In this document: in pieces, positions 1 through 64,000 of the stretch
Numbering within the stretch: the stretch's first letter is position 1
Layout: the number at the start of each line of letters is the position of its first letter
From: a phage
Length of the DNA: 64,000 bases
NCBI GenBank assembly: GCA_012549035.1
Contig: GCA_012549035.1_4805.1
Reading direction: 5' to 3' (one strand)
Position numbers and translations under genes: made by a program
Notes under the pieces: model-generated
What the model was told of the DNA's origin: nothing
Seen by the model: the letters and a program-made list of their open reading frames with translations, nothing else
Databases searched by the model: none

Positions 1-1490
1 TACGGGTCGCCGCCGATTGAGCCAGAGTATGCAAGTGATGAGCCAGGTTGCATGAATGACTCGCCAACTACACCGTTTCTTGTCGTCAGCGGTCCGTTTG
101 CACAGGAGATGTTATTGAGTGTTCCCGCCGTTACAGACAGGATTGCTGTTCCGTCAGAAGGAGGGTTTTGCGTTCCATAAAAATAAGGCTCAGGTCCATT
201 TGGATTCTGAACAGGGTCGCAGACGCAAATCGAGTATCCAAACAAAAGAGCATCAGACCCTTCAGGCAATTCACGAGTTTGAGTTGATCCAGCGGCAGTC
301 GCCTTCAACTCTATTGAAAAGCTGGTACTTACTCCAGAAGCAGCGGTTGCCGTCTGCTCTACAATCCAGATTCGATACCAATCGCCGCCAATTGCTTTTA
401 TGCCACCACGGTTTGATTCCCTTCTTACTCCATCGAATTTGCCTTTGATGAAATAGCTCAATGACGGGTCCAAGTTGAACTGGCCAGTGACGGGGTCAAA
501 CAGCTTTCCATTACTCGATGCATCACTATTCTCTGTAACAGAAACAGAAGCGACATTTTCAGAAAGCACCTTTATGTAGAAGCTATAGCAAACGTTGACG
601 CCAGCCTGCGAAGGAAGCGAAATTGATTTGGCACTTGGATTATTGGCCAAAGAATACACAGGCTCACCGCTTGAAGCCGTCTTGATGACCCTTACTGCGT
701 TGGCAAAATTCTCTATGGCCTCGCCTGGGTAATCACCACACAACTGCCCATAGTAATCAGGCCCACCATACTGTCTGGTGTCGCCGCCGACAAGCCCTGT
801 GCCGGAACCATTTCCCCATGAGTACCAATCTGGGTGCGCCATCCGTGACACGGTGCCTGACACTCCGCTGATGGTCAACCCGGCGTTGTTGCCATGGCTT
901 AAAAGTATCTGCTTATAATCATGCTGAATCTCAGTCGACCCTTGCCAGTCGTACAGAAGGAATGAGCCATTTGTTGATTCAGATGAAGACACCGCACCTT
1001 GAGTATTGTCGGTCACATATGCGTAGCGTGATGAAGAGTAATCCCAAGCCTCTCCACGGTTAAAAATCCACTTAAGCATGCGGTTGATACTTTCGATGCG
1101 GCCATCACTTGTAAGCGTCAGATAACGAAGCTTAAGAAGTATTCGCGCTTCTTCGATATTCTTTACAACCTTCCCGCCAGCACCAAAGAAGTTGCCGCCG
1201 ATGTTGTCCGCACCTTCAAAGTTGTCGCGCGTCGGTCCAAACGCCCAGTTGTGCTCATAATTGCTTAAGTCCACAAAGTCTCTTGGTATGCAAAGAATGT
1301 CGCACCAAATATAAATGCCCATTGCATCACAAGTGTCAATGTTAAAAATGTTATTGTACCAGTCAGTCCAAAACTGATCTTGGTATCTTTCATACCAGTC
1401 ACTTTTCTTTTGCACCAAAGATGTAATGTTTGGTGCATTGTTCTGCATCCACTTAAGGTTTTGCAACAGGTTTGTGTCAAACTTTTGCAT
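1..1490 (-). CDS. Tail fiber / baseplate wedge-like protein, partial (3' end beyond window start)
   Basis: ATG at 1490-1488 with GAGGAA-like SD upstream; hand-translated open frame (MQKFDTNLLQNLKWMQNNAPNITSL...) toward window edge; follows baseplate J-like gene. Not in ORF track because no stop in window. Confidence 0.5.
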   Translation of the reverse strand, partial: MQKFDTNLLQNLKWMQNNAPNITSLVQKKSDWYERYQDQFWTDWYNNIFNIDTCDAMGIYIWCDILCIPRDFVDLSNYEHNWAFGPTRDNFEGADNIGGNFFGAGGKVVKNIEEARILLKLRYLTLTSDGRIESINRMLKWIFNRGEAWDYSSSRYAYVTDNTQGAVSSSESTNGSFLLYDWQGSTEIQHDYKQILLSHGNNAGLTISGVSGTVSRMAHPDWYSWGNGSGTGLVGGDTRQYGGPDYYGQLCGDYPGEAIENFANAVRVIKTASSGEPVYSLANNPSAKSISLPSQAGVNVCYSFYIKVLSENVASVSVTENSDASSNGKLFDPVTGQFNLDPSLSYFIKGKFDGVRRESNRGGIKAIGGDWYRIWIVEQTATAASGVSTSFSIELKATAAGSTQTRELPEGSDALLFGYSICVCDPVQNPNGPEPYFYGTQNPPSDGTAILSVTAGTLNNISCANGPLTTRNGVVGESFMQPGSSLAYSGSIGGDP

Positions 1491-1496
1491 AGTTCC

Positions 1497-2768
1497 TCAC
1501 ACAAATTTAACGTTGATGAAGCCGCGCATAGTATTCGCCTTATCCCAAGGGTTGGCAATCCACTCGCTGCCGTAATCGGATGGATAATTTGGCGCTGCCT
1601 GTCCGCTTTTTACTGCTGCAATTTTGCAATCTTTAATGTACAGACCTGGATACTCGCAAGACACTGCTGAAGCAATCTCAAAAGAAGATTGAGATTGGCC
1701 CACTGCATATCCTTGCTCGCCGTTAAAATTTCCATTACCGTAATTCAACACAGCGGCAATAATAGATTCGGCATCGGCGGTTGCGGTGCCTCTTACAACA
1801 GTAATATCGACATACAAGTCATATATGACAGCAGTGTTGAACTTTACGAAATAAGACAGTTGCGATTCTTCGTCGACAACTTCTATTCCATCAGGCGAGT
1901 TGACTGGATCACCCTGGTTGGTAGCACCAAAGTCCCACGGCTGGCCGCCCATCTTTGCCTTGAAAATAGTCTCAGCAAAAACTTGCTTATCGAACGTTCC
2001 GCTTGCGCACACCCAGACACCGTTAGGCGTTGAAAAGGTGATGTCGCGCACCGTTCCAGGCAATCCCGTGTCGTTCTCCACGACCATCACCGATTCCACG
2101 CCGTCGACCGACATGGCGCGAGCGCGAATAGCACCAAGCGATGCAATTCCCTGCTGGTAAAGGCGCTTAACGCGAGCGGCCTTTAACGCTCCGTCGCCCA
2201 TGTATTGCGTACCTGGTACGGTCGTCGTTGCTGATGTTGAATACGTTCTTGACCATCCGATGACGTCATATCCTTGCACCACGGTAAACTCTTCATCAGG
2301 TGCAACAGTAAATGAGCCATACTCTTTTGATGCAAGAGTCATATTACTTGTCTTGCCAGTCGAAGTGATTTGAACGTCTTCCAAAACATACCAGTATGTG
2401 CCATTTGAATCCGTCAGCAAACTTCCAGCAGGAATCTCCAACAGCGGCGTTCCTTCTGCGGTAATTCCTTTTAGCATCGTGCTGATGTTTTTAGTTCGCT
2501 CAATCCCAAGCAATGCCGCGATGGCATCAAGGTATACGCCATACGAATAATTTGGGTTGATGAGACTTCCCAGCTCGGCGTTGTTCTTCATCACTGAAGT
2601 TCTTGCCAAAGTCTCCGTTGCGATTAGGGTGCCTTGCGGTGTCGAGGCATCAACGTCAAGCCCGACCCCTAATGACTCAATCCATTCACTTTGAACGTCA
2701 GCCAGCAAATCGGCTGTGTCGATGGTTATTACACCAGTGCTTACTATGTAAGAATATTGTGCACTCAT
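1497..2768 (-). CDS. Baseplate J-like protein (putative)
   Basis: 423-aa ORF immediately downstream of spike gene with 4-nt overlap; size and position fit baseplate J/gp6 family; no search run. Confidence 0.5.
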   Translation of the reverse strand: MSAQYSYIVSTGVITIDTADLLADVQSEWIESLGVGLDVDASTPQGTLIATETLARTSVMKNNAELGSLINPNYSYGVYLDAIAALLGIERTKNISTMLKGITAEGTPLLEIPAGSLLTDSNGTYWYVLEDVQITSTGKTSNMTLASKEYGSFTVAPDEEFTVVQGYDVIGWSRTYSTSATTTVPGTQYMGDGALKAARVKRLYQQGIASLGAIRARAMSVDGVESVMVVENDTGLPGTVRDITFSTPNGVWVCASGTFDKQVFAETIFKAKMGGQPWDFGATNQGDPVNSPDGIEVVDEESQLSYFVKFNTAVIYDLYVDITVVRGTATADAESIIAAVLNYGNGNFNGEQGYAVGQSQSSFEIASAVSCEYPGLYIKDCKIAAVKSGQAAPNYPSDYGSEWIANPWDKANTMRGFINVKFV

Positions 2769-3493
2769 TCTATCATATCCCCAGTTCTGTTTCCAGGTCC
2801 GTTACCTATGTGACCGTGAGTGGATACATTTGTGCCGCCGATTGTTGTGCCAGTCGGAAGCGTTGCCGTCGTTCCTTCTTTCCCTTCTATACCACCATTG
2901 AACGTTGCCTTTCCATTAACTATCAATTGTTGGTCGATAGTGGTTATTGGTGTTTTCACATTTACTCCAGCCGATGCAGTTATGTTTATCGAGTCATCAC
3001 TTAATGCGATTCGTACAGCGCCGCTGAGTGACTGAATTACCATTGAGCCTGCATCCTCTCCGCTTATGGTGTATTTTCGGAATACATCCGGTATGAACAG
3101 TCCATCAGCGAAAGTTTTCGCGCGGCCATTGGTAGGCGCGGTCGGCTTCAATTCTTCAAGGAATGTCGATAACTCGCGGTCGCCAGCGAATATCCAGCCC
3201 AAATCGCCCTCTTTCAAAGGAAAGTTGATCACGAAGCCGCCGCCGCCAATTGCCAATACAGGAATTGACACCAAAGGTTGACGCTCCACTGGTTTATCAT
3301 CAAGACTTACGAAATGAATAACAGGCTTTATGACTGCTAAATTTTGTTTGCGGTCATAAGATATTACTTGTGCAGGAATCATGCCGTCAGTGGTATACTT
3401 GCCACGGTCCAGCATTCCCTGCAGCGCGGCAAACATACTTGATTTGTCAGTTTGGTTGGGGCTTGTAAGTTGGGTTAACTTTTCTGCCATCAT
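2765..3493 (-). CDS. Baseplate central spike protein (gpV / Gp138-N-like, putative)
   Basis: ORF with AAGGAG SD before tandem ATG at 3493/3490; Gly-rich C-terminus with HGH motif as in phage spike tips; context next to J-like gene. Confidence 0.45.
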   Translation of the reverse strand: MMAEKLTQLTSPNQTDKSSMFAALQGMLDRGKYTTDGMIPAQVISYDRKQNLAVIKPVIHFVSLDDKPVERQPLVSIPVLAIGGGGFVINFPLKEGDLGWIFAGDRELSTFLEELKPTAPTNGRAKTFADGLFIPDVFRKYTISGEDAGSMVIQSLSGAVRIALSDDSINITASAGVNVKTPITTIDQQLIVNGKATFNGGIEGKEGTTATLPTGTTIGGTNVSTHGHIGNGPGNRTGDMIE

Positions 3494-3550
3494 AGACTCC
3501 TTAGATCTGATCAACAAATTATAATCTATAAGGAGTCTATAAGCAATATT

Positions 3551-4072
3551 TTAGCGATTTGACTTTGATTCTTTAATGGCAGCTTCGTTTGAGTAGGCTT
3601 CATTAAGTGATTTTGCTATTAGTCCATCAAACATAGCGAATGCATCACGCAATGAATAATATTCTTCCAATTCTTTTAACGAAGCAAGACCATTGTTTAT
3701 TAGGCTTGCAACCATCGGCTCAAGATAATTAGGCTCTACGGTCGGGACGTCAGCCAAGAATCTATTTGGAATCTTAGTGCCTTTCCAATCACTGAGGAAT
3801 CCAAAATTGTGCTTCTTCACCGCTTCCATTAGAACTTTCAATACAAGGTTGGGCGGCAAGTGATTTGGCACACTTTTCACTTCTTCACTTATGGCCTTCT
3901 CAGAGTTTAATCTGACTTTAGTTCCGTCATATTTAATAACATAACATTCACTTAATAATTCAAGTGGAGTTAATATGCTTATCGCATCAACCATTTCAAA
4001 CGCGTCTATTGCGCTGAATTGATGTATTTCATAAGTAACTCCAAACAGCTCAATTACTTTATTCTTTCTCAT
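3551..4072 (-). CDS. Hypothetical tail/baseplate protein
   Basis: 173-aa ORF in baseplate gene block; no motif recognised. Confidence 0.5.
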   Translation of the reverse strand: MRKNKVIELFGVTYEIHQFSAIDAFEMVDAISILTPLELLSECYVIKYDGTKVRLNSEKAISEEVKSVPNHLPPNLVLKVLMEAVKKHNFGFLSDWKGTKIPNRFLADVPTVEPNYLEPMVASLINNGLASLKELEEYYSLRDAFAMFDGLIAKSLNEAYSNEAAIKESKSNR

Positions 4073-4074
4073 AT

Positions 4075-4947
4075 TTAGGCCGATGGTGCAACGCCGCCCG
4101 TCACCGTAAATATATCATCACGACTTGCTAAATCATATTCAAGTTGCATGATGACAAATGTGGTGTCGTTCAAGCTTGGGTTTAAGACTGATTTGAATTT
4201 CACACCTTGGGCAAGCTTCAAATCCGCGTTATACATGCAAGTGAAGTCAGCACCCCACTCGTTCCACATCGGTATTCCGACAAATTCCTCAATCACCGTT
4301 ATCTGTTCTGGATTCAGAATTTTGTCTTTATCCTTGACGATGAGCGTATCATCATCGATATATGCCGCAATAGAGTTCCTTTGATAGTTCTGAATCTCAA
4401 GCAACAAGGCGGCTGCAACATATGTTGTGCGGCCTGGGTTAACAAGGCGCTGATTGTTAATCGAAGTATCGCATATAACAGTATCAATATCCATTTGCTT
4501 TGCCGACCACTCCACAAACTCTTTGAATGTTGGGTTTGACGGTGCAGCTTGAGTGATAAACTTAGTCCTGTTTATCTGGTTGGTGTAGCAAGTGATGCGT
4601 ATGACGATGTTCGGCGGCGGCGCTGTTATCTCGACCGTTGTGACTTGCCCCTTGTAGACTAAGTTGCTACTAACAACGTTGCCTTCTCTATATCCAGCTT
4701 CAATTGTTACGTTGACATAATTCGCCGCCAATTGGCCTTGATCACGCAGACGTTTGTTGAATGCGGTGAAGTTGGAAAGCAGGTACTCTCTCAAGTACCC
4801 TGTCAATCCTGCAACTTCGATTGTGGCCTTATTCTGCACGGAAAGTGCTGCCTTTTTGATTCGGCATCTGAGCATCAATCCTTCATCAAGCACTTGGCTT
4901 GTGCCATCCGGCATAGATAAGGTGACTTTAAGGATTCTCTTTTTCAA
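4075..4947 (-). CDS. Hypothetical baseplate hub / tail protein
   Basis: 290-aa ORF directly downstream of tape measure gene; tightly packed with neighbours. Confidence 0.5.
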   Translation of the reverse strand: MKKRILKVTLSMPDGTSQVLDEGLMLRCRIKKAALSVQNKATIEVAGLTGYLREYLLSNFTAFNKRLRDQGQLAANYVNVTIEAGYREGNVVSSNLVYKGQVTTVEITAPPPNIVIRITCYTNQINRTKFITQAAPSNPTFKEFVEWSAKQMDIDTVICDTSINNQRLVNPGRTTYVAAALLLEIQNYQRNSIAAYIDDDTLIVKDKDKILNPEQITVIEEFVGIPMWNEWGADFTCMYNADLKLAQGVKFKSVLNPSLNDTTFVIMQLEYDLASRDDIFTVTGGVAPSA

Positions 4948-4951
4948 ATTA

Positions 4952-7132
4952 TCACCACTTCAAAGGTGTAGCAGTAAGGTTGTTTATGTCGTTGATATCA
5001 TCTTGTTCAAGCACCCGTTTCGTTTCGAATGCCGTGCTGCGTGGGTCTTGAGCGCCGTTGACGTTGATGACAACGTTTTTCTGACCCATAGTAATATCAC
5101 GCCCACCAGGTCGACTATTCGCGGAAAGGTCGCCGCCATATTTCTGGAATGCTTCAAGCTGGAATGCAGCAAGACGAGCGTTTTTCATCGCTTCGGCTTG
5201 AATGTTCGGTCTTACACCTGGAGTTGAAGCCAGTTGCATGTTTTTAATATAATCCCTTTGCGTGCCAAGCTTAAGGTAAGTTTGAGCAAAGTCAATATCA
5301 CCTTTGTTGACTTGTCCCTGCATCAACTGCTCAACTGGTACGTTCAGGTATCCTGCAATGGCTTCTTGCAATTGCCTGTATTGCACCGTTTGGCGCGATT
5401 GGCCTTGTACTGGTGCATAGCTGCCCTTTGGCGCTTCCGCTCCGCTACCGCTAAGTACTGGAGTAACTGGTGCACCTTGCGGCGCTGCCGTGGCATACTC
5501 ACCATTGGATTGTCGGTCGAGAGCGGCCATGACCTTTCCAGGATAAGCGCGTGTATTCTTGCCCCAGCCGCTGCGGTCGTAGCCACCGTGATACATCGTC
5601 AGCGCAAGATTCCAATCGCCGTTGGCAGCGTTTAAATACTCTTTCAACAGTTGAGCGCCGCCCATAATGTTTTGTCGAGGATCATTGCCATCGGTTATTC
5701 CAAGACCCTTGAAGTTAGAAGGCATTATTTGCATCAAACCAGTCGCGCCTGCTCCGCTCACAGCATTTGGATTGAATCCAGATTCAACTTCAGTCACGGC
5801 CTTCATCATCGCCACAGGTATGCCATAGCGTTTTGAAGCTTCCTCATATATTGAGTCATACGCTGTCGGGTTTCCTGACCCAAGATTATTCCCTATGGTC
5901 GCGCCAGTATTCAATGCAGGCGTTCCAGGCATCGCGGATTGCCCTGCGCTGCGCCCAATTTCACCTGCCCATGCCGCCCAAGCTTGACGCTCATCAATCA
6001 CGCCAGCAAAAGTTGACACGGCGCTTGAAAAAAGATTTATATCACGAGTGAAAAGCGCCTGTGCAGAACGTTGTTCAGCAGCGTTCTGCTCTTGATTCCT
6101 CTGGCGTTTCACATCGCCGTCTGCCATCTGCGTGATCCATCTATCAACGGCACGCTCGTGACGCTCGTTGACAGCGGCCTGCTTGTCGAACGGATGTTTC
6201 AAGTCAGCAATGAAATTGTCGACAAATTCGCTCCATCCGTCAGACATTCTTTGGAACATCATCTGGAATCCTTCGACTGTATCGGCGGTTTTGCTGACAA
6301 GCGTCGAGAATGCAGGCATAACGTTTTCACCGATGACCAGTTCAATACGCCGCCAATCTTCTTGAATTTGCCCCATACTATTTCGTATAGTCTCAAGAGC
6401 AGCTTGCTGTCTTTGCAGCTTCGCGGTTTCTTCGTCACTTATGCGCGTGCTTTCTTTCACAGACTGGTTGCGCTCACGAAGGGCGCGGACTTCATCAGCC
6501 GTGAATCCTGCCAGAGCACCAATGGCACGCGCGGTTTGCTCATTAACACTTCTCAGCTTTGTTCCAATTTCATCAAGCAGCTGATTCGTGTCTTTGATGC
6601 CGCCGTTACTGTTGAAAGGACTTGCCCCCATCTTGTTCAGCAACAAGTTGTCCTTGTTCATCACATCAGGGTTGGTGTATGCATTGAATGCCAAATTAGA
6701 AGCTTTGCTGATTAAATCGCGCGACCCCTGTGCGCCAAGGATGCCCCCTGAACTTTCATTCAACTGTCGTTGTAGTTGTTCGACACCCATTGGAGAGAGT
6801 CCGGCTTCAAAACCAAGCTTTCTTTGCGCTTCGTATTCTTTTCGAACATCAACGATGGATTTGACGACGACGGCCAATCCTGCGACAACAGGAACGAGCG
6901 CGGCAAAACGATATGTCAGCCGCGCAAGGATTCCGTCAATAGACCCCAGTTCAGCTGTGAGAGGCTTCAGCTCACCAAACACATCTTTGAATGCTCCGGT
7001 GAAGTCTTTACCAGCGGCCTTTGCCTTTTTGTTTGTCTGATCAACCTTATCTTGCAATTGCTCAAGACGATTGATGGACTCTTTCAAGTCCACCGTATAT
7101 TGAAGCACAAATTTTTCTAATGAGTCAGACAC
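4952..7132 (-). CDS. Tail tape measure protein with soluble lytic transglycosylase (SLT) domain
   Basis: 726-aa ORF; N-terminal coiled-coil/low-complexity; C-terminal segment AVTEVESGFNPNAVSGAGATGLMQIMPSNF matches SLT family catalytic-Glu motif. Confidence 0.65.
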   Translation of the reverse strand: MSDSLEKFVLQYTVDLKESINRLEQLQDKVDQTNKKAKAAGKDFTGAFKDVFGELKPLTAELGSIDGILARLTYRFAALVPVVAGLAVVVKSIVDVRKEYEAQRKLGFEAGLSPMGVEQLQRQLNESSGGILGAQGSRDLISKASNLAFNAYTNPDVMNKDNLLLNKMGASPFNSNGGIKDTNQLLDEIGTKLRSVNEQTARAIGALAGFTADEVRALRERNQSVKESTRISDEETAKLQRQQAALETIRNSMGQIQEDWRRIELVIGENVMPAFSTLVSKTADTVEGFQMMFQRMSDGWSEFVDNFIADLKHPFDKQAAVNERHERAVDRWITQMADGDVKRQRNQEQNAAEQRSAQALFTRDINLFSSAVSTFAGVIDERQAWAAWAGEIGRSAGQSAMPGTPALNTGATIGNNLGSGNPTAYDSIYEEASKRYGIPVAMMKAVTEVESGFNPNAVSGAGATGLMQIMPSNFKGLGITDGNDPRQNIMGGAQLLKEYLNAANGDWNLALTMYHGGYDRSGWGKNTRAYPGKVMAALDRQSNGEYATAAPQGAPVTPVLSGSGAEAPKGSYAPVQGQSRQTVQYRQLQEAIAGYLNVPVEQLMQGQVNKGDIDFAQTYLKLGTQRDYIKNMQLASTPGVRPNIQAEAMKNARLAAFQLEAFQKYGGDLSANSRPGGRDITMGQKNVVINVNGAQDPRSTAFETKRVLEQDDINDINNLTATPLKW

Positions 7133-7135
7133 AGT

Positions 7136-7552
7136 TTACCCCTTGTTTGGAGTCTCGCCGCTGAGGAATGGCGCGATTAATCGCATCGATTCGCCGATGA
7201 ATGCTGCAGCCATTTCGCCGCCAGCTTGTTCCCAGTAGCCTTCACGCTCGGCGTGAGTATCTGGGTTTATACCGTTCTCCATGAGGACTGCTTCGAAGAC
7301 TTCTTTAAGGTTTTCCCAGTCACCAAGATGGTTGTCAATTAGTGCACCAGTACTTAATGGGATTTCTTGGCCCACATCAAGCTCGACTTTTGCGAAGCTC
7401 AACACTTCCATCGTATACTCTGAACGAAAAGCAGGGTCTTTCGACATTGCAAATTCGACAAAGCGACGCTGAATATTCCAGCCTTCCATCGCAGTCATTT
7501 TGCTGATTTTAATTTCTACTGTACGACCAGTTTGTTTGTTGGTGATCTTCAT
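7136..7552 (-). CDS. Hypothetical protein (possible tail assembly chaperone)
   Basis: 138-aa acidic ORF immediately upstream of tape measure gene. Confidence 0.45.
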   Translation of the reverse strand: MKITNKQTGRTVEIKISKMTAMEGWNIQRRFVEFAMSKDPAFRSEYTMEVLSFAKVELDVGQEIPLSTGALIDNHLGDWENLKEVFEAVLMENGINPDTHAEREGYWEQAGGEMAAAFIGESMRLIAPFLSGETPNKG

Positions 7553-7553
7553 T

Positions 7554-8114
7554 TTATATTCCTACTGTTGATTTTATTTTATTATATAACGAACTCACAG
7601 TTGTAGTCAAACTGACTGGTTCTTTAATAGCAACACCATTTGATGATTCGTCTGCAGATTGTTTAGGGTCGAAGCTTCCTTGAATGCTAAATGACGTTTG
7701 CTCGAAGGTTATTACTATTGAGACTCCATTCAAGTTTTCTTCTGACTGGGTTATTTCAACGTCGGACATCGACATTTTACTGGCAATGATGCTTCGTGAA
7801 GTTATTGAAAATGTGACTTCGTCATCATCAAATGAATTTATGATATTTTCAATTGTAGACTGGTCATTGCAAATTACGTTTAACGCCATATGGGCTGGCA
7901 TTACAACCTTTGTCGCCTGTAAATTGCTTACTGATGACGTGCTTGATACTTCGACAACCTGCATGGCTGTACCAGCAAGAGGGAATTGAGTTGTTTCTGC
8001 TGGGGATGTTATTTCTGCAGAAACAGGTGAAAGCCTTGTCCAGACAGGAAGACCTGTTGACTCATTCGTTATGGTCAAAGATTGACCAGAAAGCAGAATC
8101 GAAACGAAGTCCAT
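7554..8114 (-). CDS. Hypothetical tail protein
   Basis: 186-aa ORF, 1-nt spacing to next gene. Confidence 0.45.
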   Translation of the reverse strand: MDFVSILLSGQSLTITNESTGLPVWTRLSPVSAEITSPAETTQFPLAGTAMQVVEVSSTSSVSNLQATKVVMPAHMALNVICNDQSTIENIINSFDDDEVTFSITSRSIIASKMSMSDVEITQSEENLNGVSIVITFEQTSFSIQGSFDPKQSADESSNGVAIKEPVSLTTTVSSLYNKIKSTVGI

Positions 8115-8647
8115 CAGAACATCCCCTTGATACCATTCATCACCTTTGTAGCGACGCCAGTGACGCTGGCAGAAGTTTCTTTTATGTATGCAATGCCGCG
8201 CTCTATTACTGTTGAGTCGCCTGCCTGCGCTGTTTGAATAGACACATCCTGCTGTGTTAATATCTCATGGAAGACCAATTGTATGGGCTGAGACGTTATA
8301 TTGTCAGCGTCCTGGCTGAAGTTGTTATTTTGCAGCACCATACGTTCGAATATTAGACCACGGGAATTAATTGTGTATATAGTCGACCTGTTTTGCAACA
8401 TCTTGGCTATTGCATCTGATGCGCTTTTCGTCTGAGCTATCACGGTGACAGTGAGTATTCGCGGCATCTTTACTCTGCCATCGACAATATAGCTGCCGTC
8501 TTCCCTTTGGTTTTTGAATATCTTCGCTTGGAGTCTTATTTTGACGTTGACTATGGCCCATCCAAGCGTGGATACTTCTCCAAGGTTGAAGCTCTTTATC
8601 GTGAAGCTTCTGTTTGATAGACTATATGACAGTAAATCGATAGCCAT
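8114..8647 (-). CDS. Hypothetical tail protein
   Basis: 177-aa ORF, start overlaps upstream stop. Confidence 0.5.
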   Translation of the reverse strand: MAIDLLSYSLSNRSFTIKSFNLGEVSTLGWAIVNVKIRLQAKIFKNQREDGSYIVDGRVKMPRILTVTVIAQTKSASDAIAKMLQNRSTIYTINSRGLIFERMVLQNNNFSQDADNITSQPIQLVFHEILTQQDVSIQTAQAGDSTVIERGIAYIKETSASVTGVATKVMNGIKGMF

Positions 8648-9144
8648 TAAATGGACCCCAATATGCTCTGCGCCACGCCCTTGGCAATTTGAGACGTGCT
8701 CTGCGCGCCGCCGTAGCTGGCAAACACAAATGTGTATCGGTTTGTCTTGCGACGGCCTGATTGCTCTATGGAGTCACCAAGCGGACCGCTGATTATTGTT
8801 CCGTTAGAGAATGCCACCCTTCCACCGTCAGGATATGTAATAAGCATTGATGTCACATCCTGAATTGGCAACCACTTGAATCCCCCTTTACGGGCAGATA
8901 ATAAAAGCTTAAGATTTATGTCATCTTCAGTGTTTGGAATGACCGCAATGGATACGCGAACGACGGCGGCTTTGTCGTATATGCAAATGCCGCCGTCGTA
9001 AGTAAGTTGATAACCTACTGATTCAACTTCCTCAATAATTAGCGAATCCTGGTCATCAGACAAAGAACTGATATTCAGCCCAACAGGAAAAGATTGAAGA
9101 GCGACAATTCTAATGCTTGTGCCAAATCCACTAATATTGACCAT
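8647..9144 (-). CDS. Tail tube-like protein, paralog of 10095..10562
   Basis: 165 aa; N-terminus MVNISGFGTSIRIVALQSFPVG parallels MINVSGFGASIRLVASNTFPNG of the other copy. Confidence 0.5.
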   Translation of the reverse strand: MVNISGFGTSIRIVALQSFPVGLNISSLSDDQDSLIIEEVESVGYQLTYDGGICIYDKAAVVRVSIAVIPNTEDDINLKLLLSARKGGFKWLPIQDVTSMLITYPDGGRVAFSNGTIISGPLGDSIEQSGRRKTNRYTFVFASYGGAQSTSQIAKGVAQSILGSI

Positions 9145-9146
9145 GT

Positions 9147-9413
9147 TTACTCCGCAGATGCAGATTTAACTGCAGCAAGAATTTCATCCTTATAAGAAAG
9201 ACCCTTGATGTCGATGCCATTTTCTTTGGCATAAGACTTCAATTCTGAAACGCTCATGGAATCAAAATCGAGTTTTTGTTCAACGGACTTTTCTTCGACC
9301 TGCTCTTTGATTTCTGTAACAGACTCAACCTTCTTATTAAACAGCTCTGATGCGTCTTCAAATTTTTCGCCAAATTTCATGACGCCATTTGCAAAATGAA
9401 TTACTTGTGCCAT
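9147..9413 (-). CDS. Hypothetical protein
   Basis: 88-aa ORF, Lys/Glu-rich with SAP/HeH-like C-terminal motif. Confidence 0.45.
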   Translation of the reverse strand: MAQVIHFANGVMKFGEKFEDASELFNKKVESVTEIKEQVEEKSVEQKLDFDSMSVSELKSYAKENGIDIKGLSYKDEILAAVKSASAE

Positions 9414-9769
9414 TATTGATTACTCACCTTTATACGTTCGCCATAAATAGTCACCACTTCTGCAGTGAATCCAAGGATACCGTTTTGGATGGTGACAGTC
9501 AATGAGTCGATTCCGGCAACGTCTGCTTTCTTCAGAATAGCATCTGCAATCGACTTTCGCGCACCGTCTTCGTCAACGGGCGACTTGAAAACGGTCCCCA
9601 AATAATCGACCCCGTTTTCTATATCGTACAAGTCTTCACCAAGTCGCATCTGATGCGCGGCCTTGATTACTTGCACCATCGCTTTTTCTCCTGAAAGAAT
9701 ATTTAAGTTTCTTCCATCAGGTAGAAAAAGGTCATTATTTTCGTTCACTTCAATGGTTAGAGTTGTCAA
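9413..9769 (-). CDS. Hypothetical protein
   Basis: 118-aa ORF in tail block, overlapping start/stop with neighbours. Confidence 0.5.
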   Translation of the reverse strand: MTTLTIEVNENNDLFLPDGRNLNILSGEKAMVQVIKAAHQMRLGEDLYDIENGVDYLGTVFKSPVDEDGARKSIADAILKKADVAGIDSLTVTIQNGILGFTAEVVTIYGERIKVSNQ

Positions 9770-10095
9770 ATTGCAAACTCCGCTTCAGCAGTGGCCTGGA
9801 ATTCAGCCAACTCAGATTCTGACATGTAATATAGATTACAGCCGCCAGAGTTAAACCTTTCATAATCAGGTACGCTGTCGAAAATGAAATTACCGTACCC
9901 AATCATGAGATACTTATAAGGCACCATTGGGATACCACCAAAACAGCGCACCCCTTGAATCAAAAGTTCACCATTGCGATATACGTCGGCACACATATGC
10001 TCGATAGCGGCAAAAATGTGCAACTGCCAATATGCACCGTCAACGTTAAAGCTGATATTCTGGTTAGGTACGCTGTCAAGTGGTATTTGATACAT
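9766..10095 (-). CDS. Hypothetical protein
   Basis: 109-aa ORF, coupled to neighbours. Confidence 0.5.
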   Translation of the reverse strand: MYQIPLDSVPNQNISFNVDGAYWQLHIFAAIEHMCADVYRNGELLIQGVRCFGGIPMVPYKYLMIGYGNFIFDSVPDYERFNSGGCNLYYMSESELAEFQATAEAEFAI

Positions 10096-10562
10096 TATAA
10101 AATCTCTTGGTTGCTCACGCCAGTTTTGACTACGTTCTCAAACTTGAAGCGATATTGACGTGTTTTCACACGACCTTGAGACTGGATGCCAGGAATTACT
10201 GAACCAGTTGTCAAGGTGCCTTTGTTTAGCGTGATAACCATTCCAGAAGGATAAGTCAGCACAAGTGTGATCACGTCTTTTGCGGAGTTCTTGCGCTTGC
10301 CTACGCGGTTTGCAGCTGCAAGAACGTCCAAGTTGACATCACTTTCAGAAGTAGGGATGATGTTCACACCTACTTCAAGCGGGTTTGCACGGTTCCACAC
10401 TACTAAGTCACCGTTAAGGCCCATTGCAGCCTCAGAGATTTGCAGGTCCGGCGCGTCAATCGGATCAGCATCATCTGCAAAATCAGAAAGGGTCACACCA
10501 TTAGGGAAAGTGTTTGATGCTACCAAACGAATCGAAGCGCCAAAACCGGAAACGTTAATCAT
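10095..10562 (-). CDS. Tail tube protein (putative)
   Basis: 155-aa ORF directly downstream of sheath-like gene; paralog of 8647..9144. Confidence 0.45.
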   Translation of the reverse strand: MINVSGFGASIRLVASNTFPNGVTLSDFADDADPIDAPDLQISEAAMGLNGDLVVWNRANPLEVGVNIIPTSESDVNLDVLAAANRVGKRKNSAKDVITLVLTYPSGMVITLNKGTLTTGSVIPGIQSQGRVKTRQYRFKFENVVKTGVSNQEIL

Positions 10563-10609
10563 TACAGATTCCTCTCAGAGAGATGGCCGCCAGTTACGGC
10601 GGCAATTAT

Positions 10610-12148
10610 TTAAATAAGAACGTCACGACCTTCAACGCGACGCACAGCATCATCTTTAGAGTAGATTAGCGTGTATGTTGCATAGTATTCGGTGCGGTTA
10701 TCGGAAGTGGTTTCAGTGTCAAAATCGACAGTCAACCAATAACCGATAGTCTCAACCTGCCGCCAAGCAGTGTTATCACCGGAAGTTTGCGTGATGTACT
10801 GTTTCTGGATTTCCGTCAGCGCCTTACCGACAGAGATGGTGCCGTTAACCTTCGCATTGTCAACAGCAACTTGAATCATTGCTTGTACAGTCGCTTTGCC
10901 TTCTTCGTTTGCAGGCACGCGACCAAGATTCAAGAACATGCTGAACAGCTGAGAAGTGATAGCAGATTTAAGCCACATCTCGTTGGCATAAGTGTTCATA
11001 TCAACTGCTGCGGTAGACCCGCCCATCAGAACACCACGCTGGAAGAACGCGAGAGTTTGACCAGCTTGCTGAGTCGCACCGATATAGTTTGCACGGTTTT
11101 GATCAGCAGTATCTGCGCGTGAATCAGTCGATACGGTTACATTTCGCGTTTCAAACTGATAATACATGTAGTTTTGAGTTGCATTTACAGTGTTATAGTT
11201 TGTCGCCGCGAGAATTTCAGCAGGTGCCTGGTCGATGTAATCATTCGCGAGGTTAGTTGCACGGATCATCATACCAACGCCTGAATAACCTTTCAACGCG
11301 GTATAGTATGAGCCGATGTTGGCGAATGCAGTCGAGAACAGATACATGTACATGTTGTTCTGCGAGTGAGTCCAAGCTGCAACGGCTGTGATTTCTTCCA
11401 GCGTTCGGTCTGCTCCAGCGAAAAGGAATGAGCCAAAGTTGTTGGAAATCTCCACAGATGCCGCGATGGCTTCTACCGGACTTGCTACACCCTGGCCAGC
11501 AACCGTAACGGTGCCAGTAGTCGTCCAACCAAGCGCCTGAGATGGGTCTGTAGGTTGGCCTGTGACGTTAATCGAAAGGTTTCCAGCGCCAGCGGTCGAC
11601 GTAGCGGCTTCCAAAGTGAACTGCTGGGTGTTGGCATTCCAATACACTTCTGCATCAGCAAGTGCAGGCACCGACGTGCCACCTTCTGCTGCAAACTTGG
11701 TGTTGATTGCCGTTTCCAAAAGTTCCGCTACGTTGGCAAGGCTTGTTGCCGCTGAAAGGTTGATGGCGTCAGTCAGGTAGTCTGTGCCGTCATAAGTGAT
11801 GCTTAAGATAGCGCCAGTGAATGCCTGGAAAGTGGCAAGTGTTTTAGGCTCAGTGTCGCCGATAACCATTGCAGGAATCGCCGTGGATACAACGCGAGAA
11901 AAGCTGATTGAATCAGGCGAGTTGATTTGCTTGCTGATGAATCCGAAATACAGTGCTGCACGCTTGTATTCTTCGGAAGAAAAACCGAAATATGATCCAA
12001 CGGCATCAGCAGTTGAAAATTCTGCTACAACGCCTGGCGGCAGAACTGTATTGGAAGTCATGATGCGAAGCGACAGTTTGCGAACTGCAACAGCCGCGCC
12101 TGCTCCGACCCCTGATACAATTTTAATATAACGAGATTGACTGATCAC
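10610..12148 (-). CDS. Tail sheath-like protein (putative)
   Basis: 512-aa ORF upstream of tube-like gene; size and position fit contractile-tail sheath; uncertain without search. Confidence 0.4.
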   Translation of the reverse strand: MISQSRYIKIVSGVGAGAAVAVRKLSLRIMTSNTVLPPGVVAEFSTADAVGSYFGFSSEEYKRAALYFGFISKQINSPDSISFSRVVSTAIPAMVIGDTEPKTLATFQAFTGAILSITYDGTDYLTDAINLSAATSLANVAELLETAINTKFAAEGGTSVPALADAEVYWNANTQQFTLEAATSTAGAGNLSINVTGQPTDPSQALGWTTTGTVTVAGQGVASPVEAIAASVEISNNFGSFLFAGADRTLEEITAVAAWTHSQNNMYMYLFSTAFANIGSYYTALKGYSGVGMMIRATNLANDYIDQAPAEILAATNYNTVNATQNYMYYQFETRNVTVSTDSRADTADQNRANYIGATQQAGQTLAFFQRGVLMGGSTAAVDMNTYANEMWLKSAITSQLFSMFLNLGRVPANEEGKATVQAMIQVAVDNAKVNGTISVGKALTEIQKQYITQTSGDNTAWRQVETIGYWLTVDFDTETTSDNRTEYYATYTLIYSKDDAVRRVEGRDVLI

Positions 12149-12160
12149 GTCGGTGTCCTC

Positions 12161-12646
12161 TTATTTAATGACTTGGCTGTTGACAGATTGCCACATAAGG
12201 CTGCTGTGAATTAAAGGTTTGTCGAATCCTTTCACACGCACGGTATATCTGGCGTTTCTTTGCCAAGGTCCGTTTTTAATTGATTCGACAATCTTTGCTT
12301 CCATCGCAAGCCCAATCTGACCTAATGCCTGTCTAGCGTCTATTTTACCGGAAAAAATCTTTTTAGCAATTTTATTCTCTATTTCACTGCGATCACTAAC
12401 GAATAATTCATAGGCATATCTCATGAATGGTCTGGGTGGCACTTCTACCCTGACTGGGCCTTGTCCAAAGTTCAAAACGGCTATGTGACCAAATTCATTA
12501 AGCCGCGCGACTTCTGACACCAACATCCCTTCTCCACCAGTTTCTGAAGGGTATCTGGTAGAATCAAACCATCCTGCCTCTACAGTAAGACCCTTCATCG
12601 ATTGAAGCGCCTTTATCTGTTTTTCTATCATTTTTGATTTTGTCAT
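12161..12646 (-). CDS. Head-tail connector / tail completion protein (putative)
   Basis: 161-aa ORF between capsid and tail blocks. Confidence 0.45.
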   Translation of the reverse strand: MTKSKMIEKQIKALQSMKGLTVEAGWFDSTRYPSETGGEGMLVSEVARLNEFGHIAVLNFGQGPVRVEVPPRPFMRYAYELFVSDRSEIENKIAKKIFSGKIDARQALGQIGLAMEAKIVESIKNGPWQRNARYTVRVKGFDKPLIHSSLMWQSVNSQVIK

Positions 12647-12647
12647 A

Positions 12648-13229
12648 TCACACCGGAATATCGCCTAAATCGTTATTAACAGCTCTTGCAACAGCAGGCG
12701 TGTCAATTGAAATTGCGTTTCTGTGAAGGATTACCAAATCAAAAGAAGGAAACGATTCAAATTGCGACATGTCGTCATAGAACTTTTCATTGTTGTTCAT
12801 GTCGACTCTATATACTGAAGCTTGATGCTTTTTAAACCAATCTCTCAAATTAGCCTTGTGGGTTATGAATCTTGCTAAATAAGTCAAAACGTCATTAGCC
12901 GTAGGCTTTTCTGGATTGCCAGGGACTTCTGGAAATAAACCGCTAATTTGAAGACGTGTTGCGTATATCTGATCTTCAATATCTTTGAATTTTCCATTAA
13001 CGAATTGAGATTCATCATTGACAAATTCATTCTTTCTCATCGACCAACCGAATGGAACTGAGAATAAAAGGTTAAACCAAATCTGATCACCAGTCGGAAT
13101 GCCCTGTTGAGTCGGTTGGTATTTTTTCTGGACCGGAACAGCAGAAAGGTCTGCACGACTATACGCCGCCAGACCTTCTTCAATTCGCGTTGCCAGCATG
13201 TCAATCAGGTCGACATCTGTCATATACAC
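12648..13229 (-). CDS. Hypothetical head-tail joining protein
   Basis: 193-aa ORF, tight spacing. Confidence 0.45.
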   Translation of the reverse strand: MYMTDVDLIDMLATRIEEGLAAYSRADLSAVPVQKKYQPTQQGIPTGDQIWFNLLFSVPFGWSMRKNEFVNDESQFVNGKFKDIEDQIYATRLQISGLFPEVPGNPEKPTANDVLTYLARFITHKANLRDWFKKHQASVYRVDMNNNEKFYDDMSQFESFPSFDLVILHRNAISIDTPAVARAVNNDLGDIPV

Positions 13230-13230
13230 C

Positions 13231-13617
13231 TCAAGTAGACACTGGAAAGCTTTGTTTTACTTCCACGGCAAGGCAAGACGTCCAACCATCTTGGTCAAAC
13301 CATGTCGTTTCATCTTCCATCTTGTACGTTTTGCCACCAAACACAAAATAGTCGCCGGAAGCGTCGCGGTCAAGGTCAACAATGTCTTTGTCCACCCAGA
13401 TTTTGACATAGTTCTTTTGAAGCTCTAAACCAAGCTCAACGTATTGGTTTCGAAGTACAGCCTGCACCGAAGCAAGTAAGGTGATTGGTTCTTCATATGT
13501 AGTGACATAGTTGCGCATTTTATCAAGGGTGCGCCCCTTGTACATGTAATATTGAATCGGTTGGCGACCGATAACCTTTGTCGCAACTCGATATAAGTTT
13601 ACGCCAGGAATCCTCAC
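13231..13617 (-). CDS. Hypothetical head-tail joining protein
   Basis: 128-aa ORF. Confidence 0.45.
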   Translation of the reverse strand: MRIPGVNLYRVATKVIGRQPIQYYMYKGRTLDKMRNYVTTYEEPITLLASVQAVLRNQYVELGLELQKNYVKIWVDKDIVDLDRDASGDYFVFGGKTYKMEDETTWFDQDGWTSCLAVEVKQSFPVST

Positions 13618-14078
13618 CAGAATACCCCACCAATTTTACGAAATCCTTCGCGCTCTGGAAGACCACCGAATGACAAGCCACCAACGGCCAATGCTTGAAG
13701 AAGCGCCCACAACGCCATGCCATATGGAGTGCTTGATAGCCAGTATTCCCAGCCATCACTCGCAGGCGGCGCGACTTTGTTCACTGTGATGTCACCAATT
13801 GTTGCGCCAGTCACGAAGCCGCCTTGTTCAACTCCGTCACCAGAAGACACAGACACTTGTTGGTCTGCGGCTATGCATAAAAGATGAGCCGTCATATATT
13901 CCAATGCCAGCTCCAATTTACTGCCATTTAAAACACGACAAGGACTGTCTTGTGATTCAATAAATTCACATGCCATGTCATAGAATACTTGAAGTGTTGT
14001 GTCAGGGAATTTAACCTGATCAGCAAACTGTGGAAATTTAATTCTGAACTTTTCGTAATCTAATGACATGGCATTCAC
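13614..14078 (-). CDS. Hypothetical head completion protein
   Basis: 154-aa ORF overlapping downstream start. Confidence 0.45.
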   Translation of the reverse strand: MNAMSLDYEKFRIKFPQFADQVKFPDTTLQVFYDMACEFIESQDSPCRVLNGSKLELALEYMTAHLLCIAADQQVSVSSGDGVEQGGFVTGATIGDITVNKVAPPASDGWEYWLSSTPYGMALWALLQALAVGGLSFGGLPEREGFRKIGGVFW

Positions 14079-14083
14079 CTTAT

Positions 14084-14548
14084 TTAAACGCGGAATAAAT
14101 CATCTTCTTGGTCGCCGCTCAACTTTACCTTGATGCGCTTGTCAGCAGTTTCGCGCGTCATAGGCGCAAACGGGTCGTCTGACATGCTGCGAACTTCTTT
14201 AGCGACGGCTTTGTGATTGCCAACAATGTCGTGATTTACGACTTTCACCAAACCTTTTTCAAGATGCTGCTTAAACACGTGATGATCTTTCAGATGCTCA
14301 AAATCTGCATCGCTTACAACGGTGACGATTCCTTCAGGAGTCCACAAAGGTGCACCGTCAGCGCCTTTTGCCATTTCACCAAAGCCGGAAGTTGCTGAAG
14401 TAAGACCAGCGCCACCCTTGATCAGAATCTGTTTGCGGATGTTTGGAAGAGCGCCTGAACCAGCTTTTGCATTCGGGTTTTCTTTCACTTCCGTATAGAA
14501 GGTGTAGTTAACTGACATAGACATAGTTGAAACGATGTATTTTGACAT
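14084..14548 (-). CDS. Hypothetical virion protein (possible decoration protein)
   Basis: 154-aa ORF immediately downstream of major capsid gene. Confidence 0.45.
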   Translation of the reverse strand: MSKYIVSTMSMSVNYTFYTEVKENPNAKAGSGALPNIRKQILIKGGAGLTSATSGFGEMAKGADGAPLWTPEGIVTVVSDADFEHLKDHHVFKQHLEKGLVKVVNHDIVGNHKAVAKEVRSMSDDPFAPMTRETADKRIKVKLSGDQEDDLFRV

Positions 14549-14663
14549 TTTGTAGTCCTATTTATATAAGCCTCAGATAAGCCCCTACAGCCCTTGAGGT
14601 CTATTGATATGGGGCGAAGCCTTTCGACCACGCCCCATGTGTTTTACTGTGTAATCACAGCAA

Positions 14664-15803
14664 TTAAATACCAGTCATACGGACGACTGCGAAAGGACGC
14701 TTGAGCAAAACGCCTGCTGTTGCGTTTGCGTAGTCTTCAACGTAGCTCTTAGCACGCTTTTCAACGCCCAGAGTCATGAACTTGGTCTGAACCAGCTGAC
14801 TGAATACGGAACCATCATCGCTTGAGCCATCGATTGAGGAATCAATGTGATCAGCGTACAGGTATGCCACGTTCAAGAAAGTCGGGTCACTGCCAAGTGC
14901 GCCGTTGAGTTCCGGTGCAGACTTGATCTTCATCTTCGGATAAGTCTGGGTGATCCAGTCACGTACAGAAATACCGAAGTCAGTGGTGTTGGACAGCCAA
15001 TCGATAGAGTTTGTCGGCAGCGCCAGAGTCATGTCAACCTTCTCTGGATCAATCTGGTCCTGAGAGTTCACACGAATTTGACGAACCATCAAACGGATGT
15101 CTGCAGTCACCTGTTGGAAGGTCGCAGTAGCCCAGCCGGAAGTGGTGTTGGAAGTCATCGCCGCTGGCAGGTTTGGATCATTCAGGAAGCCGAACGTGCG
15201 GTTGTTCCCGTTGTACCAACCATAGAAGCCGATTGCGTTACGCATGATTTCCAGAGATACAGCGGCCTGCTGGCGTTTGGTTTCTGCGGAGTTCAGACGC
15301 ATCGCAGACGCGCGGCCTTCTTCCAGCATACCAACTGCCATGCCCATTTCACCGCGAACGATAGAGCGACGTTCAAAGTTTACGTTCCAGCTTGCCAGAG
15401 GAATAGAGGTGAAATCACCATATTCAACTGCGGTGCCAGCTGGTTCAACGATGCCCTGAACGATTTCTGCATCTTCCCACTGACCAACGGTATCAATACC
15501 AACCAGCTCGTCGATTTTACGAGCAGCCGTCATGATTTTGACGAAGCCAGGCAGCCACTGCTGCAGGAATTGCAACGGGGTCGGGATTGACGGAGTAGTC
15601 TGCGGCGCAGTAAACGCGGCGTCACCTACGCGAAAAGCGCCTGCACGGTTTAAGTGCTCAATCTGATCACGCACAATCGCGGAATCAAACACAATACCGA
15701 TACGAGCAAGCTGGGAAACAGCCGCGTCAGTAACGGATTGCATATCAAAAGGGCGCACCTTGCTCGCTGGGAGGCGAGAGTGTGTTTGGCTAATGCGAGT
15801 CAT
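14664..15803 (-). CDS. Major capsid protein (putative)
   Basis: 379-aa ORF after scaffold/protease genes; size and position typical of HK97-fold capsid proteins. Confidence 0.55.
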
Positions 15804-15817
15804 TATTCACCTGCCTA

Positions 15818-16435
15818 TTAACGAGTCAATTGTACAATGGTATAAGTGGAAGACTGGACGCTTGGGCCGGAAAGGGCAATAGCAGTCGGGTCAATCACGA
15901 TACCGCCTGGAATGGCAACCATGCCAGTTGGCAGTGAGCCAGTGTAGGCGATAATTGCACCGATAGGCAAGTTGTTCGGGTTGTTACCGCTGGAAATGCC
16001 TTTAGGTACATAAGCGAGCAGGTCGCCGTAGTTCAGCGTCTGCGGACTGGTGCTTGGGTTGAATACTTCAACTACGAGGCCCGTGCACATATCGTAGAAC
16101 TCGCCTTCGCTATATTGAGGCAGAACCATGCTGGCGCCCAAAGGACCAGTAGAGTTGCCATACAGAGCGTAACGCTTGCTGTTGCCAAGGATGCCATAGT
16201 AATTGGTGCCGCCCAGTTCAACTTCAAAGTCCTGCGCGCCCAAGGTTTTGGTTTGACCAGTACCCATTAAAGATACGTCATCTTTAAAACCAAACACACG
16301 GCTAATGGCGTTTACGTTTGCACCGTCGTTGGCGCTAACGATTCGGCCTGGCTTCCCACGCTGTGGGCCGTCGCGAACGATGTCGCCAGGAAAGCCAGTT
16401 GTATATTGACGGCCTACACTAGTTTGGAAAGTCAT
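15818..16435 (-). CDS. Hypothetical head protein (scaffold or decoration)
   Basis: ATG at 16435 overlaps upstream stop and has AAGGGG SD; track ORF starts at non-ATG 16456. Confidence 0.5.
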   Translation of the reverse strand: MTFQTSVGRQYTTGFPGDIVRDGPQRGKPGRIVSANDGANVNAISRVFGFKDDVSLMGTGQTKTLGAQDFEVELGGTNYYGILGNSKRYALYGNSTGPLGASMVLPQYSEGEFYDMCTGLVVEVFNPSTSPQTLNYGDLLAYVPKGISSGNNPNNLPIGAIIAYTGSLPTGMVAIPGGIVIDPTAIALSGPSVQSSTYTIVQLTR

Positions 16436-16437
16436 GT

Positions 16438-17856
16438 TTATTCCCCTTTCAACCAAGCTTCAAATGCTTCGTCAGTTGCTGCAGAATCCGCAGCGGCCTT
16501 TTGTTTTGCGACTACACGCTGTTTTTGACCGTGTTCAACGCCGCGCAGATAATTATCCACAACGTCAAACTCAGCACCATCAACGCACTTCAAGCCTAAC
16601 TTTTTAGCGCCATATTTCGCTACGGACTTGGAGTCCATAGTTGCATGATCAAAGGCACCAACAACTTTAGACAGGCGCTGGTAGAGGCTATTCTTACGAG
16701 CAGAATCAGCGTAGAAAGCAGCAACTGCTGAATCAGATGCCATTGAGTGTTCCCCTTTTGCTGGACCTGGCGACGCTTTCGCCGCTTTTGTCGGTTTGTC
16801 ATCTTTTTCGACCGAAGCCCCCTTTACGTTGCTGTTTTGCAGGCCGCTAACCACATCTTCAGCTTTGTCGCAAGGTGATACATCTTCAGCCTTGACTTCA
16901 ACTTCTTCGTCTTTGACTTCGGCTTCAACTTCTTCTTCATCACCTACCGCGCCACCTTTCAGTTTTGCAATAAGTGCTTCGATTTGGCTGATCAATTGCG
17001 GAAGTTCGCCGCCAGCGTGAGATTCAGTTTCAACTTCAAACTTCTCTTCACCTTCTGGGGTTTCTTCTGCTTCTGCCTTGACTTCTGGATCAACCATTAC
17101 TTCTTCACGATTTTCGGTTGAGTCCTTCTCTTCTGCTTTCACTTCAACTTCATCCTGATGAGCAGCTTCAGCACTCTCTTCGTTCAGAAATTGTTCGAGC
17201 GCAGGGATCAGTGATTTCAGCTGTTCAACAGCATTATCACGCGCTTTACCTTTTAACGGTTTTGGCATGTCTAAATCCTCGTTGGATGGTGTTACAGTCG
17301 TCAAACAAAGATGGTCAAAGCAACGACCATCCAGCACCCGTGCACCTGGTACTCGACCAACGTCCACGAGAGCAATGTGGTTGCCGCGAAGAGTTGTCTG
17401 CACCACTTCATACGGCTGCCCGTCAAACTCTCCAGACTGTATGATGAATTCACAGTCATAGCCCAAAGACAAGTCAACCTTTCCAGAATCAATGGCCTTC
17501 TTCAGACGACGGCTAAACACTTTAAGGTCGCCGCGCATCCATGGCTTGTCATAATAAACATTGCCAGTCAGAACGCCATCAACTCCATACTCTTCGGGTG
17601 CTGTGTTATCCTCATCACCTTCAAATCCAGAAAGCATTTCGTGATTGTCGATGAAAGGGATATTTTTGAATGAATCTATCGCTTCGGGGTCTTTCACCGC
17701 TGACTCAGGGCGATAGACTTTTACGATGCGATTCGGATCACCATCAAGACCAACTTGACCAGCAGAATAATCAAAAATGCCAAATGACGAAATTGGACAA
17801 CCCATAATCGTCAAGAATCCATTTTTGTCAATTTCGCGTGCCGTTTGCATTCGCAT
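16438..17856 (-). CDS. Prohead protease / scaffolding-like protein with acidic coiled-coil region
   Basis: 472-aa ORF; Glu/Lys/Ala-rich central region typical of scaffolds; GAGGGTGG SD; alternative ATG at 17850. Confidence 0.45.
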   Translation of the reverse strand: MRMQTAREIDKNGFLTIMGCPISSFGIFDYSAGQVGLDGDPNRIVKVYRPESAVKDPEAIDSFKNIPFIDNHEMLSGFEGDEDNTAPEEYGVDGVLTGNVYYDKPWMRGDLKVFSRRLKKAIDSGKVDLSLGYDCEFIIQSGEFDGQPYEVVQTTLRGNHIALVDVGRVPGARVLDGRCFDHLCLTTVTPSNEDLDMPKPLKGKARDNAVEQLKSLIPALEQFLNEESAEAAHQDEVEVKAEEKDSTENREEVMVDPEVKAEAEETPEGEEKFEVETESHAGGELPQLISQIEALIAKLKGGAVGDEEEVEAEVKDEEVEVKAEDVSPCDKAEDVVSGLQNSNVKGASVEKDDKPTKAAKASPGPAKGEHSMASDSAVAAFYADSARKNSLYQRLSKVVGAFDHATMDSKSVAKYGAKKLGLKCVDGAEFDVVDNYLRGVEHGQKQRVVAKQKAAADSAATDEAFEAWLKGE

Positions 17857-17968
17857 CCACCCTCAAATAAGTATTGTGTATTATATCTAATGAAAAAAAC
17901 TTAGGCAAACAATAATTATGGTTTGAATATGTATAACAACCGATATAGCCGCGCCTTTATTAGTGTGA

Positions 17969-18193
17969 TACGGATGATACGGATAAAATGAGGCGTATTT
18001 TTATCCGTATCGGTGTATAAGCCGCGCTATCACTGGTGTGCTACGGATGATACGGATGATACGGATACTTTTCATATATAAGAGTTTATAAAAAAAAATA
18101 AAATTAAATTATATATATAATTTTAAATTAATTTATTTGAATTCCTATATAGTACGGCGGCAACGCGTATCATCCGTATCATCCGTAAGATTC
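17969..18193. repeat. Iteron cluster R1 (GATACGGAT-type 9-bp units) flanking extreme AT-rich tract
   Basis: GATACGGATGATACGGATA (x2), inverted TATCCGTATC, CTACGGATGATACGGATGATACGGATAC (x3), AT-rich 18075-18150, then 29-bp GCGTATCATCCGTATCATCCGTAAGATTC (18165-18193) identical to 34419-34447. Confidence 0.6.
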
Positions 18194-18273
18194 TTTTGAA
18201 AACAATAACTTACTTGATACGTATGATACGTCATTATACGTATAAAACTCGCGGCAATCCTTTGCCGATGAAT

Positions 18274-18411
18274 TCAGTGGATATTAAATAGCACTCCTGC
18301 AACTAAAACGCCAATCAGCATTGAGTCATAAACAGCCCATTTCCAAGAAAGCAAAGAGTTGCAATTAATATTTCGCACTTTAACATAATGTGACTGAATA
18401 ATCTTTTGCAT
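18274..18411 (-). CDS. Small membrane protein (45 aa)
   Basis: Hand-translated MQKIIQSHYVKVRNINCNSLLSWKWAVYDSMLIGVLVAGVLFNIH; GAGGAAG SD before ATG; hydrophobic C-terminus; below ORF-track size cut-off. Confidence 0.4.
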   Translation of the reverse strand: MQKIIQSHYVKVRNINCNSLLSWKWAVYDSMLIGVLVAGVLFNIH

Positions 18412-18421
18412 AACTTCCTCT

Positions 18422-19342
18422 TTAGTTCAGCTTGATTGCGGTGATCTGTCCGTAAACGGTAGATGTCAATGCCTCTGTGCATTGATAGTTTAGATACACG
18501 TTGCCAGGCGCGGCAAGAGTGATTATCTTTGTTGGAATATTGCCGCCGAAACGACCTGCAGCCCGAATGCCAGCTGACATCGTAAATGCATCATCCGTAA
18601 TATCTGAATCGCTTGTTGACAATTTGGCTGTAATTCCGGTATTCGCTTGAATTCCTGCTGTCGCGACAGTCAACTGACTTGCCGTCACAAGCCACTTTCC
18701 TGCAGGAAGGTTTAAGGTCGCCAGATTAACCAAAGTGGTTGGAGGATTGCTAACACTGTTCGTGGCACTCTGGACGGTGCTTTCCGCTGCGTTAAGCACA
18801 CCGGAACCATCAATTGATAGAGTTGTACCGACCTTTACGCCGCCTAAAGTAGATGCTGACGCAATCGGCAATGAGTATTGAGTAACGCTAATTGTACCGT
18901 CACCTGCGACGCTTATTCCGCTTCCTATTTTGACGCCGCCGAGAACAGAAGCCGTTGCCGCTGGTAACGTGTATTGGTTGCCGCTTGATTTGACCACTTT
19001 AACGGCGACAGCATTCTTTGACCCTCCAGACTCCATTCCTATAATCACTGCTTCTCCAAAAGCGATGGTGATTGTAGATGCAGTTAAACCAGTCTGCACG
19101 TCTGTTATGTTCATTTTGGGAACTGAAAGTGTCAGATTCGGCTTGCTGGTAGAATCGCCATCATTACCGATCATAAAGAATTGACCAACTGAATTGTATC
19201 CAGACGCCAATGGCGGACTCAATGGAACAATCAGGTTTTTATCGGATGTAAATTCTGAAACAATCGCCAAACCGTTAGCATATACAGCAGGCAATACTGG
19301 CGTTTGTCCAGATAGAGGAAACGTGCTGATTGGTATCGTCAT
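18422..19342 (-). CDS. Virion protein with Ig-like/fiber repeats (head fiber or decoration, putative)
   Basis: Repeats LPAATASVLGGVKIGSGISV / LPIASASTLGGVKVGTTLSI; ATG at 19342 with GAGGT SD avoids overlap with MuF-like gene. Confidence 0.5.
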   Translation of the reverse strand: MTIPISTFPLSGQTPVLPAVYANGLAIVSEFTSDKNLIVPLSPPLASGYNSVGQFFMIGNDGDSTSKPNLTLSVPKMNITDVQTGLTASTITIAFGEAVIIGMESGGSKNAVAVKVVKSSGNQYTLPAATASVLGGVKIGSGISVAGDGTISVTQYSLPIASASTLGGVKVGTTLSIDGSGVLNAAESTVQSATNSVSNPPTTLVNLATLNLPAGKWLVTASQLTVATAGIQANTGITAKLSTSDSDITDDAFTMSAGIRAAGRFGGNIPTKIITLAAPGNVYLNYQCTEALTSTVYGQITAIKLN

Positions 19343-19349
19343 AATGACC

Positions 19350-20201
19350 TCAAATGATTGGTATTTTTCTGCACTTGCAGTGTATTGCCCATCCAGGAGG
19401 ACCGATGTCACCCTTTTTGAACTTCAATTCGCCGCCAACTTCCCATAGGCGCTTGTCATCAAGTTTGAATCTCATTCCGTCGACGTGTTCATGAGAGATT
19501 CGCGGCTCCTTTCCTGCTCCTGAGTGCGCCCACTCAAATTCTTCGACTCCATTCTGGCGCATCCTTTCATCGCTTAGAACGCAATACAATTTGCTTGTCT
19601 GGTCTTTAGCGATCAAGTCGACTCTCTTTGCAGAGAAGTGTTTTACGTTTCGCAATGCCGCCTGAATGCCTGACGTGCCTTGCTGGGCTGGGTCGGGAGA
19701 AGTCAGCGAAAGCATGACTGCTTCGTACACTCTGTTGTGAATATCCTCGCCGACCTTAGTCACTAGAGTCGTGTTAAACTTCTCGCTTGTTCTAAGAGTG
19801 TTCTCAACGAATTTGTTATATGTGGCCTTTGGCGCTTCTATGCCTGCGGACTTAAGGCTTGCGAATGTAGCAGAAGTGGCACCCTTTTCGACCGATTTGA
19901 TAAAATCAGCGGCAATCTTCGACCCAACACGTGCAAACGCCTTTGCCCATTTCAGTTGCAGCCGTTTCATAAGGGTCTGGAATGTCGAATCAGCAGAGTC
20001 TTGCGCAAAAAACTTCTGCACCTGCTTCTTGTCAAGCCATTCTGAAATGCCTGCCTGATAGTCATCAATCATCGCATAGCAAAGACCTTTCATCTCACGA
20101 CGATAGGCCATCGCGATTGCGTTGGATGGGATTATCGGACTGCCGCGCCCGACTCTATCGGGTAAGCGGCGTTCACGTTTTTTCGAAGCTTTAAAAGCCA
20201 T
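19350..20201 (-). CDS. Head morphogenesis protein (Mu F / SPP1 gp7-like)
   Basis: C-terminal HVDG...PPGWAIHCKCRKIPII resembles conserved MuF-family motif; directly downstream of portal; ATG at 20201. Confidence 0.6.
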   Translation of the reverse strand: MAFKASKKRERRLPDRVGRGSPIIPSNAIAMAYRREMKGLCYAMIDDYQAGISEWLDKKQVQKFFAQDSADSTFQTLMKRLQLKWAKAFARVGSKIAADFIKSVEKGATSATFASLKSAGIEAPKATYNKFVENTLRTSEKFNTTLVTKVGEDIHNRVYEAVMLSLTSPDPAQQGTSGIQAALRNVKHFSAKRVDLIAKDQTSKLYCVLSDERMRQNGVEEFEWAHSGAGKEPRISHEHVDGMRFKLDDKRLWEVGGELKFKKGDIGPPGWAIHCKCRKIPII

Positions 20202-20202
20202 A

Positions 20203-22578
20203 TCAACCTTGCTTCGGTGAATTAGTAGGATTGTTGAGTGCTCCATATGCTTGAGAGCAATCACCCTTCAACCACTCCTTGAATGAGTTTACATCCAATT
20301 CGTGGATTGAGTCAAATCCATTCCAACCGTTACCAAATGATGCTTGATAAGCTTCTTTCGCTTCTTCTGCTGAATCGAATCCAAGCATACATTTGTGTTC
20401 ATCAAACTCGCCAGAGTAGTTATCGTTTTGGTTCACGATAAAAACTTTCGGTGACTTCAGATTTGGACCCACAAAGCAGTCGACTTCATCGCCGTCCGCG
20501 CCCTTGGTGCCCTTGATGAATCCGTAGTGGTGCGGCATCTTGACTGCCCATTCACCGTCAAGGCTGTTTCCTCTACGGATGCTGTTGCGAGGATTCTCAA
20601 TCCCAAGAATCAGTCCATGCAACTTCATCTTAGGTAATGATGCTGCGTCCATCTTTCCAACGTTGTGTCGTAAGTTTACGACATTACCTTTGACGCTTGG
20701 AAGGGTAGACGGTTGCACCGACCGTGAATCTTTTTGAGGGTCAAAATCCACATCCTGACCTTCTTTCAGGTAGTAATCCGCAATACCCTCCAGACCTTCT
20801 TTCAACTGCGTTAGGACATCAACCTGATGGCTTGATTCGTCATCGGTATCGTCCATGTTGATTTCAACAGGTGCTCTGTCAGGGTTTTCCGCCAACTCAC
20901 CACGCGCGGCACCCTCTGGCATAATACCTGTTTCGCTATAGAACTGGCCGCCCATCTTAACGACATCAGCTTTCGCCTGTTCAATATCGGCCTTACCTTG
21001 CAAGACTTCACCAGCAGACTTGCCAAGCAATGCCATATTCTCTGGAGACATCCCTGGGGTTTCTTCTGCTGCGTCTTCCGGCAGACGGTTGTAGCCGCTG
21101 TTTTTGTCGTCTTTGATGCGGTCGCGCTCTTCATCAGGAGAAATGACGCCAGCATCAATAAGAGTTTTGCCAGTGTTGGCTCGCTTATCATTGATTTCTG
21201 CAAGTTGAGTAGCAGTAAGTGAGCCAACTGGTTCCCATGCAACCTTAACATCGACATCCACCCCTTCTGATTTGAGAAGGATTTTGTAATGGCGGTCGAG
21301 AATTTTTGTCAGGTCATGCTGCTGGCACGTTTCCAACTCTTCGTGATAGCTGACCATCTCGAATTCACCAGTGGCATTAAAGCCTTTTGGCGAAGTCCCA
21401 AGCAGTTTGGTCGACGGAACTTTTGCGATTGCGGCCACCAGCTGGTACTGGTTCATGATGATGCTGTCGAAGTCTGACAAGTTGATGTCGAACTGGTCCA
21501 TCTCTTCTTTTTGGCCAAGCACTTTGACTGCATAGTTGTCGCGATACTTGATCCACATCATCAGACGTTCTGCAAAAGACCGCTCATTGGCAATCGCCTT
21601 GTCAACGTCGGTCCGCAGCGTGGTTGTACGCTTGGACATCGCCAGCAATGGCGCTTCGTTAGCGGTACGTTCAGCGGCATAGATGCGTTCATAAATCTGC
21701 TGAGTCAGAGGAATGCCGCCGTAAATATAAGTTGGCTTGAGAATATCAGCTGGCTCATCATTGCGCAAGATGATGAGGTGACTGCGATGATAACGTTGTC
21801 CGCTGATCACCCAGTATTCTGGATCATAGAAGTGCTGTGATGCAGGGTCTGCGGTATTTTCAGACGTCAAAAATGGCATCATCCAATAAGGGTCAACCTG
21901 AATGATTCCCTTGTAAGACCCCTTTGTCACACCATCAATGTTAAAAGGCTTGCTGTAATATTCTGGGTCATCGCTACGCACATCAAATATGATGACGCGG
22001 ATACCAAAAATATTTTTGAATCGTTCGGCTTCAACTAAGTGCTCTTTGATATTAAATTCTTTATCAATTTGCTTTAGGCGTTCGCTTGCCTGCACTGACA
22101 ATTCTGACTCAGAACTGGATTTGACTTCCCAACCTTTACGGACCGCATCGCGGCCTACCATGGAACACGCCTTGTTCACCAGCCAATGCTGTGCGATGAT
22201 GGCACAAGCTTGATAGCCGATGAATGACTGTGACAAATACCAGTTTTGAAGTTGAATAGGTACTGTGTATGGGTTGACCTGCCCTTCTGAACTGATGTTC
22301 TTCAAGGCATTATCCATAACTTTTTTGGATACTGTTGCGGAATCGACTGAACGACCTTTTATGATAGCAACACCGTCGCCATTAATATCAGGCTCATATA
22401 AAGGGAAGTCATCAACCGTTTTAAAGGTCGGTCGATTGCTTTCAGTCTTTTCCCAGCGTTGACCGCTGCCGCGCCTTTCAAGGCGTTCAAACGGTGCCAA
22501 TGGGTCGCCTGGCGGCATCTCCGCTGGTTCGGCTTCTGGTTGCGTCTTCTCCCAGAGTTTTATGCCAAGAATTTTCAT
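20203..22578 (-). CDS. Portal protein with C-terminal inorganic-pyrophosphatase-like extension
   Basis: About 790-aa ORF between terminase and MuF genes; AGGTGG SD before ATG at 22578; C-terminal HHYGFIKGTKGADGDEVDCFVG fits family I PPase signature D-[SGDN]-D-[PE]-[LIVMF]-D-[LIVMGAC]. Confidence 0.6.
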   Translation of the reverse strand: MKILGIKLWEKTQPEAEPAEMPPGDPLAPFERLERRGSGQRWEKTESNRPTFKTVDDFPLYEPDINGDGVAIIKGRSVDSATVSKKVMDNALKNISSEGQVNPYTVPIQLQNWYLSQSFIGYQACAIIAQHWLVNKACSMVGRDAVRKGWEVKSSSESELSVQASERLKQIDKEFNIKEHLVEAERFKNIFGIRVIIFDVRSDDPEYYSKPFNIDGVTKGSYKGIIQVDPYWMMPFLTSENTADPASQHFYDPEYWVISGQRYHRSHLIILRNDEPADILKPTYIYGGIPLTQQIYERIYAAERTANEAPLLAMSKRTTTLRTDVDKAIANERSFAERLMMWIKYRDNYAVKVLGQKEEMDQFDINLSDFDSIIMNQYQLVAAIAKVPSTKLLGTSPKGFNATGEFEMVSYHEELETCQQHDLTKILDRHYKILLKSEGVDVDVKVAWEPVGSLTATQLAEINDKRANTGKTLIDAGVISPDEERDRIKDDKNSGYNRLPEDAAEETPGMSPENMALLGKSAGEVLQGKADIEQAKADVVKMGGQFYSETGIMPEGAARGELAENPDRAPVEINMDDTDDESSHQVDVLTQLKEGLEGIADYYLKEGQDVDFDPQKDSRSVQPSTLPSVKGNVVNLRHNVGKMDAASLPKMKLHGLILGIENPRNSIRRGNSLDGEWAVKMPHHYGFIKGTKGADGDEVDCFVGPNLKSPKVFIVNQNDNYSGEFDEHKCMLGFDSAEEAKEAYQASFGNGWNGFDSIHELDVNSFKEWLKGDCSQAYGALNNPTNSPKQG

Positions 22579-22740
22579 TGTTAACGCCACCTGACAGTGA
22601 AAGGGAATCAATCTATATTATAAATATTCATGTGTTTGTAAGCAAATGATATGTATGGTGATCATAAATAGTTCATAAAATATTTTGCTTTTGTATCATT
22701 TTGAGTTATATTTTAGTTAACCAAACGAAAGGAGATTGAA

Positions 22741-23157
22741 ATGAGCACAACAATTGTATTTGTCGTCTTGCACAACGGCGAAGTCGTTAACGTATGCGAA
22801 TATGAAGAACTGGCAAAGGCCACTGCTGCGCGATACGAAGGTGCTACTATTGACCCGTGGATTTTAGATGCGCGAAACGTCTTGCAGGCGACTTTGGATG
22901 AGTGGTTGTTGGGTCGCAAAGTCTATCCAGTAGACAACATCGACTCAATTCAAGGTGAAACAGTATATTTTGAAGATGAATGCGTTCGCGGCATCGGCAA
23001 ATTTATGGGATTGTGCCCATCTTCATCCAAAAATAAATTTTATCGTATTCAAGTTGAAGAAAACGATATGTTTGACAAAGTTACGCGCTCGATTGTTCCT
23101 GGCGGCGGCACTCCAATATTTATGGCAGAATCAGACATCAAAGGGATTATCAAATGA
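22741..23157 (+). CDS. Hypothetical protein
   Basis: 138-aa ORF with AAAGGAG SD; opposite strand to flanking portal and terminase genes. Confidence 0.55.
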   Translation: MSTTIVFVVLHNGEVVNVCEYEELAKATAARYEGATIDPWILDARNVLQATLDEWLLGRKVYPVDNIDSIQGETVYFEDECVRGIGKFMGLCPSSSKNKFYRIQVEENDMFDKVTRSIVPGGGTPIFMAESDIKGIIK

Positions 23158-23393
23158 GAACTTTAACCGAACTCGATGTTTTGAAAGATGTTGCAGCCGC
23201 GCTGGGCGTTGAAGTCTCCGAAAAGTCGACACTGGGTGCACTGCGTCGTGATTTACTCGAAGCCGTCGACCGCAACGATTTTGATCGTAAGTGTTTGCAA
23301 AAGAAGATTCGACAGGCAGTAAGGGCGGGTAAGCGATTCCGTGCCAGGTCGTTTGCCGCAAGAAAACTCGACCTTCAGCACGGAATGCTTTAG
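23154..23393 (+). CDS. Hypothetical basic protein
   Basis: 79-aa ORF with ATGA overlap to upstream gene. Confidence 0.5.
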   Translation: MRTLTELDVLKDVAAALGVEVSEKSTLGALRRDLLEAVDRNDFDRKCLQKKIRQAVRAGKRFRARSFAARKLDLQHGML

Positions 23394-23396
23394 TTG

Positions 23397-24857
23397 TTAA
23401 AGGTTAGAGAAGAAGCCGGATGCTGCAACAATTGGTTTCATCAATGCCATGATTGCGGCGTCCGCTTTGTTAGGCGATTTAACTCCACGCTTTGCCATAT
23501 CCTTTTTCGATTCAACTTTGAACTTACCAAGAACAGACGTGTCTTTGCGCGGCGCTGACATCTCAAAAAGAAACGTCTCAATTTCTTCCGCAGACCAAGC
23601 AGGAATCCCAAGTTCTGGAATGCCGTCTGTGTCGATGGAAATCAACTCATCGGTCGGATATACGGCTTGCCCTGTCGCATACTCATATGTCTTTCTGAAT
23701 CGTTCGGCAATCTCAGTCCATTTTTGCGCTTTTATGTTTGCGAAATGGTCTTTATTGAGTATTTCAACGTGTGGTAACTCAAGGAAAACGTCATCAGGAT
23801 CATCAACAGCACCTTGCGCGTTGAACGCATTAAATTCGATTCTTGGGAATGTTGGATTTTCATGTATTGCATACTCATTGAGCTCATCAAATTTTGAACC
23901 AGCAAATGCACCGACACCGATGGCGTCATAGGTAATTGACGCGCCGAATGTCAATGCGTCTTTCCAAACTCCGCTTGCGGACTTAAGCAATTCATCTTCC
24001 AGACCTTCCCATGTCTTGATGCCACGTAATACGTTGCCTGTGACGAATGCAGTGGCGTTAAGGTCGTCGCCATCGTCCGCTACGTCAAAGCCTATACGGT
24101 TAGACCCTGACAAACTCCATCCCAGCGTAGGGTGCTTGTGGAGGTTAAGCGCAGCCTTAACGAATGCGCGGTTGATTACAGATTTGTCGCCGCCAGTCTT
24201 CGGCACGCCGCCATAAACGTGCTCTGCCTTTTTCGGGTCACGCTCGTACATGCCTGCAATAACGTCCAGCATTGTTTGCGACAAAAATGGATTGTCTTGC
24301 CAGTTTATCTTTTTAACAATGGCATTCTTCGGCGGTCGCATAACAAAGTTTTGGTAGACGAAATCGGCCTCTTCATCAGGGTTAAAGATGATCCATATTT
24401 CGGACCCTTCTTTACGGATTGTCGGCTCAATAATGTCCCACTGTTCTTCAGTAAGCGCGTGCGCTTCTTCCAGCCAAAGGACGTCAACACCTTCTGTTGA
24501 TTTAATTTCATCAACGTTACGTGCGATACCGTAAAATAGAAATTCAGATTTAGTTCTTTTATGTTCAATAGAGTTCTTTAATAAATTGAACTCATCTTTG
24601 AAATCAGAAATCTCTATTTTGTCTTTTAATAGAGTATATACAGATTCAGAAATCTTGTTCTGGAATTGTCGAACGCAAAGGAATTTTAATTTGAAGTTTG
24701 CCGCCAAATAAATAGCAAAACCAGCGGCATCGTGCGATTTGGAAGATGCACGACCGCCGTATATTACTTTGTATCGCGCTTTTGTCTTCCAGACTTCTTT
24801 TAAAGCAGGATTCAACTGGTACATGACTTTCCAATTATGTGTTAATATTTTATTCAT
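23397..24857 (-). CDS. terL: Terminase large subunit
   Basis: 486-aa ORF; Walker A-like YGGRASSKS near N-terminus; acidic nuclease-like C-terminal half; adjacent to portal. Confidence 0.8.
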   Translation of the reverse strand: MNKILTHNWKVMYQLNPALKEVWKTKARYKVIYGGRASSKSHDAAGFAIYLAANFKLKFLCVRQFQNKISESVYTLLKDKIEISDFKDEFNLLKNSIEHKRTKSEFLFYGIARNVDEIKSTEGVDVLWLEEAHALTEEQWDIIEPTIRKEGSEIWIIFNPDEEADFVYQNFVMRPPKNAIVKKINWQDNPFLSQTMLDVIAGMYERDPKKAEHVYGGVPKTGGDKSVINRAFVKAALNLHKHPTLGWSLSGSNRIGFDVADDGDDLNATAFVTGNVLRGIKTWEGLEDELLKSASGVWKDALTFGASITYDAIGVGAFAGSKFDELNEYAIHENPTFPRIEFNAFNAQGAVDDPDDVFLELPHVEILNKDHFANIKAQKWTEIAERFRKTYEYATGQAVYPTDELISIDTDGIPELGIPAWSAEEIETFLFEMSAPRKDTSVLGKFKVESKKDMAKRGVKSPNKADAAIMALMKPIVAASGFFSNL

Positions 24858-24933
24858 ATTATAGTTTGCTTGTGCAAGCTATATCAAGTAAAATTATGAT
24901 TCCAGCTTAGTAGTGGATAAAGGGTGATCTTTC

Positions 24934-24960
24934 GGCCAGATTCTTTCTGGCCATTTTTTT
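24934..24960 (+). terminator. Intrinsic terminator-like hairpin
   Basis: Stem ggccag/ctggcc, 7-nt loop, then TTTTTTT. Confidence 0.4.
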
Positions 24961-24974
24961 ATCAGGAGTAAACC

Positions 24975-25205
24975 ATGGCCCTAGTCAACATTCAACTCAC
25001 TCCCTCTTATACTTCCGTAATCTCTGTTGCTGAAAACGTATCAGGAGCACTTATTCAAGTTCGCGGCGGTGCCGCTGAGATTTGTTTTGGGGAAAAGGCC
25101 GATGACAATTTGATCGGAATCGCAGTTGTTGGTACAGTCACAATCCCGCCAGGCGTTGAGATTTTCGCAAAGGGAAGTGGCACATTAATTGCGTCTTCAC
25201 ACTAA
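24975..25205 (+). CDS. Hypothetical protein
   Basis: 76-aa ORF, AGGAG SD 5 nt upstream. Confidence 0.5.
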   Translation: MALVNIQLTPSYTSVISVAENVSGALIQVRGGAAEICFGEKADDNLIGIAVVGTVTIPPGVEIFAKGSGTLIASSH

Positions 25206-25293
25206 TACGATGCCATGGACGGCATAATTCACAAAAAGTTTGCCTTTCTGAAACTCTGCGTTATAATCATATTAACTCAAAACCGGAGGTAAT

Positions 25294-25509
25294 ATGAAAC
25301 TCATCGACCGTGCCATCAAAGCCATAGATAACCATTCCACAGCTATTGCATTTGTAATGGGATTCTGTTTTACTGCTGCGTTTGGCGACGTTCAAACATT
25401 CAAGTCTGTCATCTTGTGCTGGTCTATCTGGTCCCTCATTTCTCTGGTTTTGATTCTTCCGATGACGTGGCTTGTCCTTACTTGTCTGGAATCTCAAGGT
25501 GAAGACTGA
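25294..25509 (+). CDS. Small membrane protein (2 predicted TM; holin candidate)
   Basis: 71 aa; GGAGG SD; two hydrophobic stretches. Confidence 0.5.
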   Translation: MKLIDRAIKAIDNHSTAIAFVMGFCFTAAFGDVQTFKSVILCWSIWSLISLVLILPMTWLVLTCLESQGED

Positions 25510-25730
25510 TGAGACTATCAATCAAAGAGCGGGCAAAACGTCCCAAAAGGAGTGAGCCAAAAGCGAAATATACATGCGTAGGCGGTCCATTCGACGGTCA
25601 AGCGATGTGGCTTTCAAAATCTAATCCATCGACGGTTGAGTTTAGCCTTCATGGAATGCGCGGCAGATACCTGCTAAACAGAGAAACAATCGGCAGCACA
25701 TTTGTGGAGTGGAAAGAAAATGGCAAGTGA
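25509..25730 (+). CDS. Hypothetical protein
   Basis: 73-aa basic ORF, start overlaps upstream stop. Confidence 0.45.
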   Translation: MRLSIKERAKRPKRSEPKAKYTCVGGPFDGQAMWLSKSNPSTVEFSLHGMRGRYLLNRETIGSTFVEWKENGK

Positions 25731-25953
25731 ATTAACTTTAAAAGTACCAAAAGAAGTGCTAGATAAGGCATATGCAGATTCTGTAAAAGAATTGGCCGTG
25801 GTGCTTGGGATTGAAAATGAATTTAACGTTCAATTGCAATTCCTTAAGGACACGCTTCAAATTAAAGAGAATAGAGAGGCTGGAAGCGGTGCGCCTTTAG
25901 CTCTGGCAATCCTCTATACAGGTCTGATTTTGCAATCTGGAGACGAACTGTGA
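25720..25953 (+). CDS. Hypothetical protein
   Basis: ORF in track frame 25702..25953; likely start at MASELTL. Confidence 0.4.
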   Translation: MASELTLKVPKEVLDKAYADSVKELAVVLGIENEFNVQLQFLKDTLQIKENREAGSGAPLALAILYTGLILQSGDEL

Positions 25954-26149
25954 ATCGTTGGTGCAGTTGGAAGTTGAAACGACTCGCATGGGCCAATGCC
26001 GCCAATTCTGCTGGCCCAATCACCGCTGGTGTTGGGTCGATATGGGATGGCGAAGGCCGTTGGGACTCTCTGTGTGGCACGCGCCTATTCTTTCGCGTAA
26101 AATAATTATCACCCTTCCCGCTTCGGGAAGGGAATTTAAAGAGGTTATC

Positions 26150-26491
26150 ATGAACAACACTTTATCACAACTGTTAATCTGGACTATCGCCGCTATCATC
26201 GGCACCGTTATTATGATGTCAAGTGCAAAGGCTGAAACGGATATTTGCGGCAGGCTGATTTCTGAAAACGGCGAAATCTATTATGGCAACTCAAAAGGTG
26301 ATTATATATCGCCTGAAGTTTGCGCTCAGAAGAAAGCAGAAATGCAAAAGCAGTATCATGAAGATCAATCTATATCTCAAGCCGCTCTGATTGAATTAAG
26401 TATATCAGCCATCATCTTTCTAATCGTTTTTATGCTCATTATTAAACCAAATAATGGCAGCCACCGTCATATTCCTCTCAAAAGAAATTAA
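26150..26491 (+). CDS. Membrane protein with N-terminal signal/TM and C-terminal TM
   Basis: AAAGAGG SD before ATG at 26150 (MNNTLSQLLIWTIAAIIGTVIMMSSAKA); track N-terminal extension is Trp/Cys/Arg-rich and unlikely coding. Confidence 0.5.
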   Translation: MNNTLSQLLIWTIAAIIGTVIMMSSAKAETDICGRLISENGEIYYGNSKGDYISPEVCAQKKAEMQKQYHEDQSISQAALIELSISAIIFLIVFMLIIKPNNGSHRHIPLKRN

Positions 26492-26529
26492 GGTTATAAT
26501 ACGGTTGTCGACAAAACGAGGACCGTAAA

Positions 26530-28881
26530 ATGCCAAGGCTAATATTCAAAAACAACTTTGAGGTCGCGCTCGCTCAGCCAACGACGACTTCAGACACCAC
26601 AATCACAATCCGCTCAGGGTCGGGCTTTCCGGCCTTGGGCGCAAACGAGAGTGTAGTGGCGACAATCGTCGACGCTGCAACAGGCCTCCAATTCGAAATC
26701 ATCACAGTAACAGCCGTCGTTGGTGATGTCCTGACCGTTCAGCGTGCACAGGAAGGGACTGCAGCGCGTGCATGGGCTGCTGGTGACATGCTTTCCATTC
26801 GAACAACTGCTGCGACTTTGACGGGTACTGTCCGAAACTTTGGCGTAATTCCTAATGGAGTAAACCTTAACGCGCTGAACGGAAGCTGGTTCGGGCAGTA
26901 TTACCAACTGGCTGATTCTGGGGCATCAATATCACTCAACTATCCTGTCGCACAAGCGGGAATACTTGAAGTTTTACAAACGGGAGTTTCAACGAACGGA
27001 TGTGTTCAGCGATACACACCTTACAACACTAACACTGTATACCAGAGGCTGTATAATGCCATCACATCAACTTGGTCTGATTGGGTTCAAGTTTATAATA
27101 CGCAAAGCGTTATACCAGTCGCAAATGGCGGTACAGGACAAACGACCATCCAAGGGATGAAGTCTGCTTTTGGATTCGGAACGGTCGCTGATCAAAACAT
27201 TGTTCCCACTTCAATGGGCGGTACGGGATCAGCAGACAATGCGCAGGCATGGCTTAACATTCGTCCACAAGGGTCGACTCCGCTGGCTGGCGACCCTGTG
27301 AATGATTATGATGCCGCAACTAAGCGTTGGGTTGAGAACTTAGTAAATACTGGCACCGTTGGCCCAAGCATGAACGGTGTTATGAACTATGGCGTCGGTG
27401 ACTTCCACTTACGCGACAGTCGTGCTTATATTCAACCGTATGAAGTCGTTGCTGATGGGCAGTTGTTAAACCGCGCTGACTGGCCTGAACTTTGGGCGTA
27501 TGCGCAAATGCTTTCTCCTATTGCTGATGCCGACTGGCTTGCCGACCCAGCGAAACGCGGCAAGTATTCACTTGGTAATGGCACAACGACATTCCGTGTG
27601 CCAGACCGTAACGGTATTCAGACGGGATCAATAGATTCTCTTTACGGTCGAGGCGATGGTGGCAATTCAAGTCTCGACGGAACAGTGATTGAATCAGGTG
27701 CACCAGATATTCAAGGTTCCATCCGAACGGTTTCGGCAGCAGCTGTATTTGAAAACTCAGGGCAGAGCGGCGCATTTTACAATCAAGAGGCGACTTATCC
27801 TTATGCAGACCTTGGCAGCATAACTGCGCCAGGCGCTACAACAAATTATCCAAGGCGTGTGAGTTTTTCAGCCAATCGATCAAATTCCGTGTATGGCAGA
27901 ACGACAACCGAAATCCGACCGAAGTCATTCATCGGCGTTTGGGTAATCCGTGCATCTGGTGGGTTCGTGGCGGCGAATACGACTTGGAGCGTTATTAATG
28001 GTGACGCAGTAAAACCTGCAACCGGAACGCTTGTCAGAGGCGGCAGTGTAAAATCTGAATATAAAATTGGCACCAACATTGCGTATCAAGCATTCTTGCA
28101 AGCATACGGTAAGATTGATGGATTAACGTCTGAACAAGGTGCTGTGATATCTAATGGGGTGCAAGAATGGAAGTTTGCGCAAGACGGTACATTTTATTTC
28201 CCTGACTCCATAAATCAAATTGGCACGGAAAGGTCAGACGGGGCGTTGAATGTTAATGCATATCTCAGACCAAAAGACCTTGTTGCGAAACCGTTGAACT
28301 CAGTAGGCGTTTCAGCGTATGAAAGCAACGGCATGAGGATGATAAACTTCAACCAGTCAACACCTGGGTATGTATCATATTTTTCAGGGGATTGGTATGC
28401 TGGCAGTTATACATTCGGAGGCGTTCGAGGCACCGGAGTTGATTTGATGCACGCGCAAATATCCATAAACAATGGGCAAGGCGCTGCAGCAGACTTCAAA
28501 TTTCTACCTGATGGTACTGCTACTGCAGGGAACTGGGTAAGCACGTCTGATGAAAGGGTAAAAACAAATATTCAAAGGATTTCCGACCCGTTAGGAAAGA
28601 TGAGGTTGATCAAGGGTGTGACTTGGGAGCGCCTTGATAAGTCAGAGAAACCGAATGGCATCGGCTTTATAGCTCAAGATGTAGAAGGTGTATTCCCTGA
28701 CGCAGTAAGAACTTTGAAATATTCAAACACGGAACTTAAGGATGGCACGGTTGTAGAGAATATCAAGTCAGTCGACACTTACGGAGTGGCAGCGGCACTG
28801 CACCACGAGGCTATTCTCGCATTGATGGATCAAATAGATGAACTCAAGGCAGAGATAGCCGCGCTGAAAGAAGCGAAATAA
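26530..28881 (+). CDS. Tail fiber/spike with C-terminal intramolecular chaperone (peptidase S74-like) domain
   Basis: 783 aa; GAGGA SD; C-terminal SDERVKTNIQRISDPLGKMRLIKGVTWERLDKSEKPNGIGFIAQDVEGVFPDAV matches auto-cleaving chaperone domain of endosialidase-type fibers. Confidence 0.75.
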   Translation: MPRLIFKNNFEVALAQPTTTSDTTITIRSGSGFPALGANESVVATIVDAATGLQFEIITVTAVVGDVLTVQRAQEGTAARAWAAGDMLSIRTTAATLTGTVRNFGVIPNGVNLNALNGSWFGQYYQLADSGASISLNYPVAQAGILEVLQTGVSTNGCVQRYTPYNTNTVYQRLYNAITSTWSDWVQVYNTQSVIPVANGGTGQTTIQGMKSAFGFGTVADQNIVPTSMGGTGSADNAQAWLNIRPQGSTPLAGDPVNDYDAATKRWVENLVNTGTVGPSMNGVMNYGVGDFHLRDSRAYIQPYEVVADGQLLNRADWPELWAYAQMLSPIADADWLADPAKRGKYSLGNGTTTFRVPDRNGIQTGSIDSLYGRGDGGNSSLDGTVIESGAPDIQGSIRTVSAAAVFENSGQSGAFYNQEATYPYADLGSITAPGATTNYPRRVSFSANRSNSVYGRTTTEIRPKSFIGVWVIRASGGFVAANTTWSVINGDAVKPATGTLVRGGSVKSEYKIGTNIAYQAFLQAYGKIDGLTSEQGAVISNGVQEWKFAQDGTFYFPDSINQIGTERSDGALNVNAYLRPKDLVAKPLNSVGVSAYESNGMRMINFNQSTPGYVSYFSGDWYAGSYTFGGVRGTGVDLMHAQISINNGQGAAADFKFLPDGTATAGNWVSTSDERVKTNIQRISDPLGKMRLIKGVTWERLDKSEKPNGIGFIAQDVEGVFPDAVRTLKYSNTELKDGTVVENIKSVDTYGVAAALHHEAILALMDQIDELKAEIAALKEAK

Positions 28882-28889
28882 TTCACTCA

Positions 28890-28916
28890 AGGCGCTGAAA
28901 AGCGCCTTTACTTTAT
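28890..28916 (+). terminator. Intrinsic terminator after tail fiber gene
   Basis: Stem aggcgct/agcgcct, GAAA loop, T-rich tail. Confidence 0.5.
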
Positions 28917-28964
28917 GCGCTATTAAGTTATACTCATTATACGTTAACAAGTGAGGTGAATGAA

Positions 28965-29246
28965 ATGAAATTTGAATACATCGATAAGGCCCAAAAAGCA
29001 AAGGCGCTGCCTAAATATGTCATCTGTGGTATTGATCCTGAAGATAACCGCTTGGTCTTCTTAAAGCAAGTTGATAGCAATGAATCTGGCGATGCAGTTA
29101 ATTGGTGCATTCCTTTGTTTGAGACAGCAGAAGAAGCCCAGAAAGTATTGTCAGAAAGCAATCTGCCTAAACACTACAACGTGATTTCACAAGATGACAT
29201 GGCAAAATTAGTGTTTAATTTTATGGATATTGGAGAAAGGTTCTAA
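28965..29246 (+). CDS. Hypothetical protein
   Basis: ATG at 28965 after GAGGTGA SD. Confidence 0.5.
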   Translation: MKFEYIDKAQKAKALPKYVICGIDPEDNRLVFLKQVDSNESGDAVNWCIPLFETAEEAQKVLSESNLPKHYNVISQDDMAKLVFNFMDIGERF

Positions 29247-29455
29247 TGGAAATTAAATTATTGTCCGATTTCGTAAAAAGTATTGAATCCAAAGGAATGA
29301 CAATAAAGGCAAAGAAAGGTGGCCTTGTCTGCATCGATAAGCAACAAAGTGATCAGAGTATATCTCTTGATGATATCAAAACTATGCAAAAGCTTAACAA
29401 GAAGGGCGACTTGCACAAGTTCTTAATTGATATTGGGGCGGTGGACAATGGATAA
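29246..29455 (+). CDS. Hypothetical protein
   Basis: 69-aa ORF, start overlaps upstream stop. Confidence 0.5.
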   Translation: MEIKLLSDFVKSIESKGMTIKAKKGGLVCIDKQQSDQSISLDDIKTMQKLNKKGDLHKFLIDIGAVDNG

Positions 29456-29546
29456 AGAATCACGACGCTTTGCATTTTGGGGCACGGTATGCATCGCCGC
29501 GCTGTTTGGAATCGCTTATGCAATTGTTTACGCTGCAGCGGCATAA
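29448..29546 (+). CDS. Tiny hydrophobic peptide (32 aa)
   Basis: MDKESRRFAFWGTVCIAALFGIAYAIVYAAAA; ATG overlaps upstream stop; single TM-like segment. Confidence 0.35.
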   Translation: MDKESRRFAFWGTVCIAALFGIAYAIVYAAAA

Positions 29547-29548
29547 TT

Positions 29549-29944
29549 ATGATCATCGATATTGAAAAGGCTCTCAAGCGCGAATTGACACCAGGTGCGA
29601 CTCCTGGAGAAGAAGCCTACTACCGACCGAAAGCGCAACGCACCAATGAGATTCCGGTTGTGAAGCGGACAGTGAATAAGAACGGTCAGCGGTCGCGACC
29701 ACGCTCTATCCGGTCCGGTGAAAGGCTGAAAACGATTCGCCAGTGTCTACAACGTCTCGAAATAATGGGTTGTCGCGCTTATATCGACCCTGATGGAAAG
29801 GTCATGGTGAGAATTGGCAATAGTACACAGCTACAAGACGGATTGCCCTGCGGCGAATCCAGACCCATAGCCAAGACCGACCGTGTGGCTACTGGTCGCG
29901 AGGTTGAGGAAAGTTGGTTGGGTGCTTTCTTATTAAAATATTGA
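29549..29944 (+). CDS. Hypothetical basic protein
   Basis: ATG at 29549 (MIIDIEKALKR) just after tiny ORF stop. Confidence 0.45.
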   Translation: MIIDIEKALKRELTPGATPGEEAYYRPKAQRTNEIPVVKRTVNKNGQRSRPRSIRSGERLKTIRQCLQRLEIMGCRAYIDPDGKVMVRIGNSTQLQDGLPCGESRPIAKTDRVATGREVEESWLGAFLLKY

Positions 29945-29951
29945 GGTTAAT

Positions 29952-30146
29952 ATGAATAAAAATGAATCAGTAGCGTTCTTGCAATGGCTGGAAGGCGTGG
30001 TGGAGTATTACGCACCAAAAGACCGCTTCATCTTTCAAGGTAAAAGCTTCAAGCGCAAAGGACAAGCCCAGAAAGCAGCGCGTAAGTACTGGAAGGAAGT
30101 TTATTCAGATTTCTTTCAGCACATCGGCTCAGTTGGTATCGATTGA
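29952..30146 (+). CDS. Hypothetical protein
   Basis: 64-aa ORF. Confidence 0.45.
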   Translation: MNKNESVAFLQWLEGVVEYYAPKDRFIFQGKSFKRKGQAQKAARKYWKEVYSDFFQHIGSVGID

Positions 30147-30241
30147 TGAATCCAATCGTTACAATTAACAAACCGATTTGAATGCCGCGCTATGCGGCTT
30201 TATTATAATTCAAGTTAATCACCCTCATGAAAGGTAATGAT

Positions 30242-30622
30242 ATGTCAAATAAGAATGATTCTATTCACAATACATATACTAAAGGCAGCGGCACTGCTTT
30301 TGGTTCAAGTATCAAACTTGACGCTCCATCTTGCGATTCTGATGGATTGGAAGTCGGCAACCGCGACTTAACATGGGTTTTACGTCGCCAATCCGATTTA
30401 GAAGAGAAGCTGGAAAATATTGAGCGTTCTCTCGAAAGTTTGCGCGACCAGCTTTTTGGCTGTTCTGGAGATGAGTCAAAACCTGGACCATATGCAGCCA
30501 ATCGTGGTTTGATTGATAATATGCTTGCTATTACCGCTCGATCAATTGGTAAGACTGTGTCCATTGAATCATTGATCAGCCAGATTGCGGATGGCTTTGG
30601 TGATGCCCATAAGAGTGAATAG
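30242..30622 (+). CDS. Hypothetical protein
   Basis: Likely start at MSNKND within track ORF 30227..30622. Confidence 0.5.
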   Translation: MSNKNDSIHNTYTKGSGTAFGSSIKLDAPSCDSDGLEVGNRDLTWVLRRQSDLEEKLENIERSLESLRDQLFGCSGDESKPGPYAANRGLIDNMLAITARSIGKTVSIESLISQIADGFGDAHKSE

Positions 30623-30651
30623 TGGGTGTTGCTGATTTAACCGTGAATCGT

Positions 30652-30677
30652 GGGTCGCTGTTGCGGCCCTTTCTTTT
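30652..30677 (+). terminator. Intrinsic terminator closing plus-strand cassette
   Basis: Stem gggtcgc/gcggccc (one G-U), loop tgtt, tail tttctttt. Confidence 0.55.
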
Positions 30678-30893
30678 GCCTGCCGCGCAGGAGTGTACTG
30701 CAAAATTCCTGTGGGTACAAAATAGTACGGTACTGTCTAGGGCTTTTTCTTTGAAAAGTTAGTGGACCAAATGTGTCGTATTTTGATTAGTGTACCGCAA
30801 ATTTCATCAAGTACCAAAACGCACCAAAAGACCCATGCCATAAAAACCACACGAACGCAATAATCAATCGCCGTTACAGTTTCCAGCGTTACA

Positions 30894-30956
30894 ATTCGAA
30901 AGCGAATGATTCGACGCATAATAATATGAAGCACAATGATTCGAAAGCGAATGATT
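30894..30956. repeat. Direct repeat TTCGAAAGCGAATGATT x2 (46-bp spacing) in untranslated gap
   Basis: Identical 17-mers at 30894-30910 and 30940-30956; each contains cgaat-N-attcg inverted motif. Confidence 0.6.
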
Positions 30957-31274
30957 GTGTGTAGGATAATATCGGTGGGGATTATTCGAGATGCATGTAA
31001 TTTCGCATGCGTACTATTTTCGGGCGAAGGGTCGGCATATTCCTCGTTTTAGTTCGGAACGAAGGGAAAGTTTTGCGCCTTTATAAAACAACGACTTACG
31101 CGACCCGCCCTAACGGTCCGATATAGGTGTCTATATAAAACAAGGACTTACTCGATGTTCTCCATTTAACGTAATACCTGTTATGCGAACTAAGGCGCAT
31201 CTCGATGAAGATTATGCGACGAAGAAGGGAAGGATAAAGGAGTTTTTTGCGGAGAAGCGCATCGAGATAGGGAC

Positions 31275-31300
31275 GAAGAAAAGCCGCGACTAAGCGCGGC
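31275..31300 (-). terminator. Intrinsic terminator closing minus-strand island operon
   Basis: On minus strand GCCGCG-CTTAGT-CGCGGC followed by TTTTCTTC. Confidence 0.5.
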
Positions 31301-31326
31301 CTATTAGTAACGGTGGGTGATTATAA

Positions 31327-31536
31327 TTAAAGGAATAATCCGGCGCGTTTAATTTGCCCAAGGACGTTATCGCGACGGCGACGCATAACCGCGTATTTAA
31401 CTTCTTCTTCGTATCCCCAGCCGCCGATGGATAACATCGCGTTCATATTATCGCATAATTCCTTAAGCTCGCGAAACATATCGATTACGGCGGTGCGATG
31501 GGCGCGCGCGTTAAGAGAGTTATTCATATTAGTCAT
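31327..31536 (-). CDS. Hypothetical protein (CpG-rich island)
   Basis: 69-aa ORF with AAGGAG SD; CpG-rich codon usage unlike flanking genes. Confidence 0.5.
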   Translation of the reverse strand: MTNMNNSLNARAHRTAVIDMFRELKELCDNMNAMLSIGGWGYEEEVKYAVMRRRRDNVLGQIKRAGLFL

Positions 31537-31546
31537 TTTCTTCTCC

Positions 31547-31837
31547 TTAAAGGCTTACGATTTTAAAGTAAGTTACTTCGCCGCCGAGTTGCGGTACAGC
31601 GATATATTCGCCGCCGATTTCGGTGATCGTATAAACGAATCCGTTAATCGTTACGCGGTAGGATACGATGTCCTCGTCGCGATACTTGTAAAGGTCGAGG
31701 AAGTTGATCGGCTCATAAATAGACTCGATAATCGCGTCGACGTTAGAGAGATAAACGCTCTCTAAGGTTTCGCCAAATACGTTAGAGTTTTCGGAAGTTT
31801 CGACGCGAGCGGCGCGGATAGCGGATAAAGTAATCAT
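31547..31837 (-). CDS. Hypothetical protein (island; paralog of 31944..32246)
   Basis: 96 aa; AGGAGA SD; preceded by conserved promoter/5'UTR cassette A. Confidence 0.55.
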   Translation of the reverse strand: MITLSAIRAARVETSENSNVFGETLESVYLSNVDAIIESIYEPINFLDLYKYRDEDIVSYRVTINGFVYTITEIGGEYIAVPQLGGEVTYFKIVSL

Positions 31838-31940
31838 AATATTCTCCTAGTTAGTCGGGAGGGTAGCGACCTATTCGCTACCTCATCCCCTCTCGATATA
31901 AAACATTATAGCCTTAGTGTACGAATAAGTAAAGCACTTT
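31838..31940 (-). promoter_or_regulatory. Promoter + 5'UTR cassette A (sigma70-like -35 TTTACT / -10 TATAAT, UTR hairpin)
   Basis: Minus-strand TTTACTTATTCGTACACTAAGGCTATAATGTTTTATATCGAG; UTR hairpin ggtagcg...cgctacc; homologous to cassettes B and C. Confidence 0.5.
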
Positions 31941-31943
31941 TCG

Positions 31944-32246
31944 TTATTTTGCGATAAAATATTTGTAAGCCTTATCGCCTTCTACGTCGATATACTCGAC
32001 GATAATTAATGCTTCGCCGCGCGGCGTAACCGTCTCGATAAGGGTAACGGCTTCGTCGTCGGTCTTCGCGAAGCGGATGGCGCTACGTTCGGCGTACTTG
32101 ATATCGTCGAAGGAAAGACCGACGAAGGCGACCGCGCGGACCTTAATGGCGCTAGATTCTAGTTCGGCGTTAACGGCGGCGATAAGAGAGCGAACGGTTA
32201 AACGGTCTTCGTCGTAAGTAAGGATGGAAGAGATTAAAGTGGTCAT
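31944..32246 (-). CDS. Hypothetical protein (island; paralog of 31547..31837)
   Basis: Start at MTTLISS (ATG 32246) after GGGAG SD; about 100 aa; track N-terminal extension lies in promoter cassette. Confidence 0.5.
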   Translation of the reverse strand: MTTLISSILTYDEDRLTVRSLIAAVNAELESSAIKVRAVAFVGLSFDDIKYAERSAIRFAKTDDEAVTLIETVTPRGEALIIVEYIDVEGDKAYKYFIAK

Positions 32247-32336
32247 AATAAAACTCCCGATGCTAGTGGAAGGAAGGGCCATCGCCCGTCTCGATATAAA
32301 CAAGTATACGTGAGTGTACGAAGAAGTAAAGAAAAA
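32247..32336 (-). promoter_or_regulatory. Promoter + 5'UTR cassette B
   Basis: Minus-strand TTTACTTCTTCGTACACTCACGTATACTTGTTTATATCGAG; same architecture as cassette A. Confidence 0.5.
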
Positions 32337-32371
32337 GATAAATAATTTATCTCATTTTTATCGAAAAAGTG

Positions 32372-32469
32372 CTTTACTTTTTTCTACACTATATTATAAT
32401 GTACTCATATCGGGACGGGATGAGTTGACGAATAGGTCGTTAACACTGCTCCCAAACTAGGAGTTTATT
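32372..32469 (+). promoter_or_regulatory. Promoter + 5'UTR cassette C (inverted copy of cassette A)
   Basis: Plus-strand TTTACTTTTTCTACACTATATTATAATGTACTCATATCGGG then GGGATGAGTTGACGAATAGGTCG...ACTAGGAG; divergent from cassette B. Confidence 0.5.
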
Positions 32470-33108
32470 ATGGCCAGTTTGAATCGTTTCTCCACCAGCG
32501 GCGACGTAATCGCAACCAAGACAGCCGACCTCGTTGCATTCTATAACGAAAATTCAGGCTCAAAGCCGATTAAAAAATTCGCGGACCGCCGGACCGCCGA
32601 GACTCGCGTAATCGCGTTAATCGAGTCCTTAAACGCGCTCGATGAGCCGTCCAACGAATCGCCCATCCCAGACGTGAAGGCGCGTGAGGAAGTGTCCAGC
32701 GATGTAAAAACGCATAAGGCGCGTGCGGTCGTTAAAAAGGCTGAGCCGACCCAGGAAGAACTCGACGCGATGAGTGATGAAGAGTATGAAGCCTTCGTTA
32801 AGAGCAGCCTTAATAGCGCTCCGGTTGGCGCTCCGGTTGGCGCGGATAAAATTGCCAGCCCTTCCCATCGCCGTTCGAATAGCGAAGGTATTGCAAAAAG
32901 TTGGGATAACAAGGAAGTGGCGCAAAAGCGTCTCACCCGTAACGGCGTTATGGTCGAGGGTGTAGGCGAGTTCAAATCGGTCCGCGTAGCGTTCGCCGCG
33001 CTGGGATTACCGGATAGCAAGCACATTCGCTTCCGCATGAAGCTTAAAGAAGCTGGACGCTTGAACTTCGAGTTCGGCAACAAGTCCTACACCTTCCAGA
33101 TTATCTAA
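32470..33108 (+). CDS. Hypothetical protein (island)
   Basis: 212-aa ORF, CpG-rich codons; driven by cassette C. Confidence 0.55.
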   Translation: MASLNRFSTSGDVIATKTADLVAFYNENSGSKPIKKFADRRTAETRVIALIESLNALDEPSNESPIPDVKAREEVSSDVKTHKARAVVKKAEPTQEELDAMSDEEYEAFVKSSLNSAPVGAPVGADKIASPSHRRSNSEGIAKSWDNKEVAQKRLTRNGVMVEGVGEFKSVRVAFAALGLPDSKHIRFRMKLKEAGRLNFEFGNKSYTFQII

Positions 33109-33115
33109 TCGAATG

Positions 33116-33137
33116 GCGGCCCTTCGGGGTCGCTTTT
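33116..33137 (+). terminator. Intrinsic terminator (UUCG tetraloop hairpin + T-run)
   Basis: gcggccc-ttcg-gggtcgc followed by tttt. Confidence 0.55.
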
Positions 33138-33158
33138 CATAGTGCAAATTGGTGGCTT

Positions 33159-33422
33159 ATGAATACGCTTATTCTCATCGCTACGTTGTCCATCGGAAGT
33201 GGTCGCACCTTATCCCTTTATGATCATAGTGCAAATTGCGCTTACCCAACGCGCGTTGCGGCGATAGTTAATAGTGCAAATCGAATGCTATTCGAGACTT
33301 GTTGGCGGGTCGATAACGAGAAAGGGCGCATCGTCTTAGGTTATAGTGCAAATCTGCTGGTGGAGTCGTTCGACTGGACGGCGGAAGGTCGTAAATTGTT
33401 ACGTAAAGTGACTAAAAGATGA
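33159..33422 (+). CDS. Questionable small ORF encoding SAN tripeptide repeats
   Basis: 87-aa ORF; GGTGG SD; three in-frame motif copies give H/N/Y-S-A-N; nucleotide-level conservation suggests the DNA motif is the selected feature. Confidence 0.25.
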   Translation: MNTLILIATLSIGSGRTLSLYDHSANCAYPTRVAAIVNSANRMLFETCWRVDNEKGRIVLGYSANLLVESFDWTAEGRKLLRKVTKR

Positions 33423-33536
33423 CTTATAATAATACACTTTCTAACGCGTTTATGGCTGCAGCCTTCCCCGTCGTATTACCGATGGCCCTAGAAGTGGAGA
33501 AAATGTGTTCTAGGGCCGTTTTATAGTGCAAATTGG

Positions 33537-34010
33537 CTAGTGGCGGGAGAATTGCTCACCCTCTTTGGCCGCCTCTCCAAAATCCTTGTAGAAATCGTCC
33601 ATGGAACGGCCCATTTTACTATTGCCATTCTCATCAATCATCGTGATGCCGTAGATGATATTCAGTTCACGAATGGCATTAAGCTTGGCTGATGCCGCGA
33701 CTTCTGGATCACGCACAAGCTTCACTAAATTGTGAATGGAACTCTTTACACTCCACAATTCCTTCAATGGCATCTCTTCCATACGCTTTTTGTAGCGCAT
33801 CTTGTAGTACGGATTGCGTTGCGTGCAGAGGATTCGCTGGCCAGTGTAGTTATCGGTCGCAACCTCCATGCCAAATACTAGTGCAAAAGCTGCGCGCATG
33901 TCATGGCCCTGAATAACAAGGTCAATGAACTCATCGAATAATGCCTGATTATGCTCTGCAAATCGCGGGTCTTCAAAGTCTTCAGGCATTGCTACATAAT
34001 CTTGACTCAT
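33537..34010 (-). CDS. terS: Terminase small subunit-like protein (putative)
   Basis: About 157 aa from ATG 34010 (MSQDYVAMPEDFEDPRFAEHNQALFDEFIDLV...); N-terminal HTH-like segment and ..AKLNAIRELN.. recall Terminase_2-type small subunits by memory; track N-terminal extension rejected. Confidence 0.45.
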   Translation of the reverse strand: MSQDYVAMPEDFEDPRFAEHNQALFDEFIDLVIQGHDMRAAFALVFGMEVATDNYTGQRILCTQRNPYYKMRYKKRMEEMPLKELWSVKSSIHNLVKLVRDPEVAASAKLNAIRELNIIYGITMIDENGNSKMGRSMDDFYKDFGEAAKEGEQFSRH

Positions 34011-34062
34011 AGTGCAAATCCCATAGTGCAAATTAATAGTGTGAATTATACAATGATTGAAC

Positions 34063-34091
34063 ATTATATTCAAGTGCAGATTGATGTTCAA
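34063..34091 (-). promoter_or_regulatory. Sigma70-like promoter for terS-like gene
   Basis: Minus-strand TTGAAC, 17-nt spacer, TATAAT; 5'UTR carries the tandem ATTTGCACTAT motifs. Confidence 0.45.
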
Positions 34092-34237
34092 ATTGGCTGT
34101 AAACGTACATAAATCATAGTGCTGAATGAATATCGGACCGTGGTGCGTGGTGTACTGTTTGATACGTATAAAAGAAATCCATCCCTTTCGCCGCTTGTTA
34201 TGCAAATCAATGACTTAGCCGCTGCTGGCTGGTTGAA

Positions 34238-34513
34238 GCGTATCATGACGTATCATCCGTATTGCCGCAAGTCTTTGTTTTTACTTATATCTTACGGATA
34301 ATACGTTAAATATATAAATTAACATAAGTATGAGGATGTAGAAAAAAATTAATTTAAATTAATTCAAAATGGAGTTAATTAATTTTTGAAATAATTCTGG
34401 TTACAATAAGGAAAAATGGCGTATCATCCGTATCATCCGTAAGATTCAGTGTACAAATCCAGGCGCGGCGCACCCTAGCGCCATGATACGGATAAAAACC
34501 TATCCGTAAGAGT
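34238..34513. repeat. Iteron cluster R2 (GATACGGAT / ATCCGTATC 9-bp units) flanking AT-rich tract
   Basis: GTATCATGACGTATCATCCGTAT, TTACGGATAATACG, 29-bp GCGTATCATCCGTATCATCCGTAAGATTC (34419-34447), inverted pair TACGGATA-N6-TATCCGTA; AT-rich block 34305-34410. Confidence 0.6.
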
Positions 34514-34741
34514 GTACGCTTCAAGCAAAGAATCCAGGCGCGGCGCGGCTTTCGCCACCACACACCACGGTTCACTCTCCAAAATCCGCACACTAAATTC
34601 CAAAATCCAATGCTCATACTCCAAAAATAAATCAAAATTTCCATTTTATTTATTATTTTCATCCACAATATCCTAAATTCTATCCGTATCAACCATGCCT
34701 CAACCCACCACTATTCACGCCACTCACTTCAAAATTTCCAT

Positions 34742-34772
34742 CGAAAACAACAAAAGGTCGCATAAAGCGACC
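34742..34772 (-). terminator. Intrinsic terminator ending minus-strand early operon
   Basis: Minus-strand GGTCGC-TTTAT-GCGACC followed by TTTTGTTGTTTTCG. Confidence 0.55.
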
Positions 34773-34824
34773 CATTGCACACATTCCATTATTCAAAACA
34801 CGTAAACGAGTGTTCTTTTATCCA

Positions 34825-35364
34825 CTATAATTTAGGCATCAATCCCTTTTCCGTTCTCCTTTTTATCTCGTCTTCTATCATTTTATTGGTTACTCTATAC
34901 CCAATCCTCTCCAATTCCAGCAATACTTCCTTTTGGTATTTTCTTATTTTTACGATGTCGACCGTATCCCTCCAATAAGATAATACCTTCTTAATGACTG
35001 ACTTTTCCATTTTATATCTGGCTGTCGTCATATATTTCATTTTGAAAATAGAGTTGATGGCATCCGTCTTTAACCATTCCTTTCTTAATTCAGGATGATC
35101 ATCCCAAAGAGCAATGGCGAACTCCTGCGGACTTTTGCACCTGCTTTGAAGCTCCTTTATGTAGTCGACCGTTTTCACTTTTCTATCTAAACGCTCGCGG
35201 CAAACGGTGCACTCTTCCTTGAGCAACCAATCGGCCTTCTTGTCAATTTGCAAAGTTGAATTACCATCCCTTTTATACCTGCCGCAAATGCTTATGCCTT
35301 CATCTTTTAAGAAGTAATGCAACTCTTTAGAGTATTTCGCTTTACGCCAAAAGCCTCCCATCAC
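34825..35364 (-). CDS. Hypothetical protein
   Basis: 179-aa ORF, Cys-containing basic protein. Confidence 0.5.
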   Translation of the reverse strand: MMGGFWRKAKYSKELHYFLKDEGISICGRYKRDGNSTLQIDKKADWLLKEECTVCRERLDRKVKTVDYIKELQSRCKSPQEFAIALWDDHPELRKEWLKTDAINSIFKMKYMTTARYKMEKSVIKKVLSYWRDTVDIVKIRKYQKEVLLELERIGYRVTNKMIEDEIKRRTEKGLMPKL

Positions 35365-35783
35365 CCCTCCTTAACGACCCGATAAGCAACAATCTTTGCG
35401 CCAGTCGGGCTTGCCACTGCACCCCAGTTCAAATTATCCGAAGGGACGGCCTCTTTTGATTTATAACCGTTGAGTAATTCAAACATGACCATCTTCCCAG
35501 GCACCGGATTATCGCCACCAAACCACACGGTCCACGCTTCTTCCTTTTGTGCGACAGTCTTCTTGCTTTGTTCGATGATGTCACTAAAATTCTTCACTAC
35601 CAGCTCAGCGGCTTTGATGCACTCGTGGTATTGTTCAATCTCTTTTGTTAGAGAATCATTAAGCTTGAGTAGTGATTCATAGTCCTCATATGCAACAAAA
35701 CGTCCTTCGTGACTTTCTGGAACAGGAGTGATGTCGAAATCTTCTGTCGCCACATCGTATGTCAGATCATAACGTTGTATCAT
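35361..35783 (-). CDS. Hypothetical protein sharing C-terminal domain with 36934..37434
   Basis: C-terminal WTVWFGGDNPVPGK...AYRVVKEG parallels WIEWAGGENPVPGK...AYRVVEE. Confidence 0.5.
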   Translation of the reverse strand: MIQRYDLTYDVATEDFDITPVPESHEGRFVAYEDYESLLKLNDSLTKEIEQYHECIKAAELVVKNFSDIIEQSKKTVAQKEEAWTVWFGGDNPVPGKMVMFELLNGYKSKEAVPSDNLNWGAVASPTGAKIVAYRVVKEG

Positions 35784-36267
35784 TTAACTTCTCCAAAATT
35801 TCAATAGCGATTTGCGTTTGCTTCTCAAGAGCGATACGCAACATGTCAATTTGCAAGTCACGGTGAGCCAGTTCAGCGGCGATGTCCGACTTGCTGTAAA
35901 GTCCTTCGTGAGTCATGGCATAAATGTGGCGCGTATAATAGCCGCCCTCGTCGAGTTGCTCGATGTCACGTTGCCCGACTGCGTATTGTTTATCGGTTGA
36001 TGGCGCTTGGATTTTGATTGATTCGACTTCTTGAAGAGAATAAATTGATGCTGGTCGGTTCTCTTCAAACGTCTTTACTTGGTCAATGCGCTGACACCAA
36101 GATGATTCACCGATTTCAAATCCCCACTGTCCGTGTGTGCTTACCCATGAAGGTTTCTTCTCATACACCCAAATGCTGCCATTAGAATCGCGCGCAACGA
36201 ATCGTGCACGAGCGTCTATTTCGTATTCTTTACCTTCGAACTTGATGCGCTGTCTATTGTTAGTCAT
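35767..36267 (-). CDS. Hypothetical protein
   Basis: 166-aa ORF. Confidence 0.5.
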   Translation of the reverse strand: MTNNRQRIKFEGKEYEIDARARFVARDSNGSIWVYEKKPSWVSTHGQWGFEIGESSWCQRIDQVKTFEENRPASIYSLQEVESIKIQAPSTDKQYAVGQRDIEQLDEGGYYTRHIYAMTHEGLYSKSDIAAELAHRDLQIDMLRIALEKQTQIAIEILEKLNDTTL

Positions 36268-36596
36268 GATGCATCCTTAGTTGGATAGAATTTAGGGTTG
36301 TTCTTATAGAATGCCTTGAGCCATGCCTTTGCTTCTGCGATGCTGCTGAACTCTTCCTTGGAGAGTCCGGTGCGGTCCTCGCCTGCGACCTTGAAATGGA
36401 TGCGCACCTTGAGCCGAAGGTTGGTTGCTCTCGCGTAGTGGCCTTCATAGCCGTGATGGTCGAGGCTTACGATTGCGGCAAGCAGCTCGCAGTCTTCTTT
36501 ATCGGGATTGCCGCTGTAACAAGTCGGCCAGCCGCGACGTTGGAATGACCTGTATTGGCCTGTTGGCTCAGGGTCCACGTACCATTTCAATTTCAT
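36264..36596 (-). CDS. Hypothetical protein
   Basis: 110-aa ORF, ATGA-type overlap. Confidence 0.5.
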   Translation of the reverse strand: MKLKWYVDPEPTGQYRSFQRRGWPTCYSGNPDKEDCELLAAIVSLDHHGYEGHYARATNLRLKVRIHFKVAGEDRTGLSKEEFSSIAEAKAWLKAFYKNNPKFYPTKDAS

Positions 36597-36934
36597 TTAA
36601 CCTTCTCCAATTGGAATCTTGTTTCTGGAAAGCCTGCGACAAACATGTCACGACCCTCGACATCACGCTTCACGAACCAACGCATGCCGTTGACTACCGT
36701 GAAGACAATTTGCCTTCCATCAATAATAAGTCCTTTTGCCTCATAAAGCAAATAAGTCTGACCGACTTTGAAGCTCAATATGTCCTTGCTTGTGCTGGTG
36801 CACTTGAGCCGCCACTGGGTGAGATTGGATTCACTCGCCTCGATGTCAACAACCTTACCGCGCAGCGGCGATGTGCGTTGAATCTCTTTCATTTGCTCGT
36901 CGAACGTTAGCTCACGGCCTTCTTGCTCTTCCAT
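36593..36934 (-). CDS. Hypothetical protein
   Basis: 113-aa ORF. Confidence 0.5.
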   Translation of the reverse strand: MEEQEGRELTFDEQMKEIQRTSPLRGKVVDIEASESNLTQWRLKCTSTSKDILSFKVGQTYLLYEAKGLIIDGRQIVFTVVNGMRWFVKRDVEGRDMFVAGFPETRFQLEKVK

Positions 36935-37434
36935 TATTCCTCCACGACGCGATAAGCGATGATGTCATCGCCGCTTCCAACGTGCTTCCATCTTACTGAT
37001 TGTGAGCCGTAACACCCGACGGACTTTATCCCGCTTCTCATTTTGTACTTGATAATCTTCCCAGGCACCGGATTCTCGCCTCCAGCCCATTCAATCCAAC
37101 CTTCATGAGACTCTTCGGACTTCTTCAATTGCTCATGCTTCTCACCAATGTGGGCAATTGGTTGGTTGCTGTTGTAAAAGAATCCAAGCGCAACATCGTA
37201 GCACGGATGACTATGAGAAAGACAGATGTCATCACACCAAAGCTCCATGGTGCGCGACTTAAGCGTCATGATATTGGTATACCACTCGATGGTGTAGTGG
37301 TCGTTAAGGTTGCCGACGATGTAGAAGTTGCGACAAAAGTGCGAAGCATCGTCAGACTTCTCGCGGCGATAGCTTTTGATTGCGCCAGCCTTTACAGCCA
37401 TTTCCAGTACTGCTTCGAGTTGTTTGATTTTCAT
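36934..37434 (-). CDS. Hypothetical protein (paralogous C-terminal domain)
   Basis: 166 aa; see 35361..35783. Confidence 0.5.
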   Translation of the reverse strand: MKIKQLEAVLEMAVKAGAIKSYRREKSDDASHFCRNFYIVGNLNDHYTIEWYTNIMTLKSRTMELWCDDICLSHSHPCYDVALGFFYNSNQPIAHIGEKHEQLKKSEESHEGWIEWAGGENPVPGKIIKYKMRSGIKSVGCYGSQSVRWKHVGSGDDIIAYRVVEE

Positions 37435-37667
37435 TTCTTTACTCCGAGTTCAATTTGATAGCCGATTGACAATTCATTTTCGCCGATGGTAAATGCATCG
37501 ACGGGCTGCGACATCACCGCTTTTAAATATACCTTCTTGCGCCGCTTCGCCTTGTACAAGCAACGGTCGCCGCTGCGGTTGTAAATATTAAGCCAGGTGC
37601 GCTTACTAATCTTATACGGCACATGCGGCTTGATGAATAATAAACGGGCCTTAAGATTTGATGTCAT
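37431..37667 (-). CDS. Hypothetical basic protein
   Basis: 78-aa ORF. Confidence 0.45.
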   Translation of the reverse strand: MTSNLKARLLFIKPHVPYKISKRTWLNIYNRSGDRCLYKAKRRKKVYLKAVMSQPVDAFTIGENELSIGYQIELGVKK

Positions 37668-37944
37668 AATATTTACCTCCAGCCATATTCTCTTTAATTT
37701 CTTTTAATGCTGCACGACCTGCTTTTGTCATCACCACGGATGAATAGCGCGTCGTGTCTTTCTCACCTGGCATTGCCCAATCAACAAGGCCCAGGCGGAA
37801 TAAGACAGGGATTGATGGCGCATTGATGTCGTGAAATAGTGATGGCCGCTTTTCATAAGCCTTCTTGCGGTCGCCGCGCAGCATGTATGGCGTTCCGTCT
37901 TCCATCCGGTACAATGTTTGAATTTGCGCTAGGCTTAGTCTCAT
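37651..37944 (-). CDS. Hypothetical protein
   Basis: ATG at 37944 (MRLSLAQ) after GGAGAAG SD. Confidence 0.5.
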   Translation of the reverse strand: MRLSLAQIQTLYRMEDGTPYMLRGDRKKAYEKRPSLFHDINAPSIPVLFRLGLVDWAMPGEKDTTRYSSVVMTKAGRAALKEIKENMAGGKYYDIKS

Positions 37945-38125
37945 TGTTGTCTTCTCCAAACTGCGTGTAATGTTTTCTGGTCGAACTTGGACAGCGTTTC
38001 ACGCTCCGATGCCTTAAGGAATCGCGTGCCAAAGAATAACATACCTTGCGGCGTTTTAACGAGCGACACGCCTTTGTTACGGTAAAGCTTACCAAGGCTG
38101 ATGCGTTGTGGACTTCGGTACTCAT
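37853..38125 (-). CDS. Questionable ORF (overlaps 37651..37944 by 92 nt)
   Basis: Strong AAGGAG SD and ATG at 38125 but Arg/Ser/Cys-rich product and large overlap; may terminate earlier in reality. Confidence 0.3.
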   Translation of the reverse strand: MSTEVHNASALVSFTVTKACRSLKRRKVCYSLARDSLRHRSVKRCPSSTRKHYTQFGEDNNETKPSANSNIVPDGRRNAIHAARRPQEGL

Positions 38126-38153
38126 AATCAGTTCTCCTTTGCTTGATGAACTA

Positions 38154-38201
38154 AGTATAATACAGGCAAATAAAAAGGCAAGCATCTAGCTCACCTTTTT
38201 G
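38154..38201 (-). promoter_or_regulatory. Terminator-promoter cassette, copy 1
   Basis: Hairpin aggcaagc/gcttgcct with flanking A/T runs; minus-strand TTGCCT, 16-nt spacer, TATACT; about 60 bp near-identical to copy at 39414-39461. Confidence 0.45.
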
Positions 38202-38203
38202 AA

Positions 38204-38464
38204 TTAAATATTCTTCGCCTCTTCGTGGAGGCCGACTGACCTTAGTTTGCGTCGCAAGTAAGCTTTCTTCTCGCTCTCCCGTCCTGCTGGGGTGACTCGC
38301 CAACGTAATGTGTTCTCCAGATTCTTGCGTCGGTTGTGCTCGTCGAGTAGCTCTACCAGTGCCTTTGCATCGTCGAGTGTTAACACCACGGGCCGCGACC
38401 CATTAACGGCTTGTCGAAGCTTCCGCGCGGCAACGGCCAGCTTAGTCATCGGACCCTTGTTCAC
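38204..38464 (-). CDS. Hypothetical protein
   Basis: 86-aa ORF; GTG start with AAGGAG SD, or ATG at 38449. Confidence 0.45.
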   Translation of the reverse strand: MNKGPMTKLAVAARKLRQAVNGSRPVVLTLDDAKALVELLDEHNRRKNLENTLRWRVTPAGRESEKKAYLRRKLRSVGLHEEAKNI

Positions 38465-38853
38465 GGCAACTCCTTATTCATCGGCGTTATGGAAAGCACC
38501 TTCACTTCAGTGATGTCACGGTTGTATTCGCGCTTGATTTGTAGAATCTGGGATTGGATGCGCGCGATAAAATGCGGCGTGATTCCTTCCTTAACGTTAA
38601 TCCAGGCCGCAAGCTGCATCGAGTCGATGTCACTTCTCAATGTCGTTGGGCAGTTAATAGCACTTGGTGCACCACTAGCACCGTAAGCAAGTTGCGCGTC
38701 ATAAGCTGAATACTTGAATGACACCAGGAACATTCTTTCTTCAAGCTGACTCTCGCTCTTAGGATTCTTATCACAATTAGTCATGTGCTGCACAAACTCT
38801 TCGTGTGGAAGATGCATCACATCGTGGCAATACGGACAACGTTTCATTCTCAT
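38461..38853 (-). CDS. Hypothetical zinc-finger protein
   Basis: N-terminal CPYCHDVMHLPHEEFVQHMTNC cysteine/histidine cluster. Confidence 0.5.
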   Translation of the reverse strand: MRMKRCPYCHDVMHLPHEEFVQHMTNCDKNPKSESQLEERMFLVSFKYSAYDAQLAYGASGAPSAINCPTTLRSDIDSMQLAAWINVKEGITPHFIARIQSQILQIKREYNRDITEVKVLSITPMNKELP

Positions 38854-39086
38854 TTTGCATACTCCATAGCATATTGCTGCAGCTTAAACGCAGCCTTTTG
38901 TAATTGTTTGTGGCGTTCAAATAACGTCTCACGCTTTTCAGCAGGGCAATCGGCGCGAAGCATTGTTATGGCAACGCTTGACATAGCATTCAATAAAAAC
39001 TGAAAACAAGACACCATTCTCAGCTCATTGCGCTTGTTGAAAGACAACTTACCCAGCGCGGCATTCATAATTGCACCTCGACACAC
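38850..39086 (-). CDS. Hypothetical protein
   Basis: 78-aa ORF. Confidence 0.45.
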   Translation of the reverse strand: MCRGAIMNAALGKLSFNKRNELRMVSCFQFLLNAMSSVAITMLRADCPAEKRETLFERHKQLQKAAFKLQQYAMEYAK

Positions 39087-39382
39087 GATTCACTAGCCGA
39101 GAATCCCCAGCCTTCCAGACCGACTTCGCCGCAACAGCGCACCTTTGCCCAACCAGTCATGAGCCATTGGCGATACTTTTCGAAGTATGTTGGCTTTTCT
39201 GAATAACAATGAACAAGGCCGTCGTCATCAATGGCCACGTAACGCGTCCAAGGCGCAACGGGTACAACTACGTCGGGGTGCGACTCTGGCCAAGGCTTGA
39301 TGTGTACAGCTGTGTTCAAGTCTACGTTTAACACGCTGCCTAACCGCTCGTCTTGCTCCTGGTCGATGCCTAAGTAAATCAT
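39065..39382 (-). CDS. Hypothetical protein
   Basis: ATG at 39382 (MIYLGIDQEQ) after GAGGTGA SD; track extension lies in promoter cassette. Confidence 0.5.
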   Translation of the reverse strand: MIYLGIDQEQDERLGSVLNVDLNTAVHIKPWPESHPDVVVPVAPWTRYVAIDDDGLVHCYSEKPTYFEKYRQWLMTGWAKVRCCGEVGLEGWGFSASESCVEVQL

Positions 39383-39413
39383 AATCACCTCGCTTGTTTG
39401 TCTTGATGAAAAG

Positions 39414-39461
39414 AGTATAAGTATTGATAAAAGAAAAGGCAAGCATTTAGCTCACCTTTTT
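39414..39461 (-). promoter_or_regulatory. Terminator-promoter cassette, copy 2
   Basis: Same hairpin and -35/-10 arrangement as 38154-38201. Confidence 0.45.
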
Positions 39462-39466
39462 GATAT

Positions 39467-39799
39467 TCATTTTACATAGTGAAGTAGGTCAATCTCTATC
39501 TGTTCACGTGTCCTTGTTATCTTTGTATCACCCGTCCGGTGAGAGAATCGATAGATGGTCAACTCTCCGTCACCTCCTCTATCGAACTTCATGTTGGCTA
39601 GTCGACAAGCATATATTGCATTAAGCTTATTACCATAAGACAAAATGTTAAATGTCAAAACGGTATCGCCCATCCTCACATTCTCTTTTATGCACCTCTT
39701 TAAGAAGTAATAGGACTCGGCAAAGGCGTTGTGCCTTTTCCAGATTTCGTTCACCTTCCTACGCTCATGCGCGGCAAGTATCTGATCACGGGTCATCAC
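39467..39799 (-). CDS. Hypothetical protein
   Basis: 110-aa ORF. Confidence 0.5.
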   Translation of the reverse strand: MMTRDQILAAHERRKVNEIWKRHNAFAESYYFLKRCIKENVRMGDTVLTFNILSYGNKLNAIYACRLANMKFDRGGDGELTIYRFSHRTGDTKITRTREQIEIDLLHYVK

Positions 39800-40035
39800 T
39801 GCACCTCTGTTATTCCGGTAATTCGAACGATGACGGTGTCATCCAAATTGAACTGCTGCCGCGCGACGCGTTTGATGTCGTCCTTAAGGTCAGAAATCAA
39901 CTCCCTTGTTAACACTGTACGCTCTGAGACGCCATATTGAACGTCAAAGGTATACTCGCCATAAAATACCGCGCCATTGGGAAGTTGAACGACATAGAAT
40001 GCCATATACATGGCGTTAATATAATCTTCCATCAC
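39796..40035 (-). CDS. Hypothetical protein
   Basis: Start at MEDYINAMYMAF (ATG 40035) gives ATGA-type coupling to upstream gene. Confidence 0.45.
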   Translation of the reverse strand: MMEDYINAMYMAFYVVQLPNGAVFYGEYTFDVQYGVSERTVLTRELISDLKDDIKRVARQQFNLDDTVIVRITGITEVQ

Positions 40036-40379
40036 ACATTCTCCACGGGTCGACGAATGAGTTTGCGTAATCCTTCGGGCCAGACCTTCTTGATGACGGC
40101 CTTTGCTGGGCTGGATGAAAGCTTCTTCAGCTTCAATAGGACACATCCTTCATCACCGTTCGGTTGCACCTGGATAACGACTCGCGCTTGTCGGTCGATG
40201 ACCATGACATCGCCAATGCGAATGTCTTTTACCAACACGCCCATCTCCTTCGTGCCGGATACGCCATTGATGTGATCAAAACCTTTTCGCAGCGGCTTCA
40301 TCCTTTCTTCTCCTGCCATTTCTCTGACACGTTTCTTAATCTCTGCGCCAAACAACACTTCGTCTTTAACATGAGCCAT
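40032..40379 (-). CDS. Hypothetical protein
   Basis: 115-aa ORF. Confidence 0.5.
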   Translation of the reverse strand: MAHVKDEVLFGAEIKKRVREMAGEERMKPLRKGFDHINGVSGTKEMGVLVKDIRIGDVMVIDRQARVVIQVQPNGDEGCVLLKLKKLSSSPAKAVIKKVWPEGLRKLIRRPVENV

Positions 40380-40860
40380 GGTCGAGCACCTTATAAAGAA
40401 TGCAAGAAGGACTGCTGAACTCCCTTAATGCATAAGCCACGTTCAAGCTGCCAGGTTCTTTCTTTGCGTTTGTCACTTCCATGTATTGGCAACCGTTTAT
40501 GCTGTATCGCCTTACTACAACAGCATTGAAAATCTGACTGCCGTAATATACGCAAACAATAACGTCACCAACTTCTATCTTATCAGCCGGAACAGGCTTA
40601 AGGCGCGGCTTTTTATCAACATAAGTTTGAATAGGAACTCTTACGCAACGTGATTGATGGTGAATAGGTCTTGTTGCACCCTTGACGTTTCGCTTCAGTA
40701 ATTCATCGATGGCATAGTCGACATCATCACTTTTAAACTCATTCATGATAAAGTTTCTTACCTTTACACGAATGTTGACATCTGCCTCTGCACGTCTCAA
40801 TGCGTGTAAAATTTCTTCACACTCTTCTTTGTTTAACATTAAAGGGCGATGAATGATCAT
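40366..40860 (-). CDS. Hypothetical protein
   Basis: 164-aa ORF; AGAGGT SD. Confidence 0.5.
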   Translation of the reverse strand: MIIHRPLMLNKEECEEILHALRRAEADVNIRVKVRNFIMNEFKSDDVDYAIDELLKRNVKGATRPIHHQSRCVRVPIQTYVDKKPRLKPVPADKIEVGDVIVCVYYGSQIFNAVVVRRYSINGCQYMEVTNAKKEPGSLNVAYALREFSSPSCILYKVLDHGSC

Positions 40861-40865
40861 AATTA

Positions 40866-41018
40866 ACCTCTGATTTGTGACACAAAACGTTTATAGTGTT
40901 CTTTGGCCAGGACGCGTGCGCGCTCTTTCGTATGGCCGCTGGCTTCAAGTACGCGGCGAAGCTGCTTGATTGCGTCTGCCTTACTGATTTTATTATCGCT
41001 AAATTGATATTTATTCAT
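40866..41018 (-). CDS. Small hypothetical protein (50 aa)
   Basis: MNKYQFSDNKISKADAIKQLRRVLEASGHTKERARVLAKEHYKRFVSQIRG; ATG overlaps upstream TGA (ATGA coupling); below track cut-off. Confidence 0.4.
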
Positions 41019-41236
41019 GCTTCACAAGCCGCCTTAATTTGACGTGTAGTAACGATGACCACTTCACCAACCAGTGACTTGTCATCTTCTTTTACCGTAT
41101 CGATTCGAACGCGGTAGTGATTGCGACCGCGCAAATCGGTAAGGTATTCATCCAGCTCAAGGATGGTGCCTGCTCGCATATGTTGTCCTGATACCCAACG
41201 GATACGGTCGCCAGCCTTAAGGGTTTTCTTGCTCAT
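41015..41236 (-). CDS. Hypothetical protein
   Basis: Start at MSKKTLKAGDRIRW (ATG 41236); track N-terminus is Arg/Cys-rich and unlikely. Confidence 0.45.
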   Translation of the reverse strand: MSKKTLKAGDRIRWVSGQHMRAGTILELDEYLTDLRGRNHYRVRIDTVKEDDKSLVGEVVIVTTRQIKAACEA

Positions 41237-41243
41237 CTTCAAC

Positions 41244-41522
41244 TCACTTATAATATTTAAACATAGCCGCGCAAAAGTCTTGCATGGCATTCTTAATTTG
41301 CTTCTTGAACAACGGATCATGCATCGTTTCAACATTCGTCTTAATCCGAACGTGACCGATAACATCAAACGCAGTCGCTGGCATCGGCTCATAGATTTCA
41401 TGATCGTTCAAGATTATGTCTAGCTTTGACTCAGAAATCACGGGATAATTCTTGCCAGCAGTAAATTGGTCATCAATAGATGATATGCACTTGACAAAGA
41501 ATACTTTGTATGTAGTAATCAT
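41244..41522 (-). CDS. Hypothetical protein
   Basis: 92-aa ORF. Confidence 0.5.
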   Translation of the reverse strand: MITTYKVFFVKCISSIDDQFTAGKNYPVISESKLDIILNDHEIYEPMPATAFDVIGHVRIKTNVETMHDPLFKKQIKNAMQDFCAAMFKYYK

Positions 41523-41728
41523 AGAGAATCCTTCGGGCCGCAGTAGCGCCCGTCCAGGTAGCGGTCGTATTGGATTAAAGCGAATGTTTTCAATGAAAGG
41601 TTACGGCGCTTAAACAGGTGACCCGTTGATGGATTCCGCTCGTGCGCCGTTGGATAAAGGCGTGTCAGGTAGTGGATGAGGACTTGTAAAGCCCTACGTT
41701 GCTTTGTTATTCTCCCTTGTGTATTCAT
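41519..41728 (-). CDS. Questionable small ORF
   Basis: 69 aa; ATGA coupling to downstream gene but GC-rich, possibly structured non-coding region. Confidence 0.3.
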   Translation of the reverse strand: MNTQGRITKQRRALQVLIHYLTRLYPTAHERNPSTGHLFKRRNLSLKTFALIQYDRYLDGRYCGPKDSL

Positions 41729-41918
41729 GGCTGAATCTACCCTCTGTCAATATCCGGTCATGGATAACTATACCAGTACAGCGCAGGCGGTTGGCATTGC
41801 TTCTCGCCTTTGCTGCTTGATGAGGATTGAACAAGCCAAACAAACTAGCCTTAAACGCAAACTGGTAATATTTGATTAAGGTACTAAGTGCTAACTCAAT
41901 CCTGTCTAAATTAATCAT
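41694..41918 (-). CDS. Hypothetical protein
   Basis: 74-aa ORF with strong GAGGTGA SD before ATG 41918. Confidence 0.4.
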   Translation of the reverse strand: MINLDRIELALSTLIKYYQFAFKASLFGLFNPHQAAKARSNANRLRCTGIVIHDRILTEGRFSHEYTRENNKAT

Positions 41919-41957
41919 AATATCACCTCGTCAGAAAAGCAAATATTTTGATGATAA

Positions 41958-42605
41958 TTATCCTGTGGCCTGCATATTGCGTACATACTTCTGCTCTAAT
42001 GAATAGATGAAGTCGGCGACAGTCAATCCCTTCGTGTGCCATTCATACATGGTGAAGCCTGTATTCAGGAAATAGCCGCGCACCTTGTCCATCGCTTCAG
42101 CTTCCTCCATTGAAGCCATCAGCGCGGCGACGTTGTCATAAGAAGGCACAAATCCCTTCTTGCGTAGCGCATTGCGCAAATCTTTAGTTCTGAAGCCAAT
42201 CTTGCAAGGGTCATCGCGGCCCGTGGATGATGCAACCTTTGGAAGAGCAAGGAACTCTTTGAGGAACATTGCAATGTTCAAGTCGCCTGCATCATCAAGC
42301 TTCTGGATTCGGTTGCGACCGCGACCCTTGAATTCACTCGCACGAGGGTGAGCGCCAAAACAGTGCGCCCCTTCCAGTTTAGGGTCAATGATCATCACAT
42401 CTTTCCCAATGCGCAGCTCTACGTAGTAAAGATAAGACTCATCGACAAGCTTTGTGCGCTTGCAAGTGATTGAGTCCTTATCATAACCAAAGCCGCGCAA
42501 CACGGTTGAGATCATTCGGTTCATTTCTTCGCCGTGAACGTCACTTTCTTTGTTCAGTTCACCAAGATGTTGAAAGAATTTAGCGATGTTGATTGCTTTA
42601 TTCAT
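41958..42605 (-). CDS. Hypothetical protein
   Basis: 215-aa ORF overlapping primase-helicase stop. Confidence 0.55.
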   Translation of the reverse strand: MNKAINIAKFFQHLGELNKESDVHGEEMNRMISTVLRGFGYDKDSITCKRTKLVDESYLYYVELRIGKDVMIIDPKLEGAHCFGAHPRASEFKGRGRNRIQKLDDAGDLNIAMFLKEFLALPKVASSTGRDDPCKIGFRTKDLRNALRKKGFVPSYDNVAALMASMEEAEAMDKVRGYFLNTGFTMYEWHTKGLTVADFIYSLEQKYVRNMQATG

Positions 42606-44275
42606 CAGAATTCATCCTTATCTCTTCCCAAAGAACGTTTACGCTCAATAACCTTCTTCAAGAATTCAATATCTTCAGGGTCAGACTCATCGCGGATAAG
42701 ATACGCTAAGATGGTCATCAAATCAGAAATGTATTCTCCTGCTTCATTCTTAATCAGCGGCGTAAAGTACCCGCGCTGGTTGCGATAGGTTGCAGGCTCA
42801 AAACCAAGCTTCGACATGTGCGGCGCAAGGGTACGAGAGAAAGGCGACTTGCCACACTTCGCTCTGAATCCCATAGCAATAGCGCCACTGGTGATGTGCC
42901 AGCGTCCGCTGTGATGTCGGTCATAAGGCGCGGTGATGACGACTTCAACAAGGTCGTTGTCGACCATCTCATCACGGATAACGCCGCGCGCACGTTCCAT
43001 TTCGTTCTTGCTGAACTCAGTAAGCATGCGAGATGTTTCACCAACAAACGCGTTATAGCCTGCTTCGCCGTGCTTCTCCATCCACGCAGCGCACTCAGCC
43101 ATAAGCTGCCAAACGTCTTCTTTCAAAGTGGAAAGGTCGGCTTGGAAGTCCTTAGACCAGTTCGGTTGCCCGTCCTTGTCAGCGAGTTGGCCAACAAAGA
43201 TAGGGTACACACGACGGTTGCCCGTGTCGTCACGCTGCATGCCTGCGTATTCGTTGCCGTCCATGATCGCAATCCACTGGCGTGGTTTAACCTGCGTATC
43301 TTCAAATTTGAAGTCCAGGTCATCTTCCGTCTTAGTCAGGAATGCTTTCATGTTTTCGATGTCGGCCTTTTTAAAGCCTGTCATCTCGCCAACGTTCGCG
43401 ATAATTGAGCGACCCGTGATAGCTCGCAAGAACGGGTTGAAGTTTTGCGCGGCTAAGTTCAACGGAATCGGTGTTGCGTGGCGGTCGTTCATAATAGCTT
43501 CGCAAAGCAGCTTGCTAAAATAACTCTTCCCTGCGTTCTGGCCGCCGATGAGCGCAATGGAGATTGGCGCTTGACAGCCAGGGTTGGTCAGGCGGTTGTA
43601 GAGCGATAGCCAAAAATACACACCGATTTGTCGGTTTAACTCTGTATCGAACGGTCGGAATAGCTCGATAAGGTATTTCTCGATGCGCGCAGTACCGTCC
43701 CATTCAGGCAGCTTCTTGTAGAAGAAGTCCATCAGGTCGTCGCGCTGATAACGCATGGCCCATTCCTTATAGGATTGAGCGACCTGACGTGAGTTTGGGT
43801 TGGACAACCCTGCTGCGTCGACAGCGGCAACTATCTCTGTGACTTCCAAGGTACGGTCAGTGAATGTTTCGCCGCGATGGTCGACTAAGCGCCCACGAAA
43901 AGTATCTTTGTGAGGGAATGGAACAACGCCACTTCCCTTATCAAACAACGCGTCGAACACCGCATAACGGTTCATGTCACTCGTCCGGTCTGCCTGTAGA
44001 ACGAAGTCATCTTTAGTCGGCTTGTAGTGAGGGAACTTGATTACCTGAAGTGAGGCGAGCAAGCGTGCTCTTTCAACCAAGTCTTCTTCACCGTAGCATT
44101 CCATGCGCTCTGAATCTTTTTCAACGGCTTTATGTTGAAGGCTGATTTTAGCTCTGGTGCCTTGCTGCTCTGCTGCCTGCATTTCTTCCGAAACACCTGC
44201 ATCTTGAATTTCGTCAAAGATTGCACCAAATTCATCACCTGTATCCTCTGGAAGATTGTCATTATTAATTGACAT
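42605..44275 (-). CDS. SF3 primase-helicase (D5 / P4 alpha C-terminal type, putative)
   Basis: 556 aa; Walker A GGQNAGKSYFSKLL; acidic N-terminus; size and motifs fit phage/plasmid primase-associated SF3 helicases. Confidence 0.6.
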   Translation of the reverse strand: MSINNDNLPEDTGDEFGAIFDEIQDAGVSEEMQAAEQQGTRAKISLQHKAVEKDSERMECYGEEDLVERARLLASLQVIKFPHYKPTKDDFVLQADRTSDMNRYAVFDALFDKGSGVVPFPHKDTFRGRLVDHRGETFTDRTLEVTEIVAAVDAAGLSNPNSRQVAQSYKEWAMRYQRDDLMDFFYKKLPEWDGTARIEKYLIELFRPFDTELNRQIGVYFWLSLYNRLTNPGCQAPISIALIGGQNAGKSYFSKLLCEAIMNDRHATPIPLNLAAQNFNPFLRAITGRSIIANVGEMTGFKKADIENMKAFLTKTEDDLDFKFEDTQVKPRQWIAIMDGNEYAGMQRDDTGNRRVYPIFVGQLADKDGQPNWSKDFQADLSTLKEDVWQLMAECAAWMEKHGEAGYNAFVGETSRMLTEFSKNEMERARGVIRDEMVDNDLVEVVITAPYDRHHSGRWHITSGAIAMGFRAKCGKSPFSRTLAPHMSKLGFEPATYRNQRGYFTPLIKNEAGEYISDLMTILAYLIRDESDPEDIEFLKKVIERKRSLGRDKDEF

Positions 44276-44341
44276 TTAATCCTCCTGATACGGCTTTGTT
44301 ATATTGTTGCATGGATATATCCTTTCAGGGTGCGGTAAATA

Positions 44342-44361
44342 AACGCCAGAAATCTGGCGTT
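44342..44361 (-). terminator. Hairpin terminator (possibly bidirectional)
   Basis: aacgccag-aaat-ctggcgtt with T-rich flanks on both strands. Confidence 0.4.
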
Positions 44362-44411
44362 GTATATTAATATAGTAAAACTCAATTTAAAGCAATATAA
44401 CTGGTGAACTA

Positions 44412-44702
44412 TCAGCAAGGAAATTGGTTGGCGTATGCCTTTCTCAATTTGTTTACTGATTGAACAGCATGAAGGTATTGGCAATCGGTGAAGATGCGGC
44501 GCAAATGATCCATAGAAGACAGGTCATCGTTAGTAACCACCAGAATCTCTTCCGAAGGACAGCCAGCCTCTTTGGCAATCTCATTGAGATTTGCGCCACT
44601 AATTTCTTCAACACGTTTCACCTCATCGATACCGTAAACATCAACGGCAACTTCGATGTCGTCATCGCTGATATTTTCACCATAAAGAATTACAATATTC
44701 AT
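44412..44702 (-). CDS. Hypothetical acidic protein
   Basis: 96-aa ORF. Confidence 0.5.
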   Translation of the reverse strand: MNIVILYGENISDDDIEVAVDVYGIDEVKRVEEISGANLNEIAKEAGCPSEEILVVTNDDLSSMDHLRRIFTDCQYLHAVQSVNKLRKAYANQFPC

Positions 44703-44803
44703 CCGCTCACCCCTGCCAAATAATATGCCATATCCAATACATATAATAGCCCCAGGATGATGACAAGGGAAATGATTAATGTGTATTTCTTTACGGCTTT
44801 CAT
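44699..44803 (-). CDS. Tiny membrane peptide (34 aa)
   Basis: MKAVKKYTLIISLVIILGLLYVLDMAYYLAGVSG; stop overlaps next ATG (ATGA). Confidence 0.35.
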   Translation of the reverse strand: MKAVKKYTLIISLVIILGLLYVLDMAYYLAGVSG

Positions 44804-44821
44804 AAGTATCTATACCTAAAT

Positions 44822-45085
44822 TTACTGTTGAGGATCACCAATGGAGTCTGTTGCATCCCATTCAACGCGTGCTGTACGTTCTGCTGGTGGACAACCTTCG
44901 CCAGCGTAAAGTTCCACAACACCTTCATGAGAGCGGCACTGGCACTCTACAAGGTCGCCATCCTCCCAGGCGCCTTCCTCCGCGTTGCGATGTTGCCGCA
45001 CCTTGATAACATCGCTCGCACAGTTAGGACAAGTCGAGAGATTGCTGGTAACGTTCCAGATGAACTCGTTACGGAAAGCACCCAT
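44822..45085 (-). CDS. Hypothetical zinc-ribbon protein
   Basis: CPNC...CQC cysteine pairs; start at MGAFRNEF. Confidence 0.45.
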   Translation of the reverse strand: MGAFRNEFIWNVTSNLSTCPNCASDVIKVRQHRNAEEGAWEDGDLVECQCRSHEGVVELYAGEGCPPAERTARVEWDATDSIGDPQQ

Positions 45086-45086
45086 G

Positions 45087-45377
45087 CTACACCTCTTGAT
45101 CTCTTTGCTGTTGAATCGCGACTGAAGCTTCGTCAAAATTGACTGGCTCAACAGTGAACGTTGCGCTGACGGTAAGGTCTTTAATAGTCAGAAGTGTGTT
45201 GAATCGCTCGGCCTGAAGATTCATAGCGACATGCGTTGATACGTTAAGGATTGCACCAACAACTTCCTCCACTGCGTAGCCTGCAAACAAGGGGAGAATC
45301 TGGTTGACAAGCTTAAGCTCGTTTTCAACACGAAGCTTTTGTGCTTCTTCAACGGTCATCATTTTTGGTTCGTTCAT
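45087..45377 (-). CDS. Hypothetical protein
   Basis: Start at MNEPKMMTVEE (ATG 45377) with AAGGA SD. Confidence 0.45.
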   Translation of the reverse strand: MNEPKMMTVEEAQKLRVENELKLVNQILPLFAGYAVEEVVGAILNVSTHVAMNLQAERFNTLLTIKDLTVSATFTVEPVNFDEASVAIQQQRDQEV

Positions 45378-45381
45378 TTTT

Positions 45382-45528
45382 TTATTCCTTAACAAATTCA
45401 GAGTAGTGTTTGGCCGCAGCCGCTTGATGGTGAGCCATGACTCCTTGAAGGGTCGGAAGCTCTGCTGGTTTAGGTTCTAACGACTTTAACAGACATTCAA
45501 CCTCGATGTTCAATTCTTCGCTTTGCAT
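45382..45528 (-). CDS. Small hypothetical protein (48 aa)
   Basis: MQSEELNIEVECLLKSLEPKPAELPTLQGVMAHHQAAAAKHYSEFVKE; AGAGGTGA SD; below track cut-off. Confidence 0.4.
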   Translation of the reverse strand: MQSEELNIEVECLLKSLEPKPAELPTLQGVMAHHQAAAAKHYSEFVKE

Positions 45529-45586
45529 GAATCACCTCTGCTTCAGTTCATAAAATGATTATAGTTGCTATGAAAATAAAAGCAAA

Positions 45587-46669
45587 CTATTTTATGCCAC
45601 CTGCACGACGATTTATCATGTCAAGTTGATTCTCAATATAAGGCATGACGATTGCTTCAACAAAAGCAGTCCAACCTTTCTTGCCTTCCCCTTTCCGGTG
45701 ACAGTCGTGGGCGCAACCGAACACAAATTCATGTTCTGCACCAGGGATAGGGCCGCGAAAGTAAGCGCCATACGGGTCGCCGTTGGTGTGCTCTTCACCC
45801 CAAGGACAGATTATGCGGCACTTGCCTGACATATTCTCGATGACGTCGCCATCAGACCCTTCACCCATCTTGTTGCGCGCTAGAATTTGCTGGGCTATTT
45901 TATACCAAACGGCATCATACTTGTATTCATCGACGTCAATTTGAATCTCACGCTTTTGCGGCATGACGACGTGAAAGCCAAATGCCTGACAAATGTCTTC
46001 GATGGTGTAGCGCAAGGAGTAGTCTGCATGGACAAGTCGGCAGCGGAACGGGTCGCCGTTCTCATCGACATATTTATAGGGGCCGTCGTGAGTCACACGC
46101 TTGTTATTGATGCACCCAGGAACACGGCCCACGCGCGTTACGTCTTTAATCGTGTTGTCGCCGCCCTTCTTGAGTACCATGTTAACGAAAGACCCAAGGA
46201 ACGCTTTGAACTGAATAAGATGGTCAATCGGTTCTTTAAAGAAGTACCAAAGCTGGTGGTTGTTCGGTGAAGTCTCGACGATGACAGTCGGCTTCAGTCG
46301 CTCAAAAAAGAATTCCAAATCTAAATCGCCTTTGGACCCTTTACCGTGACCGATGTCGTCGACCATCATCGCCATACCGTGACCAAAGGCCGACTCTGTA
46401 CGCCAGTATCGCATCTCACCCGTCTTTGGGTTGGGAGACTTACGCATTGAACTGATGCAAGCATAGCCGTTTTGGTGCTGCATGAGCGGCTTGCCCAACT
46501 TCCAAGGCTTAGGCCAGAAGCTGCTGTTAATCTTCTTGCCGCGCTCGTCAGTCTGCACCGTTGCTTCAGGAGCAAACACCGTCATGACGCGCTCATCTTC
46601 TGGGATGCCTCTTTGGAGTTCTGTTAAAAACTCTTCAATTATTTTTGCTTCTTCTCTTAAACTAGCCAT
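45587..46669 (-). CDS. Primase/replication-initiation-like protein with Cys/His zinc cluster (putative)
   Basis: 360 aa; first gene of minus-strand early operon; CPWGEEH...FGCAHDCH motif; family assignment tentative. Confidence 0.4.
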   Translation of the reverse strand: MASLREEAKIIEEFLTELQRGIPEDERVMTVFAPEATVQTDERGKKINSSFWPKPWKLGKPLMQHQNGYACISSMRKSPNPKTGEMRYWRTESAFGHGMAMMVDDIGHGKGSKGDLDLEFFFERLKPTVIVETSPNNHQLWYFFKEPIDHLIQFKAFLGSFVNMVLKKGGDNTIKDVTRVGRVPGCINNKRVTHDGPYKYVDENGDPFRCRLVHADYSLRYTIEDICQAFGFHVVMPQKREIQIDVDEYKYDAVWYKIAQQILARNKMGEGSDGDVIENMSGKCRIICPWGEEHTNGDPYGAYFRGPIPGAEHEFVFGCAHDCHRKGEGKKGWTAFVEAIVMPYIENQLDMINRRAGGIK

Positions 46670-46829
46670 CTTTCTTTCCTTTGGTGATCAATACCTGCAG
46701 TATAATATTGAGTGATACAAAGTCAACAATATTTACCATTTAGTTCACAATTTCGATTTACTTTGCTTTATACTATATCTGCAATTATACTATCAGAAAA
46801 TATTTCCGCACTAACAAAGGTCGCCTGAA
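46670..46829. promoter_or_regulatory. Divergent promoter region between early minus operon and plus replication module
   Basis: 160-bp AT-rich gap with several TATAAT/TATACT-like hexamers between oppositely oriented genes. Confidence 0.45.
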
Positions 46830-47156
46830 ATGAACGAAAAAGAGACGAAGCAACGCGAACGTGCAACACACGTCGGAATCGTTGAGTCCTTCCTTAATAC
46901 AAGATTGAATTCAAGCCTAACAATCATGCGATTCCTGGGTCAACCAGACAGAATCAAATTTATTTTTGCCGCAAATCCGGTATCGCTGTACATCCCTGTT
47001 GAATCCATGGCGTACTTAGTGCGCGACGAGAAAGGATGGAAGATACCAAACACAACTGTTTTCTTCAGCCATGTTGATGGTGAGATGTTTGAACGAAAAG
47101 AAGATTGCCATTTTATTCCAGTATATCTGGACCTTGAAAGCGTAGTGGAGTTATAA
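46830..47156 (+). CDS. Hypothetical protein
   Basis: 108-aa ORF. Confidence 0.5.
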   Translation: MNEKETKQRERATHVGIVESFLNTRLNSSLTIMRFLGQPDRIKFIFAANPVSLYIPVESMAYLVRDEKGWKIPNTTVFFSHVDGEMFERKEDCHFIPVYLDLESVVEL

Positions 47157-48340
47157 TGAACATTCCAGAATTTAATGATGAGCCAGTGATTCAGTTTAAC
47201 GCGCAACAAATCGACGCCATCGAGAAAGCCGTTGCATGGTACAAGCGATTGCAGGACGGTAAAACGACGAAGCGCGTGTTTTTCATCGCTGGCTATGCAG
47301 GAACTGGTAAAACCTCTATTGCTCGCGAGATTGTGCGCCGTTGTGTCGGTGAGTATGGAGCTATCTATATTGCGCCGACCGGAAAGGCTGCAAGCCGATT
47401 AAAGCAAAAAGGCTGTCGTGGCGCTAAGACCCTTCACCAGTTCATCTATAACGTGCGCGGCGTAAATGACGACAATGAGCCAATCTTTTCGAGAAAGTCA
47501 AAGCTGGATGAAAGGCCGCACCTTGTTGTACTCGATGAAGCGTCGATGGTTGGCGAGTGGGACACAGAGCGCCTTCTTGATCACCGCATCCCTGTCCTGG
47601 CATTAGGCGACATTGGACAAGTCCCTCCGGTAAAAGCCGCCGCCTACTTTACTGAAGATGCCGTTGACGTACTGTTAACAGAAATCATGCGGCAAGGGAA
47701 AGAGTCCAATATAATCCGCGCCTCCTTCTTCGTGCGCCAAGGCAACCGCCTTCCTCCGCGTGAATACGATGACGTCAAAGTATTGGCAGAATCGCCGCGC
47801 GTTACTGCATTGAAGAAATTCATGGGCGAAGATGATCAAATTATTTGCTCCTATAATAGCACCAAAGATAAATGGAATTCATTATTACGGCAAGTGAGCG
47901 GACGTATAACGCCAATGCCAGGAATCGGCGAGAAAGTTATTTGCACCTTCAACCAGCACGGGCCAGGATTCTGTAATGGCGAGCAAGGGATTGTTATTAG
48001 CTATGAGCCAGTGCCGGACTTTGAAAGGGATGAAGATGAGTCGAATGAAATAATGTATGTCAACTTGCGTTCATTGACTGATGGTAAAGATATAAAGGTA
48101 AAGATTAATCCTCTTTCCTTCTCTACTGATCAGGAAGTGCGCAAAGAAGCGCAACGTGCTGTTGGCGGGATGGACTACGGCTATGTCATCACGGTGCACA
48201 AATCGCAAGGCAGCGAGTGGGACAATGTGTGCGTGCTGGAAGAAATCTTGCGCGGCGTTCCGTACTCCAAGATGATGTACACCGCTATCACCCGTGCTAA
48301 GAAGAATCTGACCGTGTACCGTGATTTGAAAGCGCGTTAA
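47156..48340 (+). CDS. SF1 DNA helicase (Dda / RecD-like)
   Basis: Walker A AGYAGTGKTS, motif II VVLDEASMV, C-terminal VITVHKSQGSEWDNV. Confidence 0.75.
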   Translation: MNIPEFNDEPVIQFNAQQIDAIEKAVAWYKRLQDGKTTKRVFFIAGYAGTGKTSIAREIVRRCVGEYGAIYIAPTGKAASRLKQKGCRGAKTLHQFIYNVRGVNDDNEPIFSRKSKLDERPHLVVLDEASMVGEWDTERLLDHRIPVLALGDIGQVPPVKAAAYFTEDAVDVLLTEIMRQGKESNIIRASFFVRQGNRLPPREYDDVKVLAESPRVTALKKFMGEDDQIICSYNSTKDKWNSLLRQVSGRITPMPGIGEKVICTFNQHGPGFCNGEQGIVISYEPVPDFERDEDESNEIMYVNLRSLTDGKDIKVKINPLSFSTDQEVRKEAQRAVGGMDYGYVITVHKSQGSEWDNVCVLEEILRGVPYSKMMYTAITRAKKNLTVYRDLKAR

Positions 48341-48493
48341 TGTTGACGTAAATTTACGAAAAATAAAACTGAAAATCAGTTTAATTAAAGTGGCATTGCC
48401 GCCATAGTTTTTAGTTGCTACTGGCGGCAACTGAAGGCATAATTAAGTTATCCCAAACGGGGAATATAAAATAAACTAATTTATTTAAGGACT

Positions 48494-49339
48494 GTGAATA
48501 TGGCCGAAGCAATCAAAGTATTATCTAAAGAAGAAAAACAAGCAGCCGCAGCAGAACGTCGTCGCGTGGCTGAAGAAAAACGCCTGGCTAAAAAGAAAGA
48601 AGCCGAAGAGAAACGCCAGAAGCGTGAGCAGGAAAAACAAGCCAAGCGTGAAGAAGCTGCGCTGAAACGCAAGCAGGCTGCTGATGAGAAGGCTCAGAAG
48701 CGTGCTGAAGAAGCAGCTAAGAAAGCTAAAGAGCGTGCAGAAAAGGCTGCTGCTAAGAAAGCAGAGCGTGAAGCCGCTAAAGCAGCAAAAGAAATCGAAA
48801 AGGCAAAGGCTAAAGAAGAAGCCAAGCGCCTGAAAGCTGAGCAGGCTGCGGCCAAGAAAGCAGAGCGTGATCAAGCCCGTGCTGCAGCGAAGGCCGAAAA
48901 AGAGAAGGCCAAAGAAGAAGCTAAAGCGAAACGCAAGGCAGAGCGTGAAGCTGCTAAGATTGCGGCGAAAGAAGCTGCAGAACAGCAGAAAGAACAGCGT
49001 AAGAAAGAAGCTGAAGAACGTCGCAAAGCCATCGCAGAACGTAAGGCTGCTAAAAAGGCAAACGGTCAGCGTCGTGCAAAAGCCACTCACTTCATCTACA
49101 CTGGCAATGGCCTGAGCCAGCCGCAAGAGCATTCCACTCGTGGACGCGTTCTGGCGGCGATCAAAGAAGGCGAAGTTGGCGTGGCGCAGTCTATCGATGA
49201 GCTGGGCGAAAAAGTTAAAGATCAACTGTTTGGCGCTTCCGTTCGCTCCTACCTGAGCAAGCTGGAAGAGATGGGCCACATCGAGTTTGTCGATGTTGAA
49301 TCCAACGACGATGCTGAAGACGGTGATCAAGCGGAATAA
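48494..49339 (+). CDS. Lys/Ala/Glu-rich low-complexity protein with globular C-terminal domain (histone H1 / TolA-like)
   Basis: About 190 aa of KAKE/AAKK repeats followed by non-repetitive 90-aa C-terminus. Confidence 0.55.
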   Translation: MNMAEAIKVLSKEEKQAAAAERRRVAEEKRLAKKKEAEEKRQKREQEKQAKREEAALKRKQAADEKAQKRAEEAAKKAKERAEKAAAKKAEREAAKAAKEIEKAKAKEEAKRLKAEQAAAKKAERDQARAAAKAEKEKAKEEAKAKRKAEREAAKIAAKEAAEQQKEQRKKEAEERRKAIAERKAAKKANGQRRAKATHFIYTGNGLSQPQEHSTRGRVLAAIKEGEVGVAQSIDELGEKVKDQLFGASVRSYLSKLEEMGHIEFVDVESNDDAEDGDQAE

Positions 49340-49367
49340 CCTGTAGGACGGTTATATAGCGGTAATT

Positions 49368-49394
49368 GACCCACACTTGTTGTGGGTCTTTTTT
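49368..49394 (+). terminator. Intrinsic terminator
   Basis: gacccaca-cttgt-tgtgggtc followed by tttttt. Confidence 0.6.
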
Positions 49395-49473
49395 CGTCTG
49401 TACTAAATAGAAATGACTTGTTGCTGTAAAATAATTTAGCTATTATACTTCTCATATCACCCACAAAGGACAA

Positions 49474-50469
49474 ATGAACATGAAACAACATGTAATGATT
49501 ATCGGCGGCGGTTTGGCAGGACTTATTACCGCGTGTCACTTCCCGAACTCTATTGTGTACGAAGCAGGGGAGCGAGCGCAGCAGCACAAGGCGTTGCTAC
49601 GCTTTCGCGGCGAAGAAGTAAGCCGTATTACCGGAATCCCTTTTAAGGCCGTGACAGTTGACAAGGCTGTGTATTTTCGCGGCAACTACTACCACGACCA
49701 TTGCCCAATCAACCTTGCCAATATGTATTCCATGAAGGTCACCAATCAATTCGGTAGCCGCTCAATTATGAAGCTTAAAACTGCAACGCGTTATATTGCG
49801 CCTGATGACTTTTATGATCAGCTTGTCGACAAACTGGGTGACCGCATATTCTTTAACACTCCTGTTGATACGCTTTGCGGCTATAGCGAGACGCCAATCA
49901 TCAACACGTCGCCGCTGCCAGTCATGATGAAGCTTGCTGGGATTGATCAAAAGATTGATTTCTCATTCGATAAGGCGAACATTCGTGTTTACCGCTTTAA
50001 GATTAAACGCAAGTGTGAACTGTATCAAACCATTTACTTCCCTGACTACTCCGTCAGAACTTACCGCGCATCAATCACTGGCGACACATTGATCATCGAA
50101 ACAATTCCTTTGGTTAGCGTAAGTGAAGCTGCAGTTGAAGCCGCTGGCGGCATTACTCGTTACCGTGACATTAAGTTGCGTGCAGAAGTTGACGAAGTGT
50201 TGACAGCCTTTGGCCTCTCATGGAGTGACATTACTCTTGAAGAAGTTGAAAAGGTCGACCAGAAATATGGCAAGATTGTCGACATTCCGAAGGACTTGCG
50301 ACACGCCCTACTCCTGCAGCTGACTATGGATTTGAACGTGTTTAGTGTCGGTCGATTTGCTACCTGGCGCAACATTTTGCTTGATGATGTCGCTCATGAC
50401 CTTGTTGAAGTTGAAAAACTCATCAAAGCAAATAACTATCAAAAATTTGCTTATATTGCTAATAAATAA
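49474..50469 (+). CDS. FAD/NAD(P)-binding oxidoreductase (putative)
   Basis: N-terminal Rossmann dinucleotide motif MIIGGGLAGL; 331 aa. Confidence 0.5.
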   Translation: MNMKQHVMIIGGGLAGLITACHFPNSIVYEAGERAQQHKALLRFRGEEVSRITGIPFKAVTVDKAVYFRGNYYHDHCPINLANMYSMKVTNQFGSRSIMKLKTATRYIAPDDFYDQLVDKLGDRIFFNTPVDTLCGYSETPIINTSPLPVMMKLAGIDQKIDFSFDKANIRVYRFKIKRKCELYQTIYFPDYSVRTYRASITGDTLIIETIPLVSVSEAAVEAAGGITRYRDIKLRAEVDEVLTAFGLSWSDITLEEVEKVDQKYGKIVDIPKDLRHALLLQLTMDLNVFSVGRFATWRNILLDDVAHDLVEVEKLIKANNYQKFAYIANK

Positions 50470-50477
50470 TTTGCTTT

Positions 50478-50514
50478 CTGCTTCAATGGGCGTATACTTT
50501 AATCATTGAAGCAG
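50478..50514. repeat. 11-bp perfect inverted repeat (ctgcttcaatg / cattgaagcag)
   Basis: 15-nt loop, no T-run; between FAD gene and secreted-protein gene. Confidence 0.5.
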
Positions 50515-50534
50515 AACTCATAGAGGAAACGAAA

Positions 50535-50981
50535 ATGAAACGAATCACTGGAATCGCGCTTGCCGCAACCGCTATTCTCGGCACCATGTATATGGAAGCT
50601 ACTGAAGCGGCTGTCCGCACTTCCGATTCAGTAGCTGTGTATGATTGCGAAGCGATGGACGGTAAAACCGCAGCAGCCACTGGCGCAACTATCACGGCTT
50701 ACATCGGCGTGAACGAGCAAGAAGGTCTGAATATTCAGATTCAAGGATTCACAGGCAAAGGTGCCAACCGCACTCCTTGGATGCAACGTTTCACTTTCGT
50801 TCAGCCTCGTTCAACTGGCGGCTTTATCAACCTGATTGGTGAAAATCGTTCTGGTGCAGAAATCTTTACATCAATGAGTTCTAATAATGAACCAAAGAAA
50901 AGTTTTCAGTTGCTTTATAACGCACAATTCGTTTATCATTGCACCTTCTCTGGTGATCAGCAACTAGTAAATTACCGTTAA
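50535..50981 (+). CDS. Secreted hypothetical protein (signal peptide)
   Basis: N-terminal MKRITGIALAATAILGTMYMEATEAA; 148 aa. Confidence 0.5.
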   Translation: MKRITGIALAATAILGTMYMEATEAAVRTSDSVAVYDCEAMDGKTAAATGATITAYIGVNEQEGLNIQIQGFTGKGANRTPWMQRFTFVQPRSTGGFINLIGENRSGAEIFTSMSSNNEPKKSFQLLYNAQFVYHCTFSGDQQLVNYR

Positions 50982-50994
50982 TAGGATAATTAAA

Positions 50995-51804
50995 ATGAAA
51001 GTTGAATTAATTCGATACACCCAAGATGCACTTGACCTTTTGCTGGAAACAAAGAACACGCGCATGACTGGTAAGCCTGTCTCTGAGATGACGGAATCAG
51101 AGAAGCAAGAGCATTGGCGCTACATGCTTGACACCATCAAGTCGCCTTTTGACTTTGTGGACTATATCTTTGACATCACCGCTGTATCAAAGAATATGAC
51201 TCATCAGATGGTACGCACACGCACAGGTGCATATCAAGAACGCACCAGCCGCGCTCAGGAATCTTCTGCATTTGATGCGATTCGTCCGAAGGCATTCGAG
51301 CACCCTTCTGACTGCAATGATGAAAATGCATTTGATGATGTGCACATAAGACATCACTCATTGGCAGAGAAATGGGATGATGCAATGGCGACTATCGATG
51401 CTTTGTATCAAGAACTTCGCGCGGCTGGCGCAGAGATTCAAGATGCACGTGCCGTGTTGCCTTCTAATATGCAAACGCATATCATGGCAAAGTTCAACTT
51501 GCGCACCCTGCAACAAATGGCTTCCAACCGCTTGTGTACGCGCACCCAAGGCGAGTATCAGGAAGTTTTCCGTGCGATGGTAGCGGAAGTCCTCAAGGTG
51601 CACCCGTGGGCTAATCCTTTACTACAGCCGCAATGCATCGGTATGGGCAAGTGCGCATTCCCTCGCCATGGCAAGGCCCATTGCCCTTGGTATCGTGATT
51701 GGATGGATACCACTGCACAGCAAGAAGAGTTGCGCATCCAGTTTTGGGATGCCGCGCCAATCACCAATAATCCAGTTGCTAAAGATGGAGTATCAAAAGG
51801 ATGA
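50995..51804 (+). CDS. ThyX-like (flavin-dependent thymidylate synthase family) protein, divergent
   Basis: ThyX-like pattern (MKVELI.., SPFDF, HQMVRTRTGAYQERTSR, ARAVLP) but canonical RHR-x7-S reads RTR-x7-TS; C-terminal CIGMGKCAFPRHGKAHCPW Cys cluster. Confidence 0.4.
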   Translation: MKVELIRYTQDALDLLLETKNTRMTGKPVSEMTESEKQEHWRYMLDTIKSPFDFVDYIFDITAVSKNMTHQMVRTRTGAYQERTSRAQESSAFDAIRPKAFEHPSDCNDENAFDDVHIRHHSLAEKWDDAMATIDALYQELRAAGAEIQDARAVLPSNMQTHIMAKFNLRTLQQMASNRLCTRTQGEYQEVFRAMVAEVLKVHPWANPLLQPQCIGMGKCAFPRHGKAHCPWYRDWMDTTAQQEELRIQFWDAAPITNNPVAKDGVSKG

Positions 51805-52673
51805 GCATTAAAAACAGCGAAATCTTAAACGTATTCGACCTTGACGGAACGCTGTTTGATGACCGTTGGCGCTTAGACCGCATCAAGGTGGCAGGTCCGT
51901 TGTCAGACTATGATGACTATCACAGCGGTATTGGTTATGATCAGTTCTATCCTCACATTGCATCAGCAGTAGAGTCGGCATCTCTTCGCGGTGAGGCGGT
52001 TGAATATTGGACTGCAAGGCCAGAAAAATACAGACAAGTGACTTTTGAACGTCTGGACAATGTTTTCCCTTTTGATGAATTTACAATCAAGATGAGAGAC
52101 TATGGCGACAAACGTCCATCAACTATTATGAAATCTGCATGGCTATCGCACGCTTTGCGGCACGGCGATTATCGAATCATCAATGTATTCGACGACCGAC
52201 AAGACGTACTCGCGCGGATGCAAGATGAAGCATTGTATTATAACTCCGTTGCTCAAAATAAAATCGCTTTTACATTTAATCTTTGCAAAGCAGGTGAAGT
52301 GGTGCAACAATTAGCAATTGATCCAAGCGCAACAGGGCAAGAAGAGACTAAGGCTGTGGAAGTTGAACAATCTCCGGCAACTGCCGCCGATATTCTTGAT
52401 GCGATGGCCGCGACCTTCCGTGAGCGCAATGCCGTTTATGGCGATAACGCTGTGATGGTAGGTCAGGTTATGCAGGTGTTGTTCCCTAATGGCGTAACTT
52501 TGAAGACACCGGAAGACTACCACATGTGGCATCTGTTCGAGCTTAAGATTGTCAAGCTTACACGCTTCGCAATCAGCGGCCTGAAGCACGAAGACTCAAT
52601 ACGCGACGATGGTGTTTATAGCGCCATGTGTGAACGTCTTGTAAACACCCATAATATTAATTTCAATAAATAG
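51801..52673 (+). CDS. HAD-superfamily phosphatase-like protein with unknown C-terminal domain
   Basis: HAD motif I FDLDGTL near N-terminus, later VFDDRQDV; 290 aa. Confidence 0.45.
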   Translation: MSIKNSEILNVFDLDGTLFDDRWRLDRIKVAGPLSDYDDYHSGIGYDQFYPHIASAVESASLRGEAVEYWTARPEKYRQVTFERLDNVFPFDEFTIKMRDYGDKRPSTIMKSAWLSHALRHGDYRIINVFDDRQDVLARMQDEALYYNSVAQNKIAFTFNLCKAGEVVQQLAIDPSATGQEETKAVEVEQSPATAADILDAMAATFRERNAVYGDNAVMVGQVMQVLFPNGVTLKTPEDYHMWHLFELKIVKLTRFAISGLKHEDSIRDDGVYSAMCERLVNTHNINFNK

Positions 52674-52717
52674 TTTACTTGTGCGTTTCGATGAGTTATA
52701 TTTACCTCATCGAAACG
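52674..52717 (+). promoter_or_regulatory. Promoter-like element with 12-bp perfect inverted repeat CGTTTCGATGAG-N10-CTCATCGAAACG
   Basis: TTTACT, 17-nt spacer, TATATT; right half-site CTCATCGAAACGAA recurs at 59538-59550. Confidence 0.45.
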
Positions 52718-52738
52718 AAGTCCAAAAAGGATAAATAA

Positions 52739-53422
52739 ATGAAAAAAGTAATTGTTGTAACAGGTTCCAATTCCGGTCTTGGTAAATCTATTTTTGACAC
52801 CCTTGGCGCTTACGGTCATAACGTGCTTGGCATCGATTCAGCATACGGATATGACGTCCGCGATGCTAAACAGATGAAAGAAATTTTAAGCCCATGTGAT
52901 GTTGAAGGCTTGATCAACTGTGCTGGTGTCAACTCTAACAATTGGTTTGAAGATGTAAACTATGAAGAGTTTAACCGCGTTATGCACACCAACGCATTCT
53001 CTTTCGTTAACACGACTCAGGCTGCGCTGAAAAGTCTTATCGACAACAAAGGCTTTGTGATCAACATCGTTTCCAACGCTGCGCATATTCCTATGACGTC
53101 CAGCTTGTGTTATAATGCATCCAAGGCCGCTGCGCTTATGATCAGCAAGCAGATGGCTCACGAACTTACGCCTAAGTACGGCATCACGGTATTCTCTATT
53201 AGTCCTAACAAGTTGCGCGGCACTGGCATGTCTAAACAGATTGAAGATGCCGTTTGCGCGACTCGCGGCTGGACTCCTGAATACGCTGCTGAATACCAGA
53301 AAAAGGCATTGATGAATGGATTGGAAACTGAGCCGCAAGTAATTGCTGACTTCATTCGCCATATCTTAATTACGGGCGCATGGCGCTTTATGTCTGGCAC
53401 TGATATTCCATTTGGTAAATAA
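52739..53422 (+). CDS. Short-chain dehydrogenase/reductase (SDR)
   Basis: TGSNSGLGKS cofactor motif, NCAG, catalytic YNASK. Confidence 0.7.
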   Translation: MKKVIVVTGSNSGLGKSIFDTLGAYGHNVLGIDSAYGYDVRDAKQMKEILSPCDVEGLINCAGVNSNNWFEDVNYEEFNRVMHTNAFSFVNTTQAALKSLIDNKGFVINIVSNAAHIPMTSSLCYNASKAAALMISKQMAHELTPKYGITVFSISPNKLRGTGMSKQIEDAVCATRGWTPEYAAEYQKKALMNGLETEPQVIADFIRHILITGAWRFMSGTDIPFGK

Positions 53423-53514
53423 CAAACATTTGAAGTTGTCACACCCGCTCCTGAAAAGAAACAGGACGAAGACAACACAGTAATTAATCAATAATATTTA
53501 ATTAAGGAAACAAA

Positions 53515-54066
53515 ATGCCACATTTTAAAATTGAACAAATCGCCCTGTCAATTCCAGATGCTCAGCGCGCACAGGATTTCTTGGCTAAAATCGGCCTGAC
53601 AGAATGGTTCCATGATCATGTTGTTGCTACTGGTCGCGTATTTGAAGCTGATGACTTTAAAGGTCGTCGCGACGATTGCACCAATGAAGCTGACTTGCGC
53701 TTCAACTATCAGGCTGGCAACGGTACTGATGGTGGCGCTGGTAAGCCTCTTGAGCTTGAAATCCTTGACTACACAATGGGCTGCAACTGGATTAACGAAA
53801 ACATCGAATATATCGATGCGCATGACAATCAGGTCAGCCATCTTGGCATGCACGTAACTGCCGCTGAACTTGCTGAATGGCGTAAGTTCTTTAGCGAAGA
53901 AGGCATTCAGGTTGCACAGGAAGTTGTAACTGACTCTCATACCAACCCGAACATTGCTGGTCAACGTCGTTACAACTATGTGATCTTTGATACGCGTGAA
54001 ATCATCGGTGTTGATTTGAAGTTTATCGTGCGCTTGAATCAAGACGGTACTCCGTACACTGTATAA
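53515..54066 (+). CDS. Hypothetical protein (possible VOC/glyoxalase-like)
   Basis: 183-aa ORF; weak His/Glu pattern only; tentative. Confidence 0.4.
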   Translation: MPHFKIEQIALSIPDAQRAQDFLAKIGLTEWFHDHVVATGRVFEADDFKGRRDDCTNEADLRFNYQAGNGTDGGAGKPLELEILDYTMGCNWINENIEYIDAHDNQVSHLGMHVTAAELAEWRKFFSEEGIQVAQEVVTDSHTNPNIAGQRRYNYVIFDTREIIGVDLKFIVRLNQDGTPYTV

Positions 54067-54082
54067 CGAATCGTGAATCTGT

Positions 54083-54107
54083 GGCCGTCCTAATGGGCGG
54101 CCTTTTT
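54083..54107 (+). terminator. Intrinsic terminator
   Basis: ggccgtcc-taat-gggcggcc followed by ttttt. Confidence 0.6.
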
Positions 54108-54120
54108 GTAGGAGGCCAAT

Positions 54121-54663
54121 GTGTTATTTCTCCCTTATGACTTCGAAACAACCGGATTAACCGTGCACCCGAAAGCGCCGCTTGGAATGCAGCCGCGCCC
54201 TATTGAATTTGCAGGCTTGCTGACAGACGGCAAAGAGATTCTTGAAACGTTTGAATTCATAATTAATCCTGAAATCGTGATCGAAGAAATCATCACAAAG
54301 ATTACCGGATTAACAAATGAAGACCTTGAGTGCAATCCACCGTTCATCAATTTCGTCCCGCAGCTAAAAGAAATCCTCAAGAAGACTGATGCAACTATCG
54401 CGCACAACCATGCGTTCGATAAAAACATTCTTGATTATGCACTACAGCGCGAAGGACTTACGCTTGATGATGTTAATTTTCCAGAAATAAACATATGTAC
54501 AGTTGAGCAAACCTTGCCTATTTTTGGCCGAAGAGTTAAGCTTCAAGAGCTGTATGAATTATATTTCGGAAAATATGAACAGAAGCACCGTGCATTAGAC
54601 GACGTAATATTACTGCACAAAGTCTGCCAACAAATTGGCGTATATGACATCTGGAGTAAATAA
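54121..54663 (+). CDS. DEDD-family 3'-5' exonuclease (DnaQ / epsilon-like)
   Basis: GTG start after AGGAGG SD; Exo I DFETTGL, Exo II AHNHAFD, Exo III HRALDDV. Confidence 0.75.
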   Translation: MLFLPYDFETTGLTVHPKAPLGMQPRPIEFAGLLTDGKEILETFEFIINPEIVIEEIITKITGLTNEDLECNPPFINFVPQLKEILKKTDATIAHNHAFDKNILDYALQREGLTLDDVNFPEINICTVEQTLPIFGRRVKLQELYELYFGKYEQKHRALDDVILLHKVCQQIGVYDIWSK

Positions 54664-57560
54664 TGTTTCCACAATTGAGAGTTCGCAGCGGTTACACGTT
54701 CAAAGAAGTTTATGGACGGCATCCTGAAATTATAGCACGGCTCAAAGAGTTGGGCTGCGAAGTCGCGGCATTAGTTGATAACAACACATGGGGTCACGTT
54801 CGCTGGGAAAAGGAATGCCAGAAAAATGATATTAAGCCTATGTTTGGAATGGAGATTCCAATCATCGACCCTGATGCGGACCCTAAAAAGGGATTCAAAC
54901 CGAAGGCTTGGATATTGGCCCTTGACTTAAAATCTTTTTACAACGCTACAACACTTTCAACGCAGCGCGGTGGACTTACCCGTTCAGAGTTCGGTGCGCT
55001 CGATGGCGTCGTTAAATTCTGTGGCGGTGCCGTGGAGTTGCTGCGGCCAGAGGACTACGACTATATAGACGTCAACCCATCATCGTTCCTTTTGGCAAAG
55101 CGCCAGGCATTGGCTCATCGTAGCAGTGGAAGGCCGCTGGTTTTAACCGGATACAACCACATGCCTTCACCTGAGCACGTTGACTTTGCTTATGCGTGGG
55201 AAGTGCGCGACACGGTCAAGCCGCACTGCATCGTTGACGCGGAAGACTTGCGCAAACAGCTTAAAGGCATCTTGACTGAAGATGAGCTCAATCAGGCAAC
55301 GGCCAATGCTGTTGACATAGCAAACGGCATAGTCGGACTTGACCTGAAATTACGCAAGGCACCGATTATTCACCTTGCTGGTGACATGGTAAAGCTTGCT
55401 CGCGAGGGTATGGAGTACCGTCTAAAAGCAGGTCACATCAAAGAATGGACTCAGGAATACGAGGACCGCTTCAACGAAGAAATTCACCAGATTCAGCTGA
55501 AAGATTTCGACTCATACTTTCTGGTGGTAGCGGACCTTGTACGATTCGCAAAAACAAAAATGCTCGTCGGTCCTGCGCGCGGCTCATCGGCTGGTTCACT
55601 TGTTTGCTATTGCCTCGGCATCACGGAAGTGGACCCAATCCCGTATAAGCTGCTGTTTGCCCGATTCATCGACGTAAGCCGCGCCGACCTTCCTGACATC
55701 GACATCGACTTTGAAGATACCAAACGCTATATGGTGTTTGATTATCTTAAAGAGAAATACGGCGAAATGAACGTTGCAAAGCTTGGCAACATCAACACGC
55801 TTAAGGCCAACTCAGTAATGGCTCAAGTTGGTAAGAAGTTCAACATTGGATACCACGAAACAGCCAACATTAAAAACGCACTGCTTGAATACTCATCCGG
55901 TGACGCCCGTTATGGTCACGGCCTGGAGGATACCTTTGCAACAACGACCACGGGTCAAGAGTTCGTGGCTAAATATCCCGATGCCGCGCGATGCATGGGT
56001 GACCTTGAGATTCACCCTTCCCACACTGGCGTTCACGCAGCGGGAATCATCGTGTGTAATGACCCAATCTCTGATTACTGTACTGTAACTGCAGAAGGGA
56101 TTGCGCAAATCGATAAGCCTGACAGCGAATACCTCAACCTTTTGAAGCTTGATGCACTGGGCCTTCGTACTCTCGGCATCATTTCTGATACAGGCGTCAT
56201 TGATGCTGAAACGCTGTACGGAATCAAGCTTGATGATCAAAGTGTCCTTGACATTCTTAATGAAAACAAAATGTCAGGCATCTTCCAGTTTGAAGGTGAT
56301 GCTGTACGCTCAGTAACAAACTTTGTGCACGTCGATAACTTTAACAAAATCGACAACCTGACGGCGTTGGGTCGACCTGGACCATTGTCATCCGGTATGG
56401 CCCAGAAATACATTGAACGCGCGGCAGGGCGTGCGCCGATTGAGTACGACGTGCCGCAGCTTGAGCCGTACTTGAAAGAGACTTACGGCGTGTTTCTTTA
56501 CCAAGAGCAAATCATGGCCGTGGTTAAAGAGATTGGTTCATTTGACTGGGCGAAAACATCCGCTGTACGTAAGGCGATGTCAGGCCGTAAGGGTGAGGAA
56601 TACTTTAACAAGCTTGGCGAAGACTTCGTTGCAGGCGCAATAAATAATGGCGTGCCGGAAGCGGATGCAAGAAAGCTTTGGCAGGCGATGGCGACGTTCG
56701 GGTCATGGGGCTTTAACAAGTCACACTCCGTGTCATACGCGGTCGTGACCTACTGGACCTTGTGGCTTAAACGACACTACCCGTTGGAATTTGCCGCTGC
56801 TTGCTTACGCGCTGCTAAGGACGAAGACCAGACGATTGCGATATTACGTGAACTTGCGAAGGAAGGCGTGGATTATGTGCCAATCGATCCTGATCACTCT
56901 TCAATGAACTGGACCATCGCTAACGGAAAGCTAATCGGCGGCATCATGAACGCTAAAGGGTACGGAATGGTGAAGGCGATGAAGTACATCGAAGCACGTG
57001 AAGCCGGAACCTTAACGCAAAAGCAGAAGGATGCATTGGCCAATGCTGAAGTCAAATACGGCGACCTTACAGAGATGCACACCAAGTTCGGCTGGGCATA
57101 TAATGACCCATATCTTATTGGCGTCACTTCCGGCGCTTCAATACGCCAGATGAAGGAAGTAGGCGATGATGAGCGTGCAATAGTAATCGGCAAGTTGACA
57201 AAGAAAGTGCTTGCGGACGAGAATGAAGCAACACGCATCCGTAAACGACTTGAGCGCGGCATCTATACAAAGCACGGCAAGCTTAAAAAGGGTCTTCAAG
57301 CTGATGGCCGCTACGCAGAGTTTGACCAGTACGGGAACAAGCTTGAGACTCAGTTCATCGACCTTATGTGCAAAGACGACTCGACCGACTCGCCAATGCG
57401 ATTCAGGATTCGTCCAGAGAAGTTCCAGAAGTACGGGAAGTACATCGCTGAAAACGTCGGGAACGGCGCATTCTTCCTGATGAAAGGTCGTAAGCTTGAA
57501 GGCATTGACATGTTCATTGTTGACGTGATCAAACAGGTGTACCCAGATGGCAACAAATAA
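54663..57560 (+). CDS. DNA polymerase III alpha-like (DnaE-family) replicative polymerase
   Basis: 965 aa; GSSAGSLVCYCLGITEVDPIPYKLLFARFIDVSRADLPDIDIDFE matches DnaE palm region; N-terminal PHP-like region lacks the usual His-rich motifs. Confidence 0.7.
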   Translation: MFPQLRVRSGYTFKEVYGRHPEIIARLKELGCEVAALVDNNTWGHVRWEKECQKNDIKPMFGMEIPIIDPDADPKKGFKPKAWILALDLKSFYNATTLSTQRGGLTRSEFGALDGVVKFCGGAVELLRPEDYDYIDVNPSSFLLAKRQALAHRSSGRPLVLTGYNHMPSPEHVDFAYAWEVRDTVKPHCIVDAEDLRKQLKGILTEDELNQATANAVDIANGIVGLDLKLRKAPIIHLAGDMVKLAREGMEYRLKAGHIKEWTQEYEDRFNEEIHQIQLKDFDSYFLVVADLVRFAKTKMLVGPARGSSAGSLVCYCLGITEVDPIPYKLLFARFIDVSRADLPDIDIDFEDTKRYMVFDYLKEKYGEMNVAKLGNINTLKANSVMAQVGKKFNIGYHETANIKNALLEYSSGDARYGHGLEDTFATTTTGQEFVAKYPDAARCMGDLEIHPSHTGVHAAGIIVCNDPISDYCTVTAEGIAQIDKPDSEYLNLLKLDALGLRTLGIISDTGVIDAETLYGIKLDDQSVLDILNENKMSGIFQFEGDAVRSVTNFVHVDNFNKIDNLTALGRPGPLSSGMAQKYIERAAGRAPIEYDVPQLEPYLKETYGVFLYQEQIMAVVKEIGSFDWAKTSAVRKAMSGRKGEEYFNKLGEDFVAGAINNGVPEADARKLWQAMATFGSWGFNKSHSVSYAVVTYWTLWLKRHYPLEFAAACLRAAKDEDQTIAILRELAKEGVDYVPIDPDHSSMNWTIANGKLIGGIMNAKGYGMVKAMKYIEAREAGTLTQKQKDALANAEVKYGDLTEMHTKFGWAYNDPYLIGVTSGASIRQMKEVGDDERAIVIGKLTKKVLADENEATRIRKRLERGIYTKHGKLKKGLQADGRYAEFDQYGNKLETQFIDLMCKDDSTDSPMRFRIRPEKFQKYGKYIAENVGNGAFFLMKGRKLEGIDMFIVDVIKQVYPDGNK

Positions 57561-57969
57561 CCGTGAGCAGAAATACATATTCGTCCCATTGAAGAAGCAT
57601 TCGGAATCAATATTGAAGCTTCAACGAATCGAGTCAATGACGGGCGATGGCGTGCCGGACGTAATCGGCACCAACCGGAAAGGGCGCGGCTTTTGGCTTG
57701 AAATGAAGTTCTTTGAATCGTGGCCTGCAAGGGCCACCACTGCACCTTTCAGAAATGCATTTGAGAAAGGCCAATGCAGCTTTCTTTCTTCGTGGAATGA
57801 TTGGAAATACCCATCATTTGTTCTGCTTAAGGTTGATTCTGAGAAGATGTTTTATTTAGTCCACCCTTCTATTGAATTAAAGCGTTATAATACTGCAGAC
57901 GTTCAACGTGAGATAATCGTGAAGGGAACTATTCATCACATCATCAAGTATTTAGAGGAATTGTCATGA
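57547..57969 (+). CDS. VRR-NUC-like nuclease (PD-(D/E)xK)
   Basis: GVPDVIGTNRKGRGFWLEMK fits PD...E-x-K; lies directly upstream of SNF2 helicase. Confidence 0.5.
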   Translation: MATNNREQKYIFVPLKKHSESILKLQRIESMTGDGVPDVIGTNRKGRGFWLEMKFFESWPARATTAPFRNAFEKGQCSFLSSWNDWKYPSFVLLKVDSEKMFYLVHPSIELKRYNTADVQREIIVKGTIHHIIKYLEELS

Positions 57970-59489
57970 AAACACAAGGAATGCGCCACCAATTATTGGC
58001 GCTTGATAAAGCAGGCCGCAGAAAATACTTTGCTTATTTCATGGAGCAGGGTCTTGGTAAAACCTGGACTGCTTTGGCAGAGTTTGAAAAGCATTTCACC
58101 GCTGGCGCATTTGACGCCATGGTTGTCATCGCTCCTAATGGTGTACACTCAAACTGGATTCGTCGTGAAGCGCCAGAGCACCTTTCCATCAAGTGGATTG
58201 GGCATTACTGGCGCGGCAATGACAAGATGAAAACTAAAAAGGGCAAAGCAATTTGGGAGAAGATGTTTGCTGATCACTATCCTGAAGGTGAAGTGCCTGC
58301 GCGCATCTTCTCATTCAACATTGACACGGTGAATACGCCAGTCGGTTATCAACACATTGAGTCCGTACTGAAGAAGTACCGCTGTTTGATGATCATTGAT
58401 GAATCGACGCGTATCAAAAATAACACAGCCAAGCGTTCCATCAAGGTTGTGGAATTGGGACGGCTGGCAAAGGCCCGTCGAATCCTTTCCGGTACGCCGC
58501 TGCCGCGCTCGCCTGCTGATATTTACATGCAGTATCACTTCCTTGAAGCTGGCTTGCTTGGCACCAAATCGTTCCGTGCATTCAATTCTGAATTCACGGT
58601 GCTGCTTGAAGCGCACGACCCAGAGATGCAGGCCATTCTCAAGAAAATCGGCGGCAACGGTTATGGCATTCCGCAAGTGCCGCGCAAAGACCAGTTTGGC
58701 CGACCGATGTATAAAAACCTTGACAAGCTTATCCGGCTGATGGAGCCGCACTATTTCCGCGCGACAAAAGCGGAATACCTGCCGGAACTTCCAGAGAAGG
58801 TGTACAAGTTTATCGACTTCGAGTTGTCGCCTAAGCAGCGCGATGTCTATGATGAACTCAAGAATGAGTACAACTATCTGATGGAGTATAAAGGCGAAGA
58901 AGAAAACGTTAAGTTTGAGATGATCGCATCTCGCACTAAGATGAAGCAGGTGACATCAGGCTTTGTTAAGGTGTATGATGAGATGGTCTACATGGAAGAT
59001 AACCCACGATTCACGGCCTTTAAGGACTATGTTGAAGGGGTGTTGGAAGATGACCCAGAGCGCAAATTCATTGTGTGGGCAATCTTTAAGGAAGAGATGA
59101 ACCAGATTAAGGATTGGCTTGAGTCTGAAGGCGTGGTCACTGGTGTGTACAACGGTGAAACGTCAAAAGAGCAGCGCGAGTTCTTGATTGATGACTTCCA
59201 GAAAAACACAGTCGAGAACGGTGGGACGCAAGTCTTAGTTTGTCACGCTGCAGCGGCAGGCATCGGAATCACGCTTACCGCCGCCGACTTGGCAATCTAT
59301 TATTCTTGCAACTATGACAACGAGTTGCGCAAGCAATCCGAAGACCGAAATCACCGCATCGGCACCAAATCAAGCGTGTTGTATGTTGATTTTATTGGGG
59401 TTGATACCATCGACGAAGAAATTCAGCGTTCATTGAGTATGAAGTCTATGCTTGCTGATCACATCCTCGACGGCAAAAAGATGAATTAA
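57966..59489 (+). CDS. SNF2-family (SF2) helicase
   Basis: Motif I GLGKT, motif II MIIDESTRIKN, C-terminal helicase motifs. Confidence 0.75.
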   Translation: MKTQGMRHQLLALDKAGRRKYFAYFMEQGLGKTWTALAEFEKHFTAGAFDAMVVIAPNGVHSNWIRREAPEHLSIKWIGHYWRGNDKMKTKKGKAIWEKMFADHYPEGEVPARIFSFNIDTVNTPVGYQHIESVLKKYRCLMIIDESTRIKNNTAKRSIKVVELGRLAKARRILSGTPLPRSPADIYMQYHFLEAGLLGTKSFRAFNSEFTVLLEAHDPEMQAILKKIGGNGYGIPQVPRKDQFGRPMYKNLDKLIRLMEPHYFRATKAEYLPELPEKVYKFIDFELSPKQRDVYDELKNEYNYLMEYKGEEENVKFEMIASRTKMKQVTSGFVKVYDEMVYMEDNPRFTAFKDYVEGVLEDDPERKFIVWAIFKEEMNQIKDWLESEGVVTGVYNGETSKEQREFLIDDFQKNTVENGGTQVLVCHAAAAGIGITLTAADLAIYYSCNYDNELRKQSEDRNHRIGTKSSVLYVDFIGVDTIDEEIQRSLSMKSMLADHILDGKKMN

Positions 59490-59502
59490 TATCAAAAATA
59501 AT

Positions 59503-59550
59503 TTGACTTGTCACGGAAGATGAGTCATAATTACTTCATCGAAACGAAAC
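59503..59550 (+). promoter_or_regulatory. Promoter-like element homologous to 52674-52717
   Basis: TTGACT, 17-nt spacer, CATAAT, then TTCATCGAAACGAA; AGAGGA SD before ATG 59564. Confidence 0.45.
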
Positions 59551-59563
59551 AGAGGAATACAAA

Positions 59564-59827
59564 ATGGTACGCATCCTTGAACGTTACAAAAATGAAGCTA
59601 CTGGAGTAATCGCTTTCAAACGTCTTTTGGTCAAAGAAATTGACGGAATGTTCCGCGTTGTTAAAGAGTTTGATTATGGCAACGGTGCTGGGGTGAATAC
59701 CGTTATTATGCCTGGCATCAAGGCATATAAAACCTTAAAAGGCGCTGAGAAGGCTTTGGCGGCTTGGAAACCTGAACGTTATCAAATGACCCGTGTTGAA
59801 GGGCTAATGCAAGAAGGTAAAATATGA
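59564..59827 (+). CDS. Hypothetical protein
   Basis: 87-aa ORF. Confidence 0.5.
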   Translation: MVRILERYKNEATGVIAFKRLLVKEIDGMFRVVKEFDYGNGAGVNTVIMPGIKAYKTLKGAEKALAAWKPERYQMTRVEGLMQEGKI

Positions 59828-60381
59828 GCAATATTAATTGGGAAGATGATTTGCCGCAGGTTGCTCCTGAGAGCATTCAAGAGCGCCTTGCGCGCTTAGT
59901 ATCTGAACTGGCAGAACGCCAAGAAGCTTTGACGGAGCTTGAAGATGAAGCTGATATGCAAAAGCAGCGCATCAGTGAAATCAAAACTGTTCTGCTTCCT
60001 GGCGTTATGGATGAGCTTGGTGTGTCTGAAATCAAGCTTGAGGACAAGACCAAAATCAAGGTCGAGTCAAAGGTGAATGCTTCAATCAAGAAAGAAAACG
60101 AATTAAAAGTTTTCGATTGGCTTGTCAACAACGGTTACGGCGGCTTGATCAAGTCCAGCGTCACGGCTGAGTTCGGTCGCGAAGAAATCGAACAGGCGCA
60201 AGAGATTGTTGCCGCGCTGCGTGAAGATGGTGTTGAAGCCACGTTGAAACAAGGCGTTCACTCTGCTACACTGAAGTCGTTTGTAAAAGAACAGCTGGAA
60301 GCGGGCAATCCAGTTAGTGAAGATATTAGCGTTTTTGAATACAAAGAAGCTAAAATAACCTTGCCTAAAAGCAAAAAGTAA
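59824..60381 (+). CDS. Hypothetical acidic coiled-coil protein
   Basis: 185-aa ORF upstream of SSB-like gene. Confidence 0.5.
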   Translation: MSNINWEDDLPQVAPESIQERLARLVSELAERQEALTELEDEADMQKQRISEIKTVLLPGVMDELGVSEIKLEDKTKIKVESKVNASIKKENELKVFDWLVNNGYGGLIKSSVTAEFGREEIEQAQEIVAALREDGVEATLKQGVHSATLKSFVKEQLEAGNPVSEDISVFEYKEAKITLPKSKK

Positions 60382-60440
60382 TTTAACCTTTATCTTGAAA
60401 TCAGGTTGCCACGAAACTTGATACTATAGGAAAATATCAA

Positions 60441-61301
60441 ATGTCTAAGAAAGAAACTACCGAAGTTGCAGTGAAAAACACCCAGATGTCCGCTATGGCT
60501 GATTTTGTCGACATGACCGATTTTGGCGCTGGTTTTGAAGGTGCCGATGCCGATGCGTATGCCATTCCTTTTATCGTCGTACTGCAGAAGATGTCTCCTA
60601 TGGTCGACGAAGATGATCCAAAACACGTTCCTGGCGCAAAAGCTGGCATGCTTTACAACACCGTTACTGGTGAGTTGTATGACGGCAAGAAAGGCGTGCA
60701 GATCATCCCTTGCGCATTCAAACGCACCTTCATTCTTTGGGGCGGTCGCGAGTCCGACGATAAAGGCTTTAAAGGTGAATTCACCAAAGAGCACGTTGAT
60801 GCAGAAGTCGCGGCAGGCCGCGCTGTTGAGATCAACGGTAAGGTATTCGTGCCGGACGAAAACGGCAAGGTGCACGAGAAGAAATCTCCTTACTACGCAG
60901 ATACACGCAACCACTTCGTAATTCTGTTGAACGAAGAAACTGGTGAATTTGGTAGCGCAATGCTGTCTCTGACTTCTTCCATGATCAAGCCGTCTCGCAT
61001 GCTGATGACCGCTCTGCAGCAGAAGAAAGTTCAGACTCCGCAGGGTCTGAAAACGCCGCCGACCTTTATGAACATCGTTCGCATGGGTACTGCATCCCAG
61101 TCCAAAGACGGCAACACCTGGTCTGTTCTGAAGTTTGAGCTGGAAGGTCTGGTGCAGGACAAAGGCCTGTACGAAGTCGCCAAGGCATTCCACAACGACG
61201 TAGTTGGCGGTAACGTTAACATCGACCGCAGCAAGCAGGAAGAAGCAAGCGGTGCCGCTGGTCCTGTCAATGAAACTCCGACCGACGCAGAAGAGTTTTA
61301 A
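60441..61301 (+). CDS. ssDNA-binding / annealing-like protein (putative) with acidic C-terminal tail
   Basis: 286 aa ending ...ETPTDAEEF, like acidic aromatic-terminated SSB tails; in replication module. Confidence 0.4.
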   Translation: MSKKETTEVAVKNTQMSAMADFVDMTDFGAGFEGADADAYAIPFIVVLQKMSPMVDEDDPKHVPGAKAGMLYNTVTGELYDGKKGVQIIPCAFKRTFILWGGRESDDKGFKGEFTKEHVDAEVAAGRAVEINGKVFVPDENGKVHEKKSPYYADTRNHFVILLNEETGEFGSAMLSLTSSMIKPSRMLMTALQQKKVQTPQGLKTPPTFMNIVRMGTASQSKDGNTWSVLKFELEGLVQDKGLYEVAKAFHNDVVGGNVNIDRSKQEEASGAAGPVNETPTDAEEF

Positions 61302-61320
61302 TCGACAATCAAATCAACAA

Positions 61321-61349
61321 GGCTGCCGATTGGCGGCCTTTTATTTATC
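61321..61349 (+). terminator. Intrinsic terminator
   Basis: aggctgcc-gatt-ggcggcct followed by tttatttat. Confidence 0.55.
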
Positions 61350-61358
61350 TGGTGCATC

Positions 61359-61877
61359 ATGATAGAAAGAATTGTACCGCTCCTGAAGATTCTGGCCCTT
61401 GTTGGCGCGTTTGCCGCTGGATCATACGTTGAAGAACTGCAGCAAACCAACGCATCACTGGCCAAGGATAACCAATATCTGACATCGCTGAATGAGCGTA
61501 AGGACAAGATAAATGCACTCGAAGAGCAAATTGCATCTTTACAGGTTGAATCGGCATCGGCATATGAGAAAGGTCGCCAGGAAGCGCAACTGGTTGCTGA
61601 TGACACTATTGCTCGTTACAAGTCTGGGAATATCAAGCTGCGCGCGCAACTCAGCTGCTCCCGTGAGTTACTCAGGAGTGTGCCCGACTCTGCGACCACT
61701 GGACGCCTCTCTGTCCCAGAAGGAAACTGTGGACTATCAGAAGAGGATGTCAGATTTCTTGTTCAGTTCGCCGCAGAAACAAATCGATTAAAAGAGAAAG
61801 TTAATAGCTTGATTGATACTTATAATCAGGCTAAAATAAAAATCGATCAATTCAATGCATCAAAGGAAAATAAATGA
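61359..61877 (+). CDS. i-spanin (Rz-like)
   Basis: N-terminal TM (IVPLLKILALVGAFAAGSYV) then coiled-coil periplasmic domain. Confidence 0.55.
   Translation: MIERIVPLLKILALVGAFAAGSYVEELQQTNASLAKDNQYLTSLNERKDKINALEEQIASLQVESASAYEKGRQEAQLVADDTIARYKSGNIKLRAQLSCSRELLRSVPDSATTGRLSVPEGNCGLSEEDVRFLVQFAAETNRLKEKVNSLIDTYNQAKIKIDQFNASKENK
61564..61791 (+). CDS. o-spanin (Rz1-like lipoprotein) embedded in +1 frame within Rz-like gene
   Basis: MRKVARKRNWLLMTLLLVTSLGISSCARNSAAPVSY...: basic n-region, hydrophobic core, lipobox-like ISSC, Pro-rich mature part. Confidence 0.5.
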   Translation: MRKVARKRNWLLMTLLLVTSLGISSCARNSAAPVSYSGVCPTLRPLDASLSQKETVDYQKRMSDFLFSSPQKQID

Positions 61878-62497
61878 AACAGATTTATGCAAACATTCGC
61901 CAGTGGGCTTCTGACCGTAACATCATCCAAGGTTGCGACCTTAAGGACCAATACCCGAAGCTTATCAGCGAGTTCGGGGAGTTAACCGACCACGTTGATC
62001 AACTCCATGACCTTGTGTTCTTCGACCCTGAAATTGGATATACAGAGCAAGCCATCTGTGACTTGCAGGCAGCAATTAAGGACGACATCGGCGATTGCCT
62101 TGTTGTGTTGACCATCCTGGCAGCGCAAAACGGTACTGAAATCGAAAACATTAATGGCGGCGGTTGCGCTGATAAAGGTGCTCACCCTCATTCATTTATC
62201 CTTCGCCTGGCAAAGACCCTTGGACGACTTGGTGATGCAATCGCTAAGAATCAGACCATGGATATTGACGTGACCATCATGGCCGCAGCCGATTACCTTT
62301 CCGGCGTAGCTCATGATTATGGCCTTCGCTTATCCGACTGTGCGCAAGCGGCCTACGAAGACATTAAAGACCGAAAAGGTGTCATGTACAACGGCACATT
62401 CATCAAATCGACTGATCCAGCTTATGAGCACTCCTGCAAAATGGTAAAGAAGCTGGAACTTGAAGACCGTGTGATCAGAGAAGTTACAGGACAATAA
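61874..62497 (+). CDS. MazG-like nucleotide pyrophosphohydrolase (putative)
   Basis: 207-aa acidic helical protein with EFGELTDHVDQ and DDIGD segments; tentative. Confidence 0.4.
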   Translation: MKQIYANIRQWASDRNIIQGCDLKDQYPKLISEFGELTDHVDQLHDLVFFDPEIGYTEQAICDLQAAIKDDIGDCLVVLTILAAQNGTEIENINGGGCADKGAHPHSFILRLAKTLGRLGDAIAKNQTMDIDVTIMAAADYLSGVAHDYGLRLSDCAQAAYEDIKDRKGVMYNGTFIKSTDPAYEHSCKMVKKLELEDRVIREVTGQ

Positions 62498-62499
62498 TT

Positions 62500-63462
62500 A
62501 TGACAGCATTAAAACCAATGAAGGGTTGCCAACGTAAGCAAATAATCGAGCGCGGCGAGGACGTGCCGCTGCCTTGCGGACTGTCATTCAAGGTCGATGG
62601 CATACGTGCAATGGCGTATGACAACTTGCCAATGGGCACTTCCGGCATGCCGTTGCGCAACGTTCAAATCAAAAAAGAGTTCCTCTTCTTGGGTGAATTA
62701 ATTCACGGACTTGATGGAGAGCTAATCGACGGCAATCCGAATGACAAGAACGTCATGCAACAGGCCTATACTGCATGCATGAATACTGATGCAATCACTA
62801 ACTTTACATGGTGGGTGTTTGATGACTTCAGTGACCCTGATTTGCCTTTTGAAAAGCGTTATGCAAACTATCGAGCTAGAGTTGCTGAGGTCAATCAGCA
62901 TCTCATCAACCATGGTCGACGCCCATTCCTTCGCGCTCTCGAATATCGAAACATCGAAAATATGGAACAGTACGCGGCGATGCAAATCGAAGCAGACCAG
63001 CTTGGATATGAAGGCTTGTATGGCAAGTCTTGGACGGGCAAATACAAGCATGGCCGCGCAACGCCAAAGTCACGTGATGTATGGAAGGATAAGCCGTGGA
63101 CGGATGAAGAAGGATTGATCATAGACTTCGTTGAGATGATGGAGAACAACAACGAAGCATTCATTGACGAATTGGGTCGCACCAAGCGTTCAAAAGAGGC
63201 TGAAGGTTTAGTTGCGAAAGGATACCTTGGCTCATTTGTAGTCGTCAATCCAAAATATGTTGATGAGAAAGGTGAAATGATTCCTTTCCGCGTTTCAGCT
63301 GGTTCGATGCCTATGGCAGAGCGTAAAATGCTTTGGGAGAATCGCGAGAACTATCGCGATAAATATCTAACGTATAAATTCTTTAACTTTGGCATCGTTG
63401 ATGTGCCGCGCTCTGCTTTGTATAAATGCTTCCGTGATATTACCGATATGGAGTATTTTTAA
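62500..63462 (+). CDS. ATP-dependent DNA ligase
   Basis: Motif I KVDGIR (FKVDGIRAMAY); length and Lys-rich downstream motifs fit small phage ligases. Confidence 0.7.
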   Translation: MTALKPMKGCQRKQIIERGEDVPLPCGLSFKVDGIRAMAYDNLPMGTSGMPLRNVQIKKEFLFLGELIHGLDGELIDGNPNDKNVMQQAYTACMNTDAITNFTWWVFDDFSDPDLPFEKRYANYRARVAEVNQHLINHGRRPFLRALEYRNIENMEQYAAMQIEADQLGYEGLYGKSWTGKYKHGRATPKSRDVWKDKPWTDEEGLIIDFVEMMENNNEAFIDELGRTKRSKEAEGLVAKGYLGSFVVVNPKYVDEKGEMIPFRVSAGSMPMAERKMLWENRENYRDKYLTYKFFNFGIVDVPRSALYKCFRDITDMEYF

Positions 63463-63536
63463 GACACTAGATAAATAATTGGTGCGGATAATCTATCGCG
63501 TCGTTTTATAGAATTTAATATACAGTGTATACATAA

Positions 63537-63565
63537 AGCCGGAAATCTCCGGCTTTTCTTTTATT
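63537..63565 (+). terminator. Intrinsic terminator after ligase gene
   Basis: agccgga-aatc-tccggct followed by tttcttttattt. Confidence 0.6.
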
Positions 63566-63638
63566 TACCTTTCGCCTTATTTACTTTCAAAACCTTCGGC
63601 CTATACTATTAATATTCGTAATCAAAAGGTGAATTATA

Positions 63639-64000
63639 ATGAAATCGAAAACTTTAAAGATTGTTTTGATCACCATCATGGCTATGCTGACAGTCTTGTT
63701 CTTCACCAAAAGTGCAGCGGCTGAAAGTATGTTTACGCCGCCAAATAGTAATGCCAAAGTGTTAACGAGATATTTTAACAACGGCCAATCGTTCGAATTT
63801 TGCTGGAACAAATATGATGTGATAAAGGAAAGGTTTGATAAGGAAAAGATGTGCGTAATGAATGATCGCGGTCGCCAAGTCGTTTCGTTTGTGTTCGGAA
63901 TGTCAATTGCAAAAGTTGATGCCGCTGAAATCGTTGTCAGGTATAATACATTGGACAGCGGCCTTGTCGACAAGACATACCCTGTTGCAGTAGACAGCAG
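63639..64000 (+). CDS. Secreted hypothetical protein, partial (3' end beyond window)
   Basis: AAGGTGA SD; signal-peptide-like MKSKTLKIVLITIMAMLTVLFFTKSAAA; open to window end; preferred over antisense track ORF 63587..63973. Confidence 0.45.
   Translation, partial: MKSKTLKIVLITIMAMLTVLFFTKSAAAESMFTPPNSNAKVLTRYFNNGQSFEFCWNKYDVIKERFDKEKMCVMNDRGRQVVSFVFGMSIAKVDAAEIVVRYNTLDSGLVDKTYPVAVDS

Follow-up and report, generated by a model that had tools for sequence, protein, structure and literature searches.

The intergenic gap and its phage

The region under study is an untranslated gap at positions 30678-31274 of a 64-kb stretch of phage DNA (64,000 nucleotides, hereafter the window). It is flanked by two convergent genes, 30227..30622 on the plus strand and 31327..31536 on the minus strand. 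The original prediction, which was made from the letters of the window, had placed the gap between two facing terminators, and both of these were identified:

30652..30669, plus strand: intrinsic terminator with a 7-bp stem (6 GC pairs) and a T-rich tail, 3' of gene 30227..30622
31281..31302, minus strand: intrinsic terminator closing the early operon of the direct terminal repeat (DTR) with genes 31547..31837 and 31327..31536

The plus-strand terminator closes the operon on the tail-fibre side and is annotated as a terminator in WFH and WFC; the minus-strand terminator is annotated as such in Mansfield, WFH and WFC. Directly before the plus-strand terminator, Mansfield harbors a 36-bp expansion of TCGTGGG-type repeats (~3500-3540, homologous to window ~30647), and F13 and SP13 carry one additional unit of this type at that place. 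The gene adjoining the gap on its other side (31327-31536, minus strand) encodes a 69-aa transcriptional regulator (phrog_10377), which is found in about half of the Wifcevirus genomes and is cleanly missing in Mansfield, WFH, WFC, kaset, Bas98 and Bas100.

The region is matched at 86-96.5% identity by 29 deposited phage records, all of which are Wifcevirus or Wifcevirus-like myophages of E. coli and Shigella, including FEC19, ECML-117, Ro157lw, Mansfield, WFH, WFC, vB_Eco4M-7 and Bas98-101. Judged by its sequence, the window is a Wifcevirus-type E. coli myophage; Wifcevirus is now placed in the family Lindbergviridae, together with Pbunavirus. A search of E. coli genomes with the gap gave no match, and a search of IMG/VR for distant relatives with the flanking proteins returned near-identical Wifcevirus genomes only. 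A scan of IMG/VR with a degenerate DNA pattern gave 15 matches, which were judged likely to be due to chance. Within a T run at ~31240-31245, the window carries one extra base that is absent from all 12 aligned relatives; this private 1-bp insertion is either a true mutation or an error of homopolymer sequencing.

Position of the terminal-repeat border

Deposited relatives place the inner border of a 3.5-3.9 kb DTR in the homologous gap. The two genome ends were compared in the records carrying both DTR copies (WFH, Ro157lw, SP13 and WFC), and the annotated repeat of Mansfield was added (accessions: Mansfield MK903282; WFH/WFC MK373776/7; Ro157lw MH051335):

WFH: DTR of 3701 bp, copies identical, border ...GGGTCTTT / TGGTGCG...
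Ro157lw: DTR of 3533 bp, copies identical, border at the same nucleotide as in WFH
SP13: DTR of 3899 bp, copies identical, border at the same nucleotide as in WFH
Mansfield: DTR of 3673 bp, annotated and PhageTerm-predicted, right copy absent from the record, border at the same nucleotide as in WFH
WFC: DTR of 3784 bp, copies identical, border 83 bp further out and still within the gap

Thus, in four of the five records (WFH, Ro157lw, SP13 and Mansfield) the border is shared at one nucleotide. In the orientation of the window it reads ...CAAAACGCACCA / AAAGACCCATGCC... and lies between positions 30826 and 30827. The left ends of all records read ...AATTAACTCC / ATTTT..., and genome position 1 corresponds to window position 34370 on the minus strand. 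The same sequence is therefore present at both ends of close relatives, with its inner border in the gap, and terminal repeats of ~3.7 kb were described for WFC and WFH (Korf et al.). By homology to these relatives, the DTR border of the present phage, and hence the right end of its genome, is placed at 30826/30827, and the gap is identified as the junction of unique DNA with the inner end of a DTR of ~3.5 kb:

30827..34370, minus strand: single collapsed DTR copy of 3544 bp, both ends mapped from relatives
30819..30833: 15-mer of the type ACGCACC/AAAAGACC across the DTR border; the cut at 30826/30827 corresponds to the right physical end in the minus-strand reading

With this border the gap consists of 149 bp of unique DNA and the last 448 bp of the DTR. 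The original prediction had missed this decisive point, namely that the gap would be a DTR boundary and as such a physical end of the genome. Of 14 genomes, 13 have an identical 15-mer across the cut; a second copy of it at 30010 is not conserved and was treated as a chance occurrence.

Further features of the DTR and of its left border were recorded. Three early sigma-70 promoter cassettes lie within the DTR, at 31880-31933 (minus), 32280-32330 (minus) and 32373-32430 (plus), and they share the sequence CTTTACTT-N-[GC]TACACT-N5-TATAAT as well as a conserved leader, ATATCGRGASGGG-ATGAG. Since a similar promoter and leader (TATATCGAAACGGG) are found in the DTR of Serratia phage MTx, the cassette leader may be functional. 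The heptamer ATCCGTA occurs 22 times in the window, where ~5 occurrences are expected, and clusters in two non-coding regions, 17966-18193 and 34255-34688. One cluster lies upstream of the DUF2213 gene 16438..17856, probably at the start of the head-gene operon, and the other surrounds the left DTR border (34370/34371); both are linked by an exact 29-nt repeat, GCGTATCATCCGTATCATCCGTAAGATTC, at 34419-34447 and 18165-18193. The two clusters may represent a module in common, either for a regulator or for late promoters. Immediately beyond the left DTR border, the non-coding DNA (34371-34824) occurs in at least three very different versions among the relatives, unlike the conserved gap at the right border, and is built of ATCCGTAAG..TGTAC..CCAGGCGCGGC units.

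A conserved module at fixed distance from the predicted cut

On the unique side of the border, the following elements were identified:

30785..30826, plus strand: module GATTAGTGTAC-N-AAATTTC-N-AAGTACCAA...CGCACCA on the unique side of the cut, with TTAGTGTAC at 30787-30795
30692..30708, plus strand: upstream copy of the AGTGTACYGCAAAWTTC word in unique DNA, 128 nt from the cut

The deposited end of the DTR lies 40 nt from the end of the GTACACTAA motif in WFH, Ro157lw and Mansfield, and 41 nt from it in SP13. Pantoea phage Kyle has identical DTR copies of 3603 bp which, in the conventional orientation, end 41 nt from the end of GTACACTAA. As only ~70 alignable bases are common to Kyle and Wifcevirus here, the Kyle boundary cannot be copied by homology. 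When the gap alone was used for BLASTN, the sole match outside Wifcevirus was Pantoea phage PA1 (Kylevirus), and this match extended over exactly 30787-30855, which includes the cut. A convergent non-coding gap lies at the syntenic position of PA1, which also carries a second, upstream copy of the AGTGTACYGCAAAWTTC word.

In an alignment of six sequences, TTAGTGT-C was invariant in Wifcevirus, Kyle, PA1 and Serratia phage MTx. The boundary determined by PhageTerm in MTx lies 54 nt from the motif, compared with 40-41 nt in Wifcevirus and Kyle, and the CGCACCA word of MTx occupies the place of the Wifcevirus cut. Both this 14-nt offset and the 83-bp offset of the WFC border are either real differences or imprecise calls. 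A conserved sequence at a fixed distance from the cut, as would be expected of a pac-type site, is thus present in diverged relatives, with MTx deviating.

The heptamer AGTGTAC is enriched near both DTR borders of this genome, where six of its nine hits in the window are found, all on one strand. The idea that the pairs of AGTGTAC at both borders are a common terminase site was discarded, as relatives do not share the two sites beyond the left border and carry TGTAC variants there, within a different repeat unit. AGTGTAC is also present in the spacers of two early promoters and could be the site of a regulator rather than of the terminase. Only the AGTGTAC site at 30789 is supported across genera.

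A 15-bp periodic array and other repeats of the gap

Two regions were distinguished on the DTR side of the cut:

30845..31024, plus strand: degenerate 15-bp array of ~12 units with the core RATSATTCG, ~180 bp at the DTR side of the cut
31025..31274, no strand assigned: conserved non-coding block of 250 bp with a 25-nt repeat pair at 52-bp spacing and two TCGAGAT sites

All repeats that had been listed for the gap were recovered. The 17-mer described as a direct repeat is present twice, but is in fact part of an exact 18-nt repeat, ATTCGAAAGCGAATGATT, at 30894 and 30939. The GTTTTATA(A/T)A words are located on the minus strand within the 25-nt repeat (88% identity, 31079-31103 and 31131-31155), and the GCGCATC...GA repeats are found at 31195 and 31257. 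TCGAGAT has three of its five window-wide occurrences in the gap (30986, 31199 on the minus strand and 31262 on the plus strand). In none of 300 shuffles of the gap was the observed length of the longest direct repeat or the observed number of repeated 8-mers reached. Ranked among the 597-bp windows of the genome, the gap belongs to the top 1.4% for the longest direct repeat and to the top 5-6% for repeated 8-mers, and it is not the most repeat-rich region of the genome. The most internally repetitive stretch of the window is 48300-49200 (up to 95 repeated 8-mers per 597 bp), which has a strong AT skew (0.33) and overlaps ORF 48494..49339.

What had escaped the initial description is that the repeats follow a period of 15 bp: the 17-mer corresponds to two units of the array plus a palindrome. 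TRF reported a period of 15 with 4.2 copies at 30894-30956, and autocorrelation identity exceeded that of shuffles with z 4.7 at lag 15, 2.8 at lag 30 and 5.7 at lag 45. When the whole 64-kb window was scanned in an unbiased way for identity at lags 15, 30 and 45, the array region ranked first among 4255 windows (z 6.2). The array occupies the first ~200 bp of the DTR and is found at the same place in Kylevirus, with the core TAAYCATTCG in PA1 (~15 units) and TAAYSATTA in Kyle (~14 units); in both loci it is the top-scoring region. Its last two units (30986-31020), CGAGAT..TAATTTCGCATGCGTACTATTT / CGAGAT..TAATTTCGCAYGCGTACTATTT, are common to the window and PA1. Bas100 lacks exactly 45 bp, i.e. 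three units, in register. No other part of the gap varies as much as the array (nucleotide diversity 0.08), which would be expected of sites that are redundant. No array was seen in MTx or in Pbunavirus JG024, the latter of which also has no equivalent gap, and the array is therefore not universal in the family.

Constraint, coding capacity and RNA structure

For the analysis of sequence constraint, 8.7 kb around the gap was aligned with 13 relatives, giving 14 genomes:

gap, 30678-31274: nucleotide diversity 0.043, 16% variable sites
40 bp on each side of the cut: nucleotide diversity 0.028, 6% variable sites
third codon positions of neighbouring genes: nucleotide diversity 0.10-0.21, 27-58% variable sites

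The gap is two to five times less variable than nearby third codon positions, and the part from 30991 to 31274 has a diversity of 0.040. In ECO71P1, the most divergent record, identity is 95.6% in the gap and 85.9% over a 1.8-kb query that includes the flanks. Because gap diversity is below that of third positions and the identity of ECO71P1 in the gap is above that of its flanks, neutral decay is excluded, and we conclude from the alignment that the gap is under purifying selection. In the BLASTN comparison with relatives that had been suggested as a check, the gap was likewise conserved (94-97% identity in annotated Wifcevirus).

Ten ORFs of at least 31 aa lie in or overlap the gap. None of them is intact in all 14 aligned genomes, none shows an excess of third-position substitutions, and no AGGAGG-like ribosome-binding sequence was seen in the 20 nt upstream of any gap ORF start. 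One gap ORF is shifted by the private 1-bp insertion of the window, and the small CDSs annotated in Mansfield, kaset and SP13 are not conserved. The statement that the gap holds no convincing ORF is borne out by the lack of any ORF conserved among the 14 genomes.

A covariance search of the gap against Rfam gave nothing at gathering score and, in a permissive search, one terminator-like match (E 0.2); a tRNA search found nothing. Folding of the whole gap gave z -2.24 for the plus strand and -1.31 for the minus strand. In 120-nt windows z was never below -3.1, with the lowest values coming from the terminator and palindromic repeat units, and for the best-conserved block (31023-31205) it was near 0. 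A hairpin at 30991-31012 is broken by a change of GCA to TCG in 7 of 12 aligned relatives with no compensation.

The original prediction had offered three explanations for the length of the gap: a structured RNA, a protein-binding platform or a pseudogenised cassette. A structured RNA is not supported, given the absence of an Rfam family, the unremarkable folding and the uncompensated hairpin break. A pseudogenised cassette does not agree with a gap that is less variable than silent sites and whose likeness to the cassettes is within the range of shuffles; frameshifted gene remnants, which had been proposed as something to look for, were not found. The protein-binding platform is favoured by the evidence, and the binding itself we infer.

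Terminase genes and the packaging model

The genes of both terminase subunits were located in the window:

33537..34010, minus strand: small terminase (TerS) gene, 157 aa, second ORF and first conserved gene at the left end of the DTR
23397..24857, minus strand: large terminase (TerL), Pfam Terminase_3 (E 3e-37)

The small subunit matches TerS of Pseudomonas phage E217 (PDB 7UXE, 10 chains) with E 9e-33; its gene is annotated as terminase small subunit in Mansfield and is conserved across Lindbergviridae. TerS is thus a candidate reader of the cis elements in the gap. TerS of E217 is a decamer whose gene lies far from that of TerL, and it showed no appreciable DNA binding in vitro (PMC9611059).

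Taken together, we propose that in this DTR phage the gap serves for end formation and packaging recognition, a reading to which we assign a probability of about 60%; terminase binding, as well as the assignment of array and module to particular steps of end formation, we infer. In this model, replicating concatemers would hold one copy of the repeat between neighbouring genomes, and the terminase would have to cut precisely at each repeat border. The gap would supply the cis-acting DNA for the border at 30826/30827: on the unique side the TTAGTGTAC module, whose distance to the cut is fixed at 40-41 nt, and on the repeat side the 180-bp array followed by 250 bp of conserved DNA. TerS would bind the array, the module or both and, once bound, would position TerL such that the cut is made at 30826/30827 and the right terminus of the mature genome is created. 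Neither early nor late transcription would enter the region, as both would be stopped by the facing terminators. In many phages the pac site is found within the TerS gene or close to it. Here the TerS gene is located at the opposite DTR border from the gap, which counts against the packaging model. Further points against it are the deviating borders of WFC (by 83 bp) and MTx (54 nt from the motif), the lack of the array in MTx and JG024, the high variability of the array together with the loss of three units in Bas100, the DNA binding by E217 TerS that was not appreciable in vitro, and the alternative role of AGTGTAC as a regulator site.

A more specific version is speculative, and we consider it rather doubtful: the 15-bp array might be the recognition site of the E217-type decameric TerS, with one unit per subunit and the DNA wrapped around or laterally engaged on the ring, while the TTAGTGTAC module, 40 nt further on, would determine where the nuclease cuts. 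If this were true, the wrapping model of TerS-DNA recognition could be tested on the array as a natural substrate, and a TerS family with a solved structure, for which DNA binding in vitro was not seen, would gain its long-missing target. Independent of this version, motif and array are a concrete, testable candidate site for a TerS family that has a solved structure and no known DNA target.

Alternative functions of the gap

The strongest rival to packaging recognition is a platform at the inner end of the DTR with another role, resembling Repeat Region 3 of T5. Bound to the repeats of the gap, a host or phage protein would halt DNA entry for a time, shield the DNA end or control early genes. 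Repeat Region 3 is conserved, untranslated and rich in repeats; most of it belongs to the terminal repeat, with 270 bp extending into unique DNA. It is better conserved than many ORFs encoded in the repeat and is thought to hold the injection stop signal (Davison, bioRxiv 10.1101/866236). The layout of the present gap is similar, 448 bp of it belonging to the DTR and 149 bp to unique DNA; the DTR has the small genes and strong sigma-70 promoters expected of an early region, and the 52 bp between the 25-nt repeats is the spacing noted for inverted repeats of T5. Nevertheless we regard this role as unlikely, since DnaA boxes (TTWTNCACA), which are paired in the T5 region, number 0 in the gap and 2 in the whole window, the gap has no sequence similarity to T5, two-step injection is not reported for these phages, and end formation is suggested by a motif whose distance from the cut is fixed in two genera. 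Lower still is the probability of a replication origin or a site of concatemer recombination with the 15-bp repeats acting as iterons. Tandem short repeats in a non-coding region insulated from transcription are typical of origins, and the region is conserved, but against this stand the missing DnaA boxes, the lack of a visible AT-rich unwinding element in the gap, a G+C content of 42-45% in 1-kb windows over the gap that is like the rest of the window, a cumulative GC skew that has no extreme here, and the absence of an adjoining initiator gene.

One or more non-coding RNA genes between the two terminators appear improbable to a similar, slightly greater degree. Weak promoter-like matches on the plus strand (30896-30925 and 30941-30970), the T tail following the hairpin at 30991-31012 and the folding score of the whole gap on the plus strand would fit such genes. 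However, the promoter-like hits are the repeat units themselves, each with 9 of 12 matches, and the empty Rfam search, the loss of the hairpin in more than half of the relatives compared and the local folding, which is unremarkable and flat over the best-conserved block, all argue against them. The least probable explanation, to which we give very little credence, is a promoter or gene cassette of the DTR that has decayed and drifts neutrally. It would account for the resemblance of the minus-strand words CTTGTTTTATATAGAC to ACTTGTTTATATCGAGAC, the -10/leader segment of the promoter at 32330-32303. Yet when the three cassettes were aligned locally with the gap, 16 to 190 of 200 shuffles scored at least as high as observed, and the low variability of the gap and its lack of ORF remnants speak against decay.

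Comparison with known systems

In the annotated Wifcevirus genomes Mansfield, WFH, WFC and Ro157lw, the same locus is 94-97% identical to the gap, and the end of the DTR is annotated or can be deduced at the homologous nucleotide. That a DTR ends at this gap is therefore already implicit in the GenBank annotation of relatives; the basic identity of the gap is known and is ordinary for a DTR phage. Whereas the Wifcevirus records and papers state the length of the repeat alone, the fixed-distance motif, the 15-bp array and the selective constraint are added here. A search of the literature gave no description of any of these three, and the constraint, the cross-genus motif and the array thus appear to be undescribed; in combination they make a concrete candidate packaging signal.

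Assemblies of fixed-end phages collapse the terminal repeat, and genome ends consequently hide in intergenic gaps that look ordinary; a long, conserved and ORF-free gap between convergent genes can flag such an end. Wifcevirus phages are candidates for the biocontrol of O157 and can already be rebuilt from PCR fragments, and the exact end and its cis elements matter for engineering and rebooting of their genomes. For vB_Eco4M-7, a system of in vitro assembly and rebooting is published (PMC11074155).

The 157-aa protein encoded in the DTR is a clear homologue of the E217-type TerS (PDB 7UXE), and in both phages its gene stands apart from that of TerL. Pbunavirus genomes are described as terminally redundant and circularly permuted (PMC12345254), and JG024 has neither gap nor array, whereas the branch of Wifcevirus and Kylevirus has fixed ends. 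Fixed ends would accordingly be a trait of the enterobacterial branch, comprising Wifcevirus, Kylevirus and Myosmarvirus.

Repeat Region 3 of T5 resembles the gap in being conserved, untranslated, rich in repeats and placed across the border of a terminal repeat, but spans 1.2 kb and is defined by its DnaA boxes, while the gap is 0.6 kb long and has none. At the T7/T3 concatemer junction, the terminal repeat carries pac elements and is flanked by arrays of short CCTAAAG-type repeats. Common to these phages and the gap are the packaging of fixed-end DTR genomes, non-coding DNA at the border and short periodic repeats adjoining it. The systems differ in that the T7 repeat is 160 bp long, while the repeat here is 3.5 kb and contains genes, and no sequence similarity exists between them; unlike T7 and T3, the present phage is a myovirus with a Terminase_3 TerL and an E217-type TerS. 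Moreover, packaging of T7 is linked to transcription, whereas terminators shield the border in the phage described here.

Follow-up and report, generated by a model that had tools for sequence, protein, structure and literature searches.

The window analysed here, the whole stretch of 64,000 nucleotides, belongs to a Wifcevirus, an E. coli myophage, and contains a small terminase gene (terS) preceded by a predicted promoter, with genes convergent to it on the other side (Table 1). A 212-aa gene (32470..33108) adjoins terS in convergent orientation, is conserved and is present in all genera examined, and the 87-aa ORF between the two is a real, conserved gene with a signal-peptide-like N-terminus. 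The original prediction had called the gene terS-like, and this identification was borne out: a TerS profile made from seven homologues matched 7uxe_A (“Small terminase”) over residues 4-151 with E=1.8e-45, and an AF2 model with a pLDDT of 72.7 had the same chain as its best Foldseek match (E=7.9e-6, prob 1.00), followed in the list by weak matches to the TerS proteins of PaP3 and NV1. The model and its Foldseek match thus agree with the TerS fold, which comprises an N-terminal helical DNA-binding domain, oligomerisation helices and a beta element. According to the review PMC9611059, 7UXE is the TerS decamer of Pseudomonas phage E217. Taken together with the GenBank annotation of the orthologue in phage Mansfield, the profile and Foldseek matches establish the gene as a true small terminase of the E217 type.

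When the 64-kb window was searched for the motif ATAGTGCAAAT, seven exact copies were found, all on the plus strand and all between 33139 and 34033, where the base composition predicts 0.04 copies by chance (P for at least seven approximately 5e-14). Outside these seven there was no match with one mismatch or less in the window, and no motif copy was found in the approximately 4 kb of the Mansfield genome that the window lacks, so that the motif is confined to the 33139-34046 region. Since terS lies on the minus strand, the motif reads ATTTGCACTAT in the terS sense, and the copies in the terS region number 8 sense and 0 antisense; counted from the terS ATG, they run from -36 to +871. Two degenerate copies carry two mismatches each, ATAGTGTGAAT at 34036 and CTAGTGCAAAA at 33878, the latter within the terS coding sequence, and a further one at 34116 has three mismatches and is not conserved. 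The “at least eight” same-orientation copies of the original prediction are thus reached only by counting degenerate copies.

Table 1 Features of the terS locus and the associated terminase gene; motif copies are listed on the terS strand.
Feature	Position	Strand	Remarks
terL, large terminase subunit	23397..24857	-	PHROG 3717 / PHROG 2; approximately 9 kb from terS
Homologue of the direct terminal repeat (DTR)	30746..34370	-	Single collapsed copy in the assembly; whole array inside
Motif copy, exact	33139..33149	-	Spacer between the 212-aa and 87-aa genes; invariant in 10 genomes
Motif copy, exact	33226..33236	-	Within the 87-aa gene
Motif copy, exact	33271..33281	-	Within the 87-aa gene; encodes conserved peptide N-S-A-N
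Motif copy, exact	33343..33353	-	Within the 87-aa gene; Chi site immediately after on + strand
Terminator hairpin, convergent + strand operon	33484..33524	+	Between the 87-aa gene and terS; annotated in WFC; conserved
Motif copy, exact	33523..33533	-	4 bp past the terS stop; shares bases with the T-tract of the terminator on the + strand
terS, small terminase subunit, 157 aa	33537..34010	-	PHROG 4783; Mansfield orthologue annotated TerS in GenBank
Core-matching copy TTTTGCACTAG	33878..33888	-	Within terS, +122 from ATG; encodes conserved peptide AFALV
Motif copy, exact, ATTTGCACTAT	34009..34019	-	Final bases give the terS ATG; conserved in 10 Wifcevirus genomes
Motif copy, exact	34023..34033	-	Predicted terS 5' leader; invariant in 10 genomes
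Degenerate copy ATTCACACTAT	34036..34046	-	At the predicted transcription start, straight after the -10; invariant in 10 genomes
Predicted sigma-70 promoter of terS, TTGAAT-17-TATAAT	34045..34073	-	Both hexamers kept in 10 genomes
Homologue of the physical left genome end (left DTR boundary)	34370..34371	.	First base of the WFC record aligns at 34370

The copies at 34009, 34023 and 34036 form a tandem trio that covers approximately +1 to +35 with respect to the predicted terS promoter. The copy at 34009, the last in the terS sense, holds the ATG, confirming the claimed overlap with the start codon. The claimed exact 11-bp pitch of one helical turn does not hold, as the start-to-start distances are 14 and 13 bp; they are 15 and 13 bp in most relatives, because of one extra A, and 12 and 13 bp in a relative with 70% identity. 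The 34009 copy has a 1-nt A insertion in 7 of the 10 Wifcevirus genomes. Over the whole array the spacings are 13, 14, 131, approximately 355, 180, 72, 45 and 87 bp, showing no helical phasing at approximately 10.5 bp or its multiples. Copies at irregular spacing beyond the gene had also been described, correctly: five exact copies lie 3' of the terS stop codon, 33523 immediately after it, 33139 in an intergenic position and three within the convergent 87-aa gene. In the related lineage L008 an equivalent TATAAT stands directly ahead of a triple repeat, conserving the order of -10, triple repeat and ATG, and the identical degenerate form of the 34036 copy is found upstream of its terS. L008 also occupies the same position within terS as the 33878 copy, the conservation of which may be due to coding.

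We also considered the motif itself as a promoter and rejected it, since it offers no acceptable -35 or -10 and the terS promoter is predicted just upstream of the triple; in Pantoea phage Kyle the bases following the core are not -10-like. A promoter scan predicted none at the five downstream copies. The motif as a DnaA box was likewise discarded, ATTTGCACT agreeing with TTWTNCACA at 7 of 9 positions as judged by eye.

Comparison of 10 Wifcevirus genomes showed that the motif evolves more slowly than its flanks, with 2/77 motif columns variable against 120/954 neighbouring columns (Fisher p=0.005); the 33343 copy has a single A/G polymorphism among relatives. An oriented core, YYGCACTA, surrounds terS in eight lineages, among which TerS identity falls as low as 44%. 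In the seven further lineages (TerS identity 70% to 44%) the core arrays extend from approximately -130 to +1150 of the terS start, with sense/antisense counts of 9/0 in L008, 9/1 in L009 (the one antisense match being distant), 6/0 in L010 and 12/0 in Kyle (P 1e-7 to 1e-14), and of 9/0 in L156, 6/0 in L157 and 8/0 in L158. The positions of the copies turn over among lineages, which points to selection on the motif sequence and not to inheritance of a block. Serratia phage MTx and Salmonella phage PCSE1, both of which infect enterobacteria, lack the array, which makes a reader encoded by the phage more likely than one supplied by the host.

More distant relatives lack YYGCACTA, and other sense-only repeats occupy the same place. 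In Pbunavirus these are AACAYTC triples, perfectly conserved in 4 genomes and located 307-426 bp from the reported fixed read end of Ab27, and in lineages L163 and L166 they are GCGCGGC-type arrays (12/0 and 9/0, respectively). A universal GCGGC element near terS was rejected as too common and of mixed orientation in most lineages, being clearly oriented in L163, L166, L161 and L009 only. A survey of IMG/VR for TGCACTAT-N3-8-TGCACTAT returned 120 matches, almost all of them unrelated tandem repeats, and arrays of at least 8 copies or a TerS were found in Wifcevirus contigs only; a search of IMG/VR with the TerS alignment similarly gave Wifcevirus only.

The left genome end in Table 1 derives from mappings made by other laboratories for close relatives, not from reads of this isolate. 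These Wifcevirus relatives have fixed ends with a direct terminal repeat of 3.67-3.78 kb; the first bases of the Mansfield record (determined with PhageTerm) align with those of WFC, terS is at 360 in Ro157lw, and the right DTR boundary has an uncertainty of approximately 77 bp between records. The nearest motif copy is 325 bp from the left end and the array occupies genome positions 325-1232, so that it lies close to the mature genome end and on the terS side, as a terminase site would. The SPP1/P22-type headful model of the original prediction is incompatible with the fixed ends, and the packaging end that was expected within the array falls outside it. Of the proposed pac site, the location in and adjacent to terS stands, while a cut within the repeats, permuted DNA and phasing do not. 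A conserved inverted repeat (34289-34305 / 34429-34445), unlike the array motif, is centred on the mapped left end and is a better candidate than the array for cut-site recognition.

It is clear from these results that the array is an oriented, non-random and conserved feature beside terS and close to the mapped genome end, and no better candidate is at hand for the DNA signal that the packaging enzyme would recognise. The interpretation we put first, tentatively, is that TerS recognises the array close to the genome end and that the array doubles as the terS operator. Here rings of TerS would bind the co-oriented ATTTGCACTAT sites on both sides of terS, from 325 bp to approximately 1.23 kb inside the left DTR boundary, and the bound array would mark the concatemer junction and recruit TerL, which would cut the AT-rich site at 34370/34371, where packaging would begin or be processed. 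As the trio straddles the leader and the ATG, its occupancy would block terS, and the same protein-DNA contact would thereby autoregulate: an occupied promoter-proximal trio would shut off terS expression. TerS is the putative binder, and its binding may both direct cutting or packaging and repress terS.

Several observations speak for TerS as the reader. The neighbouring gene encodes a true TerS; the one-strand copies exceed chance expectation by far and occur nowhere else; the motif columns are slow to change; and relatives carry sense-only core arrays. Residue 64 of TerS is Q, K or R in 9/9 GCACTA-positive sequences and E in 11/11 negative ones, a covariation that is confounded with phylogeny. 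The sequence of terminus, repeats and terS resembles that of lambda, and the layout of -10, triple and ATG is kept in L008. In P1, too, the packaging recognition sites are found within or beside terS. The TerS recognition sites of P22 and SPP1 have the same location (PMC9611059). Against TerS count the 325-bp gap to the mapped end and the inverted repeat centred there, the irregular and unphased spacing, which is unlike that of well-studied TerS sites, the lack of a copy upstream of terS in Kyle, and a putative TerS recognition helix that differs among lineages sharing the motif core. For E217 TerS, moreover, which accounts for the only biochemistry on this TerS family, the review PMC9611059 reports no appreciable DNA binding in vitro. 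Finally, the array co-localises and co-orients with arrays of Chi in relatives, a hint that its function may be of a different kind.

The copies could instead be sites of another phage DNA-binding protein, which would repress transcription from the terS promoter and perhaps that of the convergent operon too but play no direct part in packaging; we consider this unlikely. In both the window and L008 three copies overlap the predicted promoter or start of terS as operators would, including the ATG, and the conserved 212-aa gene, always beside terS and convergent to it in all genera examined, would be at hand as the source of a regulator. However, the motif occurs at no other promoter in the genome, most copies are intragenic and far from predicted promoters, with the five downstream ones lying in or between the convergent genes, and the motif has no dyad symmetry. 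The 212-aa family is found in motif-less lineages as well. This protein had no match in Pfam, NCBIfam or PDB profile searches, and its AF2 model was unusable (pLDDT 43) because its database homologues are all at least 89% identical. For the 87-aa product, which looks secreted, the sole Pfam match was to the MGMT DNA-binding domain and far sub-threshold (E=0.08; 13 bits, where the cut-off is 27), and it was rejected as a motif binder; neither neighbour thus showed a DNA-binding domain in these searches.

Comparison with Chi (GCTGGTGG) leads to a quite unlikely explanation, namely a Chi-like directional signal that would be read by an enzyme entering or tracking from the exposed left end and would tame an exonuclease or promote recombination of the terminal repeats into concatemers. 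Single-strand orientation, irregular spacing, positional turnover at a kept copy number and tolerance of coding are hallmarks of Chi and KOPS, and the strand orientation of the array relative to the DNA end is strict. True Chi sites lie within the same 2 kb and in the same orientation in relatives (9 in Kyle, 6 in L009, 7 in L157, 8 in L158 and 4 in MTx), the orientation in which Chi acts on RecBCD that has entered at the left end, and a lone left-active Chi at 33356, directly 3' of a motif copy on the plus strand, is found in 10/10 Wifcevirus genomes. A Chi in the opposite orientation, at 32492, lacks conservation and is probably due to chance. No enterobacterial enzyme is known to read the motif, however, and it does not resemble Chi; the enterobacterial phages MTx and PCSE1 do without it, and the close grouping of three copies at the promoter and ATG is left unexplained. 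The motif array is also not coupled to a Chi array, since L008 carries the motif without any Chi, which likewise argues against a Chi-like role. A broader idea, to which we likewise assign a low probability, is an unrecognised directional signal on the left DTR arm, either a terminase loading zone or a phage-specific Chi-like signal. As a loading zone, the array would tell the terminase which side of the junction to cut, so generating the 3.7 kb DTR; in the other version the array and host Chi would together turn the exposed end into a recombination substrate.

Two further explanations are very improbable. Replication-origin iterons to which an initiator or primase-helicase of the phage would bind, unwinding taking place at the AT-rich segment 34300-34415, would agree with one-orientation direct repeats approximately 250 bp from a very AT-rich segment and with the primase-helicase (42605..44275) and DNA polymerase that the phage encodes, but 11-bp repeats that are spread across 0.9 kb, mostly intragenic and 13 to approximately 355 bp apart, are unlike iterons, and the AT-rich segment is already flanked by an inverted repeat system of its own, TATCATCCGTA, which recurs without ATAGTGCAAAT at a second AT-rich locus (17960-18240) and is therefore the better origin candidate. 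It is hardly more credible that the motif acts as RNA, with AUUUGCACUAU in the terS leader, start codon and read-through 3' region allowing an RNA-binding protein to control translation or stability: every copy is on the terS sense strand, the start codon lies inside one, and no minus-strand terminator-like site was detected 3' of terS, so that read-through would join all copies in one transcript, but at least two L008 copies, at -114 and -74, and a degenerate one lie upstream of its predicted terS promoter, most Kyle copies are more than 0.5 kb beyond the terS stop, structure is not evident from the sequence, and Rfam gave no match at E<=1 in 30000-35500.

Recognition targets of small terminases are poorly defined for most phages. 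As a putative TerS target, the array constitutes a defined 11-bp candidate ligand for an orthologue of a structurally solved TerS. Its distance from the mapped end is known, and the sister lineages supply natural motif variants for a comparison of specificity. If it is instead a directional signal, no earlier sequence determinant of packaging or of end processing would have been identified in long-terminal-repeat myoviruses. Since phages of Wifcevirus and Pbunavirus are in use or under consideration for therapy and are being synthetically rebooted, knowledge of essential end-proximal cis elements is useful.

Among known systems, lambda cosB has the gpNu1 sites R3-R2-R1 between cosN and Nu1, in a phage with cohesive ends, and these sites are at most approximately 170 bp from the nick with an IHF bend. 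The Wifcevirus array shares the order of left end, short repeated sites and start of the small-terminase gene, with the last site abutting the gene, but it differs in the 3.7 kb direct repeat ends, the 325 bp from the end to the nearest copy, the co-orientation of all copies and the five additional ones beyond terS. In T7 the heptamers of SRL and SRR flank the 160-bp terminal repeat from outside, and a role in concatemer processing is suspected but unproven. T7 thus is another DTR phage with irregular, same-sense short repeats close to the genome end, whereas the repeats in the window are 11-mers placed around terS and within a repeat of 3.7 kb. The pac site of P1 consists of seven hexamer repeats inside pacA. 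In SPP1 the TerS sites pacL and pacR flank the cut and lie partly inside gene 1 (PMC9611059). In both of these phages clusters of short repeats in or around the small-terminase gene are the packaging signal, as we suggest here, but they package by headful with a cut between repeat clusters, unlike the fixed ends, the cut outside the array and the much wider spacing seen here. With Chi arrays the motif copies have in common the strict orientation, irregular spacing, tolerance of coding and, in relatives, the same left-end 2 kb; they differ from Chi in sequence, in having no known reader and in being confined to 1 kb of the genome. Pbunavirus DNA is reported to be permuted, with terminal redundancy but no long direct repeat, and its short repeat is AACAYTC and not TTGCACTA, found upstream of terS only. 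Yet E217 and Pbunavirus share with the Wifcevirus locus an orthologous TerS, a terS that is well separated from terL and follows the fixed read end as the first gene, and a direct-repeat triple of 12-14 bp pitch approximately 310-330 bp from the fixed end.

The 11-bp motif ATAGTGCAAAT occurs around terS in seven exact copies, all on the plus strand and reading ATTTGCACTAT in the terS sense (minus strand), where base composition predicts 0.04 exact copies, giving P(≥7) ~5e-14. A search of the 64 kb allowing one mismatch returned no other site, and no copy was found in the ~4 kb of genome missing from the window, searched in Mansfield; it is clear that the motif, counted genome-wide, is confined to one spot. 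With two mismatches the whole window gave 22 matches, not above shuffles, two of which fall within the cluster, and a look-alike with three mismatches is not kept in relatives (see table). The original prediction of at least eight same-orientation copies was thus correct about the clustering on one strand, but seven copies are exact and the others degenerate. One copy includes the terS ATG and others lie just downstream of the gene, both as anticipated: the copy at 33523 starts 4 bp beyond the stop codon, and of four copies further on, three lie within a convergent 87-aa gene and one in the spacer before it. The spacing of the copies is irregular, and the three adjacent ones, starting at 34009, 34023 and 34036, have a pitch of 14 and 13 bp rather than the exact 11-bp helical pitch claimed for them.

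Features of the terS region and related elements, in window coordinates
Feature	Position	Strand	Remark
Exact ATAGTGCAAAT copies	starts 33139, 33226, 33271, 33343, 33523, 34009, 34023	+	
Two-mismatch matches in cluster	33878, 34036		CTAGTGCAAAA, ATAGTGTGAAT
Three-mismatch look-alike	34116		
terS	33537..34010	-	157 aa
Predicted terS promoter	34073 to 34045	-	TTGAAT-17-TATAAT
Hairpin terminator	33484-33524	+	
87-aa gene	33159..33422	+	
212-aa gene	32470-33108	+	PHROG 4730
Conserved Chi	33356-33363	+	
TerL gene	23397..24857		
Left genome end	34370/34371		WFC ends placed by BLAST
Right repeat boundary	near 30746		BLAST of WFC ends
17-nt inverted repeat	34289-34305, 34429-34445		ATCTTACGGATAATACG, CGTATCATCCGTAAGAT
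Inverted-repeat region	34249-34445		TATCATCCGTA units
Second locus of this architecture	17960-18240		
Head protease gene	16438..17856		
Uncharacterised gene	18422..19411		
Variable segment	34371-34824		
TTTGC[A/G]GTACACT elements	30692-30712, 30789-30806	-	
Long inverted repeats	31864-32442		mid-repeat

The assignment of the gene as small-terminase-like was borne out. A Pfam search of the product gave no match and PHROGs placed it in a family of unknown function, while a profile of seven homologues had a sole PDB match, 7uxe_A "Small terminase" (E=1.8e-45, residues 4-151), the decameric TerS of Pseudomonas Pbunavirus E217 (PMC9611059). Foldseek with the AF2 model (pLDDT 72.7) gave the same entry as its only significant match, followed weakly by the PaP3 and NV1 TerS proteins, and the Mansfield orthologue is annotated as TerS from HHpred. 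The TerL gene lies ~9 kb away; terS is separate from terL in E217 too (PMC9611059). Both hexamers of the predicted sigma-70-like terS promoter are genus-conserved, and the -10 is followed directly by the degenerate copy and then by two more copies across a short leader, with the ATG in the final one. L008, a metagenomic phage, shares this layout, with TATAAT, three copies (pitch 12 and 13 bp) and ATG. A hairpin terminator separates terS from the convergent operon. The 87-aa ORF of that operon is a real gene, conserved across five lineages, whose product has a hydrophobic, signal-peptide-like N-terminus and conserved Cys and Trp residues; its three motif copies share one reading frame, each encoding x-S-A-N. 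The 212-aa protein of unknown function, also convergent to terS, is encoded beside terS in most genera examined, including Pbunavirus, MTx and PCSE1; it had nothing significant in Pfam, NCBIfam or PDB profile searches, and its AF2 model was unusable (pLDDT 43).

When ten Wifcevirus genomes are aligned, variation is seen at 2 of the 77 columns of the motif against 120 of 954 in the surrounding 1 kb, which includes the terS coding sequence (Fisher p=0.005), and we take this as evidence of conservation and selection of the array. Arrays of the core YYGCACTA also lie around terS in seven lineages outside the genus, sense-only except for one antisense copy in L009. In order of TerS identity, with sense/antisense counts, these are L008 (70%, 9/0), L156 (54%, 9/0), L157 (52%, 6/0), L009 (50%, 9/1), L158 (48%, 8/0), L010 (45%, 6/0) and Pantoea phage Kyle (44%, 12/0); in the lineages tested, P against composition is 1e-7 to 1e-14. 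Counted from the start of terS, the copies range from about -130 to +1150, and their exact positions mostly differ from lineage to lineage, showing that motif, orientation and number are kept rather than a sequence block; the few copies fixed in position are so because they double as coding sequence for conserved peptides, AFALV of TerS and N-S-A-(N/D) of the 87-aa protein. No GCACTA array was found in Serratia phage MTx, Salmonella phage PCSE1, Pbunavirus Ab27, tabernarius, FoX7 or metagenomic loci L160 to L166. In TerS of motif-positive lineages residue 64 is Q, K or R (9/9 sequences) and in that of negative ones it is E (11/11), a correlation that is inseparable from phylogeny.

The window region is 90-98% identical to the Wifcevirus E. 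coli myophages WFC, WFH, ECML-117, Mansfield and Bas98-101. WFC (record of 72,472 bp) has the terS orthologue as its first gene (361..834) and again near the right end, because of a direct terminal repeat of ~3.7 kb (Korf et al., PMC6563267). Mansfield has a PhageTerm-predicted repeat of 3,673 bp and its record starts at the homologous position; in Ro157lw the orthologue lies at 360. The placement of both boundaries, of which the right one lies ~77 bp apart in the records of WFC and Mansfield, shows that the genome runs along the window minus strand and that the terminal repeat is collapsed into one copy in the window assembly. The array occupies genome positions 325-1232. Packaging of the SPP1/P22 pac type, as originally proposed, does not agree with relatives that have fixed ends and a long repeat, with the end 325 bp outside the array.

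A 17-nt inverted repeat, made of TATCATCCGTA units at 9-bp pitch that border ~120 bp of very AT-rich DNA, is centred no more than 3 bp from the mapped left terminus. Its outer arm is kept in all Wifcevirus genomes and the sequence past it is hypervariable. The same architecture recurs at a second locus, between the head protease gene and an uncharacterised gene; the two could be cut-site determinants, replication origins or regulatory sites. Just outside the left boundary the Wifcevirus genomes are hypervariable or mosaic apart from small conserved islands, with 81% variable columns against ~13% just inside. Two similar TTTGC[A/G]GTACACT elements stand on either side of the right boundary, ~45-55 bp away, and the 12-mer CACTAACTTTTC just inside it is found again near the left terminus of MTx. 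In mid-repeat there are long inverted repeats of 36 nt (83%) and 27 nt (89%), ~420-510 bp apart, each arm with a promoter-like TTTACT-16/17-TATAAT, the two sites being convergent.

Our tentative reading, somewhat short of an even chance, is that the copies form a candidate TerS recognition array that would also serve as terS operator. It is suggested by the location of the array, its restriction to a single genome spot, the lineage-specific motifs at a conserved position and the tracking of motif presence by residue 64; the absence of the array from enterobacterial phages of other genera counts against a host reader. Against it stand the negative in vitro DNA-binding result for E217 TerS (PMC9611059), the irregular spacing, the lack of copies upstream of terS in Kyle, and the separate terminus-centred inverted repeat, which looks like a better cut-site determinant than the array. 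Operators of another regulator would fit the promoter-proximal triple but not the remaining five copies, and with no neighbouring gene demonstrable as DNA-binding we regard them as unlikely. A Chi-like directional end signal, a little less probable still, would account for strict orientation and positional turnover. It is further suggested by the shared location of dense, correctly oriented Chi arrays in relatives: the first 2 kb hold same-orientation Chi sites in Kyle (9), L009 (6), L157 (7), L158 (8) and MTx (4) and none in the opposite orientation, and one Chi lies directly 3' of a motif copy (plus strand) in 10/10 Wifcevirus genomes. Motif and Chi arrays are, however, uncoupled across lineages, and we know of no enzyme that reads the motif. 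The conserved Wifcevirus Chi and the Chi sites of these relatives are in the orientation that is active on RecBCD coming in at the left genome end, which suggests that this end is exposed to RecBCD. Iterons, with unfavourable spacing and an AT-rich segment that already has a distinct repeat system, and an RNA element, with L008 copies upstream of the promoter and no Rfam match, are both improbable.

Some array-negative relatives carry different sense-only repeats at the equivalent location. Ab27 has two AACAYTC direct-repeat triples (305-430), 307-426 bp from the reported fixed end and ~180-295 bp upstream of its E217-type terS, with a pitch of 12 and 13 in the first and, by eye, roughly 10-11 in the second. 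They are invariant across four Pbunaviruses while flanking bases vary, and may correspond to the triple of Wifcevirus. Position 1 of Ab27 is a single fixed read termination, with no direct repeat found (Essoh et al., PMC4482731), so that both genera have a fixed end lying upstream of terS by a few hundred bp. GCGCGGC-type heptamers form sense-only arrays around terS in L163 (12/0, -326 to +1696), L166 (9/0), L161 and tabernarius, and could be lineage-specific equivalents of the motif array or Chi of unknown hosts. Just downstream of terS, MTx, of a genus without the GCACTA array, has a 21-bp direct repeat in three copies (AAAAAATAAGCATGCTTTGTA, 965-1090).

Public records already give both the identity of TerS and the terminal repeat; our literature search found no paper mentioning the motif, and the repeats are undiscussed in the Wifcevirus literature examined. 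The array is best filed as candidate terminase recognition repeats beside terS in a long-terminal-repeat myovirus. The order of end, repeats and terS is that of lambda cosB, and compared with known terminase recognition repeats the array is dispersed and strictly oriented in form.

Follow-up and report, generated by a model that had tools for sequence, protein, structure and literature searches.

In phages P1 and SPP1, the packaging sites (P1 pac and SPP1 pacL-pacC-pacR) consist of repeated protein-binding motifs that flank a centre of about 80-100 bp where the terminase cuts, the motifs being arranged in P1 as four plus three hexamers around the cut and in SPP1 as pacL and pacR, and these sites lie beside or inside the small-terminase gene. 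For T4 gp16, a two-site synapsis at genes 16 and 19 has been proposed. The T7 concatemer junction is built differently: its terminal repeat is flanked by the short-repeat arrays SRL and SRR, with replication promoters at the ends, and a hairpin intermediate has been proposed for its processing.

Short repeats are also found at origins of replication. Phage P4 has two separate cis elements, ori and crr, which lie a few kb apart and contain the same 8-bp repeats, and these repeats are read by the C-terminal winged helix of the P4 alpha primase-helicase. The origins of the SaPI elements (Ubeda et al. 2007, 2012, summarised in PMC9371898) lie directly after rep and contain 6-12 short “iterons”, of which two or more stand on each side of an AT-rich centre, those on one side pointing against those on the other; Rep is proposed to load as two hexamers, on either side of this centre, and the primase gene lies upstream. 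The RepB' primase of RSF1010 uses two ssi sites, inverted relative to each other, to prime on complementary strands (PMC8567376).

The locus described here lies in a 64 kb window (64,000 nucleotides, the whole stretch of DNA that was analysed) whose source phage is a Wifcevirus, an E. coli myovirus to which the Pseudomonas PB1-like phages are distantly related. It comprises two copies of one module, situated 16 kb apart and designated R2 (“copy A”) and R1 (“copy B”), in which oppositely oriented blocks of 9-bp iterons with the core TGATACG stand on either side of an AT-rich tract. No description of this module was found in the searchable literature, and the papers on the Pbunavirus phages JG024 (PMC10913387) and Ab27 (PMC4482731) do not describe the iterons, the dyad or the second copy before the protease gene. 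The reading favoured here, to which we give slightly better than even chances, is that R1 and R2 are twin bidirectional origins and that R2 is in addition the packaging start. A reading of the sequence alone had proposed either dual origins or a shared regulator-binding module; the evidence favours the former without proving it, because the phage encodes a winged-helix helicase resembling SaPI Rep, because the cis layout is that of a SaPI origin, and because the pair of elements is conserved in five genera, while the latter is true only loosely, insofar as both elements must be read by one phage-specific DNA-binding protein. The coordinates of the features are collected in Table 1.

Table 1. 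Features of the two elements and of the associated genes, in window coordinates (a dot marks features given without a strand).
Feature	Position	Strand	Remarks
R1 (copy B)	17947..18260	.	between terminator (18252-18267) and promoter of the head maturation protease gene
terL, large terminase subunit	23397..24857	-	phrog_3717, 6.7e-75; about 9 kb from terS
Direct terminal repeat	30827..34370	.	single occurrence in this assembly
terS, small terminase subunit, 157 aa	33537..34010	-	first gene inside the terminal repeat
Sigma70-like promoters of terS	34045..34091	-	TTGAAC-17-TATAAT and TTGAAT-17-TATAAT; from a consensus scan only
R2, full extent	34130..34711	.	nested dyad; terminator of the upstream minus-strand operon on one side, terS promoters on the other
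R2 left-arm words	34190..34268	.	GCCGC at 34190, 34218, 34264; GTGGTG at 34140, 34147
R2 terS-side iteron block	34239..34305	.	CGTATCATGACGTATCATCCGTAT (34239-34262) and ATCTTACGGATAATACG (34289-34305)
R2 AT-rich spacer	34306..34418	.	113 nt, 83% AT; putative DNA-unwinding region
Left physical end of virion DNA	34370..34371	.	...TTAATTCAAAAT / GGAGTTAATT...; by homology for this isolate
R2 distal iteron block	34419..34447	.	29-mer GCGTATCATCCGTATCATCCGTAAGATTC; inverted partner of 34289-34305
R2 right-arm words	34465..34549	.	GCGGC at 34465, 34540, 34545, mirroring the left arm
R2 further iterons	34482..34508	.	inverted pair TGATACGGATA-N6-TATCCGTA
VapE-like SF3 helicase, 556 aa, candidate initiator	42605..44275	-	C-terminal winged helix at about aa 436-504
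RepB'-like primase, 360 aa	45587..46669	-	PF16793 RepB_primase, 4.5e-36

The sequence-only reading had placed R2 at 34238-34513, and an element is indeed present there, but its extent was set too narrowly, since nested inverted repeats (34137-34152/34556-34571, 34230-34242/34515-34527, 34289-34305/34429-34445 and 34140-34173/34678-34711) carry it to about 34130-34711. The dyad centre is at 34367, where the polar words flip orientation, with CACCAC at 34556, 34563 and 34706 to the right of it. On the side facing terS, a single degenerate unit (34297-34305, within 34289-34305) adjoins the AT tract and 2-3 further units lie at 34239-34262; this block is homologous, in inverted orientation, to 18166-18240 of R1 and is nearly invariant among six aligned Wifcevirus genomes, with at most one substitution in any of the other five phages. 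On the distal side, the double iteron is kept in six Wifcevirus genomes, intact in four and altered in WFC and Bas98, and its surroundings are not conserved. The architecture of R1 is more regular: perfect 22-nt inverted arms (18042-18063 and 18166-18187, compared with 17 nt in R2) are spaced 102 nt apart and enclose an AT tract (18067-18165) that is palindromic about 18114/18115, three units (18042-18066) face two (18166-18187) with additional outer units, and conservation over the six genomes is about 98-100%. In AT content the two tracts surpass every other 100-nt window of the 64 kb, with 87% and 85% against 80% for the next and a mean of 54%, that of R2 ranking second. An Rfam scan of the whole window returned no RNA family.

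The likeness of the two elements that had been remarked upon is real, and it extends well beyond the shared 29-mer, which is identical at 18165-18193 and 34419-34447: R1 and R2 are 66-68% identical over about 200 bp. The dyad nature of each element allows alignment in both orientations, and in Wifcevirus the direct and inverted alignments score similarly (62 versus 73) and point to no fixed relative orientation; MTx, Pbunavirus and BcepF1 have clearly colinear copies. The 9-bp unit family likewise stands, although CGTATCA/TGATACG, recurring every 9 bp, describes its core better, and the inverted pair TACGGATA-N6-TATCCGTA is present at 34486-34507. With one mismatch allowed, TATCATCCGTA occurs 11 times against an expectation of 0.68, seven times in R1 (17969-18228), four times in R2 and nowhere else; ATCCGTA occurs 22 times (4.85 expected), with eight occurrences at 17969-18187 and seven at 34255-34688, and TGATACG occurs 23 times in the window (6.55 expected). 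Tandem Repeats Finder places period-9 arrays at 17966-17984, 18042-18066, 18166-18187, 18215-18243 and 34420-34441. This enrichment is far above chance and argues against a chance repeat. Two copies with inverted repeats could also be a dispersed mobile-element repeat, of the MITE-like or transposon-end kind, and the repeat does prove longer than was first described, yet there are exactly two copies, they occupy fixed syntenic positions in five genera, they have no target duplications and no transposase, and the exact double iteron is limited in IMG/VR to Wifcevirus-type viral contigs, so that a mobile or chance origin can for practical purposes be dismissed.

The comparison across genera separates what is held constant in the module from what varies. 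The pair is kept in five genera, with one copy upstream of terS, directly so in all five, and the other upstream of the head maturation protease gene, which is the late head gene downstream of R1, as had been supposed. The iteron itself is genus-specific (TGATACGGA, GGTTATT, CACTTTTC, GGTAATTTG and TAGTTA). Alignment scores between copies A and B are 62-111 within a genome (z 14-36) but no more than 32 between genera; as judged from these scores, the two copies evolve in concert within each genus. The word GCGGC is mirrored about the centre in 48 of 49 occurrences, over all 10 elements of the five genera (p 1.8e-13), and its polarity ranks first among 105 5-mers; its plain enrichment per element is only about 2-fold and individually non-significant, so the signal is one of polarity. 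This arrangement invites comparison with RSF1010 oriV (ssiA/ssiB; PMC8567376), where a primase of the same RepB' family is likewise accompanied by mirrored signals for complementary strands on both sides of the origin, and GCGGC may accordingly be related to priming. Unlike RSF1010, R1 and R2 contain no identified 40-nt ssi hairpins, and the helicase and initiator are of another type.

The proteins that would act at such origins are encoded in the window. The candidate initiator matches PF05272 (1.6e-28) and SaPI Rep1 with dsDNA (PDB 7PDS; E 4e-11 from the single sequence and 2.8e-23 from a profile), its AlphaFold2 model (pLDDT 84.9) shows the element order H-b-H-H-b-b at residues 436-504, and 7PDS is also the top Foldseek match (E 3e-17, about 480 columns). 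The product is thus a helicase-initiator of the SF3 Rep type, with its winged helix at the C-terminus; upstream of its gene lies that of the primase. The resemblance to a SaPI origin therefore comprises two opposed sets of iterons around an AT-rich centre, a self-loading SF3 helicase and a separate primase gene. R1 has the complete iteron layout of the SaPI type, R2 has it in weaker form on one side, and the period is 9 bp rather than 5-6. The differences are that the module occurs in a virulent 68-kb myovirus as two copies 16 kb apart at fixed positions, that it has mirrored GCGGC/CACCAC outer arms, and that one copy holds the packaging cut and a terminal-repeat boundary. In Wifcevirus, moreover, it lies some 8 kb from the helicase gene (42605 versus about 34711) instead of immediately downstream of it, as copy A does in Pbunavirus (Ab27/JG024), MTx and BcepF1. 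The P4 pair of ori and crr resembles R1 and R2 in being two separated cis elements with the same short repeats; unlike them, crr is not a second complete ori, and P4 uses cos and has no packaging-site link.

The helicase winged helix is hypervariable between genera (16-31% identical, against 54-56% for the ATPase) and would be the domain that binds the iterons. A host protein is a much poorer candidate. The 9-mers TTATCCGTA and TCATCCGTA would recruit host DnaA if they acted as a cluster of DnaA boxes, and in their 9-bp period and their fit to the most relaxed DnaA-box consensus of Schaefer and Messer, they bear some resemblance to one. The units, T(T/C)ATCCGTA, however differ from TTATNCACA at positions 7-8 and do not match the box, and the iterons of the relatives in Pantoea, Serratia, Pseudomonas and Burkholderia are quite different although the DnaA boxes of these hosts are conserved; recruitment of DnaA is accordingly highly improbable.

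Each copy is a dyad of about 300-600 bp whose outer arms carry the mirrored words GCCGC/GCGGC and GTGGTG/CACCAC, whose inner part holds the opposed 9-bp iteron blocks and whose centre is the AT tract of about 100-110 bp; in the mechanism proposed here, such a module would be a bidirectional origin of the self-loading SF3 helicase-initiator kind, of which SaPI Rep is an example. The C-terminal winged helix of the VapE/Rep1-like helicase would read the iterons, a hexamer would load on each side and the AT tract would melt, whereupon the RepB'-like primase would start two leading strands, on complementary strands, for which the mirrored arms with their GCGGC words may be the sites. Replication would accordingly start at two origins of this kind in the phage, R1 and R2. 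In R2, the terminase, the gene of whose small subunit follows directly, would cut at 34370/34371, almost exactly at the dyad centre, and so create the left end of the virion DNA; R2 would therefore be the packaging start as well, and the left boundary of a terminal repeat of 3.5-3.7 kb. Several observations count against the origin reading: R2 is distant from the helicase gene and directly beside terS, only one degenerate iteron adjoins its AT tract on the terS side, and the 9-bp period exceeds the 5-6 bp of SaPI. It also leaves unexplained why the second copy always precedes the head protease gene, and why the terminase would cut copy A and spare the very similar copy B, the sequences around the cut point being about 80% alike in Kyle. 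GC skew is uninformative as an indicator of the origin, because it follows gene orientation.

The position of the cut is based on homology with sequenced relatives. Base 1 of five Wifcevirus records (WFC, WFH, Ro157lw, SP13 and Mansfield) maps to 34370/34371, within the AT tract and about 3.5 bp from the dyad centre of R2, and by homology packaging starts at this point, which also bounds the direct terminal repeat of 3.5-3.7 kb on its left. The Mansfield genome was opened at the repeat boundary predicted by PhageTerm (PMC6753283); some GenBank records may have taken their start from earlier ones. Homologous ends fall within copy A in Pantoea phage Kyle, in Serratia phage MTx (from PhageTerm) and in Pbunavirus Ab27 (from fixed read ends) and JG024 (from 36 of 161 long reads). 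The putative pac site of JG024 at 59,376 (PMC10913387) and the end of Ab27 defined by reads (PMC4482731) coincide at the homologous position in copy A, which is the C of CGATTGC and lies some 600 bp before terS. The sequence-only reading, which recognised the AT tract (given there as 105 bp), missed the most concrete fact about R2, namely that the left physical end of the packaged genome lies in it.

A cut so close to a centre of symmetry could mean that the module is an end-processing palindrome: it would extrude as a hairpin or cruciform, and nicking or resolution of this structure at the centre would give the left end and prime duplication of the terminal repeat. R1 would then be either a second site of processing or a relic. 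The distances of the cut from the centre (about 3.5 bp in R2 and about 5-15 bp in Kyle and Pbunavirus), the long inverted arms and the presence in Kyle of an endonuclease VII gene two genes (about 1.3 kb) upstream of copy A are consistent with this, and R2 does resemble the T7 junction in combining short-repeat arrays and origin-like elements at the boundary of a direct terminal repeat. The T7 elements, however, depend on T7 RNA polymerase promoters and have neither iteron dyads nor homologous proteins. Pbunavirus shares both module and cut point, yet it is a headful packager (PMC12390725, PMC10913387) whose DNA has no fixed terminal repeat, leaving nothing for such priming to duplicate; extrusion of a cruciform is disfavoured by a loop as long as 100-120 nt, and the genus-specific iterons and strict conservation of R1 would be left unexplained. 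We regard processing of a palindrome as distinctly unlikely.

The serious rival, which we nevertheless judge unlikely on balance, is that the module is purely a packaging site, in which the iterons are binding sites for TerS flanking the cleavage point and R1 is an uncut second TerS site that serves two-site synapsis or the coupling of head expression to packaging. The start codon of terS (34010) is 360 bp from the cut, and the genome end or packaging start is within the copy A spacer in Wifcevirus, Kyle, MTx and Pbunavirus. Since copy A adjoins terS in all five genera, the linkage fits TerS at least as well as Rep. The layout is comparable to those of P1, SPP1 and T4, and resembles the P1 and SPP1 sites in having short repeats on both sides of a cut-bearing centre near terS. 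Those sites are single-copy and have unrelated binding proteins, while R2 has in R1 a second homologous copy with the same iterons and no known cut; that two near-identical copies should accompany one known end speaks against a site of this kind. R1 is probably not cut; an end there was also sought in the starts of GenBank records, but these are mostly arbitrary or at terL and are uninformative.

The properties of TerS itself also bear on this rival. The terS product was recognised only through a search of PDB sequences, in which phmmer matched it to the small terminase of phage E217 (7UXE, E 9e-33), and it is so annotated in Mansfield; Pfam and PHROGs were uninformative for the genes flanking R2 save for terminase and head genes. 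The TerS of E217 has no appreciable DNA binding in vitro (PMC9611059). Between genera with unrelated iterons, the N-terminal region of TerS keeps 50% identity; it is not hypervariable but conserved at least as well as the rest of the protein. In addition, dyad symmetry and mirrored polar words suit a bidirectional rather than a directional process, and a Rep1-like initiator would be left without a recognisable origin, because the window contains no other iteron-flanked AT tract. No relative with TerS but without the VapE-like helicase, or the reverse, was found, both proteins being present in essentially the same roughly 350 phage records, and in BcepF1 the helicase gene, copy A and terS are adjacent, as in Pbunavirus; there is therefore no natural experiment that separates the two candidate binders.

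The twin-origin reading may be combined with packaging in a stricter form, in which the origin is itself the packaging site: the terminase would cut the dyad centre of an origin that Rep has opened or loaded, without sequence recognition by TerS, and would spare R1. This is a tentative proposal and we think it rather unlikely. If it were true, the failure of E217 TerS to bind DNA would be explained, the second terminal repeat of Wifcevirus, Kylevirus and Myosmarvirus would arise from firing of copy A through the neighbouring 3.5-3.7 kb, and the initiation of replication would be mechanically coupled to genome maturation in the whole PB1-like lineage. A packaging cut exactly at the dyad centre of an origin-type element is unusual, and its occurrence in several genera raises the question of such coupling.

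The elements also stand close to promoters. R2 lies upstream of the terS promoters, as the sequence-only reading had it, and each element is situated between a terminator and a near-consensus promoter; comparable promoters were read directly after both copies in Kyle and after copy A in MTx. A phage protein bound to the iterons might therefore activate, repress or insulate the strong sigma70-type promoters that follow closely, those of terS and of the operon for the head protease, scaffold and capsid. Sigma70 regulation, however, does not typically involve sites that lie, like these iterons, about 150-400 bp upstream of the promoter and on both sides of a 100-nt AT tract, and transcription control would not account for the genome end, the mirrored-word dyad or the match to the origin layout of the helicase family, so that we consider it very unlikely to be what the module is for.

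The practical interest of the twin-origin reading is that it names precise candidates both for a pair of origins and for the part of the initiator by which they would be read. The group includes Pbunavirus (PB1-like), whose members count as some of the Pseudomonas phages most often used therapeutically, and Wifcevirus, known for growing very fast. Published reports on the genome ends of Pbunavirus contradict each other; the packaging start is found here to be the same homologous point in relatives with fixed terminal repeats and in headful relatives, and the analysis offers an explanation of why that point looks as it does. The same cis elements are those to keep intact or to exploit in rebuilt or rebooted genomes and in packaging or transduction vectors. 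The other boundary of the repeat, its right end, is CGCACCA/AAAGACCC in Mansfield (from PhageTerm), Ro157lw and SP13, and in the WFC deposit it is 79 nt farther, at 30748.

The element upstream of the minus-strand small terminase gene terS (R2, copy A) and its homologue upstream of the head maturation protease gene (R1, copy B) share a family of 9-bp iterons (core CGTATCA/TGATACG) and an identical 29-mer, as the sequence-only reading had claimed, and the iteron words occur far more often than expected and are restricted to the two loci (TATCATCCGTA, 11 in the window against 0.68 expected; ATCCGTA, 22 against 4.85; TGATACG, 23 against 6.55). Tandem Repeats Finder detects period-9 arrays at both, and their AT tracts are the top two 100-nt windows for AT content in the 64 kb. 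Because each element is a dyad, the two can be aligned in direct and inverted orientation alike (66-68% over ~200 bp). The inverted arms of R1 are perfect, 22 nt long and spaced 102 nt; those of R2 are 17 nt long and spaced 123 nt, and additional nested inverted pairs make R2, whose existence stands, larger than had first been described. Near-consensus sigma70-type promoters are predicted in the gaps that separate R2 from terS and R1 from the protease gene, and a terminator-like hairpin precedes each element; promoter control as the role of the iterons is very unlikely, and an origin of the repeats in a mobile element is hardly credible.

Coordinates of the elements, genes and repeats in the window
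Feature	Position	Strand	Remark
R1 (copy B)	17947-18260
R1 AT tract	18067-18165
29-mer in R1	18165-18193
terL	23397-24857		9 kb from terS
Right repeat boundary	30826/30827		Mansfield, Ro157lw, SP13
Right-boundary repeat cluster	30894-30972, ~31075-31150		70-330 bp inside boundary
ATAGTGCAAAT	33341-33363		180 bp beyond the copy past terS
ATAGTGCAAAT	33521-33543		just past terS stop
terS, small terminase	33537-34010	-	directly below R2; phmmer to PDB 7UXE, E 9e-33
ATAGTGCAAAT, two in tandem	34007-34041		over terS start codon and 5' leader
R2 (copy A)	~34130-34711
R2 AT tract	34306-34418
29-mer in R2	34419-34447
58-nt repeat (78% identity)	35483-35540, 37047-37104	-	within two small ORFs
35-nt repeat (91% identity)	38168-38202, 39429-39463	-	small-gene operon
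"DNA primase", 556 aa	42605-44275		VapE-like SF3 ATPase domain, PF05272
RepB'-type primase	45587-46669		second replication protein, PF16793
Repeat-protein ORF	48494-49339	+	lysine/alanine/glutamate-rich; no Pfam match
~35-nt internal repeats	48737-49068		spaced by multiples of 99 nt

Both regions match Wifcevirus Escherichia phages (WFC, WFH, ECML-117, Ro157lw, Mansfield, Bas98-101) at 89-99% identity. These are virulent 68-kb myoviruses distantly related to the Pseudomonas PB1-like Pbunavirus (PMC11990801), and a terminal repeat of ~3.7 kb, present as a single copy in the window, has been reported for WFC and WFH (PMC6563267). The ends of the window isolate were placed by homology to these relatives. 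In four GenBank records that include both repeat copies (WFC, WFH, Ro157lw, SP13), base 1 is homologous to window position 34370, between ...TTAATTCAAAAT and GGAGTTAATT..., and Mansfield, which was opened where PhageTerm predicted a repeat boundary (PMC6753283), starts at this base too. Some record starts may be copied from other records, but those of Mansfield, MTx, Ab27 and JG024 are based on read data. The left genome end thus placed lies within the R2 AT tract, 3.5 bp off the centre of the dyad 34289-34305/34429-34445; T7-like processing of a hairpin there is quite unlikely. The opposite repeat boundary (CGCACCA followed by AAAGACCC) is without iterons.

The elements may be understood as a pair of bidirectional SaPI-Rep-type origins, of which copy A would additionally hold the terminase cut, and hence the packaging start and left end; this is the best-supported model, with a slightly better than even chance of being correct. 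The "DNA primase" is a candidate reader of the iterons. It is homologous to PDB 7PDS, the self-loading helicase-initiator SaPI1 Rep1 (E 4e-11 in a single-sequence search, 2.8e-23 in a profile search), and the top Foldseek matches of its AlphaFold2 model (pLDDT 84.9) are six 7PDS chains ("PriRep1 with dsDNA"; E 3e-17, ~480 columns), with a C-terminal helix-strand-helix-helix-strand-strand succession at 436-504 in winged-helix order. In SaPI, Rep winged helices recognise short iterons, 6-12 of which lie directly downstream of rep around an AT-rich centre, with at least two per side in opposed orientation; two Rep hexamers are probably loaded at the flanks, with a primase encoded upstream (PMC9371898). 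R1 fits this layout fully, and R2 fits it but with a weaker block on the terS side. The helicase gene is directly upstream of copy A in Pbunavirus, MTx and BcepF1; in Wifcevirus and Kyle inserted genes separate them.

TerS homologues occur in ~359 phage records, and the pair of elements was compared in four genera beyond Wifcevirus. In Pantoea phage Kyle (Kylevirus; iteron GGTTATT), copy A, 356 bp ahead of terS, spans the junction before the terminal repeat, and copy B lies within the 515-bp gap preceding the head maturation protease gene. Copy B also precedes the protease gene in Serratia phage MTx (Myosmarvirus; CACTTTTC), whose PhageTerm-defined base 1 is inside copy A, and in Pbunavirus Ab27 (GGTAATTTG). 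In Burkholderia phage BcepF1 (Bcepfunavirus; TAGTTA), copy A is flanked by the helicase gene and terS, and copy B, before the prohead protease gene, matches it at 72% identity over 172 bp (E 5e-21). In Pbunavirus the genome end within copy A, defined by reads in Ab27 (PMC4482731), is the C of CGATTGC, exactly JG024 position 59,376 (coordinates checked). Of 161 JG024 nanopore reads >30 kb, 36 begin at this base, and it was proposed as the pac site (PMC10913387). Pbunavirus packages by headful without a fixed terminal repeat (PMC12390725). Packaging starts in copy A in terminal-repeat and headful relatives alike, and the A/B pair is ancient.

Copies A and B of one genome align with local scores of 62-111 (z 14-36), whereas copies from different genera score at most 32; being alike within a genome and unlike between genera, both co-evolve with a phage-specific reader. 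On this basis DnaA, or any other conserved host factor, is ruled out as the reader, and an interpretation of the genus-specific iterons as DnaA boxes is highly improbable. No other part of the helicase is nearly as divergent as the winged helix, which is 16-31% identical from one genus to another; the ATPase is 54-56% identical.

In the main rival explanation TerS would be the protein that binds the iterons, as at P1 pac; this is favoured by the position of the genome end and by the invariable linkage of copy A to terS, which Mansfield likewise annotates as terS. It is nevertheless unlikely, since the second copy is not known to be cut, the elements have dyad symmetry, the Rep-like initiator would be left without any other candidate origin, and the putative DNA-binding N-terminal part of TerS is conserved (50% identity between genera with unrelated iterons). 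PDB 7UXE shows TerS of Pseudomonas phage E217 as a decamer; no appreciable DNA binding was found for this protein in vitro (PMC9611059).

A polarity scan covered all non-palindromic 5-mers in ten elements, aligned at the cut position or the point homologous to it as their centre. The most polar word, GCGGC, occurs in 10/10 elements, with GCCGC left and GCGGC right of centre in 48 of 49 occurrences (window plus-strand orientation; p 1.8e-13), although its overall enrichment is modest (~1.8-fold); CACCA/ACCAC follow. The polarity is not a coding-strand effect, because the genes flanking copy A share their transcription direction. A bidirectional origin requires mirrored signals on complementary strands, as these words give. 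RSF1010 RepB' initiates both leading strands at two inverted ssi sites (PMC8567376), and by analogy the mirrored words may be tied to priming.

The SaPI-type origin, E217 TerS and the putative JG024 pac position are already known. A literature search found no paper combining Pbunavirus and iterons, and the iterons, dyad, second copy and link to a Rep-type helicase were not found described in the Wifcevirus/Pbunavirus literature examined.

Several minor observations were made. Wifcevirus homology is lost ~15 bp past the genome end (34385-34800), and R2 is mosaic in its distal half, as are the genes that follow, with the iterons retained; in this genus a recombination boundary lies at the genome end. 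The right repeat end deposited for WFC is 79 nt longer (30748 versus 30827) than those of Mansfield (PhageTerm), Ro157lw and SP13; the end in one set or the other is probably imprecise. The nearby repeats, ATTCGAAAGCGAATGATT-type units (~4 copies, period 15) and two copies of TATAAAACAACGACTTACGCGA, may be right-end cut signals, and the ATAGTGCAAAT repeats around terS may serve as an operator or in translational control. The BcepF1 terS homologue (20082-20486, minus strand) is unannotated, its record having three small plus-strand ORFs (058-060) there. In PQ314491.1 (Salmonella phage UALMA_PCSE1), tblastn aligns the VapE-like helicase up to ~140 nt before the record end, and the terS match begins at 888; the record may therefore have been opened inside copy A. 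The shared 58-nt repeat suggests that the two minus-strand ORFs are paralogous genes.
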